Program-made: the position numbers and the translations under genes | Notes under the pieces: model-generated | The model's input: the letters and a program-made list of their open reading frames with translations, nothing else | What the model was told of the DNA's origin: nothing | Database searches by the model: none | Shown: positions 1 through 64,000 of the stretch, in pieces | How positions within the stretch are numbered: the stretch's first letter is position 1 | Layout of the letters: each line of letters starts with the position of its first letter | From: Selaginella moellendorffii | Lineage: Eukaryota; Plantae; Lycopodiophyta | Assembly: GCF_000143415.4 (NCBI RefSeq) | Contig: NW_003314263.1 | Coordinates: forward strand, 409,114-473,113 | Reading direction: 5' to 3' | DNA length: 64,000 nucleotides

Positions 1-2617
1 GGAACTTGCGGAAATGGTGTCTAACAAAGAATCGACAGACAACAATGAGACTCTGATCACAGTTCTGGCTGAGTATGTGGCAGCGGTCTCTCGTTCACAA
101 TCTGAACTCCAGCCTCAACCGGAAGACCCTCCACGCGGGAACCGTCGCCGCTATGGTATAGAGAGCAAAGTCTACAGGGATGTCGGGCTTGATTTTATCG
201 GACTGCACCTTTCTGCCTGTGGCCACGCTGCTCATTACGAATGTGTTGAGCGCTATTACGCTTCCCTACTACAAAGGTACGTTTTTCTCTCTCTCTCTCT
301 TTAGTTCTTCTACCTAAATTTTGGTGGTGCTACAGGTATTACAGTAGATCCTTGTTCGAAGGAGTACAGATTGTGGATCCAGACCTGGTGCGTTATTTAG
401 TAAGTTTTTGTAGCAACTATCTACATCTTAACTGTGATTTTGCAGGGAGAGTTCCTATGTCCGGTCTGTCGTCGGCTGTCAAACTCCATTCTTCCAGTTT
501 TAGATCCCTCTGCACGAACTCCCTTTGTTGCTGACGCTGTCGAGGGGTTTAGACTGGAGCAAGCGTGTTCGTTAATGGTTAGCGCGCAAGAGCTGGTTGC
601 CAGGCCCGGGTTTCGGAACTCAGTCTCGAGGAAACTCGCAGATCCGCTGAGGATGGTACTGGAGTCCGTGTCAAAGCGGCTTTCTGCACTATACTGCCTG
701 GAGAAGGAGAAACTTTACACTTCCGAAGGAAGAAACTGCCAAGGCTTGTTTCTCTGGGACTTGCTCCGGTACAGCATTATGTCCGCGGAGTTGGCAGCAC
801 GTACAAGGAGTCTCATCCTCGGTAATCATGATGCAGCCAGCAGATTAGTTGCTTTGGAGGAAGCGTCAGAGGCGTCACGCGGGTCTACTCTACCTTTGCT
901 CTCTCTGGCAGCCAACTTAACTCTGACACACAGCCGGCAAATTGTTCTACTCAGGTCACGGGGTATGCAGCTGATGGTGGGATCAGTTTGTCATGGCACG
1001 TCTCTGGATTTCTTGTCCGAACCGATGTCTAAAGGTAAGATCACAGGCTTTTGGTTCGCATGTATTGACAGCTTACGTGCATGCAGGTCATTTGAGCTCT
1101 TTGTTACACTTTTTGGAAAAGGGCCGTGATTCGGCCGATATACAGTTTTGGAAGCGTGTGGCTGATCCTGTGCTTGCACACGATCCCTTCTCTTCCTTGA
1201 TGTGGCTGCTTTACGTACTTCCATTGCCAATACCGGCACGGGAAGGACCGCTCACCGCACTCGTTCATTTGTTTTATTTAGTCTGCTTGGTTCAAGTAAG
1301 TGCAAGTATTTTTCTAGTTTTACGACACTAACACAGGCATCTCTTTCAGTGCTTGGCATCAATGGGAAGATATGTGGTGGATGATAGCGTTCCTGCGCAT
1401 TTGCAAAACTTTCTAGCAGTCATCCATGCAACACTGGCAGACACCTGCATCGCACTTCAATCTCCGGAAGGACCTGTGACTGCGCCACTACAGTTCGAAC
1501 AGATTCGGCTCTTTACGTTGCCTTACCTCAGACGCTGCGCGTTGCTACAGACTGTGATTTCTGGTACTTCTCAGCCAGTGCCCGTTGCAGGGTCGAACAG
1601 CTGGGAGCTTTCAAATGTTTACAACCACCTCTCAAGCTCTGCTTATCGAGAGGCTGCCGAGAGCTGTAGAGACACAGAAGCTGTGGAGATGAAGGAGGTT
1701 GAGGAGCTGGAGAGACGATTTTCCATCCCTCCGATGCAAGCCATATTGTCAGAAGAGGCGGTGCAGAATCTCGTCGTCAAGTGGTGCCAACACCTTCAGA
1801 GTGAAACAGGCTCACGCAGCTTCTCCATCGTTCCAAGACCAGTGCGAGCGGTAGCTCTCCAGCTGATGGTTCTCCCCCGACTTTTCCAAGACCTGATTCA
1901 AAGGTGTTTTTTTTCATTCATTCTTCCGTGACCATCAACCTTACGTTCTCAATTTTCTGTGTAGATATGTGAAGGAATGCTGCCCCCGCTGCAAAACAGT
2001 ACCCGAAAGGCCGGTGCTGTGCTTGCTGTGTGGAAGACTATGTTGCGGGTCTGGCACAAACGGTTGTTGCAGGTTTGTCTAGCTCTGATTCTTTCTCTCG
2101 CGTTCGTCTGATTGGAATTGCTTTCTTATTTGCAGCGTACAAATGCAAAGCGAATGCTATCGTCACGCTATTTCTTGCGGGGGTGGCGTCGGCGTCTATC
2201 TCATGCTTCGAGTAAATATAGTTCTCCTCTTCGAGCGTGGCTTTGTCTAAGCTCTTGTTCTTTCCAGAAAACAAACGTTCTACTTCTCCGCCGCGAGCGG
2301 CAGACAATGTGGCCGTCACCATATCTAGATGCTTATGGCGAGGAGGTAAGCGTTTCCTCCACAGCTGCAAAACTTTTTCTCGACAGCACCTGCGCCTACT
2401 TATATTTCCATTTCTAAAATTCAGGATCAAGACATGCGGAGGGGGAAGCCACTGTTTCTAAGTGACGAGCGTTACGCGGCCTTGACTGCGATGGTAAGCC
2501 TTTTTTGGTTTTCTGTCGCTGGGCAAACTTGATTGATTTCCATCCCAGGTTGCGTCGCACAGCCTCGACTACAGTTCATCGGTGCTGGCTCAAACAATCC
2601 GCGAGCCACTGTTTTGA
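1..2617 (+). CDS. PRT6: 3' part of PRT6/UBR1-type N-degron pathway E3 ubiquitin ligase (multi-exon, begins before the window)
   Basis: Split RING (LSACGHAAHYECVERY...EFLCPVCRRLSNSILP), LAHDPFSSLMW, and the UBR C-terminal domain (CPRC..LCLLCG..WPSPYLDAYGEE..RRGKPLFLSDERYAAL). About 9 short GT-AG introns (e.g. ~388-445, ~2494-2548). Stop TGA at 2615-2617. Confidence 0.92.
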
Positions 2618-3559
2618 TCGCTGGGGAGTGTGCCTAGGAGGAGCAAAATAAACTCCAAAGAGCAAGCACTTTGAGTGCCTGTTTTATTTGGCTTAAGCCC
2701 AATGTATTTATTTGTAAAATCTTAAACCCTCTCTTTTTTCCTCGAGTGTTAAGGACATTCAATCTGAGCCGTTGACATGCCACCTCAGCGACATCTCGCC
2801 ATGTCAGCATAGCTTTTGTATCCTAGAGTTTTATATCGTTCGTATGCTCGCAGGCTGCGAGGATTAGAGATGGAGACATGGTCGCAGCTGCTGGTTATGA
2901 AATAAGAGATGGTAAGTCTGTGTGACCAATTCTAAGTTTGTCCACTTTTTCCTGCTCGTAACAGGCTCTCGGACAGAGGATGACAGCATTCCGGTTTCGC
3001 GATTGTGGAGCGAAGCTTGAAAAATGCCGGATGCTGGATTCATGGCTTTCCATTCCAGTGTCTGGATCATCCGCCTTCCAGCCGTTTTCGTGTCAAAGTC
3101 TGCGGGCTGGGAGGATGTAGCAGTGGCTTCCAATCTGTTTGGAATACTCGAGCAGTGTCTCGCCATTGAAAACACGGCCCGGTCAGTCATGGCCGTGTCG
3201 TTCATCTCATCACCGCAGTTCTCACCACTTTCCTGTTTATCCGGAGATACAGACGTCCCATTTGCGCAGCGACTCCATCACCGCCGATTCCCGGGGCTCG
3301 TTCTTCTTGCTGCCGCTACGCCGCTTCTTCTTGCGCGCCCCCGCCCGGAGCCGCTGTTTCTCCTCCTCGTCCACGTAGAATCGGAGCCACCGCATCGTGC
3401 CGCGTTCTCTGCAGGGTAGCTCCTCTCTCTCGCAATTGGAACCTGGAGTTTTTGGTCAAGCTATTGCAGACTGGTTGTCACACAATAGCTTGACCACACC
3501 TGTGTTGATTTGTAGATCCTGGAGGAAGTCCCTTCAGCCACGCTGCTTCCTTGGTTGCA

Positions 3560-6500
3560 GCTGCTGCAATGTACTCAGCCTCGGTACTTGAAATCACTGT
3601 AATAGCCTGTCGTTTGCTGCACTAGCTTGCGACATTTCCATTTAGCAGGAAAACGTAGCCTGTGGTTGACTTCGTGTTGTCTGGATCAGCATCAGAGTAA
3701 CCAACCAGCTTGTTGCCTCTGGAGTACTTCAAAGTTGTACCTCATAATACGTTTCAAAGCCTGCAAGTGTGCTGCGGAGGGACGGTCCAAGTACTTCGCC
3801 ACTGTGCCCACAGCATACGCAAGGTCAGGCCGAGTGGAGATTACCAGGTAGATCAGGCTGCTGGAGCGACTAGATTGCTAGGGAGATTGATCAAGGTATC
3901 AGCAGATAGTAACAGGATTAACATGAGCAAGGCCATACCTCTGGAGCACGTCGGAAACATAGTTTGCCTGGCTTAGCTCCAGAGTGCCTCGCTCCCTGTT
4001 TTGCGTCACCTGGATATGCAACTTTCATGGCAAATTTAGCTCCAAGGTACGTTTTAAATTTGTGGATCAAACGTAGTTGAAGAATAGCATCGTCCACATA
4101 TAGCGCACAAAATAAGCAGCGCTGCGAAGGGAAATTAGGAAAGAATCTATTTTCGTGTACCATTGAGTCCGTAGAGAGCTTTGTTAAGCTTGCAAAGGGA
4201 TAAAACAAGCCACATACACCTCTTCATCGATGTTGCCTGAGGAACGCAGTACAAACGTGAAGTTGATGGAGCTCGAGATCCAATTCTGCAGCTAAGATTA
4301 GTAGCATATGAATGGTTGTGAGCTTCACCACGAGGCTGTAAGTTTCCCGAGTAGTCCAGCCCATGAACTTGAGAAAATCTGCGTGCCACAAATCTAGCCT
4401 TGTAGCACTCCATCAGCGTTGTACTTTTTCTTAAACGATGAGACGAGCTTTTTGCGAGCTGGAAGTTCAACCAGAGACCAAGTGTTGTTTTTCTGGAGAG
4501 AATCATACTCCTCCTGCATGGCTTCCTGCCCGTGCTCAGCTTCTGGTCCGTGCAGAGCCGAGAGAGGCAGGTGGAGCCGTCATAGCCCAGAAGCAGGCAC
4601 GCTTGCCTGTAGCCATCGCCTCCTTGGCCTTGAGAGATGGTTTCACGACACGACCCGAGCGTGTCACCACTGCTGTGCCGGCTGGAGGAGAGGAATGCTG
4701 CATCTTGAGATAACTCTGTCGCCAACGAACAGGTCAGCCACAAGATCTGGCTGTTCAAGGTCGCTGGTGCTTGAGGATGCAGCCGCTGTGGCCTGTGGAG
4801 TCGTCAGAAGAGGAAGGAACAGAAGTACCGTGATCAGCTCTTCCTGCCAGATCGCCTCCTTCAGTAACTCCTCCTGGCTCTGCATCGGCTGGATTGTCTG
4901 GTGCTGGGAGGAGAACTGGAACGCCATCCAAACTCTCAGAAAGATCCACCAGAGGTGGTGGAGAAACGGGAGGGAGCCTCAGGGTATCTCGATAAAGATG
5001 AGCTTCATCAAACACCACATCTCGGCCTCACCAACAGAGTCGATAGGCTTTTACCTGGGTGTGATAGCCCACGAAGACGCATTTCTCACTCTTGGGATCC
5101 AGCTTCCGGCGCTGCGTAGGCAACGCAGCCAAATACAGATGCCCTAATTTGGACATGGTGAGTCTCAACCGACATCTCGACACTCCCACTCTGGCTCGAT
5201 CATCATCAGCTGAGAGGATGGACTACCCCTCCCACTCAGCCGAAACAGATGGAGAGCAAACTCCCAGTGCAGCGCAATGGCGTTCACGAGCCAAAGCGGT
5301 TACTCTCCCTCTGTCGAGGACAGAGCCACGTGCAGCGATGATCGAGGCTGGTGATCAGTGTGGTTTAAAGAGTGTGTATAATATCTGATAAAAAATGTCG
5401 TTGATTTTCTTGGTTCTGCATCAAACCTGTAAACTCCATGACAATTTATACGTGATAAATCCTTGAAGAGCAAGAGCTTTACGCTTCTCATGTTGGACAG
5501 GGGCAGTCACTTAGAATTCGTCCACCCTCTACTGACTGAATGGAGCTTTTGCACTGCCTGATTTCGTTTCCCGTTGCACGGAGCCTAATTCTTCGCTTTG
5601 GCTTGAGCCGGGCATCGTTGAGTAGATTACCCGTTGCATGCGTTCCACATTTCTCCCGAAGGCTGGCGGACCCTGATCAACTTGGGCCTGCTGATGCTCA
5701 AAGCTTGTGCTCGAATCCTTGGCACTGGCTGGTTGCACCCGTTCTTAGTGGGACCAAGCATGGAAATAAAAGATTGTGCCACTGTTGATGCTAAACCCCG
5801 ACGTATCAGCGTTTCTGACAATCACAAATAAGGTGATTGTCGTTGCATTCTCCTTAGGTAATGATTTGCAAAGCGTTTCTGACAATCACAAGTTGGGTGA
5901 TTGTCATTGCATTCTTGGCACAGGGACATCAGAGCCCTCGTGAGAAAGAAATTCGATTACACTCACACTTATAGTTGGTGCTTTGGCGAATAAAAACATG
6001 CATGGCTTGGGTGCAGATCACTCAGGCCTATTTTCGTGAGAAGGGGAGCTGAAAGCCCAGATTCGAAGGTGAAGTGCGTTACCACTATATTCGTGAGCAG
6101 ATCACAGCAGGAACTTTGGCTCTACAATATGTGGCCACAACTGAGCAGATTGCTGATATCTTCACCAAGCCGCTGCCGCCGACTTCTTTCTTCAAGCATG
6201 GAGTTCATGTTCCAGGGTGATGGGGGGGCGCTGTTCATGCTGGCAATCAAGACCCAACCGGTGAACCTCGAGGGCGAGTGTTAACATGCTAATTAGCGAC
6301 AGGCTCTGGAAGTGTATTTACCACCTCCATCAGATCTCAGCACCTTGATAGTGTCATCACGCTGCTTCTCAACCCCAAGCTTGTACACTGGAAGACTGGA
6401 AGTACCTCTTTTTGTGGCGTGTCTGGCCCTGAAACGGTCCACAAATATCAGAGCGCCCAAGTGCCAAAGGTTGAGCGCATGCAAGCTAGATTTTAAAAAA

Positions 6501-7760
6501 GAATACTACTGTCCAAAAATCTTGCCTCCTGGATCATCCCATGGCTGCCTCTCAAGATCTCCCTCTTAAGAAACACCTGTCCATACAAAGCAAAGATACC
6601 TCTGATCTCTCATTGTCCTAGGCTGAAGCTCCCTCAAGCTCCACAACTGTCGTTCATCTATAGAGTATATAGGACTGTAACTTCTCTCTTGATTCCTGCT
6701 TTCTCGCAGAACAGCACAAAGGCTCTGGAAGAATGTCGCTGCTGCTTCCGCATAAGACATGGCTCACACGGTGGCATCTTGGTGGATTTTATGTGCAAAC
6801 CATCCACCACTTGAGCTCGTGACATCTCTCGCAAATGGTTTGTTGATTGATCTCCAGTGCCAAGTCAAGAGATCTGCTGCTCCCCCTGAAGAGGCAGGTG
6901 TCTCAGCTACATGGACTGTCGCCTTTCGTTGTTGTTTTACAGGGCAGTCTCGACTTAAGTGTCCCTTCTTGTGACAAGTGCCACAACGCAAGTTGAATTC
7001 GCGCCACTCACCACGCTCAGCTTTCTCGCCTGTGCACCACCATTCTCTCAAGGTCACGATCGCTTCTTGGAACCCAGGCAATCAAAGACTGAACGGCATG
7101 ACCTTGATCCTTGAGTCACCATCACAACGCTGGTAACCTGGCCATCACGACCAACCAGCAATTTCTCGTACTGGACCAGCTCTGCCATTGAGTGTGGGTG
7201 GATCTTACAGTGATGTCGGCGTGGCCTGAGAGAGAGATTTAAAGGGAAAAAAATCTGCCCGAAATGGACAAAACTGGGCCGTTGGATGAGATCTCGCGAG
7301 CTGCTGCAGAGGACATGTCCTTGAACAAGAAGGCGAATCTCTAGGGCTTTCGGGTGATGAATTTCTAAATTGATTCTTTGCACGAGGCCCTAAAATTCAC
7401 CTGACGTTGACGTGCATCACCGGCGGTTCACATGATCGCCGCTGATTTCGTGACGTGAACGTGAACATTGTGGTCTTGCCAGGTCTACGGTCTTTGTCAT
7501 GGTCAGGCTTTCAGAAACTATGGGCCACAATCCCCACTGCATCAGCCAGAACTGAGCACGTTCTTGCCAGGCCAGGAAATTGTAACACCTCCATCTCTCG
7601 GGAGGGAGCTTCCATTTCAACTCTAACCACAAAGATTGTTACCCTCAATCTGAAATCTTATAGCATGTGGGCAAAAGCCTGGCCTGCAGCACTCTCCTAA
7701 TTATCTCCTCACCAAAAAGACTTCGCATGTGGATCTGCAAACACTCTTACCTACAGCGTG
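3560..7760 (-). mobile_element. Degenerate Ty1/Copia LTR retrotransposon (gag-INT-RT remnants)
   Basis: Minus-strand fragments in Copia order: gag N-terminus (YNFLAWQERAQFWLMQWGLW, ~7500-7630), zinc knuckle CGTCHKKGHLSRDC (~6940-6990), integrase IKVLRSDGGGKY (~6320) and DPKSEKCVFVGY..KAYRL (~5040-5100), RT KARFVAR..QVHGLDY, LYGL, LYVDD, STRPDLAYAVG (~3790-4410). Many frameshifts. Confidence 0.85.
6070..6285 (+). mobile_element. Copia RNase H C-terminal fragment in opposite orientation to the surrounding element
   Basis: Reads VRYHYIREQITAGTLALQYVATTEQIADIFTKPLP (the canonical ADIFTKPL end of Copia pol), followed by a purine-rich tract and TGTT. Confidence 0.75.
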
Positions 7761-8502
7761 TTTCTAAAAAAGTGATGACAGTCATGAGAGCACCGAGTGT
7801 TTGGTCAACAAAACGAGTGTTTAGTACGCCACCGCTGCAGGAAATAGCGTGACGGTGTCACTCGGAGGCAAAAGATTCAAAGGAAGAAAAAGGCAGTGAG
7901 AACTAGACAAAACAATTGTTGTGCCAGTCGCAAGCAACTGGCCTTCCGGGTATTGTTTGCAGCACTCCTTGACATATTTACAAGAAGAAATGGAAAAGTC
8001 ACATGGTCAAGGATGTTGACTAACAAAGCACCGCATACTGGATCATAAGATACTTGATCATAAGATACTTGATCAAAACCAGGGAAGGCGAGCAAGTAGG
8101 CCAACGAGTCCAGTCCCCGAAAGGGGACGCTCTCATTCCCTAGGGCGCCAACAATCTCTACACAACAGGAGTTTGCAATCCCCCGGATCCCAAGGCAAGA
8201 AGGCGCTCTTGGTCCTACAGGAATAGAAGATTAAAAGTCTTCGCCTGAGAGAAGAAGGCACATGCCTTAACCATTTGGCCAAAGGGACATTGCAATTCTT
8301 TATTTTGAGTTTTGCTTTCATACAAGCTTGTAAGTCCCAGCTTTGTGGTGGCACCACAGGCAAAAAGAAACCTCCGGCTTGTCATTAATTCAGAAATAGA
8401 TAAGCAAATATGGTTCACCAGCGAAAACATGAAAAATTTTATGCTCACTTCAAGAATCATATGCTGCTCTTTTTATTCTTCTTAGGACAGGAAATCTCGG
8501 TT

Positions 8503-9051
8503 CTACACCTGGGAGTTGAACAAGCAGTCCCACAGTTTGATCACATGCAACTGCCAAAAGATCTTGGCGCCGTAAGGCTCGAGAGAATGCGTTCTCAGTG
8601 TTGCAAATCCTTGAACAAATCTAAATTCTCCACTTCCTCCCACGATTGAAATCTCCCTCTGCGGATCCGGAGCGCGGTTCTGGCCCAGTAGATTGATGTT
8701 TCCATCTCGCCCCTCGAGCTCCAGGGTGATGCTTGCCAGGAGGCTGATGTTGCTGATAGAATCGAATGCTAATATTCCTTTGGCTCTTCCCACGAGCTTG
8801 GAGTCGATCGAGGGGCCTTCTGTCAGCTTGTCATCGATGATGGCCACCATTCCAAACATGGTGGCGTTGTTCGTGCCTGGAAGAACAATTGCCGTGGTGA
8901 CATTCACCCCGGGCGTTGGGAAGAAGAGATCTTGGAGGTAGAAGCTAATAACTTCAGTGCACTTTGTAAAGTGACTGCTAGAATCCGTTGCCGCGCAAGA
9001 ACTTGCTGCAAAGAAAAATACCACTACAAGGATCTGGATGAGTTTAGCCAT
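8503..9051 (-). CDS. Dirigent protein, copy 1 (182 aa, intronless, signal peptide)
   Basis: Hydrophobic N-terminus and DIR motifs FYLQD, FGMVAIIDDKLTEGP..SKLVGRAKG, REISIVGGSGEFRFVQGFA. N-glycosylation sequons NVT/NAT/NIS. Confidence 0.92.
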   Translation of the reverse strand: MAKLIQILVVVFFFAASSCAATDSSSHFTKCTEVISFYLQDLFFPTPGVNVTTAIVLPGTNNATMFGMVAIIDDKLTEGPSIDSKLVGRAKGILAFDSISNISLLASITLELEGRDGNINLLGQNRAPDPQREISIVGGSGEFRFVQGFATLRTHSLEPYGAKIFWQLHVIKLWDCLFNSQV

Positions 9052-9899
9052 ACTCGTGCTTGTAGGTCTTCCCGGATAATTGAGGAGGTAAATATTATTT
9101 CTTTTATAGAAGAAGAGATGTGGTAGCTTCCAGGTTGATCTTCCAGAAGCAAAGAAACATTCTAGTCCAGAAAAAAAAGTATATCACGGTTTGATTTGAC
9201 TTTGCCTTTAGCTTTATTTGGCTTGTTTTACCAAACTGGAGCACGTAACGCTCCGTCTTGATCTTACCAGTCCTCGCGGCCAAGAAGTACAACGTTTCTG
9301 AACAAAACAAGTGTTTCATCAACCACGCTCTCAACTGTGAGAACGCCGACACGGCTTTGCAATGTACTCTGAAAAAGACTCAGAGGACACCATAGAAATA
9401 GACAAACAAAGTCTTCCACATGGCAACCATAGCACCGGCCTATCGGGTATTGTATTACAGATCGGGCTGTGCCTATCTACATTGAAAAGGAAACGTAAGA
9501 TGGTCTCGGTTGGGGTGAGCTCGCAAAAGCTCATGATCCCGGGGATTGCAAACTCCGCGTAGAGATTGTTGGCGCCCTAGGGAATGAGAGCGTCCCCTTT
9601 TGGGGACTGGGCGTGTTGGCCTACTTGCTCACCTTTCCTGGTTTTGATCAAAATCTAAAAGAATAACATCCAGTATGCGGTGCTTTGTTGGCTTATGTGC
9701 TGGATGTCATGTAGTCTTTCTTGCGTTTCGCCCCTCTCACTTGGTTAATGTAAGCAGCAAGACTTTGCCGTTTGGTTTGTTCGGATGCTTCTGGGGCGAA
9801 TTTCACACTTCGGAATTTTTCGAAACAAGAGCCTTGCCTGATGTCAGATGAAGTTTCTCCTATAAGAGCAGTCGTCTTAATCGAACAAACACCACACGA
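9052..9899. promoter_or_regulatory. Putative bidirectional promoter between DIR1 and P450 copy 1
   Basis: 848 bp between divergent ATGs. TATAAAA on the minus strand at ~9102-9108 and TATAAG on the plus strand at 9861-9866. Confidence 0.55.
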
Positions 9900-11452
9900 A
9901 TGGATCTAGCACTTGCTGTCAGCTTTGCAATTTCCATCGCTCTCTGGGGCTTGTGGCTCTTGAAAGCTCGTTCAAATCTTCCACCAAGTCCATGGGGATT
10001 GCCCCTGATTGGCCACTTACACTTGCTAGCGGGAATGCCCCCGCACAAAGCATTGCAACGCATGGCCAACAAGTATGGTCCTATTATTTCCTTGAGGTTG
10101 GGAATGATCCCAACTGTGGTGATCTCCAGCCCGGAGCTTGCCAAGGAGGTGTTCACCACACATGATCTAAATTTTGCTTCCAGGCCGTACATGGTTTTCG
10201 GCGAGTATTTCAGTTATAGCTCTGTTGGACTTGTAAGTAGTCCCCATGGAAAGCTATGGCGAAACACCCGCAAGCTGTGTACAACGGAGCTCTTCACGGC
10301 CCAGCGTATCGACTCTTTCTCTTGGGTCAGAAGGGAGGAGCTCTCGCGTGCCTTGGAGGGGATTTTGAAGGCTCATGGCAATGACAAGCCTGTGGAGGTG
10401 AGAAAAGTGGCCAGTGTTTTTGCCTTCAACATCACATCACGAATTGTGATGAGCAAGAGGTACTTTGGTGACGAAAACGTGGATGCCGATGCCATGGAAT
10501 TCAAGGAGCTCAATGACAATGTTCTTGAGCTGACCATCAATCCCTGTCTTAGCAACTTGGTGCCCTGGTACCTGAGATGGCTGGACTGGCAGATCCCTCG
10601 GTACAAGCGAATCCATGCCAAGCAAGACAAGTTCTTGCAAAAGATCGTTGACGAGCACAAGGAGACAACACGAAAATGCAAGGACTTCCTTGATATCATG
10701 CTTGACTTCTTTGGAGCAGGGACACAAGGGGAGACTTATGTGAAGGCAAACCTCATGGTAACCCGGGCAAAACTTTTCCATATTGCTGCTAACAGGTATT
10801 TCTATGACAAATGCAGGAGATGTTAATTGGTGGAACTGATACCACCAGCACTGCAAGTGAGTGGCTCATGGCTGTATTGATGCACGATCCTCGAGTCATG
10901 GCCAAGCTCCGCGAGGAGCTCGACAGGGTTGTGCGCAACACTCGGATGGTGCAAGAGTCGGACCTCCCAAAGCTCGAATATCTCCAGCTCGTGCTCAAGG
11001 AGACATTGAGACGCTATCCTCCGGGTGCCATAATTATGCCGCACATCTCAAGCCAAGCATCCAACGTTGGCGGCTTTCACGTTCCAAAAGGGACCACTCT
11101 CCTGGTGAATTCATGGGCGATTGGAATGGATCCGGCAGTATGGGAGAATCCCACACAATTCCACCCGGAGCGCTTCTTGGGGAGCTCCATCGACGTCAAA
11201 GGCCAAAACTTTGAGCTCCTCCCGTTTGGATCCGGCCGTAGAAAGTGTCCAGGAATGGCCATGGGATTGCGAGCAGTGGAGCTTCTCGTGGCGAATCTTA
11301 TCCATGGCTTCGATTGGAGCTTTGTGCCCGGGACAACGCCGTCCATGGAAGATGTTTTTCGCAGTGCTATTCAGCTCAAGACCCCATTGCAAGCCATGGC
11401 AAGTCCAAGGTTCCCAAAGGATGTCTACATCAATCAGACATCACATCTTTAG
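9900..11452 (+). CDS. Cytochrome P450, A-type/CYP71 clan; exons 9900-10757 and 10817-11452 (497 aa)
   Basis: Membrane anchor, PPSPWGLPLIGHLHLL hinge, I-helix GGTDT, KETLR (ExxR), PERF and heme motif FGSGRRKCPG. Single 59-bp phase-0 intron just before the I-helix, as expected for A-type P450s. Confidence 0.95.
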
Positions 11453-13529
11453 TCACCATGGACTTCGCTACAAATAATTCTACTCAATGCTGGCTAGACT
11501 TGCGTCTCTCCCACTCCACAATGTGATATATAGATCGGAGAAATCTTGGTTGTCCCAGCAATATATACATTGTCAGATCCAAATTCCAAGGAGAGTGGAG
11601 AACTGCCATTTGAAGGTCTAGTGTAGCCTCGGTCCTGACAAGACGATCTTTCCAACCACGCAAAAGTTTTGATCGTGCATTTCTAGTCACCTTTTATCCC
11701 CTTAGCCCAGCTGCCAAACATTCTATTCATTAACCCAAATAGCGTTCATCAGCCGACTGTAATTCGAGCTTGATCACGTGTTGAAGACCAGGCCATCGAA
11801 TGCGCACTGGTCAAACATAATCACAATTTACGGTCAAGGAGGTCAAAATTTGGTCGTCCTTGAAAAAAAGATAACGGTAAAGAGACAAATATTGGAAAAT
11901 CTACCTCCGAGTGAGAACATTCTATGACTTGAGAGACGTTCTCAGGTGTCCAGTTTGCCTTGAGCTCGTCCCAGGCACGTCTTGCAGTGGCTCCAGGCCT
12001 GCTGATTGTCTCCAGGTCCCTGCTCTCTGCCACAGCCTTGTGGAGCAGCATCCAGCTTCCATTTTGGAGCTTCCAGCAGAGTAAGATGGCGTGGCGTGCT
12101 TGAGATGAGTGAGTGGAATTGAGTATTTGAAATTGATGCTCATACTAACAATTATTTCTATTTAACACTTCTACTAAACTCATTCCAAGATTAATCTAAT
12201 TCTTTTCTCAAATGTAAACAAATTGCTACACTTAGCAAACAATTTGTTTTCCTTGGGATTTTATAGTTTATAAAATTTAGAAGTATTATAATTTTAAAGA
12301 AGGTTCATTTATATCCTACTCTAGTGCTTAATACTTTTTTAAGGGCTAGAAAAAAATGAAATAAGAAAACAATCATTGAACATTTTATGAACCCTTAATT
12401 GCCACTGATGTCATTTATATTATTGGATTAATTGTTGTACCATTAAGCTGAGGCTAGAAACAAAGCTGGCATCATAGATGACCTTCAAGAAGTCAATCCT
12501 GCATAAAAATGTTTTTGTTTTAAGCAGAAATTCAATCATATCACCTCCACAGAGCCATTAAGCTCTATAAACTCTAAATAAAGCCAAAGCTTACAATGTA
12601 CAAGAAGTCTGAGAAAGCAAGAGGAATCACTACCAATTACATCTTCTAGATAGTGAGCAAGTGGAAAAAGTATGAGTTAGTTAAAAGACACTTGATCTAC
12701 ACTTGTGTAAATTTTATCTTATATTTCTCTTCTAAAATCAATTAAAAACTTGTTATGCAATTGTAGCAATAACATGGTTTTCTTATTTATAGTTTTACTA
12801 AAAGAGTCAATATTTTTTTGGAAAATTAATATTTTTCCTTGCTTACCATTGATGAAATTCTATCAAATCAAAGATATAGAGAACTAAATGAATAAAATCA
12901 TATCAAGGATAAACAAGTTTTTCCTTGTGAAACTTACAATACTAAATTTAGAAATTTGGAATTGTGGATGTTTAAGTTTAGATATAAATTTTGTAATAGA
13001 TTTGCCTTTAAATTACTTATTAGATACATATTTATATTAAAAAAAACTTTCTTTTCTTAAAATTTATTAGAAATATAGTTATATTTACCAAAGTTACAAC
13101 TTCAATAGTACAATAAAAAGAAATAAATGTTGAAATTTCCATAAATAGTAGTACTGGTAGAAGACTTTAAAATATGTGATTAATGATTTGGATTAGCATG
13201 TGATAAATATTGATTTTTTGTTGCAACTAAAATGATGTAAATTGCAACATAATTTCAGCCATATGTATTTATTTCTATGCAATTTCTACATTGTTGTTTT
13301 ACATTACAAAATTTTATAATGTAATTTGCATTAAAAAGTTTTGCGTATGATTCCTTATAATTTCATGCCCTCATGAACTAAAGCTGAAAGACACATCTCT
13401 CTCAAGAGCCCTACTCTCTTGACACCCAAATGTGCTTATATCATAATGATTACTACAAAATTTGCATTGACAAATTATGTTACAAACAATCATTTATGTT
13501 TAGTGAGAACATGCTCAAAAGCTTTCAGT

Positions 13530-14790
13530 GAAGAATGTCACTGCTGCATCCTTATAAGACATGGCTCGCACAGTGGCATCTTGGTGGAAACCATTCCCCA
13601 CTAGAGCTCATGACATCTCGCAAATGGTTTGTTGACTGACATGCCCAATCTCCAGTGCCAAGTCAAGAGATCTGCTGCCCCACCTGAAGAGGCAATCTAC
13701 ATGGACTGTCGCCATCACCTGGTTCAGGATTTGCACGGAGCAAAGCAACTTGAAAAGCCTGCCAACCTTCATCGCTCAAGCCACTGGTCCCTATCGTCAA
13801 CAACTGATGTGCAGAAAAAGCACTTGCGAGGAAATGAGAGTGTGTCCAGCACAAGAAACGTACCACACACCACGTGGAAGTTGAATCTGGATTGATCCAA
13901 TACCAAGAATCGGCAACGGGCGATTAACCGTGAGGAACACTAATGGCTGGGTGTCACGAAGAGCTCCCTCACTGACGTGGTGTGGCTTTTTGCCGCGCAA
14001 TCCAACACCAGTGGCTCCATCAGAGTCTTGATTGTCGTCACGCCTTGAAACTGGAGGTTCCTTCACGTGCTCAAGCTTCCTTTCGTTGTCGTTTTACAGG
14101 GCAGTCTAGACTTAAGTGTCCCATCTTGTGACACAGCGCAAGGCCCATAACCTGGTTCACATTCTTCCAATTGATCGCTGCTGATTTCATGACGTCAACT
14201 TGAACACTGTACAACGGTGCAAGACCTCCATTTGCGTGAGCGTCTAGGTCTTGCGAGGTTTGGTAGACATTTCCTACTTCCAGAAACAATCCCCACCACA
14301 TCAACCAGAACTAAGCACGTTCTCACCACGCCAGGAAATTGTCCCCATCAAACACCTCCATCTCTGGGAAGGAGGATGACGCCATTTCAATCAACTTGTG
14401 TTCTTACTTAACTGCAAAGATCATTACCCTAAATCTGATACAACAGCCACGCAAAATCCCGGCCACAATAGATAGAAATGAGGATATAGCAATGCTCTCT
14501 CCTCATCACTTTTTTAGCAACACGCTGGAGTTAGAGTGTTTGGAGATCCACATGCCAAGTCTTTTTGGTGAGGAGATAAATAGGAGGGTGCTGCTGTATC
14601 CTCTGTAGGCCAGGCTTTTGCCCACATGCTATAAGAATCTTTGCGGTTAGAGTTGAAATGGAGGCTCCCTCTCGAGAGATGGAGGTGTTACAATTTCCTG
14701 GCCTGGCAAGAGCGTGCTCAGTTCTGGCTGATGCAGTGGGGATTGTGGCCCATAGTTTCTGAATGCCTGACCGTAGACCTGGCAAGACCT
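13530..14790. mobile_element. Scrambled Copia gag fragments related to 6730-7740
   Basis: Direct matches to ~6730-6980 (CCAGTGCCAAGTCAAGAGATCTGCTGC; zinc knuckle HKMGHLSLDCP) and an inverted copy of ~7470-7740 at ~14540-14790. Confidence 0.7.
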
Positions 14791-17700
14791 AGACGGTCGC
14801 GCAAATGGAGCCCGTTAGTGTTAAGAAAGGCTCGGAATATGTACAGTTAAAAAAGGCCAATCAAAATAAATATTCTTTCAGAATACTCTTTTTTTATAGT
14901 ATAGACTAGAATGTTTTTTATTGCATTATTGATTGGAATAAAATAAGCCTCTTGCTACTTCGAAGAGTTTCATACTCTTTTACCTCTTTTTGCCTTCAAG
15001 GGTAACTGATCAGCCTTTTGGACAAGGAGATTATTAATGCTCTTTTCCTCAAAAAGCTTGAACCATTTGTAGTGCTTACTTAGTAATGCTTGCTATTTGA
15101 GCACAATCCAATCAAGATAAGTGAAGAACTCTTAAGTAATTCTTATTTTAAATTTGTTTTCTCTTGCATTTATACTTTACTTTCTTTCATTTTAAGATTT
15201 TAACCTTTAAAAAAAAATTTACCCTTCTCAAGAATGGGTAATTTTTTTAATTTTAGGGAGAGCTAAAAATCATCTTTCATTTGAAATTTAAACCCCACCC
15301 TTCAAATTTATACTCTATAAATGAATGAAATCTTCTACTAGTAGCATGACTTTACCATGGTGCATAGGGATAAATATAGTAAAAGTATATAAATCCAAAA
15401 AGTTAAAATATAGCACACTTTTCTATAATTACCAATTCTTAATAGTGCCCAATAGTAGATATAATGGCATGTTTGGCTTTAGAGTGTAGATCATCATAAA
15501 AGTGTCTTTTAATTAACTCATGCTTTTTCCATTGGCTCACTATTTAGAAGATGTAATTGGTAGTGATTTCCTCTTGCTTTCTCAGACTTATTGTACATTG
15601 TAAGCTTTAGTTTTATTTAGAGTTTATAGAGCTTAATGGCTCTATGGAGGTGATATGATTGAATTTCTACTTAAAACAAAAACATTTTTATGCATGATTG
15701 ACTTCTCAATTTCCCATTGCTGCTGCTTGAAGGTCATCTATGATGCCAGCTTTGTTTCTAGCCTCAGCTTAATGGTACAACAATTAATCCAATAATATAA
15801 ATGAGATCAGTGGCAATTAAGGGTTCATAAAATGGAAAACAAATAAACCACTATGCCATCTAAATTTGTAATCCTAGAATTACTTTCTGATAAGCATTAC
15901 TTCTAACCCACTATAAATGTATGGACTTGTATTGCTTTTTGGCATCTTCTAAAGTGTTTGTAGCTTTTAAACTTTAGAACAATTACTTATACTTATCATG
16001 GTATTTAATTTGAATACATTTCTTCAGCTGTTCATATAAACTCTATTCCCAATGGAAAATGCAATTCCTCTTTTAGTTGATTAAAACCTTATCTAGACCA
16101 CTATTGTAGACAGTTTTAATAGCTCGCCAATTTATTTGCACTTCATCACTCATAAAACTATAAAACATTGGTGATGTTGAAGATTATATTCCAACTTGGT
16201 ATGTTTTATTCAATAGTGTTCAAAAAAAAACTTGAGCTTTTATGTCTTCTCAACTATCACCATCTTGGATTGTGCTCTATATAAAAGAATATTATTATTA
16301 TAATAATTGAATAAATGCACATTTACCTTGGATCATACACAATGGTAATTATTGTAAACTATCGGGAATTCTATGTATATAATCGAAGCACACTTAAGAG
16401 TATTGCAAATTCATACTTGGTTGCATCCACTTATGAGATCAACTTCACTTCCAATACCATCCAACAAAATCTTGAAAACATGACATTGTTCTTTAGCTTC
16501 AATTTAGATTAATCTTAGAAAAGCAATGCTTTGGAAGAAGTTGTAATTAAATTTAGTTTTTAGCTTTAAAATTGTATCTAGACTTGAGGACTTCTTTAAA
16601 AAAAGAGATTTCCTTCTAGAGTTTTTTATCACAATTTACATCCTGCAAAGATATTTCAAATTGATTAGATTGTTTATTGGTAGATGCTGAAAAACTATAT
16701 AGTGTTTTGCTCATTATTAAGGTGAAAGTGTTGTAGTGTTTGAAATTAATTGTAAGGAATTTTGAAGAATCAATTTGTCTGTTGCTTTAGTAGTTATAAC
16801 TGCAAGTCAAGCTCTTGGAGATTAATCTGTTACCTTTGAAACAACAAATGTAGTCATATCCAAAGACTCCAAGTATGTCCCATTTGCCATTAAATAGTTA
16901 TGTTGACCAACGTGAATTGCTACTCTTGTGAATATTATATCATTTAGAACAACATAAAAAATGTGAGCTCTCCTTCTTCACATCGTGGAAACTCCTTGCA
17001 AAAATGATATTTTATAGAACAAAACTACTTTGTAAATACCTCACCTTATTTAGGTTGAAGACATAACATACGATGAAACTATTTACAATTGAACTTTTGA
17101 AACCAGTTGTAATATGGTGGTCTAAGTTGAAATATTGAAGGAATCCAACACAACCACTCCTTTGGACTCATTTAACAAAGTAGTCAGCTTTTCAAGCCAT
17201 ATATTTCACGCAAATATTTCCATTTTGATTTTGACACATCCCCTCCATGGAATTTTTAGAAGGTAGAAGCTCAAAGACTAAATCTCTATCATAGTCTTAG
17301 GAAGTTTAAATGGATTCACAAGAGTTCCTATATTGATACTTCAAATCAATGTGTTTGTAACTTTCATAGGTTTTAGTAGTTCAAATATAAATCCACTACC
17401 CACATGTCTTTTTATATTGCATTTTTTGTTGAGTCTATCATTAAAGAGTTTATTATTACCGAGGATGCACATGGCTTCTTCTTATTTGCTGTTGAAAAAA
17501 AACCTCTCTACTCCAAATTGTTGCATTACTTGAACCTACCGCAAACTCCTTTAATTGAAACTTTGCTTTTATAATTGAATTTGATGCAAAATATATTTTC
17601 CCATCTAAAGAAATCTTTATCATTGTAACCCAAAGTGACCCCATACCTTGAGCACTTTATAACATTCTAACTTAATCAGAATGAAGCCTAAAGAAAGTAT

Positions 17701-18239
17701 ATAAAAATCCTTTCTTTATTAATGACTCCATTTCTAACAATAACAGTCTCCCTTGATTTCTCATTATTGCCATTGCAACATCACTTGCTATTAAATCTTT
17801 AGCTATATCTAAAATGAGGAAAAATCAAAACATGTCTTATAAGAAAAATCAAGTCATTAATAGTAGTGAATTGTAACTTTATTTTGTTTCTCCAAAATTG
17901 ATTTAAGGCCTTAAGGGTTTCTAGGGCTGATATAATTGGGTTAGGGTCTTTGGCAACTAGGGTTTTAAGCGAGAAATGGGTTGAGCATGGCAAAGAGTAG
18001 CAAGCACACAGGTAAGAAACTTTCTCATGGCCACAAGAATCACTGTAGTGTTGCTTGAGCTCCTGCAGTGGATCTAGCTTAGCCATAGCCTGTGTTGCCG
18101 TAGGGGAAGCCATGGCACCACACCCCATCATGTGGCAGCCATGGCAGCCTAAGCTAAGCAAGCTCAATTTACTATAAGAGCTCATGCAACACCATGGCAA
18201 TTCTTCAGCCTCAACCATAGGAATCAATTGCAAATCACT

Positions 18240-18506
18240 TTGCCGTGTGAGAGGGAGCAATGTTGTGGCTCCCCCCATGAATTTTAAGTGGTGGCACTCA
18301 CCACCACCCAAGCTACTGTATGAGGGGGAGCAATGTCGTGGCTCCCCCCACAACAAGTCCAAATTGTGGCACTTGCCACCACTAGAGCTTCTGCATAAGG
18401 GGGAGTGGCATCATGGCTCCCCCCACAACAGCTCGAGTGGTGGTGAATGCCACCACTTGGAGCTACCATGGGGGGAGCCACAGTGCCCCTCCCCTTCACG
18501 TGGCAG
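18240..18506. repeat. GC-rich ~72-bp tandem units forming a nested fold-back
   Basis: About 3.5 units, each with GGGGGAG..CTCCCCC and GTGG(TGG)C..GCCAC(CAC)-type hairpins. The right end is an inverted copy of the left end. Confidence 0.7.
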
Positions 18507-19406
18507 TTCATATAGGGTTTAGGGTAGGGTAGGGTTTGCCACGTGGCATACATTTTGAGCAATTTATATGCCACAAGCCAATTTCTACAATTAGCCATAT
18601 TGATTTATAATTACTGATTTTAGTTTTTGTTTTTCTATTTTTTATGTTTATGCTTACTCTTTCTAGACTTCAATAGGTTGCTAAAACACATGTAAGAAGG
18701 CAATATTTATCAAGAATATTGCTATCCATATTGTGAGGAATATAAACACAATGTGGGTGAAAGAACTTTTCTAAAGCTTCATCAAACAATCCTCAAGAAA
18801 GCAAACAAACTAAGAATCCTGAGAGACAAAGAATTTTAAATTGCCTGAATATGATTCTAAGGAGGAAGAGGAGTAACAATAAGATGAAGAAAAAGATGAT
18901 AATGATTTTGACCGTTTGGAAAGTCAAACTGCACAAAGAAGAACAGCTAGGGGAATGGAGTTAAGGAAAAAGAAAAGTGAAAAACAAAGCCACAAGCATG
19001 AGAAGAAGTTTTGGATACAAGCTTGTTCAATTGTCCCTCAAAGTTTAAAATGGAAATTATCTTAGATTTGCTATAATGATTGACAATCAAAAAAAAATTC
19101 CACCTCCCCATGTGCCTCTATATTGCATGATTTTGAATCCAGTGGTGCAATCTATGGTGAACATTGTGGGCCAACTCAAGTTTTCCATTTAACAACAAAG
19201 CTTTATGCAAATAAAGTCTAAATTTATTATAGCGAAGGGTCTAGTGCTTTTGAATGATAAAAAGAGCTTCTTAGAATGAGTTATAGCAAGGGATGATACT
19301 TATGCCAAATGGAAGAAGATTCTCGGATACTATTTATATGGGAGGAAAATCACCAATTCGAGGTATGATTATTATGGATAGATTTGAACTATCCAAATCT
19401 AATTAA

Positions 19407-21054
19407 TGTCGCGAATGTGACTTCAGGTATCAAAAGTTACTTATCAGCTAGTATTTTTGGATATTCTTTCCTTACTGCCACAATAGCAGGAGTGTAACAC
19501 ACTTTATCTTTCCCCTTAAGCCAACTAGAAAAGGGTTTTGGGATACTTAGGGTTAAGTGCCTTTGGGTTTGAATAGTACTGGGTTGGGTGACCTCCCAGG
19601 AAATTCAAATTTAAAGAGTTTACATTTGGTATCAAAGGGGTCTCAGGTCTAACTTTGTTAGTTGGTTAGAGGAATCACACCACATGTTGATTGACATCTG
19701 GTTGGTCTAGTTTGCTCCCACTAGGCTCGACCTGAGGGGTAGGGTGTCAAAAGAGTGGAGCTCACGAGAGAGTTGTGGCTCTTAACTTCCCTTCACGAGG
19801 GCTTGAACTTGTAGGGAAGCATGATGAATTGTAAGCAACCAAAGGGAACGACTCGAAAGATGATCCATAAGGGTTAAAATATAGAGGGAAAGGGCCCATG
19901 AACAAGAGTGCACCCCCTTTTCCAATTGGTTAAGGGTCTTGGGATACTTGGGGTTAAACGCTTTTGGGTTTGAATAGTACTAAGCTGGGTGACCTTCTGG
20001 GAAGTCCAAATTTAAGGAGCTTACAAGGAGGTTGGTATTGCTAAGCCTGTTATCAATTCCCACTTGAGCTAGTTGAGAAATTAGTCAATGAACATGCACT
20101 TAGATTGGATAAACATAAGGTAGAAACTCTATATGTTTTCTTGCTGAATATACTCAGCCTGGTTTGATAAACTTGTGTCATTGGCTTGGATTTGTTAGTA
20201 TCAAGAACCCCCACGATATTGAGATTGGTCCCTCAATATCACCGAATGATAGCTTACCGTGTCTGCCAAACACCCTCGTTATCATGCCCTTTGTGTTAAT
20301 CTCATTTCTGTCCCAAATGCTATTTATGGAAAGTGTCCAGATTTGCTCATTTGGCATATTTACAACATGTAGAGATTATCCTGAACACAATGGTGTTATG
20401 GTGTTTATCCCATGTTCAAATTTGCAATTTAGGGACATTTCATATTTAGTAAGTTTTGAGCTTGTCCCCAAAACCAACTCTTAATACTAAGGGAGGCTTG
20501 GGGTGAAAGCCCAAAGCATGTGTTCCTCAAGGGAGGGGGGGGGGGTTCCAAATGTATAATGGGGATAGTGTGTAGGTCGGGCATGGTCGACTAACCTAAG
20601 GTATAGTTTAACTCCTGTTTGCATTCAGCTTGGGTCTAAGCCTAAGCTTCACACCATGGTAACTGGTGGAGTACCCATATCCTCGCGTTAAACCACTGGT
20701 ATGTTAAAATAATGCTAGACTTCATTTGGCTCCGTTTTGCATGCTGGTCCTAGCATTGGGATGTTGAAAGTCACTCCGTGCTCTTGTCCTTTCACTCTTT
20801 GGGCTGTATGCTTGGGAGTTGCTCCGTGGTACAATTCCATCACTCCTTGGCTCCATACTTGGGAGTTTAGCACCATTCTTTCATTCAGTGGCTTAAGACC
20901 CTGAAACTCGGGTACCACACCATTGTTCTTTGGACACATGGCATATGACACATGGCATAAGACACGTGGCACATGGAGGGTTTAAGTTCCGCTTCGTGGT
21001 GTTATCCTTTAGTAAATCACCATAAGATAAAGGGTAAAAACCATGTGCGTTACA
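19407..21054. mobile_element. Solo LTR (~1.1 kb native length) interrupted by a TRIM
   Basis: Begins TGTC and ends TTACA, flanked by ATTAA/ATTGA (5-bp TSD, 1 mismatch). An inverted homolog lies at ~49806-50198 plus ~55974-56648. Confidence 0.65.
19493..20025 (+). mobile_element. Cassandra-like TRIM retrotransposon with 5S rRNA-derived LTRs
   Basis: TGTAA...TTACA ends with a perfect AGGAG TSD (19488-19492, 20026-20030). Met-tRNA-type PBS TGGTATCA follows LTR1 (19493-19624). Both LTRs contain GTTAA..TTGGG...AATAGTACT....TGGGTGACCT....GGAA, matching the 5S rRNA internal control region. Confidence 0.85.
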
Positions 21055-24000
21055 ATTGACAAGAAAATTTCAAAATACTCTATTATGGTGAATGTTGCAA
21101 TAGTAAAGACAAAGATGGTATGGCATTCATTATAGCTTTGATTCTAGTGAGTAGGTATGCTTCTCTAGATTCTTTATTAAAATAACTTTTTTAATATAGG
21201 CAATATGAAGATGCAATAGTCAAAATGACTCCTTTACATATGATTATGATTGTGTGAAACATTTCAAGTAGATGCTAACAAAATTATAAACTATCTTACA
21301 GACAAGAAAAAGGTCCAATTGAATATGATAATATTTAAGAAAAACTAGTCAAAAAAGCATGATAGCTATGCTAAGTTCCCTTGATATATCGACATGCACA
21401 TTTTATTTGAGGTACTTAGATTTGCGAAAGTACTTATTTCAATTTTTTTATTTTAAAAATTTTTATTATTTTTTTTTCTTCTCTAGTATAACATCAATAA
21501 AGATTTGAAGAGATTGAAGAAGAAAAGCCTTGACATTGATACTACTACTAAAGAAGAGTATAAAATCAAGTAAAAACATATAGCAATGATAATGAAACTA
21601 ATCAACATTTTGCATTTGGATCTTGGGAAGGAATGGTTTAATGTTGTGATGAGCTTGAATGCAAAAGATCCATAATATACATAGTGTACGTTCAAGAAAC
21701 TGAACATAATAACTTTGGCATAAATTCCAAATTCATATAAACTAGTAGTATTGAAGGAGTTAAAAGTAGTTGGTGGATTATCTAAAGTTGTCCACTTTTT
21801 AATCCCAAATACTAATAAATAGTTCTGAATTTGGTGGAGGAAAAGGTGATAATTATTAAGGTGGTGGAAAAAGCAATTGGGTATGTTAAGAAGATGAATG
21901 AAGAACTCTTTTTTAGAGCAAATCGATTGAAATACAAAACAATGTTAAGCGTGTTTAAGTTTGGCATTGTACAAATTTGGTCGCAACTTTAGTTAGTATC
22001 AAGTAAGGCTGAGATTGAAGGGGAGGATGATGAAGACCAGGGAGACGAGATAAATGATGTAGCAATGCAAAAAGTTGACTAATGTTTTGCATATAAATGA
22101 CATTTCCATCACTTTGTACTCTTCAAGTTTTAATTTTCTTTATTTTTCAAATACTTCAAATCTATGTGGAAGGAGATTTCAACTATTGTTGAGCCATGGT
22201 TATCCCCTACCTTGCTTACGTACATGTATGGGGATAAGAAACTGCCTAAACATACTAGAGTCATAAATTATGAGTAAGAAAATTATCCTTGGTGGTTATA
22301 TTTTGGCATTGCTATGATGTTGAAAGTGGAGTAAGAAATATGGAACTCACATATGTAAAACTAGTTCAAATAAAAGCAACTCATGATTATCAAGGATTCT
22401 TCATGGAATTTGATAATGTTGATGAGCCTGACAAAGTGAAGACATAGCCGGAAAAGAAGAGAAGGTGTGCTACTCAAAAAATACCAAATACATATACTAT
22501 ATTGAGTAAGTCAATAAAATTTCTTTATTTACTTTGTATTTAACCATGTTTTTCCAGCTAATCCTGATGTGGAAGAGGTCAAAGTTTCAAAGAAGAAAGG
22601 AAAAAAACTTTTTTGCAATCTTGGGTGGAAGTTATATATTGATGATTGAAACAAAATGCCAAAAACACTTGGCCACCTTGTTGTTCAACATGGAGTTATG
22701 GAAGACTTGGCTAACATCATTCTTCAAGAGAGCCATAAGATATATAAGAAACATGCTAACAAGGATTCTAATAACAATTTTGAGATTGGTGAAGATGAGA
22801 AAGATCTAAATACTAAGGATTTTAAGTAATATAAATTAATTTTTAAGGAGCTAAAGAAGTTTATGTATCACCACTCTTGGAATTCCTCTACTGGCAAACC
22901 TTCACATCGAGTAGGTAAATTTTTCTTTTAATCTTTTTAGTACTCATTTATGGAATAATTTTTTAAGCTTAGTTATCTTTGACTTCCTTTTAGTTTCATT
23001 AGAGTTGCTAGGGGGACTAATGAAGAAATATGATGATAGTGATTTAACTCAATTTTATTTTAGTGTTAATCTTGCAAATGAATTTGTGGGATTTTCAATT
23101 GGTGTTTAGGTTTTAGGATAACATCACAAATAGTTGAGATGGCAAAGGTGTTTTCTTGAGCTCACTTTATCTTAATTGAAAATTATATACTAGAGTCATG
23201 AACAAGTTAGGGTTTCAGAGGCAAAAAGTAGGTTTGTTTAAAGTTCTTGTGTTTCCTAATTAATAATTGATTTTGCAATATAGATCAAAGCTATTTCAAA
23301 TGGAAATAGAGGGAAAAATGGCTTTTCTTTTGAATCTTTTGTCGAATCTCCTTCAACATGAACCAACCAACATTGCTATGGATGACATTGAATGTAAAAT
23401 TTGGTAACTCATTTCTTTTTAAACAAAAAAAATACCTCTAATATCTTCTATAAATGACCTTTTCCACAAAAGTTAAAAGTTTTGGCAAACATGGTTGTGT
23501 GATGCCTTTGCCATGAAGGTGGTTATATCCATGACTTCTTTAGTGGCATAGGGGCTTTCTTGATTGCTACTCTACGCAATAGTTGTAATGTTTTTGGACT
23601 AAATTATGATTCTAGTATCGTGTAATAGTTTCAATGCATTATTATAAAGAAAGCTCATGATGATATGCCACCCCATGTAAAGGTTGTAACTAAGTTTACA
23701 TCCAGAGCATTATAACATGTGTGTCAAGGAAAAGTCAATTTTTATGTCAAAGCTCATTAATGATCATGCACAAGAGAAGAAAAGAGGAAAGCAAAAAAAG
23801 GTTAGTTCATCTATATATATGGATTATATATAGATTTGAGTTATAATTTATTGTAGTTATAATAAAATCTGATATTTTATAATATTTTATAGTTATCACA
23901 TAAAGTATAGTTGTAGTAATTACATAATTTAATATATAGTTATAATGACGAAATATTTTTCAAATATTAAATTATTACAAAAGGATATTCTTAGCATATT

Positions 24001-24841
24001 CAAATATTGGTAATATTCAAAGTGTTCTTTAAACGGTAATGCATATTGTTCTTCAGTCAACTGTCTTGGCTCTTGGCTCCGTTTTTGCCAAGCCTCGATA
24101 ATTGAGGAGGTAAATATTATTTCTTTTGTAGAACAAGAGATGTGGTAGCTTCCAGGTTGATCTTCCAGAAGCAAAGAAACATTCTAGTCCAGAAAAAAAA
24201 GTATATCATGACTTTGCCTTCAGCTTTATTTGGCTTGTTTTACCAAAATGGAGCACATAACGCTCCCTCTTGATCTTACAAGTCCTTGCGGCAACGTTTC
24301 TGAAACAAAACAAGTGTTTCATCAACCATGCTCTCAACTGTGAGACAGACGCCGACACGGCTTTGCAATGTACTCTGCAAAAGACTCAGAGGACACCATA
24401 GAAATAGACAAACAAAGTCTTCCACATGGCAACCATAGCACCGGCCTTTCGGTATTGTGTTACAGATCAGGCTGTGCCTATCTACATTGAAAAGGAAATG
24501 TAAGATGGTCTCGGTTGGGGTGGGCTCGCAAAAGCTCATGAACCACATGGAAATCTTGGAAAGACTCTGCATGGTAGAAATGGCTGACAGAAATCTGGTC
24601 TGGGATGGCGTCTGGCATCCACCAAGTCACTCCATTTGTGCCAGCTCGAGTCGGGATGCATTTGCCACCGTCCTTTCATATGGCTTGGTTAATGCAAGCA
24701 GCAAGACTTTACCGTTAGGTTTGGTTAGATGCTTCTGGGCGAATTTCACACTTTGGAATTTTTCGAAACAAGAGCCTTGCCTGATGTCAGATGAAGTTCT
24801 CCTATAAGAGCAGTCGTCTTAATCGGGCAAACACCACACGA

Positions 24842-26385
24842 ATGGATCTAGCACTTGCTGTCAGTTTTGGAATTTTCATCGCTCTCTGGGGCTTGTGGCT
24901 CTTGAAAGCTCATTCAAATCTTCCACCAAGTCCATGGGGATTGCCCCTGATTGGCCACTTACACTTGCAGGAATGCCCCCGCACAAAGCATTGCAACGCA
25001 TGGCCAACAAGTATGGTCCTATTATTTCCTTGAGGTTGGGAATGATCCCAACTGTGGTGATCTCCAGCCCGGAGCTTGCCAAGGAGGTGGTCACCACACA
25101 TGATCTAAATTTTGCTTACAGGCCGTACATGGTTTTCCGCGAGTATTTCAGTTATAGCTCTGTCGGACTTGTAAGTAGTCCCCATGGAAAGCTATGGCGA
25201 AACACCCGCAAGCTGTGTACAACGGAGCTCTTCACGGCCCACGTATCGACTCTTTCTCTTGGGTCAGAAGGGAGGAGCTCTCGCGTGCCTTGGAGGGGAT
25301 TTTGAAGGCTCATGGCAATGACAAGCCTGTGGAGGTGAGAAAAGTGGCCAGTGTTTTCACCTTCAACATCACATCACGAATTGTGATGAGCAAGAGGTAC
25401 TTTGGTGACGAAAACGTGGATGCTGATGCCATGGAATTCAAGGAGCTCAATGACAATGTTCTTGAGCCATCAATCCCTGTCTTAGCAACTTGGTGCCTTG
25501 GTACCTGAGATGGCTGGACTGGCAGATCCCTCGGTACAAGCGAATCCATGCCAAGCAAGACAAGTTCTTGCAAAAGATCGTTGACGAGCACAAGGAGACA
25601 ACACGAAAATGCAAGGACTTCCTTGATATCATGCTTGACTTCTTTGGAGCAGGGACACAAGGGGAGACTTATGTGAAGGCAAACCTCATGGTAACCCGTG
25701 CAAAACTTTTCCATATTGCTGCTAACAGGTATTTCTATGACAAATGCAGGAGATGTTAATTGGTGGAACTTATACCACCAGCACTGCAAGTGAGTGGCTC
25801 ATAGCTGTATTGATGCACGATCCTCGAGTCATGGCCAAGCTCCGCGAGGGGCTCGACAGGGTTGTGGGCAACACTCGGATGGTGCAAGAGTCGGACCTCC
25901 CAAAGCTCGAATATCTCCAGCTCGTGCTCAAGGAGACATTGAGACGCTATCCTCCGGGTGCCATAATTATGCCGCACATCTCAAGCCAAGCATCCAACGT
26001 TGGCGGCTTTCACGTTCCAAAAGGGACCACTCTCCTGGTGAATTCATGGGCGATTGGAATGGATCCGGCAGTATGGGAGAATCCCACACAATTCCACCCG
26101 GAGCGCTTCTTGGGGAGCTCCATCGACGTCAAAGGCCAAAACTTTGAGCTCCTCCCGTTTGGATCCGGCCGTAGAAAGTGTCCAGGAATGGCCATGGGAT
26201 TGCGAGCAGTGGAGCTTTTCGTGGCGAATCTTATCCATGGATTCGACTGGAGCTTTGTGCCCGGGACAATGCCGTCCATGGAAGATGTTTTTCGCAGTGC
26301 TATTCAGCTCAAGACCCCATTGCAAGCCATGGCAAGTCCAAGGTTCCCAAAGGATGTCTACATCAATCAGACATCACATCTTTAG
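24842..26385 (+). pseudogene. Cytochrome P450 copy 2, frameshifted
   Basis: Near-identical to 9900-11452 but with 4-bp (~24968), 1-bp (~25241) and 4-bp (~25468) deletions. First frame stops at 25033. I-helix GGTDT changed to GGTYT. Same intron at 25691-25749. Confidence 0.9.
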
Positions 26386-28790
26386 TCACCATGGACTTCA
26401 CTACAAATAAATTCTACTCAATGCTGGCTAGACTTGCGTCTCTCCCACTCCACAATGTGATATATAGATCGGAGAAATCTTGGTTGTCCCAGCAATATAT
26501 ACATTGTCAGATCCAAATTCCAAGGAGAGTGGAGAACCGCCATTTGAAGGTCTAGTGTAGCCTCGGTCCTGACAAGACGATCTTTCCAACCACGCAAAAG
26601 TTTTGATCGTGCATTTCTAGTCACGTTGTATCCCCTTTGCCCAGCCGAGCTTGATCACGTGTTGAAGACCAGGCCACTGGTCAAACATAATCACAATTTA
26701 CGGTCAAGGATGGTCAAAATTTGGTCGTCCTTGAAAAAAAGCAAATATTGGAAAGTCTACCTCCGACTGAGAACATTCTAGGACTTGAGAGACGTTCTCA
26801 GGTGTCCAGTTTGCCTTGAGTTCGTCCCAGGCACGTCTTGCAGTGGCTCCAGGGCTGCTGATTGTCTCCAGGTCCCTGCTCTCTGCCACAGCCTTGTGGA
26901 GCAGCATCCAGCTTCCATTTTGGAGCTTCCAGCAGAGTAAGATGGTGTGGCGTGCTTGAGATGAAAAAATATCAATGCTAATATTTGCTCACTTAAGAAA
27001 TAATTAGAGTCCCCTAATGTGTTTTCTTATTTCATTTGTTAGCTCTTAAAAACGTATTAAGCACTGATACAAATTAACCTTTTTAAAAATTATAATATTT
27101 TAAAATTTTATCAACTATAAAATCCCAAAGAAAACCAATTGTTTGCTAAGTGTAGCAATTTTTTTTCATTTGAGAAAAGAATTAGATTAATCTTGGAATG
27201 AGTTTAGTAGAATTGTTAAATGAAATAATTGTTAGTATGAGCATCAATTTCTTCTCTTTCTATTGTAAATAAGTTCTTAAACAGTTGCTGCCCAAATTCC
27301 AACAATAAATCTTACCAAGAGTTATTATGTGATATGGCTAGCAAAAACAAATGGTTCTAAATATGTATATTTATCTAAAGTTTATTGGAATGACTTGGTC
27401 ATTTCTATCCTACAAAAATCCTTTATGCATGCTTATATAAAAGGCTAGGTTATAGAAAATGGACTAAATCTTGATAATTTGTTGGCATATTTATCTACTA
27501 CAAAATTGATACAACTTCCTAGTCACAAGCTCACCAGTTTTAAGATTCTTAGTTAGTTTTGTTGTAGATCAAATTTCAACATCATTTAAAGTTAAATCTA
27601 CGGTCAAGTGTTTTGTTTAGATTGGTAGAAAATTATATGGTAAAAAGATTACTATAGGAACTCTATGCACTCTAGCATTTTGTTTTTGGGGATGATAGCA
27701 ATATAGTGATCTTTCATAACACTGTGATCAATTCATATGGTTTTGTCCAATAGAAATTTTACACATAGTCTATTGTAGTATAGATTATCCAAAAATCAAA
27801 ATATATACCACATACTTGACTAGTTGAAGAAGAGATGAATTTGACGAATTTAGAGTTTTAAAATTTGGTTAAAATAGGTTTTAGATTTGAAGAGAACACT
27901 TTACAACCACAACCATAGGCTCAATCTCAACATTATTCTCAAGAAGTTTTAAAAACAAGAAATAACAAATGTCTAAAGATTACAAATACTTTATCAAAGG
28001 AAGCAAAAATAGCGTACTCAAAAGTATTATAGTTGAAGGTAGAAATTAAGAGTGTTAACATCAAGTAGCAATATTATCATCACGAATATACAATTCTTAG
28101 TTATGAAATTGATATTATAAATAGGAAGGTTTATAACATTACAATCAACTAATTCTCAAGTTGTATTTGCCTATACTTCTTTTAATATCAAATTTATGAT
28201 AAGTCTTTTATCCCTTGCAAGCATATGTATTTTGTATATTAAATGCTTCTTGGGATTGATCCAAATATTAACTTTGGATTCATCACTTTGTAATATCTGA
28301 ATATGAGATGTTCATGACATTGAAAAAGAATTAGATATTGGTATTATATTTGAATATAATATAAGATAAATATCTTTTTATTTAAAAGTTACATCTAAAA
28401 TAACATATGGCATTTCTTATAATAGAGATTTTATGTAATAATAATAAATTTATTATAAATATACATTATATATTAGTGGATGCTTACTTAAAATAATTAT
28501 TATAAATAATAAATATTAAACATTAAAATAATAATTTTTTCTGTAAATAAGTTGATAATGCAAAGCCTCTATTAAATAGCAACTACTGCTACTAAGTTTA
28601 GCTGCTGGTAGTTTACACAAATCTAAATATTATTAAAATTACTACCTATTTAATAAAAATATTGCCACAAAATCTTAACAAAATACTTTGATGTGCCAAA
28701 ATATTCTTAAAATATTCTTGTCAACGGCAATAGCTCCCTTGACTCGCTCCCTAGATCCTCATTTATCTGGGAAGACCTGCAAGCACGAGT

Positions 28791-29333
28791 ATGGCTAAAC
28801 TCATCCAGATCCTTGTAGTGGTAGTTTTCTTTGCAGCAAGTTCTTGCGCGGCAACGGATTCTAGCAGTCACTTTGCAAAGTGCACTGAAGTTATTAGCTT
28901 CTACCTCCATGATCTCTTCTTCCCAACGCCTGGGGTGAATGTCACCACGGCAATTGTTCTTCCAGGCACGAACAACGCCACCATGTTTGGAATGGTGGCC
29001 ATCATCGATGACAAGCTGACAGAAGGCCCCTCGATCGACTCCAAGCTCGTGGGAAGAGCCAAAGGAATATTAGCATTCGATTCTATCAGCAACATCAGCC
29101 TCCTGGCAAGCATCACCCTGGAGCTCGAGGGGCGAGATGGAAACATCAATCTACTGGGCCAGAACCGCGCTCTGGATCCGCAGAGGGAGATTTCAATCGT
29201 GGGAGGAAGTGGAGAATTTAGATTTGTTCAAGGATTTGCAACACTGAGAACGCATTCTCGCGAGCCTTACGGCACCAAGGTCTTTTGGCAGGTGTATGTG
29301 ATCAAACTGTGGGACTGCGTGTTCAACTCCTAG
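28791..29333 (+). CDS. Dirigent protein, copy 2 (180 aa, intact ORF)
   Basis: Highly similar inverted paralog of 8503-9051, with an FYLHD motif. Confidence 0.9.
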   Translation: MAKLIQILVVVVFFAASSCAATDSSSHFAKCTEVISFYLHDLFFPTPGVNVTTAIVLPGTNNATMFGMVAIIDDKLTEGPSIDSKLVGRAKGILAFDSISNISLLASITLELEGRDGNINLLGQNRALDPQREISIVGGSGEFRFVQGFATLRTHSREPYGTKVFWQVYVIKLWDCVFNS

Positions 29334-30299
29334 GTGTAGAACCGAGATTTCCTGTCCTAAGAAGAATAAGTGAGCATAAATTTTTTCATGTTTTCGCTGG
29401 TGAACCATATTTGTTTATCTCCTGTTTATCTTGCACTTTGTGCCTTGATATGGAATTTGGCAAGCCGGTCTTTTTGCCTAAAGTTGGACAAGGAGCTTGC
29501 ATGAAAGCAAAACTCAAAATAAAGAATTGCATTGATCTTCCATAGCAATGTCCCTTTGGCCAAGGCGTGTGCCTTCTAGGTACATGAGGTCTCTCAGGCG
29601 AAAACTTTTAATCTTCTATTCCTGTGAATCTCTAGGACCAAGAGCGCCTTCTTGCCTTTGGATCCCGGGGATTGCAAACTCCGCGTAGAGATTGTTGGCG
29701 CCCTAGGGAATGAGAGCGTCCCCTTTCGGGGACTGGGCGCCTTCCCTGGTTTTGAACAAAATCTAAAAGAATAACATCCATCTTGCTTTGTTGGCTTATG
29801 TGCTAGATGTCATGTAGTCTTTCTTGCGTTTCGCCCCTCTCAGACGTGAATGTAGGGCGTTGACCTAGCCCGCACGACTTGACCATGTGACTTTTCCATT
29901 GGTTGCTTGTTCTTCGTCAAGGGGTGCTGCCCGCGCTGCAAACAATACCCGGAAGGCCGGTTGCTTGCGACTGGCACAACACTTGTTTTGTCTAGTTCTC
30001 ACTGTCTTTTTCTTCCTCTGAATCTTTCTCCTGCTTTGCCTCCAAATGCCATTTCCTGCAGCGGTGGCGTACTAAACACTCGTTTTGTTGACCAAACACT
30101 AGTGATGGGCCTTAAGGTTCCACGGCAGAGTTCATTGGTACTAATCTGTTTTAATTACTGGGAATGACTACTGTTTGACAAGGAAAAGGAGGCTTGCGAT
30201 TATACTAACGGCCACATGAAAGCTTGTTCAAATTCAAAGTGTCATAAAAACAAGTAATATTTATTCTTCTACAAAAGGAATTCTCCAGGGAAGAAAGTA

Positions 30300-30570
30300 T
30301 GTGGGAAGAGCCAAGGGAATGCTAGTGTTTGATTCTATCAGCAACATTAGCCTCCTGGTGAGCATGACCCTGGAGTTCGAGGGCAAGATGAAAACATCAA
30401 TCTGCTAGGCCAGAACCACGCTCTCGATCCGGATTTCAATCGTGGGAGGAAGTGGAGAGTTTAGATTTTCTGGAGGGTTTGCAACGCTGAGACTGCATTC
30501 TCTCGAGCCTTACGGCACGAAGGTCTTCTACCAGTTGTATGTGACCGGAGTGCTTGTACAAATCCTAGGT
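30300..30570 (+). pseudogene. Dirigent relic 3 (C-terminal half, deletions)
   Basis: VGRAKGMLVFDSISNISLLVSMTLE...SIVGGSGEFRFSGGFATLRLHSLEPYGTKVFYQLYV, with frameshifts. Confidence 0.8.
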
Positions 30571-31119
30571 GTAGAATCGAGATCTCCTCTCATGAGACAA
30601 ATTAAAAAAGCACCACATAATACCATAACAGTTTCAAGATTGCCACAAGTTACTCCTTGATGTGGAGCAAGTATTGTTGCAGCTCCACGTTGATGATCAA
30701 TCAGCAGTAACTTGCTCCACGATTGATCAAGGAACCACTAGATGTTGCGCAAAACATACAACAATAAATTATGCTCAACTCTCCATGTCCCTAGTCCCCT
30801 ATAAAGAGGAGATAAATGCTCACATGAATCTAATTGGGCACAACGGTACTAATAGTCTTCATGTAGGTTCCCTCTTGCCTATAGTATATGTTATATCATT
30901 GTATAGTCGGTTTCATGCATTTATTCTCCCAGCTAAGCATGAGGCTAGAGGGTTGACAAGTAAGTTGTCTGGATGAGCAAAGTTGTAATGAATTTTGCTG
31001 TTTCAATGACTTAGAATGAGTCGATATACACACAAAGTCTTACCTCAGATGGTTTGTCTTCATCATCATTGCTTTAAGAATTGTCCCAGGAGACATAAGC
31101 TTTTATAATTGCATACACA

Positions 31120-31425
31120 CTTACTCTTCCTCCCAACGCCCGAGTGAATGTCGCCACTTCCAGGCACGATCAACGCCACCATGTTTGGAATGGTGTCCAG
31201 ACAAGCTGACACAAACCCCCTCGATCGGCTCCAAGCTCGTGGGAAGAGTAGTGTTTGCTTCTATCAGCAACATCAGCCTCCTGGTGTCGGGCTAGATGAA
31301 CGCATCATGGACCAGAACCACGCTCTGGGATGGGAGGCTGAGAACGCATTCTCTCGAGCCTTACAGCTCCAAGATCTTCTTCCAGTTTATGTGACCATAC
31401 TGTGGGAGTGCTTGTTCAAATCTCC
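31120..31425 (+). pseudogene. Dirigent relic 4 (many internal deletions)
   Basis: Colinear patches of DIR DNA: CCAGGCACGA.CAACGCCACCATGTTTGGAATGGTG, CCAAGCTCGTGGGAAGAG, CTGAGAACGCATTCTC.CGAGCCTTAC. Confidence 0.75.
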
Positions 31426-31656
31426 ACTTCTAGAGGAATAAAGGCGTATGATCCACAGAAGTTTGTTTCCATAACATGTCCAAGATTGCTACTAACGTTA
31501 GATCAAGGAAGTTTTAGATTTAATGCTTATTTACTCATGAGAGTCAGAGATGTGCATTGTAACTTTTATTCACGAACAAAACAGTACTACGTACATATTT
31601 TTCCCCATTAATGTCGCTTGGCAATGTATTTGATACATTAAGAATGCATCACAAGT

Positions 31657-32532
31657 TTATAAACACTTGAGGAACTTTGTCCAGCCAATGTGAATCCCTT
31701 GGACCAAGAGCGCCTCCAGTTCCACCGGATGCTCGCCACTCTTGTTCTTCCCTTGTTGCATCACTTGGAAGCACTTAAGGTACACACTCTTGTCCACAAA
31801 CCTTGGAGGATCCCAGGGATTGAAAACGTCATCGCCGCCAAGGGGCGCATAGAGATTGTTGGCGGCCCAGGGAACGATGGAGGCAAGCAAGTAGGCCACC
31901 AAAAGCCTACCCACGCGTCCATTCCCATCCCTGAACGGGTGGACACTCTCAAACCTGTAAAAAAAGGCGGCGCTGATGCTCACCACCTTTGCAACCCTGA
32001 GCTTGGGATCTGCTGCAAATGCCTCCTTGAGGGATTTGTTGGTAGATGACACTAGCTGCTCGAGAGCCGCCGGGATCTTCTTAGGATCCATGTAGACATG
32101 CTTGCGTTTCTCTGTGGTCAATGTCCAGGCCTCGCCCCTCCGGAACTCCCCCGCGTCGACCTCGTCCTTGGTATTCTCCCCAAGCATCTTATGGATCTGG
32201 AGAATCTTTTCGAAATCTAGGCGTGGAACTTTCTCGGCCTTAGCCAGAGCGTTGACCCAGCACAGGCATTTGTAAAGGTTGAGCGTTGACGTGAGCTTTG
32301 GTTTTTTGTCACCGCCAAAGCCGTCAAGCGCAAAGGACTTTGTCTGGTCGTACTGGTTAATGGCATCACTGACCTCTTGCAGTGTATCGAGCCCTTCGCC
32401 CTCGATGTGTGCCACTTGGAACACAAACTCTTTCACCATTGCTCTGCCTTGCTTGAGTGCGCCACTCTTCTTCTTCTCAGGCAGTGATTCATACCTTGAC
32501 ACGCACTTCTCAATGCTCTTGATCATCGCCAT
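31657..32532 (-). CDS. Fic/Fido-domain protein (class II-like AMP-transferase), 291 aa, intronless
   Basis: Canonical catalytic motif HPFRDGNGRVGR, upstream ILQIHKML...AGEFR element, and N-terminal inhibitory-helix-like FQVAHIEG. TATATAAA on the minus strand at ~32646-32653. Confidence 0.9.
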   Translation of the reverse strand: MAMIKSIEKCVSRYESLPEKKKSGALKQGRAMVKEFVFQVAHIEGEGLDTLQEVSDAINQYDQTKSFALDGFGGDKKPKLTSTLNLYKCLCWVNALAKAEKVPRLDFEKILQIHKMLGENTKDEVDAGEFRRGEAWTLTTEKRKHVYMDPKKIPAALEQLVSSTNKSLKEAFAADPKLRVAKVVSISAAFFYRFESVHPFRDGNGRVGRLLVAYLLASIVPWAANNLYAPLGGDDVFNPWDPPRFVDKSVYLKCFQVMQQGKNKSGEHPVELEALLVQGIHIGWTKFLKCL

Positions 32533-32888
32533 TGTAAAAAAGGATGTCCTAGAGCCCTAGTTTCGAACCCGCGATTTACTGACCAACCAACGGTAGCGGT
32601 TGGACGGTAGTGACTGGACGGCGGCGATCAAAGCACATTAAGGAGTTTATATACCTTTTTGGATTGCAATGCTTTCTATACCAAAAAAGAACTTACAGAT
32701 TAAAAAAACCTTTTGATCGCATAAAAACTTTAAGCAGTGAAAGAATCTGTTTGGAAAGATCGTTCTTCCTCTAGAGTCCTGTGGACTCACTTTTCTTACC
32801 GTGTGTTCTTCGTGCCAAGGAACATCCACTTACGCCTTGGAAGATCGAGCCAAAATAACTTCGCCGCGTGATCTTTGTCTCTCGACTG

Positions 32889-35157
32889 TCACGAAGTTCC
32901 CGACGTCCCGGACGATTCACCAGTGTTGTAATCCACCGGCTTGATCACACCCCCGGAGCCTTCAATGTATTGAATCCTCTTGCCATGGTTGACCTGATCG
33001 GAGGACGATTGAAACGCCCTGCTTATTCTCCTCAACCAGATATCATAGTCCGCCGGGTATGGAGTCCCGATCAAGCTATCGATGTAGTCCGCATAGGCCT
33101 TGAGCACCGTCGAGATCTCCCCGAGCAAGAGCTGGAAAGTTCTCAAAGCCCAAGCCCGCTCTCTCCACTGGAGCGCGGCCTCCAAGCTCTCAAACTCCGG
33201 CATACTCCCACCGACGAGGAAGTAGAGCAGATAGACGAGGCTCTCGGCGTCGGCGGCCGGGCACAGCTTCCCCTCCTGCAGCGCGTAAGTCGACGAGTAG
33301 CGAGGAGATATCGCGGGACTGTCCCGGTCTTCCAGCACTGCCCGGCCCCAGTCGATGAGAACGTAGAAGTAGTCTCCATCACCTTTCACCCGGATCACTC
33401 GCTGAGGGCTGATATCCCCGTGCTGGATCCCCGCGGACCCAGCGCTGCGCAGCGCCGAGAGCAAATCGTGGCAGCACCTGAGAGTTTCCACCGCCGAGAG
33501 CCAGCCGTGCTTGGCCACCACTATGTCCAGCGGCTCCCCAACTGGAGACGTGACCAGCACCGAGATCCCACACCACGGATGATCGCAACGGCCGCCAGGA
33601 CTCTGTTTGGAGCAGGAGCCCGAGTGGAGGATTCGGCCGGACGATACGAGCTGCGGCAAGTACCTGCTGGAGACTCCCCTCTGGCTCATGGTGTTGAGAA
33701 TTCTGGTCTGCCGCTGGACTTGATACCACGTCGTCATGTCCTCCCACGACGGCTCCAGCTGAGAGGGATGCGCTCCAACGTACACGGACAGTAGCTTGTC
33801 ACCTTCGTCCAGGGAGGTTGCGCTGTACATCGAGTACTTCTCGTCTCCTAGGCTGCTTACTATCCGAAAGCCACAGCCGCGTTGCCATTGAGCATCCTCC
33901 AGCCACAGCGTCGACCCCGGCTCCAGCTTCAGTGCTTCAAACTCGCGTATAATCTCCTGTGCTTCGATCTCCTCGATCTCCTGTATCTCATGGCTCGTAA
34001 CTTCTTGCCGGTAAGAATGGTCTATTCCATTCTCCTGGATTTCCAGAAACCGCCGCTCGATCTTCCGCCTGTGCAGCCGCGACCCGTGGTCGCTCGCCAA
34101 CTCGGCCAGCGATCTCTTCGGCGACCCTCTACATTGCTCGATACAATGTAAAGTCGCCAGAATGAGCTGCAAGGCCCCCAAGTCCCCCCAGTTAGCGTTG
34201 CCAAACCTGTTCCATACCTGCTCGACCGAAGAGACCGCTACGTCTGCATGCTGCTCGAGCCAGTCCGTCGCAACCTCATAAGTTAATCCTGCCTTGGTAT
34301 CCAGCTTCGAGATATCCCCACGTAGTCTCATCACCCCACCGCACTTGGAATCCACGAACAAGACGTAGGCCGTGTCCGTGTGCTTTCTCACCGACGGCTT
34401 CTTCTCGGAGTAGAGCCTCGACATGAGCATATGAATCCCATGGAAGAGCGAGCGACCAACGATGGAGCTCACGGCAAACCCAGCGTCTCCTCCAATCTCT
34501 GGCTGGACCTCCACGAATTCCACTATGTGCTCCCACACTGTGTTCATCCCCCTGCCACTTTTCCCAACCAGAGCCACACCGTCCAAGTAGCTCCTCTTCC
34601 CCCGAGGCCCTGTGACGAAGAATGGCATCCGGTCCTCCGAGCTCCACAGCGTCTCCCATAGCGTCTGAGCTATGGTGTGGAGGAAATCCTCCACCGCGAG
34701 GTTTATCTCCGCGGCGATGTTCCCCGAGAGGCCATGCTGCCAGTACGGCATTCGTAGGAGCTGCTGGAAGATCACTCCTTCCAGCGCATAGTCCAGCTGC
34801 TTGAGCTCGTCAAGCTGGAAAGGCTCTTTGAACTGATCTTCCGGATTCCCGAGCTTACCTAACAGCCATTCTTGCGCGTGGGAGGTGAACTCGTCGCAAT
34901 CCACGAAGCGTTTAGCAAAATCTTTGAGCCCAGAGTACTTCACTGTGGAGGCCACGCAATCGCTTAGAGAAAAAAATCGAAGAAATCGAAGAGCTTCTAG
35001 CGCTCACTCACCCGAGGACGCGATTTTTCCGTAACTCCCCTCGCTGTGGCCAGACGATGGAGCATTGATTCTCGCCCTCCGCGCTGCACAGACAAAGCAC
35101 AGCCATGAATATTTCGGGAAATCCCAGCGCACAGAGAGATAATCTACCAGATTTCAT
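32889..35157 (-). CDS. Conserved plant kinase-like protein (large exon 32889-~34960 plus probable small 5' exons ~35012-35083 and 35148-35157)
   Basis: 688-codon ORF with C-terminal kinase fold (IQHGDISP, LIDWG). ATGAAATCTG|GT start exon. Exact 5' splicing uncertain. Confidence 0.8.
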
Positions 35158-37167
35158 CGTGCTGCTCCGATCGTCCAGAGCATTTCCTGCCCCCCTCTAG
35201 CAAAACACTCCCTTGCGAGCCGCCTAGATCACCACGCGCGCAGCGCACAGCTCGATAATCGCCCCTGGAGCCTCTCCCGAGAGGCCAGACCTATTCCTGC
35301 TTCCCCGAGAGAGCGCGCGAGAGAGATTTCGATGCTCCTACGCGCTGCTCGACTGAAATTTCCCATCGCGAGCAAAACCCTAGCGCCTTTGGCCGTGCCC
35401 CGCCCGCCAGCGCCATAGCCGCTCCTCCGAATCGCGCGAACGCATAAAACTAATGCAAATAAGGCAATGACGGGCCAGGGTTTCTTCACCGCACGAGAAT
35501 GAAGTGTACGGCAGGAATAAGTCAATCGCGCGCCAGTGGCCCAAACTGTACAGCACTCCCTCGGTATTTATGAGCTCTCTAACAGAGGAATCTGGGAAGC
35601 AATAAACGAAGCCTCTAAAATCACCAAGAACCTTTAAATCCCCACACTGGCCGTTTAATTCCCAGGTGGGATTTCTTTGCGTCCTCGCTAAGCAAGAACA
35701 CGCGCATCAATCCATCCAATCCAACTCCAATCGTTCTTGTCACGCGAAGGAGCGATTTTCTTTGGCTTGCTCGCTCTGTAGCACACAATCACACATTAAC
35801 CGAGAGAGAGAAAAAAAAAAAAGTTCTTGGATCTTACGTGCATGTTGGTTGCTCGAATGATGGGGAATAATCTTTCCTGCGTCTCGATCATCGTCTCGAT
35901 CCCTGCTGGTTTTGAGGGTTTTAAAATGTGTTTGGAGGAAGGCCCCGCGATTTTATTTCTTCCAAGGCAGCGGCACTGTTTGTGTGGAGCTAGCTTCCAA
36001 TTCAATACGCCCCACAGAGAGGACAAGGTGTACAGCCGTGCGAAGAAATTTCGTTTTGTACCTTCAAAAGCGAGAGACCACTGGAATTAAGTACCTTTTC
36101 TTCTTCCCGAAACAAAATACCTGAGCGAGACGACGATCTCACCTCAGCTTTAAAGTCGTCATTACGGAGTTGGATCCACGCACAAGGCGGATGATGCAAA
36201 CGCAGTGCTTTCTTCTGTAAGCAGGGAATACATGTTTAGAGCAATCGACAAAGCCACATAAATCAAAGACCGACCTGTGGCCTTCTTCTTTCGTCTGGAC
36301 GTGTGAATGCTGATTGAGAGCTCTGGAAAAAGACCCCAAAGGTAAGTCAGATAGACACAAGCAGTCACAGGCAGGCCAACAACACCACCCAAGCAGTCCG
36401 TCGACTCAACCATTTAAGAAAAAAAGCCAACAAAAAGACCGGAAATGAGTCGCTGTCCTTCCTGGGCCTGCCTAATGAATATCACGCTCACGATCCACAT
36501 CATGCCACGCTGGTGGAGGTTTTACTTCCACATAAAATGCAAAAGAGGGAGAGAAATCACTCACATAGGATGCGTGCCACCTTTTCTTTTTACTTTTCTT
36601 TTTCTTTGTTTCTCGTTCCAGCGCCCACCCTTTCGTACTGTTAAGTTCTCGAGTCCCGAGTTGAAAAACCTTTTGTCAGCTCCATCGGAGGCTGAGAAAT
36701 CCAAGTCAGATAATTCAATAACAAAGAAAAGCGCATGCACCTGCATCAGCAGCCTTCGTCCAGGCTACTCATTCCTCCATCGAGCCGAGAAAGGGTCCGA
36801 AGTCACTTCTTCTAGGCAGATATAAGAGTTTTCTAACCGGAACAGCGTGGGCCACTTGTGGAAGCCTTGCCAGCACCTACAAGAGGAATGTCAAGCTTTC
36901 AACAACATAGACAATCATAGAAAAGTAAAGAAAGGTACCATTTCATATTCAGGAGCACTGGTTTTTCTTCTGTAGCATGCACTAGAAGACACGAAACCAA
37001 GTTGACCAATGTAGCACACCATGTTCATGAGTAGGCAGTACCAAGAATTTGGAAGTAGAGCGAGTATGACGTTAGTCATACCAAGCCTCAAAGCTTTTTT
37101 ATTTGCGCGGGATATACCTGGAGCCAAGCCGATGGAAATATATGTAGTCCTACTCATCTAACCTGTT

Positions 37168-39279
<2,112 letters not shown>

Positions 39280-39478
39280 CTCGCCCAGCCAAAAACCCTC
39301 GCGCGATGCAAACCCTAAAAATGGCCGCGGGGAGTGGAAAATAAACAGCAATAAGATCCAACGGCGGGGGTTACGGGCTCCACTTTTGAATCAAAAGGCG
39401 CAACGAGATGAAAGGTCGCGATTGTTTTCCATCGTAACCGTGGGTATAGGCCATCCTGGCCGTTGAAAGCTTTCAACA

Positions 39479-41767
39479 ATGGCGGCAATTGGCGCGGCGC
39501 TGCCAAACGCGAGAGAGGAAGAAGATTCTCTCGCGGGGAGAATACGATCTTGTGGAAACTCCAGAGATTTGTGCGCAGGGAAGAGAATCCATAGCCTAGT
39601 TCTCAGTAGCTCTTACTCTCAGAGCCGGTATCTAGCGAATCTTTTGGTGGAGATGTACGGTAAGTGCCGGAGTCTCGAGGATGCCCAAGAAACCTTTCGA
39701 AAGATCTCTGATCGAAACGTTTTTTCTTGGAATCTTATGATCAGAGTGTTCGTTGAGAATGGGAATCTTACAGAAGCACAGAATCTCTTCGAGAAGATGC
39801 CGGAGAGAGATGCTGTGTCGTGGACAACTTTGATAACCGCATATGCCCAAAGTGGTGATGTTGTAGCTGCGCGAGTGTTGTTTGATCAGAGCCCTTGTTC
39901 TAATGTGGTGATGTGGACGGCGATGATCGCGGCTTATTCTCAGTCTGGGAAGCTTAGCGAGTGCCAGGATTTGTTTAAGGAAATGGCACAGCGAGACACT
40001 ATTTCATGGAACTCTATGATCCAAGCATATGCCCAAAAAGGTCTTGTCAAGGAGGGTTTAGAGTTATATGATGCGATGCCAGAACACTCCGTTGTATCAT
40101 CCAACACTTTAATCGCGGCACTTGGAAAATCGCACCAAGTTGACAAAGCAAGAGAAATATTTGATCGGATGCACAGGAGAGACCTATCCACCTGGGTGGC
40201 GATTATTCAAGCATATGCCCCGGTTGATCTGGATGAATGTGAAACTCTTTTTAACAAAATGCCGGAACATAGCCAGGAGATATGTGATTTTCTTGTTTCT
40301 GCTTACGCCTCGAAGAAATATAATAGAAAAGCCATAAACTTTTTGAATAATTTGGATCAAAGCTCTTGTAGAGAACATTCACCATGGTACATTTTAATAC
40401 GTGAAGTTTCAAACGCTGGAAAACTGCATGACGCTAGGCTCATTTTTAACAACATTATCAATCCCAGTTTGCGAACATGGACTTGTATGATCACCGCATA
40501 TGCTCAACACGGGTATTTGGAGGAATGTTGGAATTTGTTCTTTAACAGGTTGCCTGAATGGGATTCTTTAGTGTGCACAATTGTCTTGCAAACCTTCTCT
40601 AACGTTCAAGTTGAAAAGGCCAAGGCATTGTTTGACATGATACCTGAGCCGGATCTCATAGCATACACTTCAATGTTAACTTCATATGCTCAAAGCAATC
40701 AACTTGACAAAGCAAAAGCATTGTTTGACAAGATGCCCGAATACAACGCCGTGTCTTGGAATATCCTATTGAGGGCATATGCTCAAAATGGAAACCTCCA
40801 TGAAGCAAAGGAGATGTTTGAAGAAATGCCTCACTGGACAATAGTTTCATGGAACACCATGCTTGCAGCATATGCCCAAAGTGGCAAACTTGTAGATGCC
40901 GAAATGATGTTTGACAGAATTCCAGATCCTGATCTAGTGTCTTTCACAACGATGATTGAAGCTTATGCTAGCAACAACGAGCTTGAGCGAGCGTGTTTCT
41001 TGTTTGGTAGATTAGTGGACCATGATTTAGTGTGTTCTACTGCAATGATTCGAGCATTTTCTTTGCATGGTCACATTGACCATGCTGCAGGGATTTACAA
41101 TGACATTCCTAGCCACCATGATGTAGTATCAAACACTACCATGCTCTTGGCATATGCTGAAAATGGGCATATTCACGAGGCAAGAAGAATCTTCGACTCC
41201 ATGCCAGAAAAGAATCTAGTAGTGTGGAACACAATGCTTGCGGCATATTCCCATCTTGGGAATCTTCACGATGTCACAATTCTCTTTAAAGCCATGCCCA
41301 GCCATGACACAATTTCTTGGAACACTATAATCAATACAAATGCCCAGATGGGAAACTTGATCCTGGCCCTTGATCTAGTGGCCCTCTTGGCACTCAACGG
41401 CCTCTATTGTGACGCACAGACGTTCTCCAGCATGTTTCATGCCTGTAGCTATGCTGGAAAAGCCAGCATTGGTAGAAAAAAATTTATTCTTCTCCAAGAT
41501 GCCTGGAATCTAGCTCCCACAGTGGAGCACTACTCGTACATGGTGGCCATTCTTTGCAAGTCCGGACAGCTCCAAGATGCCGAGGATCTTCTCCTCACAA
41601 TGCCGTACATCCCAAACGACGTGGCGTGGACGACGCTGCTAGCGGCGTCTAGGATATCCAGCGGCGTGCGGCAGGCGGAATGTGCGGCGGCATATTCCGT
41701 CGTGCTGGAGCCACGGAGATCTGCATCCTATGTGTTGCTGTCCAGCGTGTACGGAGGGCAAAGCTAG
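39479..41767 (+). CDS. PLS-class pentatricopeptide repeat protein with partial E domain, no DYW (762 aa)
   Basis: Repeated VSWxxMLxAYAQxG..A..FDxMP motifs. C-terminal PTVEHYSYMVAILCKSGQL..MPYIPNDVAWTTLL..SASYVLLS. Confidence 0.93.
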   Translation: MAAIGAALPNAREEEDSLAGRIRSCGNSRDLCAGKRIHSLVLSSSYSQSRYLANLLVEMYGKCRSLEDAQETFRKISDRNVFSWNLMIRVFVENGNLTEAQNLFEKMPERDAVSWTTLITAYAQSGDVVAARVLFDQSPCSNVVMWTAMIAAYSQSGKLSECQDLFKEMAQRDTISWNSMIQAYAQKGLVKEGLELYDAMPEHSVVSSNTLIAALGKSHQVDKAREIFDRMHRRDLSTWVAIIQAYAPVDLDECETLFNKMPEHSQEICDFLVSAYASKKYNRKAINFLNNLDQSSCREHSPWYILIREVSNAGKLHDARLIFNNIINPSLRTWTCMITAYAQHGYLEECWNLFFNRLPEWDSLVCTIVLQTFSNVQVEKAKALFDMIPEPDLIAYTSMLTSYAQSNQLDKAKALFDKMPEYNAVSWNILLRAYAQNGNLHEAKEMFEEMPHWTIVSWNTMLAAYAQSGKLVDAEMMFDRIPDPDLVSFTTMIEAYASNNELERACFLFGRLVDHDLVCSTAMIRAFSLHGHIDHAAGIYNDIPSHHDVVSNTTMLLAYAENGHIHEARRIFDSMPEKNLVVWNTMLAAYSHLGNLHDVTILFKAMPSHDTISWNTIINTNAQMGNLILALDLVALLALNGLYCDAQTFSSMFHACSYAGKASIGRKKFILLQDAWNLAPTVEHYSYMVAILCKSGQLQDAEDLLLTMPYIPNDVAWTTLLAASRISSGVRQAECAAAYSVVLEPRRSASYVLLSSVYGGQS

Positions 41768-41848
41768 GGTTTATCCACATGCGGAAGAAGCGCGCCTGGA
41801 GGAATCGAGGAGGGATTGCGAGGTGAGTCTAGGGAGCTGGCCGGGCGC

Positions 41849-43668
41849 CATGGGATCGAGCTCAGCAGCGCTGGAGAAAATGATTGACGGTATGGCCTGG
41901 GTTTTAGGAAATTTTTCCTCTAGAGGAGCTGGTTACTGCGCGAGGAAATGCCTGTCGGCCTGTTCTCCTGGAAGAAGCGTTTGCTATGCTTGCCTAGGCT
42001 ATGCTTTTGGTTTTCTGTGAATGCCGATTGTAGTGCTTGGTTTCTAGAAGAACTTGTTGGCTTAGAAGCATAGAAGCTGAACTGATCCTGCGACTTTCTA
42101 GCTTGAGTAGTCTATGCTTTTGGTTGTTCTGTGAATGCCGATTGTAAGTAGTGCTTGTTTTTCTAGAAGGAACGTTTGCTTGCCTTTGCTTGTCTCTAGA
42201 TAATCCTTGTGTTTGTTCTTCTGTTTTGTTTTGATTCTGCAAAAGGCAATGCTTCCAACTTTGGGTCTTCATTGTTTTGGAAAAAATGACACAGGTGACC
42301 CGGATGCAGTACATATTATTTCCACTTTGTCATGCCAGCATAACACAAGCGTCCATGATGCGGCAGACACCTCTGAAAGCTCTCCATCTCCGTAAGTCAT
42401 AAAGTCGTGAGCGTGAGATTTTTATGATCCAAGCGTTGCTGTCCATGCGCAGCTCAAAGCCTGCGGTACAGTGGAGTGTTTTCAAGGTAACCTCTTGCGT
42501 TTTGTGGACCTTAATGTAGCTGGCGTTTGCAGGACGCAGATGTTGACGCCGAGGACAAGTCAGAATCCCGGAAGCTCGAGATGCTCAAGGTTTTGCAGTC
42601 TAGAGAGTGTGTCAAGCTCGAGCCTCTCGTTCTCAACAGGGATTCCTTCACAGAAACGGCTGCCAATATATTGACGCTGTCTGTCTTGGTGAAGGATGGC
42701 CTAGCACAAGTGAGGCTTGCCAGTGATCAGAGCTACATTATTGGTATGCACTGGGAATTGCAAAGATGGCTTACTGACCTCATGTTATGTGTAGTTCCGA
42801 GACGTACTACTGACGCTGCGCTGAAGGATGATGATACGAAATCTATATTCCAGCTAAATTATAAGGATTGGGAGGTCAGCCAGTTCTTTTCCACCAGGTT
42901 TTATGTAACCATGGAGCTTAAAAGTAACTTTTTTCTCCAGTCGATGCGGAAGCAAGTACAAGCTTCTGAAGAGCTGATGGCGCACGAAAATGCTCCGTTC
43001 AAGTGGCCTGCGGTGATTCCTAAAGGCATACGGCAAAAAGCCAGGAGGAGGAGGACTTGTTTCAAGCCGGGGGACGGAACTCTGGCACAAGCTGAGAATC
43101 GAAACGAAGAAGGTGCCACCAGCAGTGCCGATCCGGAACTATCAGCTCCCGGTTATCAGGATTTTAAGCCCCATAAAGCTCTTCTAACGTACTCGAGGAG
43201 ACGAGAGAAGCGGAGGGCCATCCCTGGACAAGCAGACCCAAAGGAAATGCTGGTGAAGCGGTACACCAGGCGGGTCCTCAATGGCGAGATCTACGTTGAG
43301 AAGACGTTTGTTTTCCAAGAGCTGGTTCCAACGAAGAAGCCCAAGGTGGAAGCGGAGGGATTGTTTGAGACACCAAAGCAGAGGAGGCAGCCTGGACTCT
43401 ATACCCCGGTTTCTACATCCACGTCCACTGGAGAAGGATGCACTCTTGCAGTATACACCAAAGCAGCGCTCGAAGGTGAGTGGGCTATCGGGATTGATTT
43501 TTTGGGACTGAGTATCTCGTTTTTTCAGGTGTAGAAAGCGGTGATGCGATGATCATAGCTCCAAAGAGGTTTAAGAAATCTTCCGGACTGCGTCCTCGTC
43601 ACGTTGCCATAGCTCAGATCAAAGCGAAGCTCAAAGCCTTGCTAAACAAGCAAGCTCCTCTAAAGTGA
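41849..43668 (+). CDS. NSE4 (SMC5/6 kleisin) C-terminal-domain-containing protein, multi-exon; start uncertain
   Basis: VKLEPLVLNRDSFTETAANILTLSVLVKDG and IFQLNYKDWE..EELM resemble the plant Nse4 C-terminal domain. Introns at ~42743-42793, 42874-42940 and 43476-43528. Stop TGA at 43666-43668. Confidence 0.65.
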
Positions 43669-43849
43669 CTATTCTGTAAATTCTCATATACTCACCATGT
43701 AAATTTGAATTGTTTTTAACTTGCTAAACATCCACCTTTATCTGGCATCTTTAATACTCTTAAAGGTATCCTTTAAATGTATACGGTTTTCTAATAAGCC
43801 TATATCTTGCTCATAGTTGATGAAAACATTTAAGTGTTCAATATATAGC

Positions 43850-44045
43850 ACTGTATCTCTGTATAAACTATTATTAATCTCCAAACAGACATGAGCATTG
43901 CCCAAACTCGTGCATTTTCCATAGAGGTTGAGGTTAGTGTATCATGGGATCGCTTGCTCATAACTGGAGTCGAGAACTCTCCCAACTTTAAGCGATGCCA
44001 CCTTCGTGTAAGTGTCGAGTGCGTTGACAAAGGTGATGGTGTTCC
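43850..44045 (-). pseudogene. PPR gene fragment
   Basis: Reads NTITFVNALDTYTKVASLKVGRVL...*..NLNLYGKCTSLGNAHVC..RDTV, with an in-frame stop. Confidence 0.55.
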
Positions 44046-45005
44046 AGATCCATCTTTGTAAAGAGCTGGAGAGCTTTGCTCCTTGATCGATTTGGTTTAT
44101 ATGGCTTGGTAGATCGATTTTCTTGCAACTGGCTTCAAAGGAAGGTTCCAGCCATCATACATGCTTAATAAACAATGGCACTAGTTTGTTCAGTGGCATT
44201 CAAGGCAATACTTGCACCATATTTATAAGAAAATGAGGTTGAGGAGTGAATGTTCATGTTTCTTGTCTGTAAACCAAACTTCCCAGTCTTTGGATATGGA
44301 TATCATCTCCTTAGGTGTGTGGCCCAAGTAAGCCATTATTTTTACTGTACAAGAGACTTGGCAGTTAAGAGATTAGGAATGAGTTAATTAGAAGATGGAA
44401 AATTTAGTCACTTACAATTTATGAGTCAAAAAGCCAGTGATTTAGGGCTTTGGTTAAATCCACCATAGGCTCCAATTTTAGGATGTTGGCAGTCTTGCTA
44501 TAGACCAGATCTCCTTCACTTGAGGAACATACATCAATAAACTCTTTGGTTGCTGTTTGAGCCTTGATTTTAAAAATTTATATCATGGGGAGATATGTGA
44601 TATCCCTCATTTGCTCTGGCAACTTTCATTGCCTCTAGAGCCTCCATCTCCACAACTGCACGGATCAATACCACCTTCACTCAGGAACTGCTCAATGCTC
44701 ACAGATTGAGGAGTGATTAAGAGAATTCGGTCATGCAAGGAGAGAAGCCAAAGAGCTCTACGACCAAGTTCAACACAATCTTTGTCAATTGAGTCTAGCA
44801 CAGGTGCAATCTAGAGCTGCTCGCACTGCATCCTTTTGTTTAGGATTATGCCAACTCATTATTATAAATTTATAGACTGTTCTAGTGTATTATTTTCAAT
44901 TATTTTTAAGTTTCTAAAATATATAATAAATTATGATTTTTATTATTGTACTATAACAATAATTTAAAGTTTAATATGACTATATAGGATATTAATGTAA
45001 TTTCT

Positions 45006-48000
45006 ATATGTGAGTACATGGAATATGGAAAGGGAATACAGAAAATGTGCATATCAATTAGCCCAAAAACCTTAGCTTATATACATGAACGAGTGGTCCA
45101 AATTAAAACTAATCCAATAGTTACCAAAATCCCACTATGTTAATATTAGTATACAGCATCGTAGCTATACACTTGGACCTCATATCATCCCTTCCTCTTG
45201 GAATAATGGAAGATCATTAAAGTTCTCTCGTAGATGAGCTAGGATTTAAAAGAACATTAGGAGGAGGCATTGGTGGATCTGTAGGTAGTACTAGTTGTTC
45301 CTGATCCCTTTGTACGAAGCATTTTAATTGCTACATATGCATAATTTCTAGAGATTGGCTTACTGAACCTTATGCTAAACCTTATAAACTTGTGATCCAA
45401 CTTATTACAACACTCGATATGATTCTTTCCACTGAGTAAAGAACCCCTTAGATAAACCATGTACCATAAGATGGGGAAAATGGACTAACACCAAGTCATC
45501 CACTTTGTACTCTCCCGGTGGACGATGATGGGAGTTGTAGTGTTGTTGTTGTCCCACTTATACGTGGCCCAGGTGTTTGGCAAACTCTACTAGACAAGTG
45601 GAAGAATGCTTGTCAAATACTGATCCCACGACCTAGCATTGGTAGCTCGTGGCAATCATTGAAGGTATACCAACTATGTTGGTAATATTGGATCATGACT
45701 ATATAGGAATTATATGGTGAAACACTAATATAACTCTACACCTCTGTGATATATGCATACTAAAGAGACAACAAATACCCATCTCAATCCAAATGTTAAA
45801 AGTTCACATAATTTGTGATCATCCCTTTGAATGTTTAAATGAGCTATTCCACCAAACCATCTGACTGTGGATGATAAGCATTCGTGAAAGTGTGGCATAT
45901 CCCTAACTGAGACGTCAAAACATGAAATGCCTCAGCCATAAATGTGGGACCATTATCTAAAAGAATCCGCTCTAAACAAGAATGCTAGAACACCACTTGG
46001 AAATATTCAATTGCAGTTGCAAAGGTGCTAGCAAGAGCACCAACTTCCACCTAACAAGTCAAGTAGTCAAAAGCAATAATAACATACTCATTGCTAGCAG
46101 TTGATTGTAGAAAAGGTCCCATAAGATCAAATGCCACCAACTCAAACGAACGAGAAATTGCAATTGACTCTAACTGTCCTTCAGTAGCATGAGGGGGAGT
46201 ATTATGACCTTGGGACCAAACGCAGCTATGCATATACCGGATAACATCATGTGGAATCTCCAGCCAATAGAAAGATTTGCATAGTTTCTCAGTCACATGA
46301 CGATGTCCTATATACTTATAGTAGGTTTGGAGGAACCATCGAATAAAGATTGAAGGCACTACCAGCTGTAATGATTATCAGAATCTGTCCCCACAAAATA
46401 AAGAAAACCATCTTCAAGGTGATATTGAGAATGTAAATGCCTGAATGGCAAGTCATTAACAAATTATGCAAGATTCTCAAACCCATCTCGAAACCTTTGA
46501 ATTCATGGCTCAATCTTTTAAGCCTTGCAGACCTCATCAAGAGAAAGTAAATCTTGCTCTGTACCTTGTGAACACTAAACATCAAGTACAGTAACAACGG
46601 ATGGTACAAAATCCTCATCTAGAAAATCCATAGATGCTAGAACAATAGACTCATAAAAAACATGAGATGAGAGCGAAGAGGGAAAAGGAGCTTGAAAAAG
46701 GGTATCAATATCAGTTATAGAACTCCCCGGGGGATGAATAACCTTAAAATTATATATCTAAAGCTTCAAGAGCCACCGAGCAATATGACCAACCAAGTTC
46801 TTTCACTTCAATAATGAAGTAATGGTAGCATGATCACCTTCAAATAATGTTTGAGAACCATGTAAATATATATGAAGTTTCTCGAAACCCTAGACTGCTG
46901 CTAAACACTCCTTCTCTGTCGTGGAATAATTGACCTCTACTGGTTTTAATGTGTAACTTATATATGCAATGGGATGGGGCTGACTAGGCACACTTGGGCT
47001 CTTTTGCATCAACACACCTCCAAGATTAATATCAAAAGCACCTACGCGCAAAATGAAAAGTCGTGTGTAGTCAAGATATGCCAAAACCAGAGGAATCGTC
47101 AAAAGCTCCTTGAGATCCATAAACATCCACTCATAGTTTGCAAACCTCATGACTTCAGCAATGCTCGCAACGGTGCAATGCGATCAAAAAAATTATCCAC
47201 AAAATGACCAAGATATTGCACTTTGCCCGCACATTATTCACACACTTCAGAGTAGGGAACTTTAGAATAGCAATAAGTTTTTCAGGATCAACATGCAAAC
47301 CCTCACAAGAAATACAGTACCCAAGATAAGTCATGTCGTTAGACCTAAACACACACTTTAACCACTTCAGCCTTAAACCAACTTCCAGTAACCGATCTAA
47401 CACTTTACAAATATCACAAACATGTTCCTCCCATGTCCCCTCCAAGTGGATCATGACATCATTAATGAAGTTAATAGTCGCCTCCTGCATATCGCAAAGA
47501 ACCTCATTCATCATCTATTGAAAAGTCACTAGAGCATTGTTCAAACCAAATGGCATCACCAAGAACTCGTATAAACCAAATGGTGTATGAAAAACAATTT
47601 TAGGAATATTTTCTTCGGCCATTGGTACTTGCCAGTACCCAAAAGCAAGATTTAACTTAGTGAACCAACAATTTTTCCCCAGACAATCCTAAAGATCAAC
47701 AATGTGAGGAAAAGGGTATACATTTGAGATCATCACTTCATTTAACGGACGATAGTCAATGCAGAAACAAATACTCTTATCAAGCTTTATCACAAGATGA
47801 GGGTCACATGCCCAAGGACTCCACAACTATTGAATAACACCCTTCTCCAACATCTCCTTGACATTTGCATGTAAAATTTTGATCTCTTTGGGTGACCAAC
47901 GATGAATAAAAACCTTGATTATATGAGCATCCCCAATTGAAATCGGATAATAGGTGGTAATCTTGGCCCCAAATGATAAATCAAATTCAAAAAGATCAAC

Positions 48001-49805
48001 ATACTCCTTCATGAGCTGGTCAACTGCTACAACACAAAGACCATTAGAAGGATTGAAAAAAGGAAAAATGGAACAAAATGGAAACACAAGAGAAAGTAAT
48101 GGGGAGACAAAAGTAATGGAAACAAAAGGACAAAGAGGTATAGAAGTGAGAGGAATTGATGAAATATAAAGAAGTATGAGATAAGGGGGAGAAGCCTCAA
48201 AGTTACACTTCATATGATTGTGCTGCAATTAATCCTTAACTCGGCACCACCTGCAATGACCACAACCCAAGCTTGAAATCACCCATATACACCACTAGGT
48301 CTGCCTCATCCCGTGCACATGCATGTGTACAACTGTTGCCATAAAGAATGAAAATTGGTTTTGCTGCACGACACAAATGTAAACAACAATGTATGGCAAC
48401 ATGTCAAGCAATAGAAGATAAACTCAAATCTGTATTAACCAATACGAAGAGAATAATAGGAGACCTCTTATTATTAAAACAAACTTGGAAAGTAAACATT
48501 GGATGAACTGGTGCTGAGTGAACCCCTTGATGATACTCCCAAAAGAAAAATTAAAGGGTCACTGACTTATTCGTGCAAGGTCCCTCCGTTACTTGTGTGA
48601 CTCCTTATTTCCTAGATGCATTTCGGTGTCCAAACCTTCCACTACAACAGCACCAATAAAATTGATGTCATCAATAATATTGATGCCAAGGTCTCCACCC
48701 AGGAAATGGAGGCTGCCAATCTGGAAAATGCCGACAAGACCAATAAGTGTGACCAACTTCATCATACATTTAGTAGTGAACATCATGGCCATGACCACGT
48801 CCTTGCCCTTGTCCTTGAACTCAAGCAACAACAACATCAGCCTCCATTGGAACAGGACCATCTCCCATATAAAGTAGAGTTGAAGGACGCGCAACAAGAA
48901 GTGGAAAAGGTGACATCTCATAACATTATGCCAAGAAAAAGGCATCATCAAGAGTGGCTGGAGCAAGTGCATGCATAAGTCCTATAAGATCTTGACAAAG
49001 TGTTGGCCACAACATTCCTAGCTTGATCTGCTCCGACATATTTGGCTCCACACAAAGCAAGAGACTTCGCGAATGAACACCAAATTGCATCACCGACTCA
49101 GATGGCCCTTGACAAAGATGATGCAATTGTTGGAAGGCATCATCACAATCGTTGGCATGTCTGAATGTGCATTTGAAGACGTCCAGGAGAATACTTCAAT
49201 CCCTACAAGTGGCTGTGCTCAAACCATTGTACCATTACAACACCATCCCTTGAAGACACGTGGGAAACTCACGCAGATGTCGAGCATCATCCCGAGAATA
49301 ATATGTGGCAATCATCGTGAAGTGATCAAACCAATAGTACACATTATCCCTAGGATTCCCATGAAAGAACTTCGGCAAAATGTGAGGTTGGCACCAAGAG
49401 CAGAAAGAGTTGTACCACATACCATAAATACTATCATCAACTAAGTTTGGTTGTTCAATTGCAATCATATAGCATCAAACAATTACACCAATTATTGCTC
49501 AAAAGTCAAAGGAGGAGGAGACTACTACTCTACCATGAAGATGAATGAAATGGAAAGAACAAAAAAAAAGAAATGAAAAAAACCTAGAAGGAAAGGGAGA
49601 TTTAGATGATACAAAAGATCTAAACCAAAATCCTGAAAGGAAATAACAAAAGAAAGGAAATGAAAAAAACTAGATCTAGACGATGCAAAAGCTAGATTTA
49701 AACCAAATCCAAGCACTCAAGGACAATCACAAGTGCCCCTCACCTCCATCAATATGATTGCATAGAATATAGAAAAGAAATATAAAAAATGTGCATGTCA
49801 ATTAG
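45006..49805 (-). mobile_element. Degenerate Ty3/Gypsy LTR retrotransposon
   Basis: Minus-strand order gag (~48900-49450), RT (MPFGL, FINDVMI), RNase H (PIAYIS..NYSTTEKECLA), integrase (GHRH..FYW..C; FELVAFDLMGP; YHPQSDG). LTR-like homology between ~45006-45062 and ~49749-49805. Confidence 0.85.
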
Positions 49806-50198
49806 GTTTTTACCCTTAATCCTATAGTGATTTACCATAGGATAACTATGAAATGGAACCTTAACCCTCTATATGCCACATGTCACATGCCACATACCAC
49901 ATGTCCAAAGTACAGTAAAGCAAAACCCAAGTTTCAAGGCCTTGTGCCACTGAACGAAGGAATGGAGCTAAACTCCTAAGCATGGAGCCAAAGAGCAAAG
50001 GTACTGGAGCATGGAGTAACTCTCGAGCATACAGCCCAAAAAGCGAAGAGACAGAAGTATGAAGCGACTTGGAACAGTCCTAGAGCATCCAGCATTCCAA
50101 TGCTAGGGCTAACACGCAAAACAGAGCCAAATGGAGTTTAACACTATTTCAGCATACCGTTGGCCTAACGCAAGGATATGGGTATTCTACCAACTAAT

Positions 50199-53100
50199 TC
50201 TAAGCAACTAAATTTTTCATTCTACTTTAATCACTTAACCACACCTCTGACCACTTGGAGGAGTCTCACTCACAACCTCCATAAGTCTTATTCTAGATTT
50301 AGTGACCTGCTAGCCCCAAAAATGGCATCCATGCTACTCAACCATTGCACTTGGTCCAAGTGCTCCACGTGTTCAATCCCATAACCGACACCCCAAGGTA
50401 CCACCGACATATCAGCCCATTACGCTAAGGCCATGCCCATTCACCTTGGTCACACTGGTGGTCTAACACCACTTACATCACAGTCTCATCTCTCAAAGAC
50501 TAGACCATCCATCCATAAGTGATCATCCTAGATCCACTCCTTAGCATCCTTAGGATGCCCGTAGACATGGGGAATAACATTCCCCAATATCACTTTTTCA
50601 GTCCCCACCAAGTACCTTTCTATCCATGGCCGTATTTGCTAACACTGTGTAAGCGATTAAATTTTCCATTCTACTTTAGTCAATTAACCACACCTCTGAC
50701 CACTTGGAGGAGTCTCATTCACAACCTCCTTAAGTCCAATTCAGGACTTGGGACCTGCTAGTCCCGAGAATGGCATCCATGCCACTCATCCCTTGCACTT
50801 GGTCCAAGTGCTCCACATGTCCAGTCCCAAGACCGACAACCAAAGGTACCACTGACATATCGGCCCGTTACGCTAAGGCCATGCCCATTCACCTTTGCTG
50901 CACTAGTGGACCAATACCACTTGCATCACAATCCCGTCTCTCCAAGACTGGGCCGTCCGTCCACGAGTGGTCATCCCAGATCCACTCCTTAGCATCCTTA
51001 GGATGTCCACAGACATGGGGAATAACCTTCCCCAACATCCCTTTGTTAGTTCTTGCCAAGTCCCCTTTCCGTCCATGGCCATATCACCAACACTGCCACT
51101 AGATCAAGGCCCGCAGGCCCGGCCACTAAGTCCCATTGTCCTCTGGGACTTCCTCACCATGTGACCGTATCCATAGTCACTACACTAGAGGATTGCTCCT
51201 CCTCCTTTCCCCCATTTGGGACTTCGGGACAATATTTCGGAACACCGTGGCCCTACGCAAGCCCCGTGGGTACTCTCCCCACCTTCCGCCTTTAGGTGCT
51301 CTAGCCATGGGCTTAGAGTGAGGTTTCGTTGAGCCACACAAGGTATCCAAGTAGGTAGTGCCACCCACACTTGGACTGGGAGCATCGGCCAATCGATCTC
51401 CTGGGGGAACTAGAGCTGGCTCTTGAACACTTCACTAAGCTACCCTGCTTGTCGGTCCGTGTTCACTCTAGTCTTGGACTTCCCAGTGGGCAGCTCATCA
51501 CCCAACACTGGGTCCGGCCTTCCTGGGCCAAACTAGCCTTTCCTGGCCAAACTGGCTCCACTGCAGTCCTCCCCCTTACTATACTTTTGGAGCTCAACAA
51601 ACCCCCCAGGGTCTGGGAGATGAACGCTTTGGGCTTTCACTCTCTCAGACTCGAACTCGGACTCGGCCTCGGCCTCGGTCTCGGTCTTGGTCCTGGTCTC
51701 GGTCTCGGTCTCGGTCCCGGGCTCGGTCTTGGTCCCGGTCTTGACTTCAGACTCCATCTCGGACTCCATCTCGGGTCCGTCTCGGGTCCACCTCGGACTC
51801 CATCTCGGACTCCACCTCGGACTCCATCTTGGACTCCATCTCGGGTCCATCTCGGACTCCATCTCGGACTCCATCTTAGGTCCATCTCGGACTCCATCTC
51901 GGACTCCATCTCGGGTCCATCTCGGACTCCATCTCAGACTCCATCTTGGGTCCATCTCGGACTCCATCTCGGGTCCATCTCGGACTCTATCTCGGGTCCA
52001 TCTCGGACTCCATCTCGGACTCCATCTCGGGTCCGTCTCGGACTCAATCTCGGATCCATCTCGGGTCCACCTCGGACTCCACATCGGACTCCACCTCGGA
52101 CTCCACCTCGGACTCCATCTCGGGGTCCTTCTCGGACACTTCCACGTGTCATGTGTTGGTCCTTTTGGGTCCCTTTTTGGAGCCTTGTTTATTGCTCACT
52201 TTGTGCTCATTCCTCGAGCACTTCGTTGGGAGTTCCACTCCCACTCTCGACCTTTTCAAGTCAGAGCTTTTAGTCCAAATGTGTTACGCTCGTTTAGCTT
52301 TCGCTTCGGCCACTACCACGTGGCACCCTTCCGGCTCCACTTTGGGGCCTAGGGATTTTGTGTCTCACACACTGCCACTGGATCAAAGCCCACAAGTCCG
52401 ACCACTAAGTCCCACGGTCCTTTAGGACTTCCTCACCACATGACTGTAGCCTTGGTCACTACATCAGAGGACTTCTCCTCTTCCTTTCCAAAGTCTAGGA
52501 CTTTGGGACAACGATTCGGAACATTGTAGCCCTATGTGAGCCTTATGGGTACTCTCCCCGCCTTCCTCCTTTGGGTGCTCTAGCCATGGGCTTAGAGCGA
52601 GGTTCCATTAAGCCATGCCAGGTATCCAAGTAGGTAGTGCCACCCACACTTGGACTGGGAGCATCGGCCAATCGATCTCCTGGGGGAACTAGAGCTGGCT
52701 CTTGAACACTTCACTAAGCTACCCTGCTTGTCGGTCCGTGTTCACTCTAGTCTTGGACTTCCCAGTGGGCAGCTCATCACCCAACACTGGGTCCGGCCTT
52801 CCTGGGCCAAACTAGCCTTTCCTGGCCAAACTGGCTCCACTGCAGTCCTCCCCCTTACTATACTTTTGGAGCTCAACAAACCCCCCAGGGTCTGGGAGAT
52901 GAACGCTTTGGGCTTTCACTCTCTCAGACTCGAACTCGGACTCGGCCTCGGCCTCGGTCTCGGTCTTGGTCCTGGTCTCGGTCTCGGTCTCGGTCCCGGG
53001 CTCGGTCTTGGTCCCGGTCTTGACTTCAGACTCCATCTCGGACTCCATCTCGGGTCCGTCTCGGGTCCACCTCGGACTCCATCTCGGACTCCACCTCGGA

Positions 53101-55973
53101 CTCCATCTTGGACTCCATCTCGGGTCCATCTCGGACTCCATCTCGGACTCCATCTTAGGTCCATCTCGGACTCCATCTCGGACTCCATCTCGGGTCCATC
53201 TCGGACTCCATCTCAGACTCCATCTTGGGTCCATCTCGGACTCCATCTCGGGTCCATCTCGGACTCTATCTCGGGTCCATCTCGGACTCCATCTCGGACT
53301 CCATCTCGGGTCCGTCTCGGACTCAATCTCGGATCCATCTCGGGTCCACCTCGGACTCCACATCGGACTCCACCTCGGACTCCACCTCGGACTCCATCTC
53401 GGGGTCCTTCTCGGACACTTCCACGTGTCATGTGTTGGTCCTTTTGGGTCCCTTTTTGGAGCCTTGTTTATTGCTCACTTTGTGCTCATTCCTCGAGCAC
53501 TTCGTTGGGAGTTCCACTCCCACTCTCGACCTTTTCAAGTCAGAGCTTTTAGTCCAAATGTGTTACGCTCGTTTAGCTTTCGCTTCGGCCACTACCACGT
53601 GGCACCCTTCCGGCTCCACTTTGGGGCCTAGGGATTTTGTGTCTCACACACTGCCACTGGATCAAAGCCCACAAGTCCGACCACTAAGTCCCACGGTCCT
53701 TTAGGACTTCCTCACCACATGACTGTAGCCTTGGTCACTACATCAGAGGACTTCTCCTCTTCCTTTCCAAAGTCTAGGACTTTGGGACAACGATTCGGAA
53801 CATTGTAGCCCTATGTGAGCCTTATGGGTACTCTCCCCGCCTTCCTCCTTTGGGTGCTCTAGCCATGGGCTTAGAGCGAGGTTCCATTAAGCCATGCCAG
53901 GTATCCAAGTAGGTAGTGCCACCTATACTTGGACTGGGAGCATTGACCATTCGATCTCCCAGGGGAACTAGAGCCGGCTTTTGAACACTTCACCAAGCTA
54001 CCCCACTTGTCAGTCCATATTCACTCTAGTCTTGGACTTCCTAGTGGTTAGCTCATCATGCAACACTTGGGTATAGCCTTCCTGGGCACAGCCTTCCTGG
54101 GCCAAATTGGTTCCACTGGGGTCCAACCCCCACACTCTATATATTAGAAGTTTGGAATTTGGAACCGCCTACAGGATCTGGTCAGATGTACTGACTATGA
54201 GCTTTGCACTCTGGTCAGACTCGAACTCGGACTCGTCCTCGGCCTCGGTCTCGGTCTTGGTCCTGGTCTCGGTCTCGGCCTCGGTCCCGGGCTCGGTCTT
54301 GGTCCCGGTCTTGACTTCAGACTCCATCTCGGACTCCATCTCGAGTCCGTCTCGGGGCCACCTCGGACTCCATCTCGGACTCCACCTCTGACTNNNNNNN
54401 NNNNNNNNNNNNNNNNNNNNNNNNNNNNNNNNNNNNNNNNNNNNNNNNNNNNNNNNNNNNNNNNNNNNNNNNNNNNNNNNNNNNNNNNNNNNNNNNNNNN
54501 NNNNNNNNNNNNNNNNNNNNNNNNNNNNNNNNNNNNNNNNNNNNNNNNNNNNNNNNNNNNNNNNNNNNNNNNNNNNNNNNNNNNNNNNNNNNNNNNNNNN
54601 NNNNNNNNNNNNNNNNNNNNNNNNNNNNNNNNNNNNNNNNNNNNNNNNNNNNNNNNNNNNNNNNNNNNNNNNNNNNNNNNNNNNNNNNNNNNNNNNNNNN
54701 NNNNNNNNNNNNNNNNNNNNNNNNNNNNNNNNNNNNNNNNNNNNNNNNNNNNNNNNNNNNNNNNNNNNNNNNNNNNNNNNNNNNNNNNNNNNNNNNNNNN
54801 NNNNNNNNNNNNNNNNNNNNNNNNNNNNNNNNNNNNNNNNNNNNNNNNNNNNNNNNNNNNNNNNNNNNNNNNNNNNNNNNNNNNNNNNNNNNNNNNNNNN
54901 NNNNNNNNNNNNNNNNNNNNNNNNNNNNNNNNNNNNNNNNNNNNNNNNNNNNNNNNNNNNNNNNNNNNNNNNNNNNNNNNNNNNNNNNNNNNNNNNNNNN
55001 NNNNNNNNNNNNNNNNNNNNNNNNNNNNNNNNNNNNNNNNNNNNNNNNNNNNNNNNNNNNNNNNNNNNNNNNNNNNNNNNNNNNNNNNNNNNNNNNNNNN
55101 NNNNNNNNNNNNNNNNNNNNNNNNNNNNNNNNNNNNNNNNNNNNNNNNNNNNNNNNNNNNNNNNNNNNNNNNNNNNNNNNNNNNNNNNNNNNNNNNNNNN
55201 NNNNNNNNNNNNNNNNNNNNNNNNNNNNNNNNNNNNNNNNNNNNNNNNNNNNNNNNNNNNNNNNNNNNNNNNNNNNNNNNNNNNNNNNNNNNNNNNNNNN
55301 NNNNNNNNNNNNNNNNNNNNNNNNNNNNNNNNNNNNNNNNNNNNNNNNNNNNNNNNNNNNNNNNNNNNNNNNNNNNNNNNNNNGACCGAGATGGAGTCCG
55401 AGATGGAGTCCGAGATGGAGTCTGAGATGGATTTGAGATAGAGTTCAAGATGGAGTCTGAGATGGACCCGAGATGGAGTCTGAGATGGAGTCCGAGATGG
55501 AGTCCGAGATGGACCCAAGATGGAGTTCGAGATGGACCCGAGATGGAGTTCGAGATGGACCCGAGATGGAGTTTGAGATGGACCCAAGATGACCTTGGAT
55601 TGATGCTCTGTTTGTGCAGAGGAAGAACGTCGAGCCACTTTTCTGGTGTGCAAAATCACCCTCAACACACCCGCGTCCCTGCAAAGTACCCGCTTCTAAG
55701 TAAGTGAGCAAAGATAATCTTTCTGATCCATACTCTCCGTTCTTTGTTTGCAGCGGCCAGCAGCGATCATCGGGTTCCTTTTCTAGAAACTCACTTATTG
55801 CTCACTTTGTACTCGTTCCTCGAGCACTTCGTTAGGAGTTCCACTCCCGCTCTCGATTTTTCAAGTCAGAGCTTTTGGTCCAAATGTGTTACGCTCGTTT
55901 GGCCTTCACTTTGGCCACTACCACGTGGCACCCTTTCGGCTCCATTTTGGGGCTTAGGGATTTGTGTCTCACA
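50199..55973. mobile_element. LTR-derived tandem array with a 12-bp minisatellite (CTCGGACTCCAT), inserted in an older LTR copy; contains the N gap 54394-55383
   Basis: Flanked by CTAAT/CTAGT (putative TSD) and ends in ...TCTCACA. A ~450-bp duplication (50199/50648) and 1279-bp period repeats (51090/52369/53648). Confidence 0.65.
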
Positions 55974-56900
55974 CTAGTATGATATAGAACTTAGGCTTAA
56001 ACCCAACCAAACGTAGAACAAGAGAAAACACGCAAGCAAAAGCTAAATTATACCTCAGGTTGGTTGACCATACCCAATTTACCTATATTATACATTTGGA
56101 ATCCCCCCCTAATGAATATATGCTTTAGGCTAACCACCCTTAATACCAAGAGTTAGTCTCTGGGGCTAACTCGAAATTTACTAAATATAAACTGTTCTTA
56201 GATTGTAAATTTGGATGTGGGATGAACACCATTGTGTTCAAAATAATCTCTACATTCTATAAATATGCCAAATGAGCAAATCTAAACACTTTTCATATAT
56301 AACAATTGAAACCAAATAGTATTAACACAAGATGTATAATAGCAAGTGTGTTTGACAAACACAATAAGCTATCATCTAGTAATATTAAGAGACTAATCTC
56401 AGTATATAAAGGTTCTTGCTAAACTAGTGCAAAACATAGCAAAAGAAAATTAACAAGTCAGGCCAAGTATGCTTGGCTAAATAGAAATTTAGGAATTCCT
56501 TCCCCGGCCAAGTACAGATGCTAAGTCCAGTTTACTAACACTGACAAAAGGGACTAATAAAAGGGTCTAACAATATTGACCTCCTACTGTCATAGTAGTA
56601 AGGAAAGAATATCCAAAAGGATTAAACGATAGATAACTTTTAATACCTATAATGAAGATAGAACGATCCAGTGGATTGGTAGTAGGATGGCTTAGACAAT
56701 GCAACTGGCCATAGCAAGCAAACATTCAGTGAATGGCAGGAAGCAAGATCCTCTTCAGCACACATCTAGTAGTTCATTTATATGTTTTAACTTAAAAGCT
56801 AATCAATGTAGTTAATTTACCACAAGCGTTTGACTCTTGAGGTCAAGCCGAGAGCGCATTCTAGACCGTATGTGATGGTCACACGCATCATTCTCGAGCG

Positions 56901-57731
56901 ATGGAAGGGAAAAGCCTTCATGCGATCTTTAAAGCCACAGGAACTATTTATAAAAAAGAGAGTAAGGTCTTCCTATCTCTCACCGTTATCCTTCCAGCGG
57001 CGGGATTCCAAGTCTTTCTTGCACCCGCTGTTTTGAGCTTCCTGGGCCTCGATCCGAAGCCTCTTGCTCGTCTGATCAACTCCTCGGGGCCCTTCGTATC
57101 TTCTGAGGCTGTGGAATCGTTCCTGCGATGGGTCTCCGACTTCACAGCGAAACAAGCAATCTCGCTGCTCTCTTGCCTGGCAATCTCGGCGGCCTTGTGG
57201 ATGGTGTCCACGGCCTCGCTGGTTTCCACCGCTGCTCGTCTCTATCGCGGCGAGGAGACTTCCAGGTGGGAGGTTCTTCACTTCAGGCCGAGGGTGTGGT
57301 TACCGTTGCTCAGCGTTGCCCTGTGCTCGTTCCTGATTCAAGCGCTTGAGTTTGCTATCACTTTTCTCATAGCGACTTATCTTGACGAAGTGCTGATCTT
57401 GATATCAATGTTTTCGCTGGTGGCATTCGCTGAATACTTCTACATGGTGGCGTCACTTGCTGCTACTGTTGCGGTGCTGGATGGATTCGCTGGGGTGCGA
57501 GCACTCCGAGAAGCAGCAAGGGTTCTCCACCGAAATCTGCTCACGGGCTTGGCGCAGTTGAACGTGAACGCTTTGACTAGCTTTACGGGCAGAAAGGAAT
57601 GGTGATGGATAGTGGTCTGGATCCCCGTGGTGTCTGTAGGCTCTTTGTGGTGGTCGAACGTACACGTAGTGTTTTATTTCTCGTGCAAGCCGGACGAAGA
57701 AATGAACCAAGATTATACTCCGTTGGCTTGA
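56901..57731 (+). pseudogene. Intronless multi-pass membrane protein gene with a premature stop at 57603-57605
   Basis: Hydrophobic 234-aa ORF. After the TGA the same frame continues WIVVWIPVV...VVFYFSCK...QDYTPLA*, a C-terminus resembling an uncharacterised plant membrane-protein family. Confidence 0.6.
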
Positions 57732-60164
57732 GACTTAAACACTAAGCCGGAATGTTCTTTGAATGAAGTGTTTGGCAATTCCTTGGGAAAAAACCGAGTT
57801 TTACAATCTCTTTCGCAGATTATAGAGAAACGGTGCCTAGTAACATTTCCAGGAAGAAGTTGTTCGTAACATTGTCTGACAGAAGGAACCTCAAGATATG
57901 GTGAAATCTAAACCTTGCAAAGTCATGCATCTTGACTGGCTTGAGCATACTCTTTTATAAATTCCTGGCGAATATGACTGAGTTTTACAATCTCTTTCAC
58001 AGATCATACACTAGCTGGAAGTTTTTAGTAACAAAGATATGGCACCTCGAAATCTAAACCGGAAAGTCATGCCAAGGAACCCTGTTCTCAAGTGGACTGC
58101 CTGCCAGTTAAGTGGTCCTCCACTGCAGTAACAATTCCAAGGGTAAAGAACAAAAGGAGAAAATAAAGCATGTTGAGGTATATGCTCTCTATGACATGAT
58201 CGTAGGTGGCAGTAATGCCACCTCAGTGATCCGTGTTTCTTGATCATGTATATTTGGCTATGACATTATATTCGACTATCCTTGGAGACATCTTTGTCCA
58301 TCATAGCTTCTGTATATCTCTTCAAAGCATTCAGCAGAAAATAGCCCAAACGTACCTCTATGATCGAACCATCGCACAGCTGATTGTGACTAAAATTGCC
58401 ATAGATTGGTACTAAAGATTCTCTGGAAATCCTTGTGATTCGCTCAGCAGTGATCAAGGAACAACGCAAGTATTCTACAACAATGGAATCAATCCGACAT
58501 CAGCAGTAGTCGACGAATAAAGTGCAAAGCTTCCAAAAAGTGAAGCCACTTACCTTTCGGTGCTCGCGTTGACAACTCAATTCTATTTTGCTGGAAAATG
58601 GATCAACAACGAGTTTGCGTTCACTGTTCTGTGACAATCCATCGTAAAGATCCAGAGTCGATTCTGACAAGCCTGCGATGTAGAGATTAGTCAATGGTCG
58701 GATATAACGCCGTCAAAAGGATCCCACCAAATGCCAAACAAATACTGTCGAGCACAAGCTTTGCCGCGACTTGCATAATGCTCCTCCACATAGAATCCAC
58801 TAGAATACATGGTGAAGACGAATCGATCCTAGGAACAACATCAATGAACAGCGGGAAGAGAGAAAGAGACGGGAAAAACGTTTTAAGTACCTGATAACTA
58901 ACGCTGGCCCAGATTATAAACTCCGTAGCCTATAGCTCGCTCGTCTGTATTCAAAAGGAATGTAGCCATTAGTAAATAAGGAAAAACTCTGCCGAGAACA
59001 ACAAGGTTTGTAGCTATGTGGCTCCTTGCCAAACTCCAAAATAGAAACTCGCTAGAATTCGAATATTTTGTGCTCGTTTCCAGCATAGCCGATTGAGAAT
59101 ATGGCTCACCACCAACAATGACAATGATTAGCAGAGGCCAGCCAACAACTACACATTGTTGAGCTCAGCTCCGCTCATTCCCATCTCTCCTCCACCAAAC
59201 GAATATTTGCCATGTATAATCTAAAACTTCCATTATGTTAGTTGCAGCACAAGAGAACCTCATGCCAATCCCAAGAGCTAAGTAACGAGAATCATTGAAC
59301 AGTGGCATACACACAATATCTTACCTTGTACATACAGTCAGAGAACGTTAAGAGGAGGACAAGGGAAACGAAGGCTGCTCAGAGAGAGAGGAAAAGAGAA
59401 CTTAGTGCGGAATAGTGACCTCTAGCGGCTTCTGGCTGGAGTAGACTGGACACTCGCGCATACTTCCACTCCGCCACCTCCACCCCTTTCTGGGGGTTTG
59501 TTGTTTGGTTGAAGTGAAGAAAGGGAGAGGTGTGTTGTGTTGGTCTCCGGGATCGGAGTAATGATTAATGGACGTTATTCCGGCAGCGAGAACCTGCAAG
59601 TGAAAACACCAGTTTTAACTTAATTCAGAACGCGGTTTTTCAAGCGTCCACCTCTTTAAATAAGTCTTGGCATTAGTCACCAAGAACATCCTGTGCACTG
59701 CAGAAAACGATACCGACCAGGGAGAATAAACAAGCGAAAGTTAAGAAATGGCTGTACCTTGTAGAGGAAGCAGATCCGCCTTGGAGCCCGAAGTACCAAG
59801 AGCTTAATGGTCGTCTCAAAGTCGTAGCCACCAGCACGCACTTAATAAGCTCCACAAATTTAGTCTCGTGCACCGGCCCGCACTAATCCCACGGAGGTTC
59901 CTGAATCTGAAAAAACTCGTGAAAATCAGTGCTGCGCTCACCCAAAAAGAAAACATTATCCACCACAAAGAAAGTAAAGTTGGAAGGGGCAAAAAGACAT
60001 TCTTATTCTAGAGGAATAAAGAGGGCACCAAGCTTATGATCCACAGAAGTGTGATTTCCATAACGTGTCCAAGTTGCCACATGAGTTAGAGAAACATTCA
60101 GGGTCAAGGAAGTTTTAGTTTTAATTCTTATTTACTGAATGATTCAGTCAAATGAAATAGAGAA

Positions 60165-60575
60165 TTACAAACACTTGATGAACTTTGTCTAGCCAATGTG
60201 AATAACTTGGACAAAGAGCGCCACTGGATGCTTGCCATCCCTTGTTTCATCACTTGGAAGCACTTAAGGTACATCCTCTTGTCCTGGAGGATCCTGGGCA
60301 TTGCAAACCTCATCGCCCCCAAGGGGCGCATAGAGATTGTTGCTGCCCCAGGGAACGATGGAGGCAAGCAAGTAGGCCACCAAAAAGCCTGCCCACACGT
60401 CCATTCCCATCCCTGAACGGGTGGATGCTCTCAAACCTGTAAAAGAAGGCAGCACTAATGCTTGCCACCTTTGCAACCCTGAGCTTGGGATCTGTTGTAA
60501 ATGCCTCCTCGAGGGATTTGTTGGTAGATGACACTAGCTGCTCCAGAGTCGCCAGGACCTTCTTAGGATCCATGT
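60165..60575 (-). pseudogene. 5'-truncated, frameshifted second Fic copy
   Basis: MDPKKV...FYRFESIHPFRDGNGRVGRL followed by a +1 frameshift (AAAAA vs AAAA) and deletions. Shares its 3' flank (~60008-60160) with 31430-31560. Confidence 0.88.
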
Positions 60576-61480
60576 GGTGTTCCAGATCCATCTTGCTTGG
60601 AGACCTTTGCTCCTTTGCTTAATAAACAATGCCACTGGTTTGTTCAGTGGAGCAAATCCCATTCAAGGCAATACTTGCACCATATTTATAAGCGGTGGGA
60701 ATGGGGTCGTCATCCTAAGCCTCAGGGTGCGATAATTTGAGGAGCGAATGTTCATGTTTCTTGTCTGTAAACCACACTTCCAAGTCTGGATATGAATATC
60801 ATCTCCTTAACTAGATGTATGGCCTAAGTAAGCCACTACTTTCACCATACAAGAGACCTGGCGGTTAAGAGATTAAGAATGAGATCATGGTGTATCCAGG
60901 GTTTGTATGAGAAACAAACATACATCAGTGAACCCTTTTGTTGCTGCTTGAGTATATCGTGGGGAGAATACACCTATATGATGTATACACCTTCATTGCC
61001 TCCGGGGGCTCCATCTCCATGTCAATCTGCTGCACGGCTCAATACTACCGAGCAGGAATTGCTCACTGCACACAGATTTAGAGCTCGCCAAGAATGGATT
61101 GACAAGAAGTATCCCTGAAGAGTTGGAACTTCTGTGCTTCAAAGCTTGTATGATTCTTTGTTTTTATGTTTTGATTTAATATTGTTTCACATATTTCAGT
61201 TTCATAGATGGTCTCTAGCGTCTTGCCGAAGAGATAGCATTCAGTCATGCAAGGAGAGAAGCCAAGAAGCTCCACCACCAGGTTCTCTCCAACACAGTCT
61301 TACCAGCCCAGTGAGGGTGGGTCCCGTTTGCTTGTATAAATTTAAAGATTGTTCTATTCAATTATTATAAGTATCTAAAAGTACAAAATAAAATATACTT
61401 TTTATTATTTTATTATAACAGAATTATCTTGATTGTAATGCTTAATATGACCACATAGAAGATTAAATACAGTTTCTATA
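60576..61480. repeat. Dispersed repeat, direct copy of ~44038-45008
   Basis: Colinear matches, e.g. GTTCCAGATCCATCTT, ATTCAAGGCAATACTTGCACCATATTTATAAG, GTCATGCAAGGAGAGAAGCCAA. Confidence 0.75.
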
Positions 61481-63128
61481 TATTTTTTTTACCAAATGTA
61501 TTCTTGAAATTAAAAGCTATATAATCAATTTTTTTTATCATAGCAAGGAAGGGATATTCTCACTATATTCCATGTCGATTTAATATAGTTTTGTATTAAC
61601 TTTGGTAGCTAGATCAATAAAATTTTATGAGAGGTTGATTGTATAAAGGAGTGAAGTTCAACTGATTCAACAGTTCTGAATTGTAACCAACCCAAAAATC
61701 TAAAATATTAATTATAAATAATAATAGAAATAAAACTTACATGGTTTAACATATGTATATAATATATCAATTAAAGTTTGTGCAGTATAGTCAGAACCAT
61801 AAACATTTTATCTAAATCATCTTCAGTTCCTTTAAAGACCTACTAACCTTCTATTCTTCTACTATGATTATAATTTTTCTTACCAAAGTTAATTTTATCA
61901 ATTTCTATAATTGACTATCAATCTTAATGTGATAACACCAATATCATGACATAATTTATACCAATTCATTATTGTCTGCTCACTTGTAATACTACACTCA
62001 TGCTGGTGCCCTTGGTGATATCTGTTATATGTGATCCATGCCAAAATCCGACTATAACACTCATGAAGGTGGCCATGTGCCTTATAAGAATGATTCTTGT
62101 CTGCTCTGACTTGCTGAAGAGAGAGAGAGAGATAAAAGAAATGGGAGTTCTTCTAGAAGGACAGAAGATATTGGATGTCTTGTCATACTACCACCATCTT
62201 TTCCTCGATGATGGCGATTGTCTTATTTAGGTTTTGAACATTAGGTGATAGAATCTTTGTGAGAAAAGAAGATTGTTGCTAGAGGGTGTGGAAGTCATTG
62301 ACCTAGAGCAGTAGGGAGAAGGATCTCTAATCCTCACTTTGTACTTTGCAGTAACTTGTAACTTGTTTGAATTGCATGCTGACAAAATAGAAAAGTAAAG
62401 CAATACAAACCTACAAGATAGTGTGATTTGAGTCTAAGAATGGCCATGAGGTAAAGGTATTGTAAGATGGAGGAATCGGCTAGAAAAGTGGCCAAGAGAA
62501 AAAGGAAGTGAGATGCTATATGGGAAGAAGGCATGTGGAGAGGGCCAAGTGAACACTTCTATGGAGCCCTAGAATTGGAGGCTACTAGAGATCCACAATG
62601 GAGCAATTAGTTTTCTTTAGGGGCTACATACCAAGAGGAAGATTCTCACCCAAGACATGGCGGCAATCCAAGTTTGGGCTCTTAGGTTTGTGTGATATGC
62701 CCTACTAAAGACTCATGGTACTTGGTGAGGTTGATGCACACGAATGAGAATGGTCTTAGAGGAATCTTTATTGGCTTCAACTTCATTATTTTCCTAAGCT
62801 GTATGCATGCCATGTAATCCTTCAATAGCCGCAGAACTTGAGTCTCCATATTCTATAGAAATAATCATTGAAGCTGTCTACTAGAGTGCTTTTGCCTATA
62901 GATTTCTAAGATCATAGGTGAAAACTATGTATGTTGCATTTGACTGGAGCTAGATAATCAGCATCAAAGTGTTCAAATTATCAAAAGTTTGTCTTTAGAT
63001 TTTTTAATAGAAATTCATCTTTTTTTCCTCCATTGTTTTAGTATTTCATTAATAATTTTACAAAGTCCTCAAAACCCTGGAATTAATCTTGTCTAACCCT
63101 GAGTGCATGTTTAATCTCATATGCCCAT

Positions 63129-63129
<1 letters not shown>

Positions 63130-63163
<34 letters not shown>
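63130..63163. repeat. (AT)n microsatellite
   Basis: About 16 AT units. Confidence 0.95.
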
Positions 63164-63166
<3 letters not shown>

Positions 63167-63202
63167 AATCTTGAGTTCAAATCGTATTAGCAGAGGTTTG
63201 GT

Positions 63203-63210
63203 CAACTTTT

Positions 63211-63248
<38 letters not shown>

Positions 63249-63256
63249 ACAGTAGT
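63203..63256 (-). pseudogene. 54-bp 18S rRNA gene fragment
   Basis: The reverse complement ACTACTGTGAAAGCATTTGCCAAGGATGTTTTCATTAATCAAGAACAAAAGTTG matches conserved eukaryotic 18S (..CTGCGAAAGCATTTGCCAAGGATGTTTTCATTAATCAAGAACGAAAGTT..). Confidence 0.85.
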
Positions 63257-64000
63257 AATGGTGAATATACTCTTCAATAAATAGAAAGAAATAGAAAATG
63301 TATAATAATTTTTAGGAATCTTTTAAATAAAAGAGATTTGTGTGTATAGATTAATCTTATGTTTATAATTTTAGACATTTAAGGCATTTTAATTTTTTGC
63401 TAAAAATTAATTAATTATCATAATAAAATTAAAGAATATAGTAAAGTTTTACCACTTTTGTTTTACTACTTTAATGTGCAATCACCGATTAATGCAATCT
63501 TCAAAGTAAACCTTTATTAAAACCTTAATAGTTCTTTCACAAAATCTATTGGCCCGTTATTCCCATGAAATTTAGTAAGAGGTGTGCTAGCTATAAGACA
63601 TAACCTAATGACTGGAAGAGGAGTTTGATTGGAATTCAAGGCTTGTTCCATATCCTTCTGGAAACACCTCTCAAGTCAGTGGGCTCTTGGAGTCTTGCTC
63701 GTTCTCACTAGAGCCTGCCTGGGGCATCAGAGTTGCCTCAAGCTTCTCCAAAGCTTGAATCACTGGAGGTAAGAAGGCTGTTGGCTGTCTGGGACTAAAG
63801 CTCATCACAGCCAGAAGAGCTAGTTTTCAATGCAGATGAATTAGACGTTGTGGCCATGGTTCAAGCTACGCGGGTTTGAGAGCTTGACAAACGCTGGGCT
63901 CTCGGGCTTTCTATCCAATTGCCCGCTGCTTAGGGCTAGAGGTCAGTTGTAATCACCTGAGCTAAACTTTTTGCTGAATTACTGTTGAGGCCACAACACA

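What the first reader, a model, noticed from the sequence alone, without database searches (positions are those of the whole stretch)
8503..11452. Head-to-head dirigent + CYP71-clan P450: candidate two-gene phenolic-coupling cluster
Seen: two intact genes 848 bp apart, divergently transcribed, with TATA-like boxes facing each gene. The locus holds 2 P450 and 4 DIR copies or relics within ~23 kb. Known: dirigent proteins control regio/stereoselective coupling or cyclisation of phenolic radicals and quinone methides (lignans, gossypol, pterocarpans), and CYP71-clan enzymes hydroxylate or couple phenolics. Selaginella makes biflavonoids, (neo)lignans and selaginellins. Inference: a co-regulated biosynthetic unit for a lineage-specific coupled phenolic. 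Caveat: the DIR has a signal peptide while the P450 is ER-anchored and cytosol-facing, so they may act sequentially rather than as a complex.
Basis: partly seen in the sequence, partly recalled or inferred. Interest (0 to 1): 0.78.

Follow-up and report, generated by a model that had tools for sequence, protein, structure and literature searches.

The report
Neighbouring dirigent and CYP797B5 genes
Two already-annotated spikemoss genes, a secreted dirigent protein and the cytochrome P450 CYP797B5, really do sit head to head and are both transcribed, but nothing found here shows that they work together.

Summary
The window is Selaginella moellendorffii GL377567.1:409114-473113. An intact 182-aa dirigent gene (8503-9051, minus strand) lies 848 bp from an intact two-exon P450 (9900-11452, plus strand). 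That P450 is the annotated CYP797B5 (SELMODRAFT_78600), a CYP71-clan member. Each gene has its own TATA box. Stranded RNA reads cover both genes on the expected strands and confirm the 59-nt intron. No reads cover most of the spacer. The window also holds a frameshifted second P450, a second intact dirigent gene and two dirigent relics.

The "co-regulated coupling unit" reading is not supported beyond adjacency.
- Eight other paralogue loci (five CYP797-like, three dirigent) show no such partner within 10 kb.
- A sister locus 1.6 Mb away on the same scaffold (96-98% identical) pairs an intact dirigent gene with a broken P450, and the intact CYP797B7 with a dirigent relic.
- No other pathway enzymes lie nearby.
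- About 75-90% of the P450 reads come from CYP797B7, not from this copy.

Most likely this is a young, rearranging duplicated array of two large gene families. A P450-then-dirigent pathway has a precedent and is not excluded (about 0.2). The scan noted two other dirigent + P450 + UGT loci in this genome; I did not test them.

The parts
8503..9051 (-). DIR-A: intact single-exon dirigent gene, 182 aa. It has a hydrophobic signal-peptide-like N-terminus and three N-glycosylation sequons (N50, N62, N101).
   Evidence: PF03018, E=6e-31; solved dirigent structures, E=1e-17; RNA depth 8-11 on the minus strand, no paralogue letters.
9101..9109 (-). TATA box (CTATAAAAG) of DIR-A, 50-58 nt upstream of its ATG.
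   Evidence: sequence. One search shows coverage fading within 9028-9168.
9052..9899 (.). 848-bp spacer between the two start codons. No RNA reads fall in 9169-9591, so the two transcripts are separate.
9535..9739 (+). About 200-bp repeated element inside the spacer. Other copies lie at 8022-8189 (inverted, downstream of DIR-A) and 29661-29842 (downstream of DIR-B). In the sister locus a 2.7-kb insertion sits at this place.
9862..9867 (+). TATA-like box (TATAAG) of CYP797B5, 33-38 nt before the ATG. This implies a very short 5' UTR.
   Evidence: depth rises from about 0.5 in 9733-9873 to 23 in 9874-10014, and a contig starts at 9894.
9900..10757 (+). CYP797B5 exon 1, 286 codons. It holds the membrane anchor and the PPSP hinge.
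10758..10816 (+). 59-nt GT..AG intron, phase 0, just before the I-helix.
   Evidence: 31 spliced reads in X21, plus contigs in X2 and X8.
10817..11452 (+). CYP797B5 exon 2, 211 codons plus stop. It holds GGTDTT, ETLR, PERF and FGSGRRKCPG.
24097..24544 (+). Copy of the DIR-proximal part of the spacer (A 9075-9539, 91% identical). It now lies upstream of P450-B with no dirigent gene attached.
24842..26385 (+). P450-B, a pseudogene copy. It has deletions of 4, 1 and 4 nt in exon 1 and an I-helix D->Y change.
28791..29333 (+). DIR-B: intact second dirigent gene, 180 aa, 94% identical to DIR-A. It is on the same strand as P450-B and 2.4 kb downstream of it. Homology to copy A stops about 35 nt upstream of its ATG, so it lacks the copy-A promoter.
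30271..30543 (+). Dirigent relic 1. It covers only the C-terminal half and has an in-frame stop.
31124..31388 (+). Dirigent relic 2, about 41% identical in protein, with a stop codon. In the sister locus its equivalent lies head to head with intact CYP797B7.

Best explanation
These are two separately promoted, already annotated genes of two large plant families. They became neighbours once and were then copied together by a local inverted or tandem duplication in a fast-rearranging stretch of Selaginella moellendorffii scaffold GL377567.1.

DIR-A encodes a secreted, glycosylated dirigent beta-barrel protein. It keeps the pocket residues thought to stabilise quinone-methide-type intermediates.

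CYP797B5 encodes an ER-anchored CYP71-clan monooxygenase from a family whose named members found here are all from Selaginella moellendorffii. Its substrate is unknown.

Each gene is transcribed from its own TATA promoter. The head-to-head arrangement is most likely a by-product of gene-dense, duplication-prone DNA rather than a selected co-regulated unit. Any shared pathway would have to be sequential: the P450 acts at the ER, the product is exported, and the dirigent step happens in the wall.

Shown here: gene structures, family membership, transcription, duplication history, and lack of linkage at paralogue loci.
Inferred: biochemical roles, and the absence of functional coupling.
For: Identity and integrity of the genes:
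- Pfam hits.
- The P450 equals CYP797B5, SELMODRAFT_78600.
- All canonical P450 motifs are present.
- The nearest solved structures are CYP76AH1, CYP76AH3, CYP93C and CYP73A.
- The dirigent protein matches solved dirigent structures at E=1e-17 to 8e-13.
- It keeps the equivalents of GePTS1 D50, D83, T86, S93, N137 and R145 (PMC7450108).

Separate transcripts on the expected strands, with zero reads across 9169-9591.

Duplication and decay:
- Self-comparison shows a second, rearranged copy in the window.
- The sister locus at GL377567.1:1995888-2039481 is 96-98% identical and inverted.
- In the window, P450-B is frameshifted and DIR-B is cut off from the copy-A promoter.
- In the sister locus, the intact dirigent gene P0140 faces the broken CYP797B8 across a 2.7-kb insertion, and the intact CYP797B7 faces only a dirigent relic.

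No linkage elsewhere:
- No dirigent sequence lies within 10 kb of five other CYP797-like paralogues.
- No P450 lies within 10 kb of three other dirigent loci.

No laccase, peroxidase, methyltransferase or glycosyltransferase was found among the large ORFs of the window that I scanned.

Both families are under ordinary purifying selection (dN/dS about 0.3 against the 82-83% paralogues).
Against: The unit does seem to have been duplicated as a pair. Both sister loci keep at least one intact dirigent gene and exactly one intact CYP797B within about 25 kb. That fits either neutral loss of redundant copies or retention of a working pair.

In the one raw-read RNA run, DIR-A (depth about 8-11) and the CYP797B5-specific share (about 10-25% of depth 40-60) are at similar levels.

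A P450 followed by a dirigent-family enzyme is a proven pathway logic: SlCYP722C then SRF in orobanchol synthesis (PMC11214005).

The scan noted two other dirigent + P450 + UGT loci in this genome (s1-395671, s1-433269). I could not test them.
Confidence: 0.6

Rival explanations
1. The pair is a working two-gene metabolic module. CYP797B5 oxidises a phenolic or other precursor at the ER. The secreted dirigent protein then directs stereoselective coupling or cyclisation of that product in the apoplast. The shared 848-bp spacer co-regulates both genes.
For: - The genes lie head to head under 1 kb apart, with TATA boxes facing each.
- Both are transcribed in the same sample at similar depth.
- The pair appears to have been duplicated as a unit. 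A dirigent relic lies head to head with CYP797B7, and P0140 lies head to head with CYP797B8.
- There is a precedent for a P450-then-dirigent pathway (PMC11214005).
- The quinone-methide-stabilising Arg is conserved.
Against: - The adjacency is missing at all eight other paralogue loci checked.
- Three of the four units have lost the intact pairing.
- The more highly expressed P450, CYP797B7, has no intact dirigent neighbour.
- There are two separate core promoters about 750 bp apart, and part of the spacer is a repeated element.
- No oxidase or tailoring genes lie nearby.
- Only one raw-read RNA run was examined.
Confidence: 0.2
2. The two genes are co-expressed because they share open chromatin or a stress-responsive spacer, but they act in unrelated pathways. 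Both families are typical defence- and stress-induced families that expand in birth-and-death arrays.
For: - Both are transcribed in the same run.
- The locus shows rapid duplication, pseudogenisation and rearrangement.
- DIR-A and DIR-B differ by 10 nonsynonymous changes against 1 synonymous. The counts are small and not significant.
Against: No expression series was available, so co-expression itself is unproven. Contig-based runs show the dirigent gene at much lower depth than the summed P450 copies, and absent in one run.
Confidence: 0.15

Closest known systems
Dirigent proteins of the DIR-b/d type (pterocarpan synthases GePTS1/PsPTS1, PDB 6OOC/6OOD; 8TH2)
   Same: - Pfam PF03018 covers residues 35-169.
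- These are the best matches among solved structures (E about 1e-17).
- The protein has a signal peptide and N-glycosylation sequons.
- The equivalents of D50, D83, T86, S93, N137 and the quinone-methide-stabilising R145 are kept (PMC7450108).
   Different: - Identity to angiosperm dirigent proteins is only about 32-43%.
- Y103 is replaced by Leu, H49 by Gln and R160 by Gln.
- The Selaginella clade has its own C-terminal extension with a Cys (C176) and an N-terminal Cys (C31).
- Subfamily placement was not resolved by a tree.
- The substrate is unknown.
Pinoresinol-forming DIR-a proteins (AtDIR6 5LAL, PsDRR206 4REV)
   Same: Same fold family, and the alignment covers the full length (E=4e-15 and 8e-13).
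   Different: The match is weaker than to the DIR-b/d structures. There is no evidence of monolignol-coupling activity, and these proteins also need a separate one-electron oxidase.
CYP71-clan (A-type) plant P450s, family CYP797 (Nelson nomenclature name in UniProt)
   Same: - The database name is CYP797B5.
- It has an N-terminal anchor, a PPSP hinge, GGTDTT, ETLR, PERF and FGSGRRKCPG.
- It has a single intron before the I-helix.
- The nearest solved structures are CYP76AH1/3, CYP93C and CYP73A.
   Different: - Identity to angiosperm families (CYP71D, CYP81E/Q, CYP736, CYP75B) is only about 27-41% over exon 1, which does not place it in any of them.
- The RefSeq names 'flavonoid 3'-monooxygenase' and 'CYP736A12' are automatic best-hit labels.
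- No paper in the searched library discusses CYP797.
SlCYP722C + SRF (DIR-f) in orobanchol synthesis
   Same: A P450 makes a reactive product, and a dirigent-family protein then closes it stereoselectively. The Arg that paper aligns with GePTS1 R145 is also kept here, as DIR-A R132 (PMC11214005).
   Different: The P450 is from a different family and the dirigent protein from a different subfamily. I did not check whether those genes are physically linked. No chemistry is known for the Selaginella pair.
Plant biosynthetic gene clusters and bidirectional-promoter gene pairs
   Same: Two non-homologous enzyme-type genes lie side by side, head to head and under 1 kb apart.
   Different: Only two gene types are present. 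There is no shown common pathway, no shown co-regulation and no conservation at paralogue loci.

Membership tests
Dirigent protein family (PF03018) | Dirigent domain detected above the curated threshold | tested here: met
   107.6 bits against a cut-off of 29.1, E=6e-31, covering residues 35-169.
Dirigent protein family (PF03018) | Secretory signal peptide and glycosylation sequons | tested here: met
   hydrophobic core at residues 4-14 (mean Kyte-Doolittle 3.1), an AxA-like end at CAA, and sequons N50, N62 and N101. No dedicated predictor was run.
Dirigent protein family (PF03018) | Conserved pocket residues (GePTS1 D50, N137, R145) | tested here: met
   D41, N125 and R132 align with them. 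The numbering was checked against PMC7450108.
Dirigent protein family (PF03018) | Widely conserved Tyr (GePTS1 Y103) that hydrogen-bonds to D50 | tested here: not met
   it is Leu94 in DIR-A and Leu in all seven Selaginella clade members aligned.
DIR-b/d subfamily | Phylogenetic placement with characterised DIR-b/d members | tested here: inconclusive
   The best structure and database hits are DIR-b/d-type. No tree with reference subfamilies was built.
CYP71-clan P450, family CYP797B | P450 domain and signature motifs (hinge, I-helix, ExxR, PERF, heme Cys loop) | tested here: met
CYP71-clan P450, family CYP797B | Closest relatives are CYP71-clan members, and nomenclature identity thresholds are met | tested here: met
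   - the top solved structures are CYP76AH, CYP93C and CYP73A.
- the UniProt name is CYP797B5.
- 64-83% identity to the nearest Selaginella paralogues (CYP797B9, CYP797B13 and CYP797B20 sit in their clusters), and under 42% to angiosperm families.
Plant biosynthetic gene cluster | Non-homologous biosynthetic genes physically adjacent | tested here: met
   a dirigent gene and a P450, 848 bp apart.
Plant biosynthetic gene cluster | The genes act in one pathway | not testable with these tools
   This needs biochemistry or genetics.
Plant biosynthetic gene cluster | Co-expression of members | tested here: inconclusive
   both are transcribed in one stranded run at similar copy-specific depth. Three contig runs are uninformative, and no expression series was available.
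Plant biosynthetic gene cluster | Linkage retained among paralogues or related loci | tested here: not met
   no partner lies within 10 kb at eight other loci; the sister locus pairs intact genes with broken partners.

The most novel reading that the evidence does not exclude
DIR-A and CYP797B5 (with CYP797B7) could form a minimal, lineage-specific two-gene module. The P450 product would be stereoselectively coupled or cyclised by the secreted dirigent protein, giving a Selaginella-specific phenolic such as a lignan or neolignan or a selaginellin precursor. To my knowledge that would be the first physically linked dirigent-P450 pathway unit in a lycophyte.
Probability: 0.15. Interest if true: 0.65.

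Novelty: new member of a known kind. Interest (0 to 1): 0.3.

Why it matters
If the two genes did share a pathway, the pair would give a short route to an unknown Selaginella coupled phenolic. It would also give a function to CYP797, a P450 family with none assigned in the library searched here, and to a lycophyte dirigent clade; more than 95% of dirigent proteins have no known activity (PMC7450108). On the present evidence it is mainly a tidy example of birth and death of duplicated defence- or metabolism-type genes. It is also a warning that adjacency alone over-predicts clusters in a compact genome.

Tried and rejected
- Literature searches for CYP797, for the gene and protein accessions, and for Selaginella dirigent/P450 clusters found nothing relevant.
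- The Selaginella expression-atlas preprint does not mention dirigent proteins or these genes. The journal version and the 2008 syringyl-lignin paper are not held. My recollection that a CYP797B paralogue (ABV80355) came from that study's candidate set is therefore untested.
- Look-ups of CYP797B7 (P0123) and P0078 by exact sequence found no record.
- The biflavonoid idea is weakened, because a CYP90E from this species already shows weak apigenin-dimerising activity.
- I could not identify the other dirigent + P450 + UGT loci noted by the scan among the P450 paralogues I looked up.
- A clean single-inversion model for copy B did not fit the order of the flank pieces, so I describe it only as a complex rearrangement.
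- I could not decide whether the sister locus is the second haplotype or a true segmental duplicate.
Searches used each exon by reference, or the database protein P0070 returned by the tool.
- No structure or complex prediction was run. The sequence evidence for both folds is conclusive, and a secreted protein and a cytosol-facing P450 are not expected to bind.

Full report
**What is there**

The window is Selaginella moellendorffii scaffold GL377567.1, positions 409114-473113, plus strand.

An uninterrupted 182-codon ORF lies at 8503-9051 on the minus strand. It matches the Pfam Dirigent domain (E=6e-31) and solved dirigent structures (8TH2, GePTS1, PsPTS1, AtDIR6 and DRR206; E=1e-17 to 8e-13). 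Its N-terminus is a typical signal peptide, and it carries three N-glycosylation sequons.

On the plus strand, 848 bp away, a P450 gene runs from 9900 to 11452 in two exons. A 59-nt GT..AG intron at 10758-10816 separates them. Exon 1 is 100% identical to database protein P0070, which is SELMODRAFT_78600. UniProt names it CYP797B5. It is 497 aa long, the length my exon model predicts.

All P450 signature motifs are present. The nearest solved structures are plant CYP71-clan enzymes: CYP76AH1/3, CYP93C and CYP73A. Identity to angiosperm families is only about 27-41% over exon 1. The RefSeq labels 'flavonoid 3'-monooxygenase' and 'CYP736A12' on this protein and its paralogues are therefore best-hit names, not functions. 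No paper in the searched library discusses CYP797 or these gene accessions.

**Promoters and transcripts**

A canonical CTATAAAAG lies on the minus strand at 9109->9101, 50-58 nt before the dirigent ATG. TATAAG lies at 9862-9867, 33-38 nt before the P450 ATG.

In a stranded raw-read RNA run (X21), the dirigent gene is covered at depth about 8-11 by reads of minus-strand origin. The P450 is covered at depth about 23-80 by reads of plus-strand origin. The intron is spliced in 31 reads, and no read falls in 9169-9591. These are two separate transcripts from two core promoters about 750 bp apart.

At diagnostic positions, 75-90% of the P450 reads carry the letters of CYP797B7, a 98-99% identical copy elsewhere on the scaffold. 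Only about 10-25% carry those of CYP797B5. Its own depth is therefore similar to that of DIR-A, whose reads show almost no paralogue letters. The three older runs are held only as contigs and cannot give expression levels.

**The locus is a rearranging duplicated array**

The window holds a second unit:
- a copy of the DIR-proximal spacer at 24097-24544;
- P450-B at 24842-26385, on the plus strand, with deletions of 4, 1 and 4 nt in exon 1, so it is a pseudogene;
- an intact DIR-B at 28791-29333, also on the plus strand, whose homology to copy A stops about 35 nt before its ATG, so it has lost the copy-A promoter;
- two dirigent relics with stop codons.

A sister locus lies 1.6 Mb away on the same scaffold, inverted and 96-98% identical. 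It has the same flanking UBR/PRT6 gene on one side, and an enolase gene where the window has homologous DNA on the other. It could be the second haplotype or a recent segmental duplicate; I could not decide. There, an intact dirigent gene (P0140) faces CYP797B8 across a 2.7-kb insertion. CYP797B8 is broken by four deletions and a stop codon. The intact CYP797B7 faces only the equivalent of relic 2.

The pair was therefore probably duplicated as a head-to-head unit. Of the four units, only the one in this finding still has both members intact and adjacent.

**Tests of the 'cluster' reading**

- No dirigent-like sequence lies within 10 kb of five other CYP797-like paralogues (83%, 70%, 64%, 48% and 47% identical).
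- No P450-like sequence lies within 10 kb of three other dirigent loci (82% and 51-52% identical).
- The other genes identified in the window are UBR/PRT6, a Fic-domain gene, an enolase, a PPR gene and Nse4. No oxidase, methyltransferase or glycosyltransferase was found among the ORFs scanned.
- About 200 bp of the spacer is a repeated element, also found downstream of DIR-A and DIR-B.
- Both families show ordinary purifying selection against their 82-83% paralogues (dN/dS about 0.3). DIR-A and DIR-B differ by 10 nonsynonymous and 1 synonymous changes, which is too few to test.

**How the proteins probably work**

DIR-A keeps the equivalents of GePTS1 D50, D83, T86, S93, N137 and R145. R145 is the arginine proposed to stabilise the quinone-methide oxygen (PMC7450108). 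DIR-A and its Selaginella relatives replace the widely conserved Y103 by Leu and R160 by Gln. They also share a Cys near each end. It is a bona fide dirigent protein of a divergent lycophyte clade. Its substrate is unknown, as for more than 95% of the family (PMC7450108).

CYP797B5 is a standard ER-anchored monooxygenase. A sequential P450-then-dirigent route has a precedent in orobanchol synthesis (PMC11214005), so a shared pathway is possible. For biflavonoids, the weakly active candidate in this species is a CYP90E, from a different P450 family (PMC12370966).

**Verdict**

Functional coupling is unproven, and the paralogue and sister-locus evidence mildly argues against it. I put about 0.6 on neutral adjacency within a duplicating array, about 0.2 on a real two-gene module, and about 0.15 on co-expression without a shared pathway. 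The scan noted two other dirigent + P450 + UGT loci in this genome. I could not reach them with the look-ups available.

Noticed in passing
window 24842-26385; L003:5275-6793; L005:10052-11601: Pseudogenisation is reciprocal between the two sister loci. In the window, CYP797B5 is intact and P450-B is frameshifted. In the sister locus, the positional equivalent of B5 (CYP797B8) is broken and the equivalent of P450-B (CYP797B7) is intact and is the main expressed copy.
   Followed up: yes
window 11002-11283: Antisense-oriented RNA reads (depth about 10-13) cover this stretch. They carry letters that match none of the four local P450 copies (for example 11111 T>G in 20 of 20 reads). They probably come from another CYP797B paralogue or fragment that is transcribed in reverse.
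   Followed up: partly
window 10072-10184: Three reads show a minor GT..AG splice that skips 111 nt inside exon 1 of the P450.
   Followed up: no
L005:10001-10051 (CYP797B7 RefSeq model XP_002962504.2, 514 aa): The RefSeq model starts 17 codons upstream of the canonical ATG. It reads through the stretch equivalent to the window's TATA box at 9862-9867, so its start is probably mis-called.
   Followed up: partly
window 31657-32532 (-): An intact 291-aa ORF with a Fic/DOC domain (Pfam E=6.7e-19) lies next to dirigent relic 2. It is the subject of another note of the scan.
   Followed up: partly
window 50201-55974: A large tandem repeat (units about 1.28 kb, 94% alike, with nested repeats of about 150-210 bp) lies in a GC-rich, strongly C-skewed stretch. 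It runs into the 990-N assembly gap at 54394-55383.
   Followed up: no
window 6764-7081 (-): An ORF with a CX2CX4HX4C zinc knuckle (CGTCHKKGHLSRDC) lies between the UBR gene and DIR-A. It looks like a retroelement gag relic.
   Followed up: no
window 8022-8189 and 9535-9689: DIR-A is bracketed by inverted copies of an element of about 170 bp (84.5% alike). The same element follows DIR-B at 29661-29842. It may be a substrate for the local rearrangements.
   Followed up: partly
alignment A1 (DIR-A, DIR-B, P0140, P0002, P0145, P0003, P0004): All seven members of this Selaginella dirigent clade share several features: Cys31, a C-terminal LW(D/E/K)C extension, Leu in place of GePTS1 Y103, and Gln in place of R160. 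The two cysteines might form a lineage-specific disulfide.
   Followed up: no

What the first reader, a model, noticed from the sequence alone, without database searches (positions are those of the whole stretch)
31657..32532. Intact, intronless Fic (AMPylase-type) gene embedded in a land-plant genome
Seen: the full HPFxDGNGRxxR motif (HPFRDGNGRVGR) and an N-terminal helix FQVAHIEG equivalent to the (S/T)xxxE(G/N) inhibitory motif, with the Glu kept and S/T replaced by Val. There is no evident signal, TM or TPR region. A TATA box lies ~115 bp upstream, and the flanks are clearly plant genes, so contamination is unlikely. Known: Fic enzymes are mainly bacterial toxins/effectors (e.g. Xanthomonas AvrAC uridylylates plant kinases) plus metazoan FICD/HYPE, where this Glu enables de-AMPylation. 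Model angiosperms have no recognised Fic protein. Inference: a horizontally acquired and domesticated AMPylation/de-AMPylation enzyme, i.e. an undescribed post-translational system in a plant, possibly in defence. It sits between the DIR array and a kinase-like gene.
Basis: partly seen in the sequence, partly recalled or inferred. Interest (0 to 1): 0.85.

Follow-up and report, generated by a model that had tools for sequence, protein, structure and literature searches.

The report
Unannotated Fic enzyme gene in Selaginella
The spikemoss Selaginella carries an intact but unannotated gene for a Fic-type protein-modifying enzyme that belongs to a small, little-studied gene family shared with ferns, even though reviews say plants lack such enzymes.

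Summary
Window 31657-32532 (-) is an intact, single-exon 291-aa ORF with a Pfam Fic domain (69 bits, cutoff 24), the full catalytic motif (H198-R209) and an N-terminal inhibitory-helix motif with its Glu (E44). It has no TM or TPR region. A confident model (pLDDT 82) is most like human FICD (TM about 0.7). The window is Selaginella moellendorffii, with ordinary plant genes on both sides.

The gene is not a lone foreign insert. It belongs to a family with at least 6 distinct loci in S. moellendorffii, some already named fic-1 or Fido-domain in RefSeq/UniProt, plus two genes in the fern Adiantum nelumboides and a fern-like transcript. The plant sequences form one clade (75% NJ bootstrap) among eukaryote-type Fic genes. 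No prokaryotic or viral donor is close: 25-37% identity, mostly in the core only. A decayed half-copy lies 28 kb away; dN/dS against it is 0.48.

This copy has no gene model and no transcript-derived protein on record, so expression is unproven. It is most likely a functional, auto-inhibited cytosolic AMP-transferase/de-AMPylase of a lycophyte-fern family. It is a new member of a known kind. A defence role is unsupported.

The parts
31657..32532 (-). Intact single-exon Fic gene, 291 codons plus stop
32398..32421 (-). N-terminal inhibitory-helix motif FQVAHIEG (aa 38-45; Glu = E44; Val40 where Ser/Thr is usual)
   Evidence: Aligned to the inhibitory motifs of BT_2513 and C. elegans FIC-1. Column shares.
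31885..32220 (-). Fic core domain (Pfam PF02661, aa 105-216), including the conserved G128/R131 stretch before the flap
31906..31941 (-). Catalytic motif HPFRDGNGRVGR (aa 198-209; catalytic His = H198)
   Evidence: All motif positions are invariant in the 11 plant-clade members.
31666..31791 (-). C-terminal two-helix block (aa 248-289) conserved in the full-length family (P269, G279, W284) and largely absent from the prokaryotic core-only relatives
32646..32653 (-). TATA-like octamer TATATAAA, 114-121 nt upstream of the ATG
   Evidence: 6 matches in the window against about 2 expected. A consensus match only.
31565..31570 (-). AATAAA polyadenylation-signal-like hexamer, about 90 nt after the stop
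   Evidence: A consensus match only.
60165..60576 (-). Decayed partial paralogue (relic) of the Fic gene: 3' half only, broken reading frame
   Evidence: 85% nt identity to gene nt 440-876, 28 gap columns, reading spread over three frames, 2 in-register stops, 5' half absent. dS 0.165, dN/dS 0.48.
32889..34955 (-). Upstream neighbour on the same strand: 688-aa ORF with only a weak protein-kinase C-lobe likeness. Not part of the Fic system as far as tested.

Best explanation
The ORF is a previously unannotated, probably functional member of a Fic (Fido) gene family that seed-free vascular plants carry. Lycophytes and ferns have it, and it was most likely already present, and already duplicated, early in vascular-plant history.

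Shown:
- It has a canonical Fic fold with a complete catalytic loop.
- An N-terminal helix carries the inhibitory Glu, as in class II Fic enzymes such as FICD.
- It is a stand-alone soluble protein without a membrane anchor or TPR.
- It has a family-specific C-terminal two-helix block.

Inferred from established Fic enzymology (PMC8097203):
- In the resting state E44 pairs with the second Arg of the catalytic motif (R209) and holds ATP in a non-productive pose, so the enzyme is a weak AMP-transferase.
- It may instead remove AMP from modified targets.
- Release of the helix would switch it to AMPylating Ser/Thr/Tyr of cytosolic or nuclear targets that are not yet known.

Paralogues that have Asn in place of the Glu (the fic-1 pair) or lack the helix motif (the P0020 group) would be the constitutively active arm of the same system.
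For: - Domain, motifs and fold.
- Family membership: the exhaustive HMMER search gives full-length hits at 33-39% identity to Adiantum nelumboides and S. moellendorffii proteins. At least 6 distinct Selaginella loci sit among ordinary plant genes. The plant clade has 75% bootstrap support.
- Expression of a relative: a member 65% identical to the Adiantum gene P0017 occurs on about 1.3-kb transcript-like contigs, with UTR-like flanks, in three sequencing runs.
- Constraint: all 11 plant members keep every catalytic-motif residue despite 26-35% overall identity. The neighbouring copy of the same age (dS 0.165) has lost its 5' half and its frame, while this copy is intact. dN/dS between them is 0.48, and the synonymous excess has p = 0.04.
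- Native composition: GC3 0.66 against 0.47-0.73 for neighbours.
- Missing gene model: annotation of this family in the assembly is unreliable. The models at L170 and L171 omit a Fic motif that is present in the DNA. That explains why this gene has no model.
Against: - No gene model in either public annotation, and no protein at least 50% identical anywhere in a 15-billion-protein collection that includes transcript assemblies. So there is no expression evidence for this copy.
- Differences from the relic are not significantly enriched at third codon positions (13/8/16, p = 0.25), and the dN/dS test is weak (36 differences).
- The Ser/Thr of the inhibitory motif is Val here and in all plant members that have the helix, so regulation may differ from FICD.
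- Activity, nucleotide preference and targets are wholly inferred.
- The window-Adiantum pairing has only 58% bootstrap support, and deep nodes are unresolved.
- Absence from seed plants and bryophytes rests on named hits only.
Confidence: 0.65

Rival explanations
1. One reading: a bacterial Fic toxin or effector gene was transferred horizontally into the Selaginella lineage and domesticated, giving a lineage-specific novelty.
For: - Patchy distribution. Among named hits only a lycophyte and a fern appear, and reviews report none in plants.
- The gene is intronless.
- Kinch et al. 2009 infer extensive horizontal transfer of Fic genes in general.
Against: - The best prokaryotic matches among 185,579 species genomes are 25-37% identical, mostly confined to aa 95-220, and spread over unrelated phyla.
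- None has the full-length architecture.
- The gene has diverged paralogues at 26-35% identity and fern relatives, so any transfer would be ancient and not specific to Selaginella.
- The nearest non-plant relatives lie in eukaryote-type DNA.
- Composition matches the neighbours.
- Bacterial promoter and terminator scans are at background level.
Confidence: 0.1
2. The ORF is intact by recency only. It would be a silent or dying duplicate that is not expressed and is no longer under selection.
For: - No gene model and no matching protein in any collection searched.
- A sister copy in the same window has already decayed.
- The codon-position pattern against the relic is not significant.
- The N-terminal P.WR extension seen in many relatives is missing.
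Against: - All 291 codons are open and every catalytic and helix residue is kept, although this lineage is only 33-39% identical to its nearest relatives.
- dN/dS is 0.48, even though the relic lineage should be neutral.
- TATA-like and poly(A)-like signals are in the right places.
- Other clearly intact family genes are also mis-modelled in this assembly.
Confidence: 0.17
3. The family reached plants through giant viruses (Nucleocytoviricota), and this locus is part of, or descends from, an endogenised viral insertion.
For: - One giant-virus MAG contig (L048/L049) encodes a 315-aa protein with the full-length family architecture, scoring 108 bits over HMM positions 3-297. It lies beside a D5-type primase, a 2-cysteine adaptor/kinase-like ORF and an HMG-box ORF.
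- In the NJ tree it falls inside the broad eukaryote-type clade (67% support).
- From my own knowledge, not tested here: giant-virus-like insertions have been reported in S. moellendorffii.
Against: - The viral protein is only 17-21% identical to the plant members and does not group with them.
- The window has no viral hallmark gene near the Fic ORF. Its neighbours are dirigent, a kinase-like ORF and PPR.
- The 688-aa neighbour is not related to the viral kinase-like ORF.
- The other Selaginella loci sit among ordinary plant genes.
Confidence: 0.06

Closest known systems
FICD/HYPE (human) and FIC-1 (C. elegans), the metazoan ER AMPylase/de-AMPylase of BiP
   Same: - Best structural matches: TM 0.65-0.71 over 288-295 columns.
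- Same catalytic motif.
- The N-terminal inhibitory helix with its Glu aligns position for position.
- C-terminal helices are covered by the structural alignment.
   Different: - Only 17-19% identity.
- No transmembrane anchor and no TPR domain, so it is not ER-lumenal and not expected to act on BiP.
- Val replaces the Ser/Thr of the inhibitory motif.
- It is multi-copy in the genome, whereas reviews describe a single gene per metazoan genome.
Bacterial class II stand-alone Fic proteins: BT_2513 of Bacteroides thetaiotaomicron (3cuc), SoFic of Shewanella (3eqx/3zcn), C. difficile Fic (4x2e)
   Same: - Best sequence hits in the PDB, E 1e-7 to 1e-4.
- Similar size: BT_2513 is also 291 aa.
- The inhibitory motif lies N-terminal of the core on the same chain.
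- Stand-alone soluble architecture.
   Different: - 14-18% identity in structural alignment.
- NCBIfam SoFic equivalog scores 35.5 bits against a cutoff of 550.
- SoFic has a C-terminal winged-helix domain that is absent here.
- The plant family's own C-terminal block is not shared by the prokaryotic core-only relatives I hold.
Annotated S. moellendorffii paralogues (RefSeq 'adenosine monophosphate-protein transferase fic-1' XP_024542721.1; UniProt Fido domain-containing proteins D8SRP9, D8SRP7, D8SF41) and Adiantum nelumboides MCO5567833.1 and MCO5614706.1
   Same: Same family and same full-length architecture, 26-39% identity, intronless or nearly so, and one clade in the tree.
   Different: - The window gene has no gene model.
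- It keeps the inhibitory Glu. The fic-1 pair has Asn there, and the P0020 group lacks the helix motif.
- It lacks the N-terminal P.WR extension.
XopAC/AvrAC of Xanthomonas (uridylylating type III effector) and other secreted Fic effectors (VopS, AnkX)
   Same: They share the Fic core and catalytic motif, with weak NCBIfam hits.
   Different: - Scores are far below the cutoffs: 23.5 against 450, 18.3 against 364, 19.7 against 1400.
- By my own knowledge, those effectors lack an intramolecular inhibitory helix.
- There is no secretion signal or LRR/ankyrin module here.

Membership tests
Fic/Fido superfamily (Pfam PF02661) | Profile score above Pfam's gathering cutoff | tested here: met
   69 bits against 24, E 6.7e-19
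Fic/Fido superfamily (Pfam PF02661) | Catalytic motif HPFx(D/E)GN(G/K)R, as given in PMC2686095 | tested here: met
   HPFRDGNGR at aa 198-206, followed by VGR
Fic/Fido superfamily (Pfam PF02661) | All-helical Fic fold with a beta-hairpin flap | tested here: met
   Model pLDDT 81.8, pTM 0.85. Two short strands at aa 136-146 precede the core helices. Top 45 PDB matches are all Fic proteins. This rests on a predicted structure, not a solved one.
Fic/Fido superfamily (Pfam PF02661) | Nucleotide-monophosphate (or related) transfer activity | not testable with these tools
   No biochemical data. Inferred from the intact motif only.
Class II (intramolecular, N-terminal inhibitory helix) Fic proteins | Inhibitory motif (S/T)xxxE(G/N) on a helix N-terminal of the core (PMC8097203) | tested here: inconclusive
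   The helix is present (aa 19-43 in the model), and Glu44-Gly45 align with the motif of FIC-1 and BT_2513. The first position is Val, not Ser/Thr, here and in all 6 plant members that have the helix.
Class II (intramolecular, N-terminal inhibitory helix) Fic proteins | Salt bridge between the inhibitory Glu and the second Arg of the catalytic motif | not testable with these tools
   Model coordinates cannot be read out here. Both residues (E44, R209) are present.
FICD/HYPE orthologue group (metazoan) | N-terminal transmembrane anchor and TPR repeats before the Fic domain (PMC2686095, PMC12409994) | tested here: not met
   No TPR in Pfam. Maximum hydropathy is 1.39. The protein is only 291 aa.
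FICD/HYPE orthologue group (metazoan) | Close sequence kinship | tested here: not met
   E 6e-5 to 2e-3 and 17-19% identity. The named relatives closest to the query are plant proteins, not FICD.
XopAC/AvrAC type III effector family (NCBIfam NF041381) | Score above NCBIfam's cutoff | tested here: not met
   23.5 bits against 450
SoFic protein adenylyltransferase equivalog (NCBIfam NF046030) | Score above NCBIfam's cutoff | tested here: not met
   35.5 bits against 550
Lycophyte-fern Fic clade (defined here) | Full-length match (helix + core + C-terminal block) to the family profile, and grouping with the Selaginella and Adiantum genes | tested here: met
   334 bits over HMM positions 22-297 (the query is one of the 10 sequences in that profile, so the score is partly circular). 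Independent support: phmmer 147 and 127 bits to P0014 and P0015. Plant clade at 75% bootstrap.

The most novel reading that the evidence does not exclude
Seed-free vascular plants keep a diversified cytosolic Fic system that seed plants lost. It would combine auto-inhibited members able to act in both directions, like this one, with members that have lost the inhibitory Glu. If so, reversible AMPylation (or another nucleotide-based modification) is a working signalling or stress system in a plant lineage, contrary to the textbook statement that Fic enzymes are absent from plants. The wider full-length family would then be a second eukaryotic Fic lineage, separate from FICD, that also occurs in giant viruses.
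Probability: 0.3. Interest if true: 0.7.

Novelty: new member of a known kind. Interest (0 to 1): 0.5.

Why it matters
Current AMPylation reviews say eukaryotes have a single Fic protein, present in metazoans and absent from plants and fungi (PMC12409994). This locus, together with its paralogues and fern relatives, shows that at least two lineages of vascular plants carry several catalytically intact Fic genes of a non-FICD type. Most are mis-modelled or, like this one, not modelled at all.

The practical result is a corrected annotation and a defined gene family in which to ask what Fic enzymes do in a plant cytosol. It also shows that the family is shared among eukaryotes rather than freshly taken from bacteria. 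That moves the evolutionary question from recent gene transfer to an old family with loss in seed plants.

Tried and rejected
- Word-index protein searches were of little use. The single-sequence search found only 7 weak prokaryote-like hits. The 10-sequence profile recovered one unnamed subgroup. The plant-only profile was swamped by the ubiquitous catalytic-motif words and returned only P0020. The exhaustive HMMER search found the family.
- Exact look-ups of the ORF found nothing.
- The last cluster look-up gave no names for the unnamed full-length members, and their run and assembly accessions appear in no paper in the library. The organisms behind P0021, P0022, P0024, P0034, P0045 and P0057 therefore remain unnamed. 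I call them eukaryotic only from context: sparse short ORF calls, sorting nexin, ZBED, reverse-transcriptase fragment, ORC4.
- Literature searches pairing Fic, Fido or AMPylation with Selaginella, ferns or lycophytes gave nothing relevant.
- An upstream exon carrying the family's P.WR motif was not found.
- A tRNA-like string upstream of the ATG is not a tRNA.
- The transposon-capture idea has no support. No repeat pair flanks the gene, and the only self-match is the relic.
- Functional linkage with the kinase-like neighbour is rejected.
- Bacterial promoter and terminator scans are at background level.
- The codon-position test against the relic was underpowered.
- I could not read model coordinates, so the E44-R209 contact is untested.
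- No spliced model was needed, because the gene is a single exon.
Nothing else was changed.

Full report
**1. Observation.** The window has an ATG-to-TAA ORF of 291 codons at 31657-32532 on the minus strand. It is one of only 27 ORFs of 150 aa or more in 64 kb.
- Pfam assigns a Fic domain to aa 105-216 at 69 bits, against a gathering cutoff of 24, and finds no other domain.
- The catalytic motif HPFRDGNGRVGR is aa 198-209.
- The string FQVAHIEG is aa 38-45. HMMER aligns it onto the inhibitory motifs of Bacteroides BT_2513 and C. elegans FIC-1. E44 and G45 match, and V40 sits where those proteins have Ser/Thr.
- Maximum hydropathy is 1.39 and the N-terminus is hydrophilic, so there is no anchor or signal peptide.
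- A TATATAAA octamer lies 114-121 nt upstream on the coding strand. It is one of 6 in the window, against about 2 expected. An AATAAA lies about 90 nt past the stop.
- The frame closes 8 codons above the ATG, and no upstream exon was found.

**2. Where the window comes from.**
- Flanking ORFs are dirigent proteins, cytochrome P450s, a 762-aa PPR protein and an Nse4 fragment.
- One dirigent ORF is an exact match to a protein of Selaginella moellendorffii on a 4.46-Mb scaffold.
- GC3 of the Fic ORF is 0.66, within the 0.47-0.73 range of its neighbours.

This is native lycophyte DNA, not contamination.

**3. Fold.** An AlphaFold2 model built on a 10-sequence family alignment has mean pLDDT 81.8 and pTM 0.85.
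- Its best PDB matches are human FICD (TM 0.65-0.71 over about 290 columns), BT_2513 and C. elegans FIC-1. All 45 matches with E of 0.001 or less are Fic proteins.
- Identity is only 14-19%.
- In the viral structure library, the only good matches are Fic-fold proteins of two large arthropod DNA viruses and of phages, at 18-20% identity. I noted these by name only and fetched nothing.

**4. Relatives.** The word-index search found almost nothing. The exhaustive HMMER search of 1.84 billion representatives found 961 hits, of which only 13 had E of 1e-10 or less. The named ones among the best are all from two plants:
- Two proteins of the fern Adiantum nelumboides. P0014 is also 291 aa, scores 147 bits, and is 36-39% identical depending on the alignment.
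- Several S. moellendorffii proteins. They include a pair that RefSeq names 'adenosine monophosphate-protein transferase fic-1' and several that UniProt calls 'Fido domain-containing protein'.

Further look-ups placed two more hits, P0119 and P0026, on other S. moellendorffii scaffolds among ordinary plant genes: pectinesterase, Arf GTPase, LRR receptor kinase, mitochondrial carrier.

In all, family genes lie on 8 scaffolds of assembly GCA_000143415.2. Three pairs share a 90%-identity cluster and are probably the two haplotypes that this assembly is known to contain (my own knowledge). That leaves at least 6 distinct loci, one of them a tandem pair.

The annotated models at L170 and L171 have no Pfam Fic hit. 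The DNA there nevertheless encodes an intact catalytic motif within a single continuous full-length match. Models for this family are therefore unreliable, which fits the window's gene having no model at all.

The fern gene P0014 is intronless: 876 bp for 291 aa.

P0016 is 65% identical to the other Adiantum gene. It sits on about 1.3-kb contigs with UTR-like flanks in three separate sequencing runs. This is the only transcript-type evidence for the family.

**5. The wider family.** A profile of the family recognises 55 sequences among those I hold that have the full architecture: inhibitory helix, core and C-terminal block.
- The unnamed members lie on megabase contigs with sparse short ORF calls. 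Their neighbours include a PXA-RGS-PX sorting nexin, a ZBED domain, a reverse-transcriptase fragment and ORC4, which indicates eukaryotic DNA. They often occur as tandem pairs.
- Scans of IMG/VR and of one genome per prokaryotic species returned only matches of 25-37% identity, mostly limited to aa 95-220 and scattered over many phyla.
- The single exception in architecture is a 315-aa ORF on a giant-virus MAG contig, flanked by a D5-type primase, a 2-cysteine-adaptor/kinase-like ORF and an HMG-box ORF. It is 17-21% identical to the plant proteins.

**6. Tree.** I built a neighbour-joining tree from 74 sequences and 263 columns, with 100 bootstraps.
- The 11 plant sequences group together at 75%.
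- The window gene pairs with Adiantum P0014 at 58%.
- P0016 pairs with P0017 at 100%.
- The sister of the plant clade is unresolved (26%), but at least one of its members (P0057) is eukaryotic.

NJ on such divergent proteins is a rough guide only. It argues for one plant clade with old internal splits, and against a recent Selaginella-specific acquisition.

**7. Motif states.**
- All 11 plant members keep every catalytic-motif position, plus G128, R131, P269 and G279.
- The inhibitory Glu is kept in 4 members: the window gene, both Adiantum genes and P0016.
- It is Asn in the fic-1 pair, and the helix motif is missing or altered in the five members of the P0020 group.
- The Ser/Thr position is Val in all six plant members that have the helix. 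In the non-plant full-length members it is Ser/Thr in 30 of 51, and the Glu is kept in 47 of 51.

**8. The second copy.** tblastn of the ORF against its own window found a second Fic-like stretch 28 kb away, with outer bounds 60165-60576 on the minus strand.
- It covers only the 3' half of the gene (nt 440-876) at 85% nucleotide identity, with 28 gap columns.
- It is read in three frames, has 2 in-register stops, and has no detectable 5' half.
- A repeat shared with 44.2 kb abuts it.

I left it as it stands and report counts only.

Over 133 comparable codons there are 13 synonymous and 23 nonsynonymous differences. This gives dS 0.165, dN 0.079 and dN/dS 0.48, and the synonymous excess has p = 0.04. 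The plain codon-position count is not significant (p = 0.25).

The relic should have drifted neutrally for at least part of that time. A ratio below 1, together with the contrast between a decayed copy and an intact copy of the same age, points to constraint on the intact gene. The evidence is weak.

**9. The neighbour.** The 688-aa ORF just upstream on the same strand has no Pfam family.
- It has only marginal matches to the C-lobe of protein kinases.
- It is not found at the other Fic loci.
- It is not related to the kinase-like ORF beside the giant-virus Fic.

There is no sign of a functional pair or of a viral insertion. No viral hallmark ORFs lie nearby.

**10. Mechanism.**
- Shown: a complete Fic active-site loop, a class II-type N-terminal helix carrying Glu, a soluble stand-alone architecture and a family-specific C-terminal block.
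- Inferred from the enzymology summarised in PMC8097203: the Glu pairs with the second motif Arg and holds ATP unproductively. The wild-type enzyme would then be a poor AMP-transferase and may act as a de-AMPylase. Displacement of the helix would activate transfer.
- Targets cannot be BiP in the ER lumen, as they are for FICD, because no anchor or signal is present.
- Nucleotide preference, targets and any role in defence are unknown.

**11. [quoted passage not shown] Kinch et al. 2009 found eukaryotic Fic only in metazoa and a few fungi. No paper in the searchable library links Fic, Fido or AMPylation with Selaginella or ferns in this sense. The family is visible in databases through automatic names but appears unstudied.

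**12. Verdict.** The gene is a new, unannotated member of a known enzyme family, within a plant subfamily that is annotated but undescribed. Recent bacterial transfer is unlikely. An old eukaryote-type family retained in lycophytes and ferns is the better reading. Expression and activity of this copy remain open.

- Nothing from memory was sent to a tool, and the report relies only on the alignments and the motif quoted in PMC8097203.
- Searches printed tool-generated match bounds and ORF pieces for the broken second copy.
- The names of two animal-virus proteins appeared, and nothing was fetched.

Noticed in passing
window 60165-60576 (-): Decayed half-copy of the Fic gene: 3' half only, 85% nt identity, reading spread over three frames, 2 in-register stops, 28 gap columns. 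It still shows the catalytic motif string. It is closer to the intact gene than any database protein.
   Followed up: yes
L170:4881-5873 and L171:5016-5906 (S. moellendorffii scaffolds GL377589.1 and GL377605.1): The annotated gene models (P0119, P0026, and likewise P0018, P0165 and P0019) lack the Fic motif. The DNA nevertheless encodes it within one continuous full-length match, so the models probably splice out the catalytic core by mistake.
   Followed up: partly
L001:6001-6966 and 7702-8835; proteins P0015/P0164 and the P0020 group: This is a tandem pair of Fic genes in S. moellendorffii. The fic-1 pair has Asn where the inhibitory Glu should be, and the P0020 group lacks the inhibitory-helix motif altogether, while both keep the full catalytic motif.
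   Followed up: partly
L048/L049:4578-5525 (giant-virus MAG contig in IMG/VR): A 315-aa Fic ORF with the same full-length architecture as the eukaryote-type family lies next to a D5-type primase, a 2-cysteine-adaptor/kinase-like ORF and an HMG-box ORF.
   Followed up: partly
L002-L004, L168, L169, L172 (ENA metagenome assemblies): Unnamed eukaryote-type contigs up to 1.3 Mb carry full-length family members, often as adjacent pairs (L002: 4734-5678 and 6001-6894; L168: 5876-7015 and 10001-11134). The organisms could not be identified.
   Followed up: partly
window 8110-12108 and 24097-29736: A segmental duplication of a dirigent + cytochrome P450 unit, with 86% identity over the dirigent part (inverted) and 94% over 2.4 kb of the P450 part. 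A further dirigent fragment lies at 30301-30621.
   Followed up: no
window 9900-11452 (+): The P450 reading is split into two overlapping ORFs (308 and 213 aa) that cover Pfam p450 positions 1-266 and 269-449. This is either a short intron or a frame change. The duplicate at 25744-26385 shows only the second part as a long ORF.
   Followed up: no
window 51090-54393: Two tandem copies of a 1279-bp unit at 94% identity, G+C-rich (0.52-0.55), each with a 183-aa minus-strand ORF that has no Pfam family. There are internal sub-repeats of about 140 bp.
   Followed up: no
window 54001-56000: A very A+T-rich block (GC 0.26) holding a 499-aa ORF of GC 0.19 with no Pfam family. It is probably low-complexity sequence rather than a gene.
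   Followed up: no
window 32889-34955 (-): A 688-aa ORF (GC3 0.73, GTG as first listed start, so the true start may lie elsewhere) with no Pfam family. It has only a marginal likeness to the C-lobe of protein kinases around aa 473-595.
   Followed up: partly
window 44162-44383 and 60616-60883: A dispersed repeat at 74% identity, one copy of which abuts the 5' edge of the Fic relic. It may mark the event that removed the relic's 5' half.
   Followed up: no
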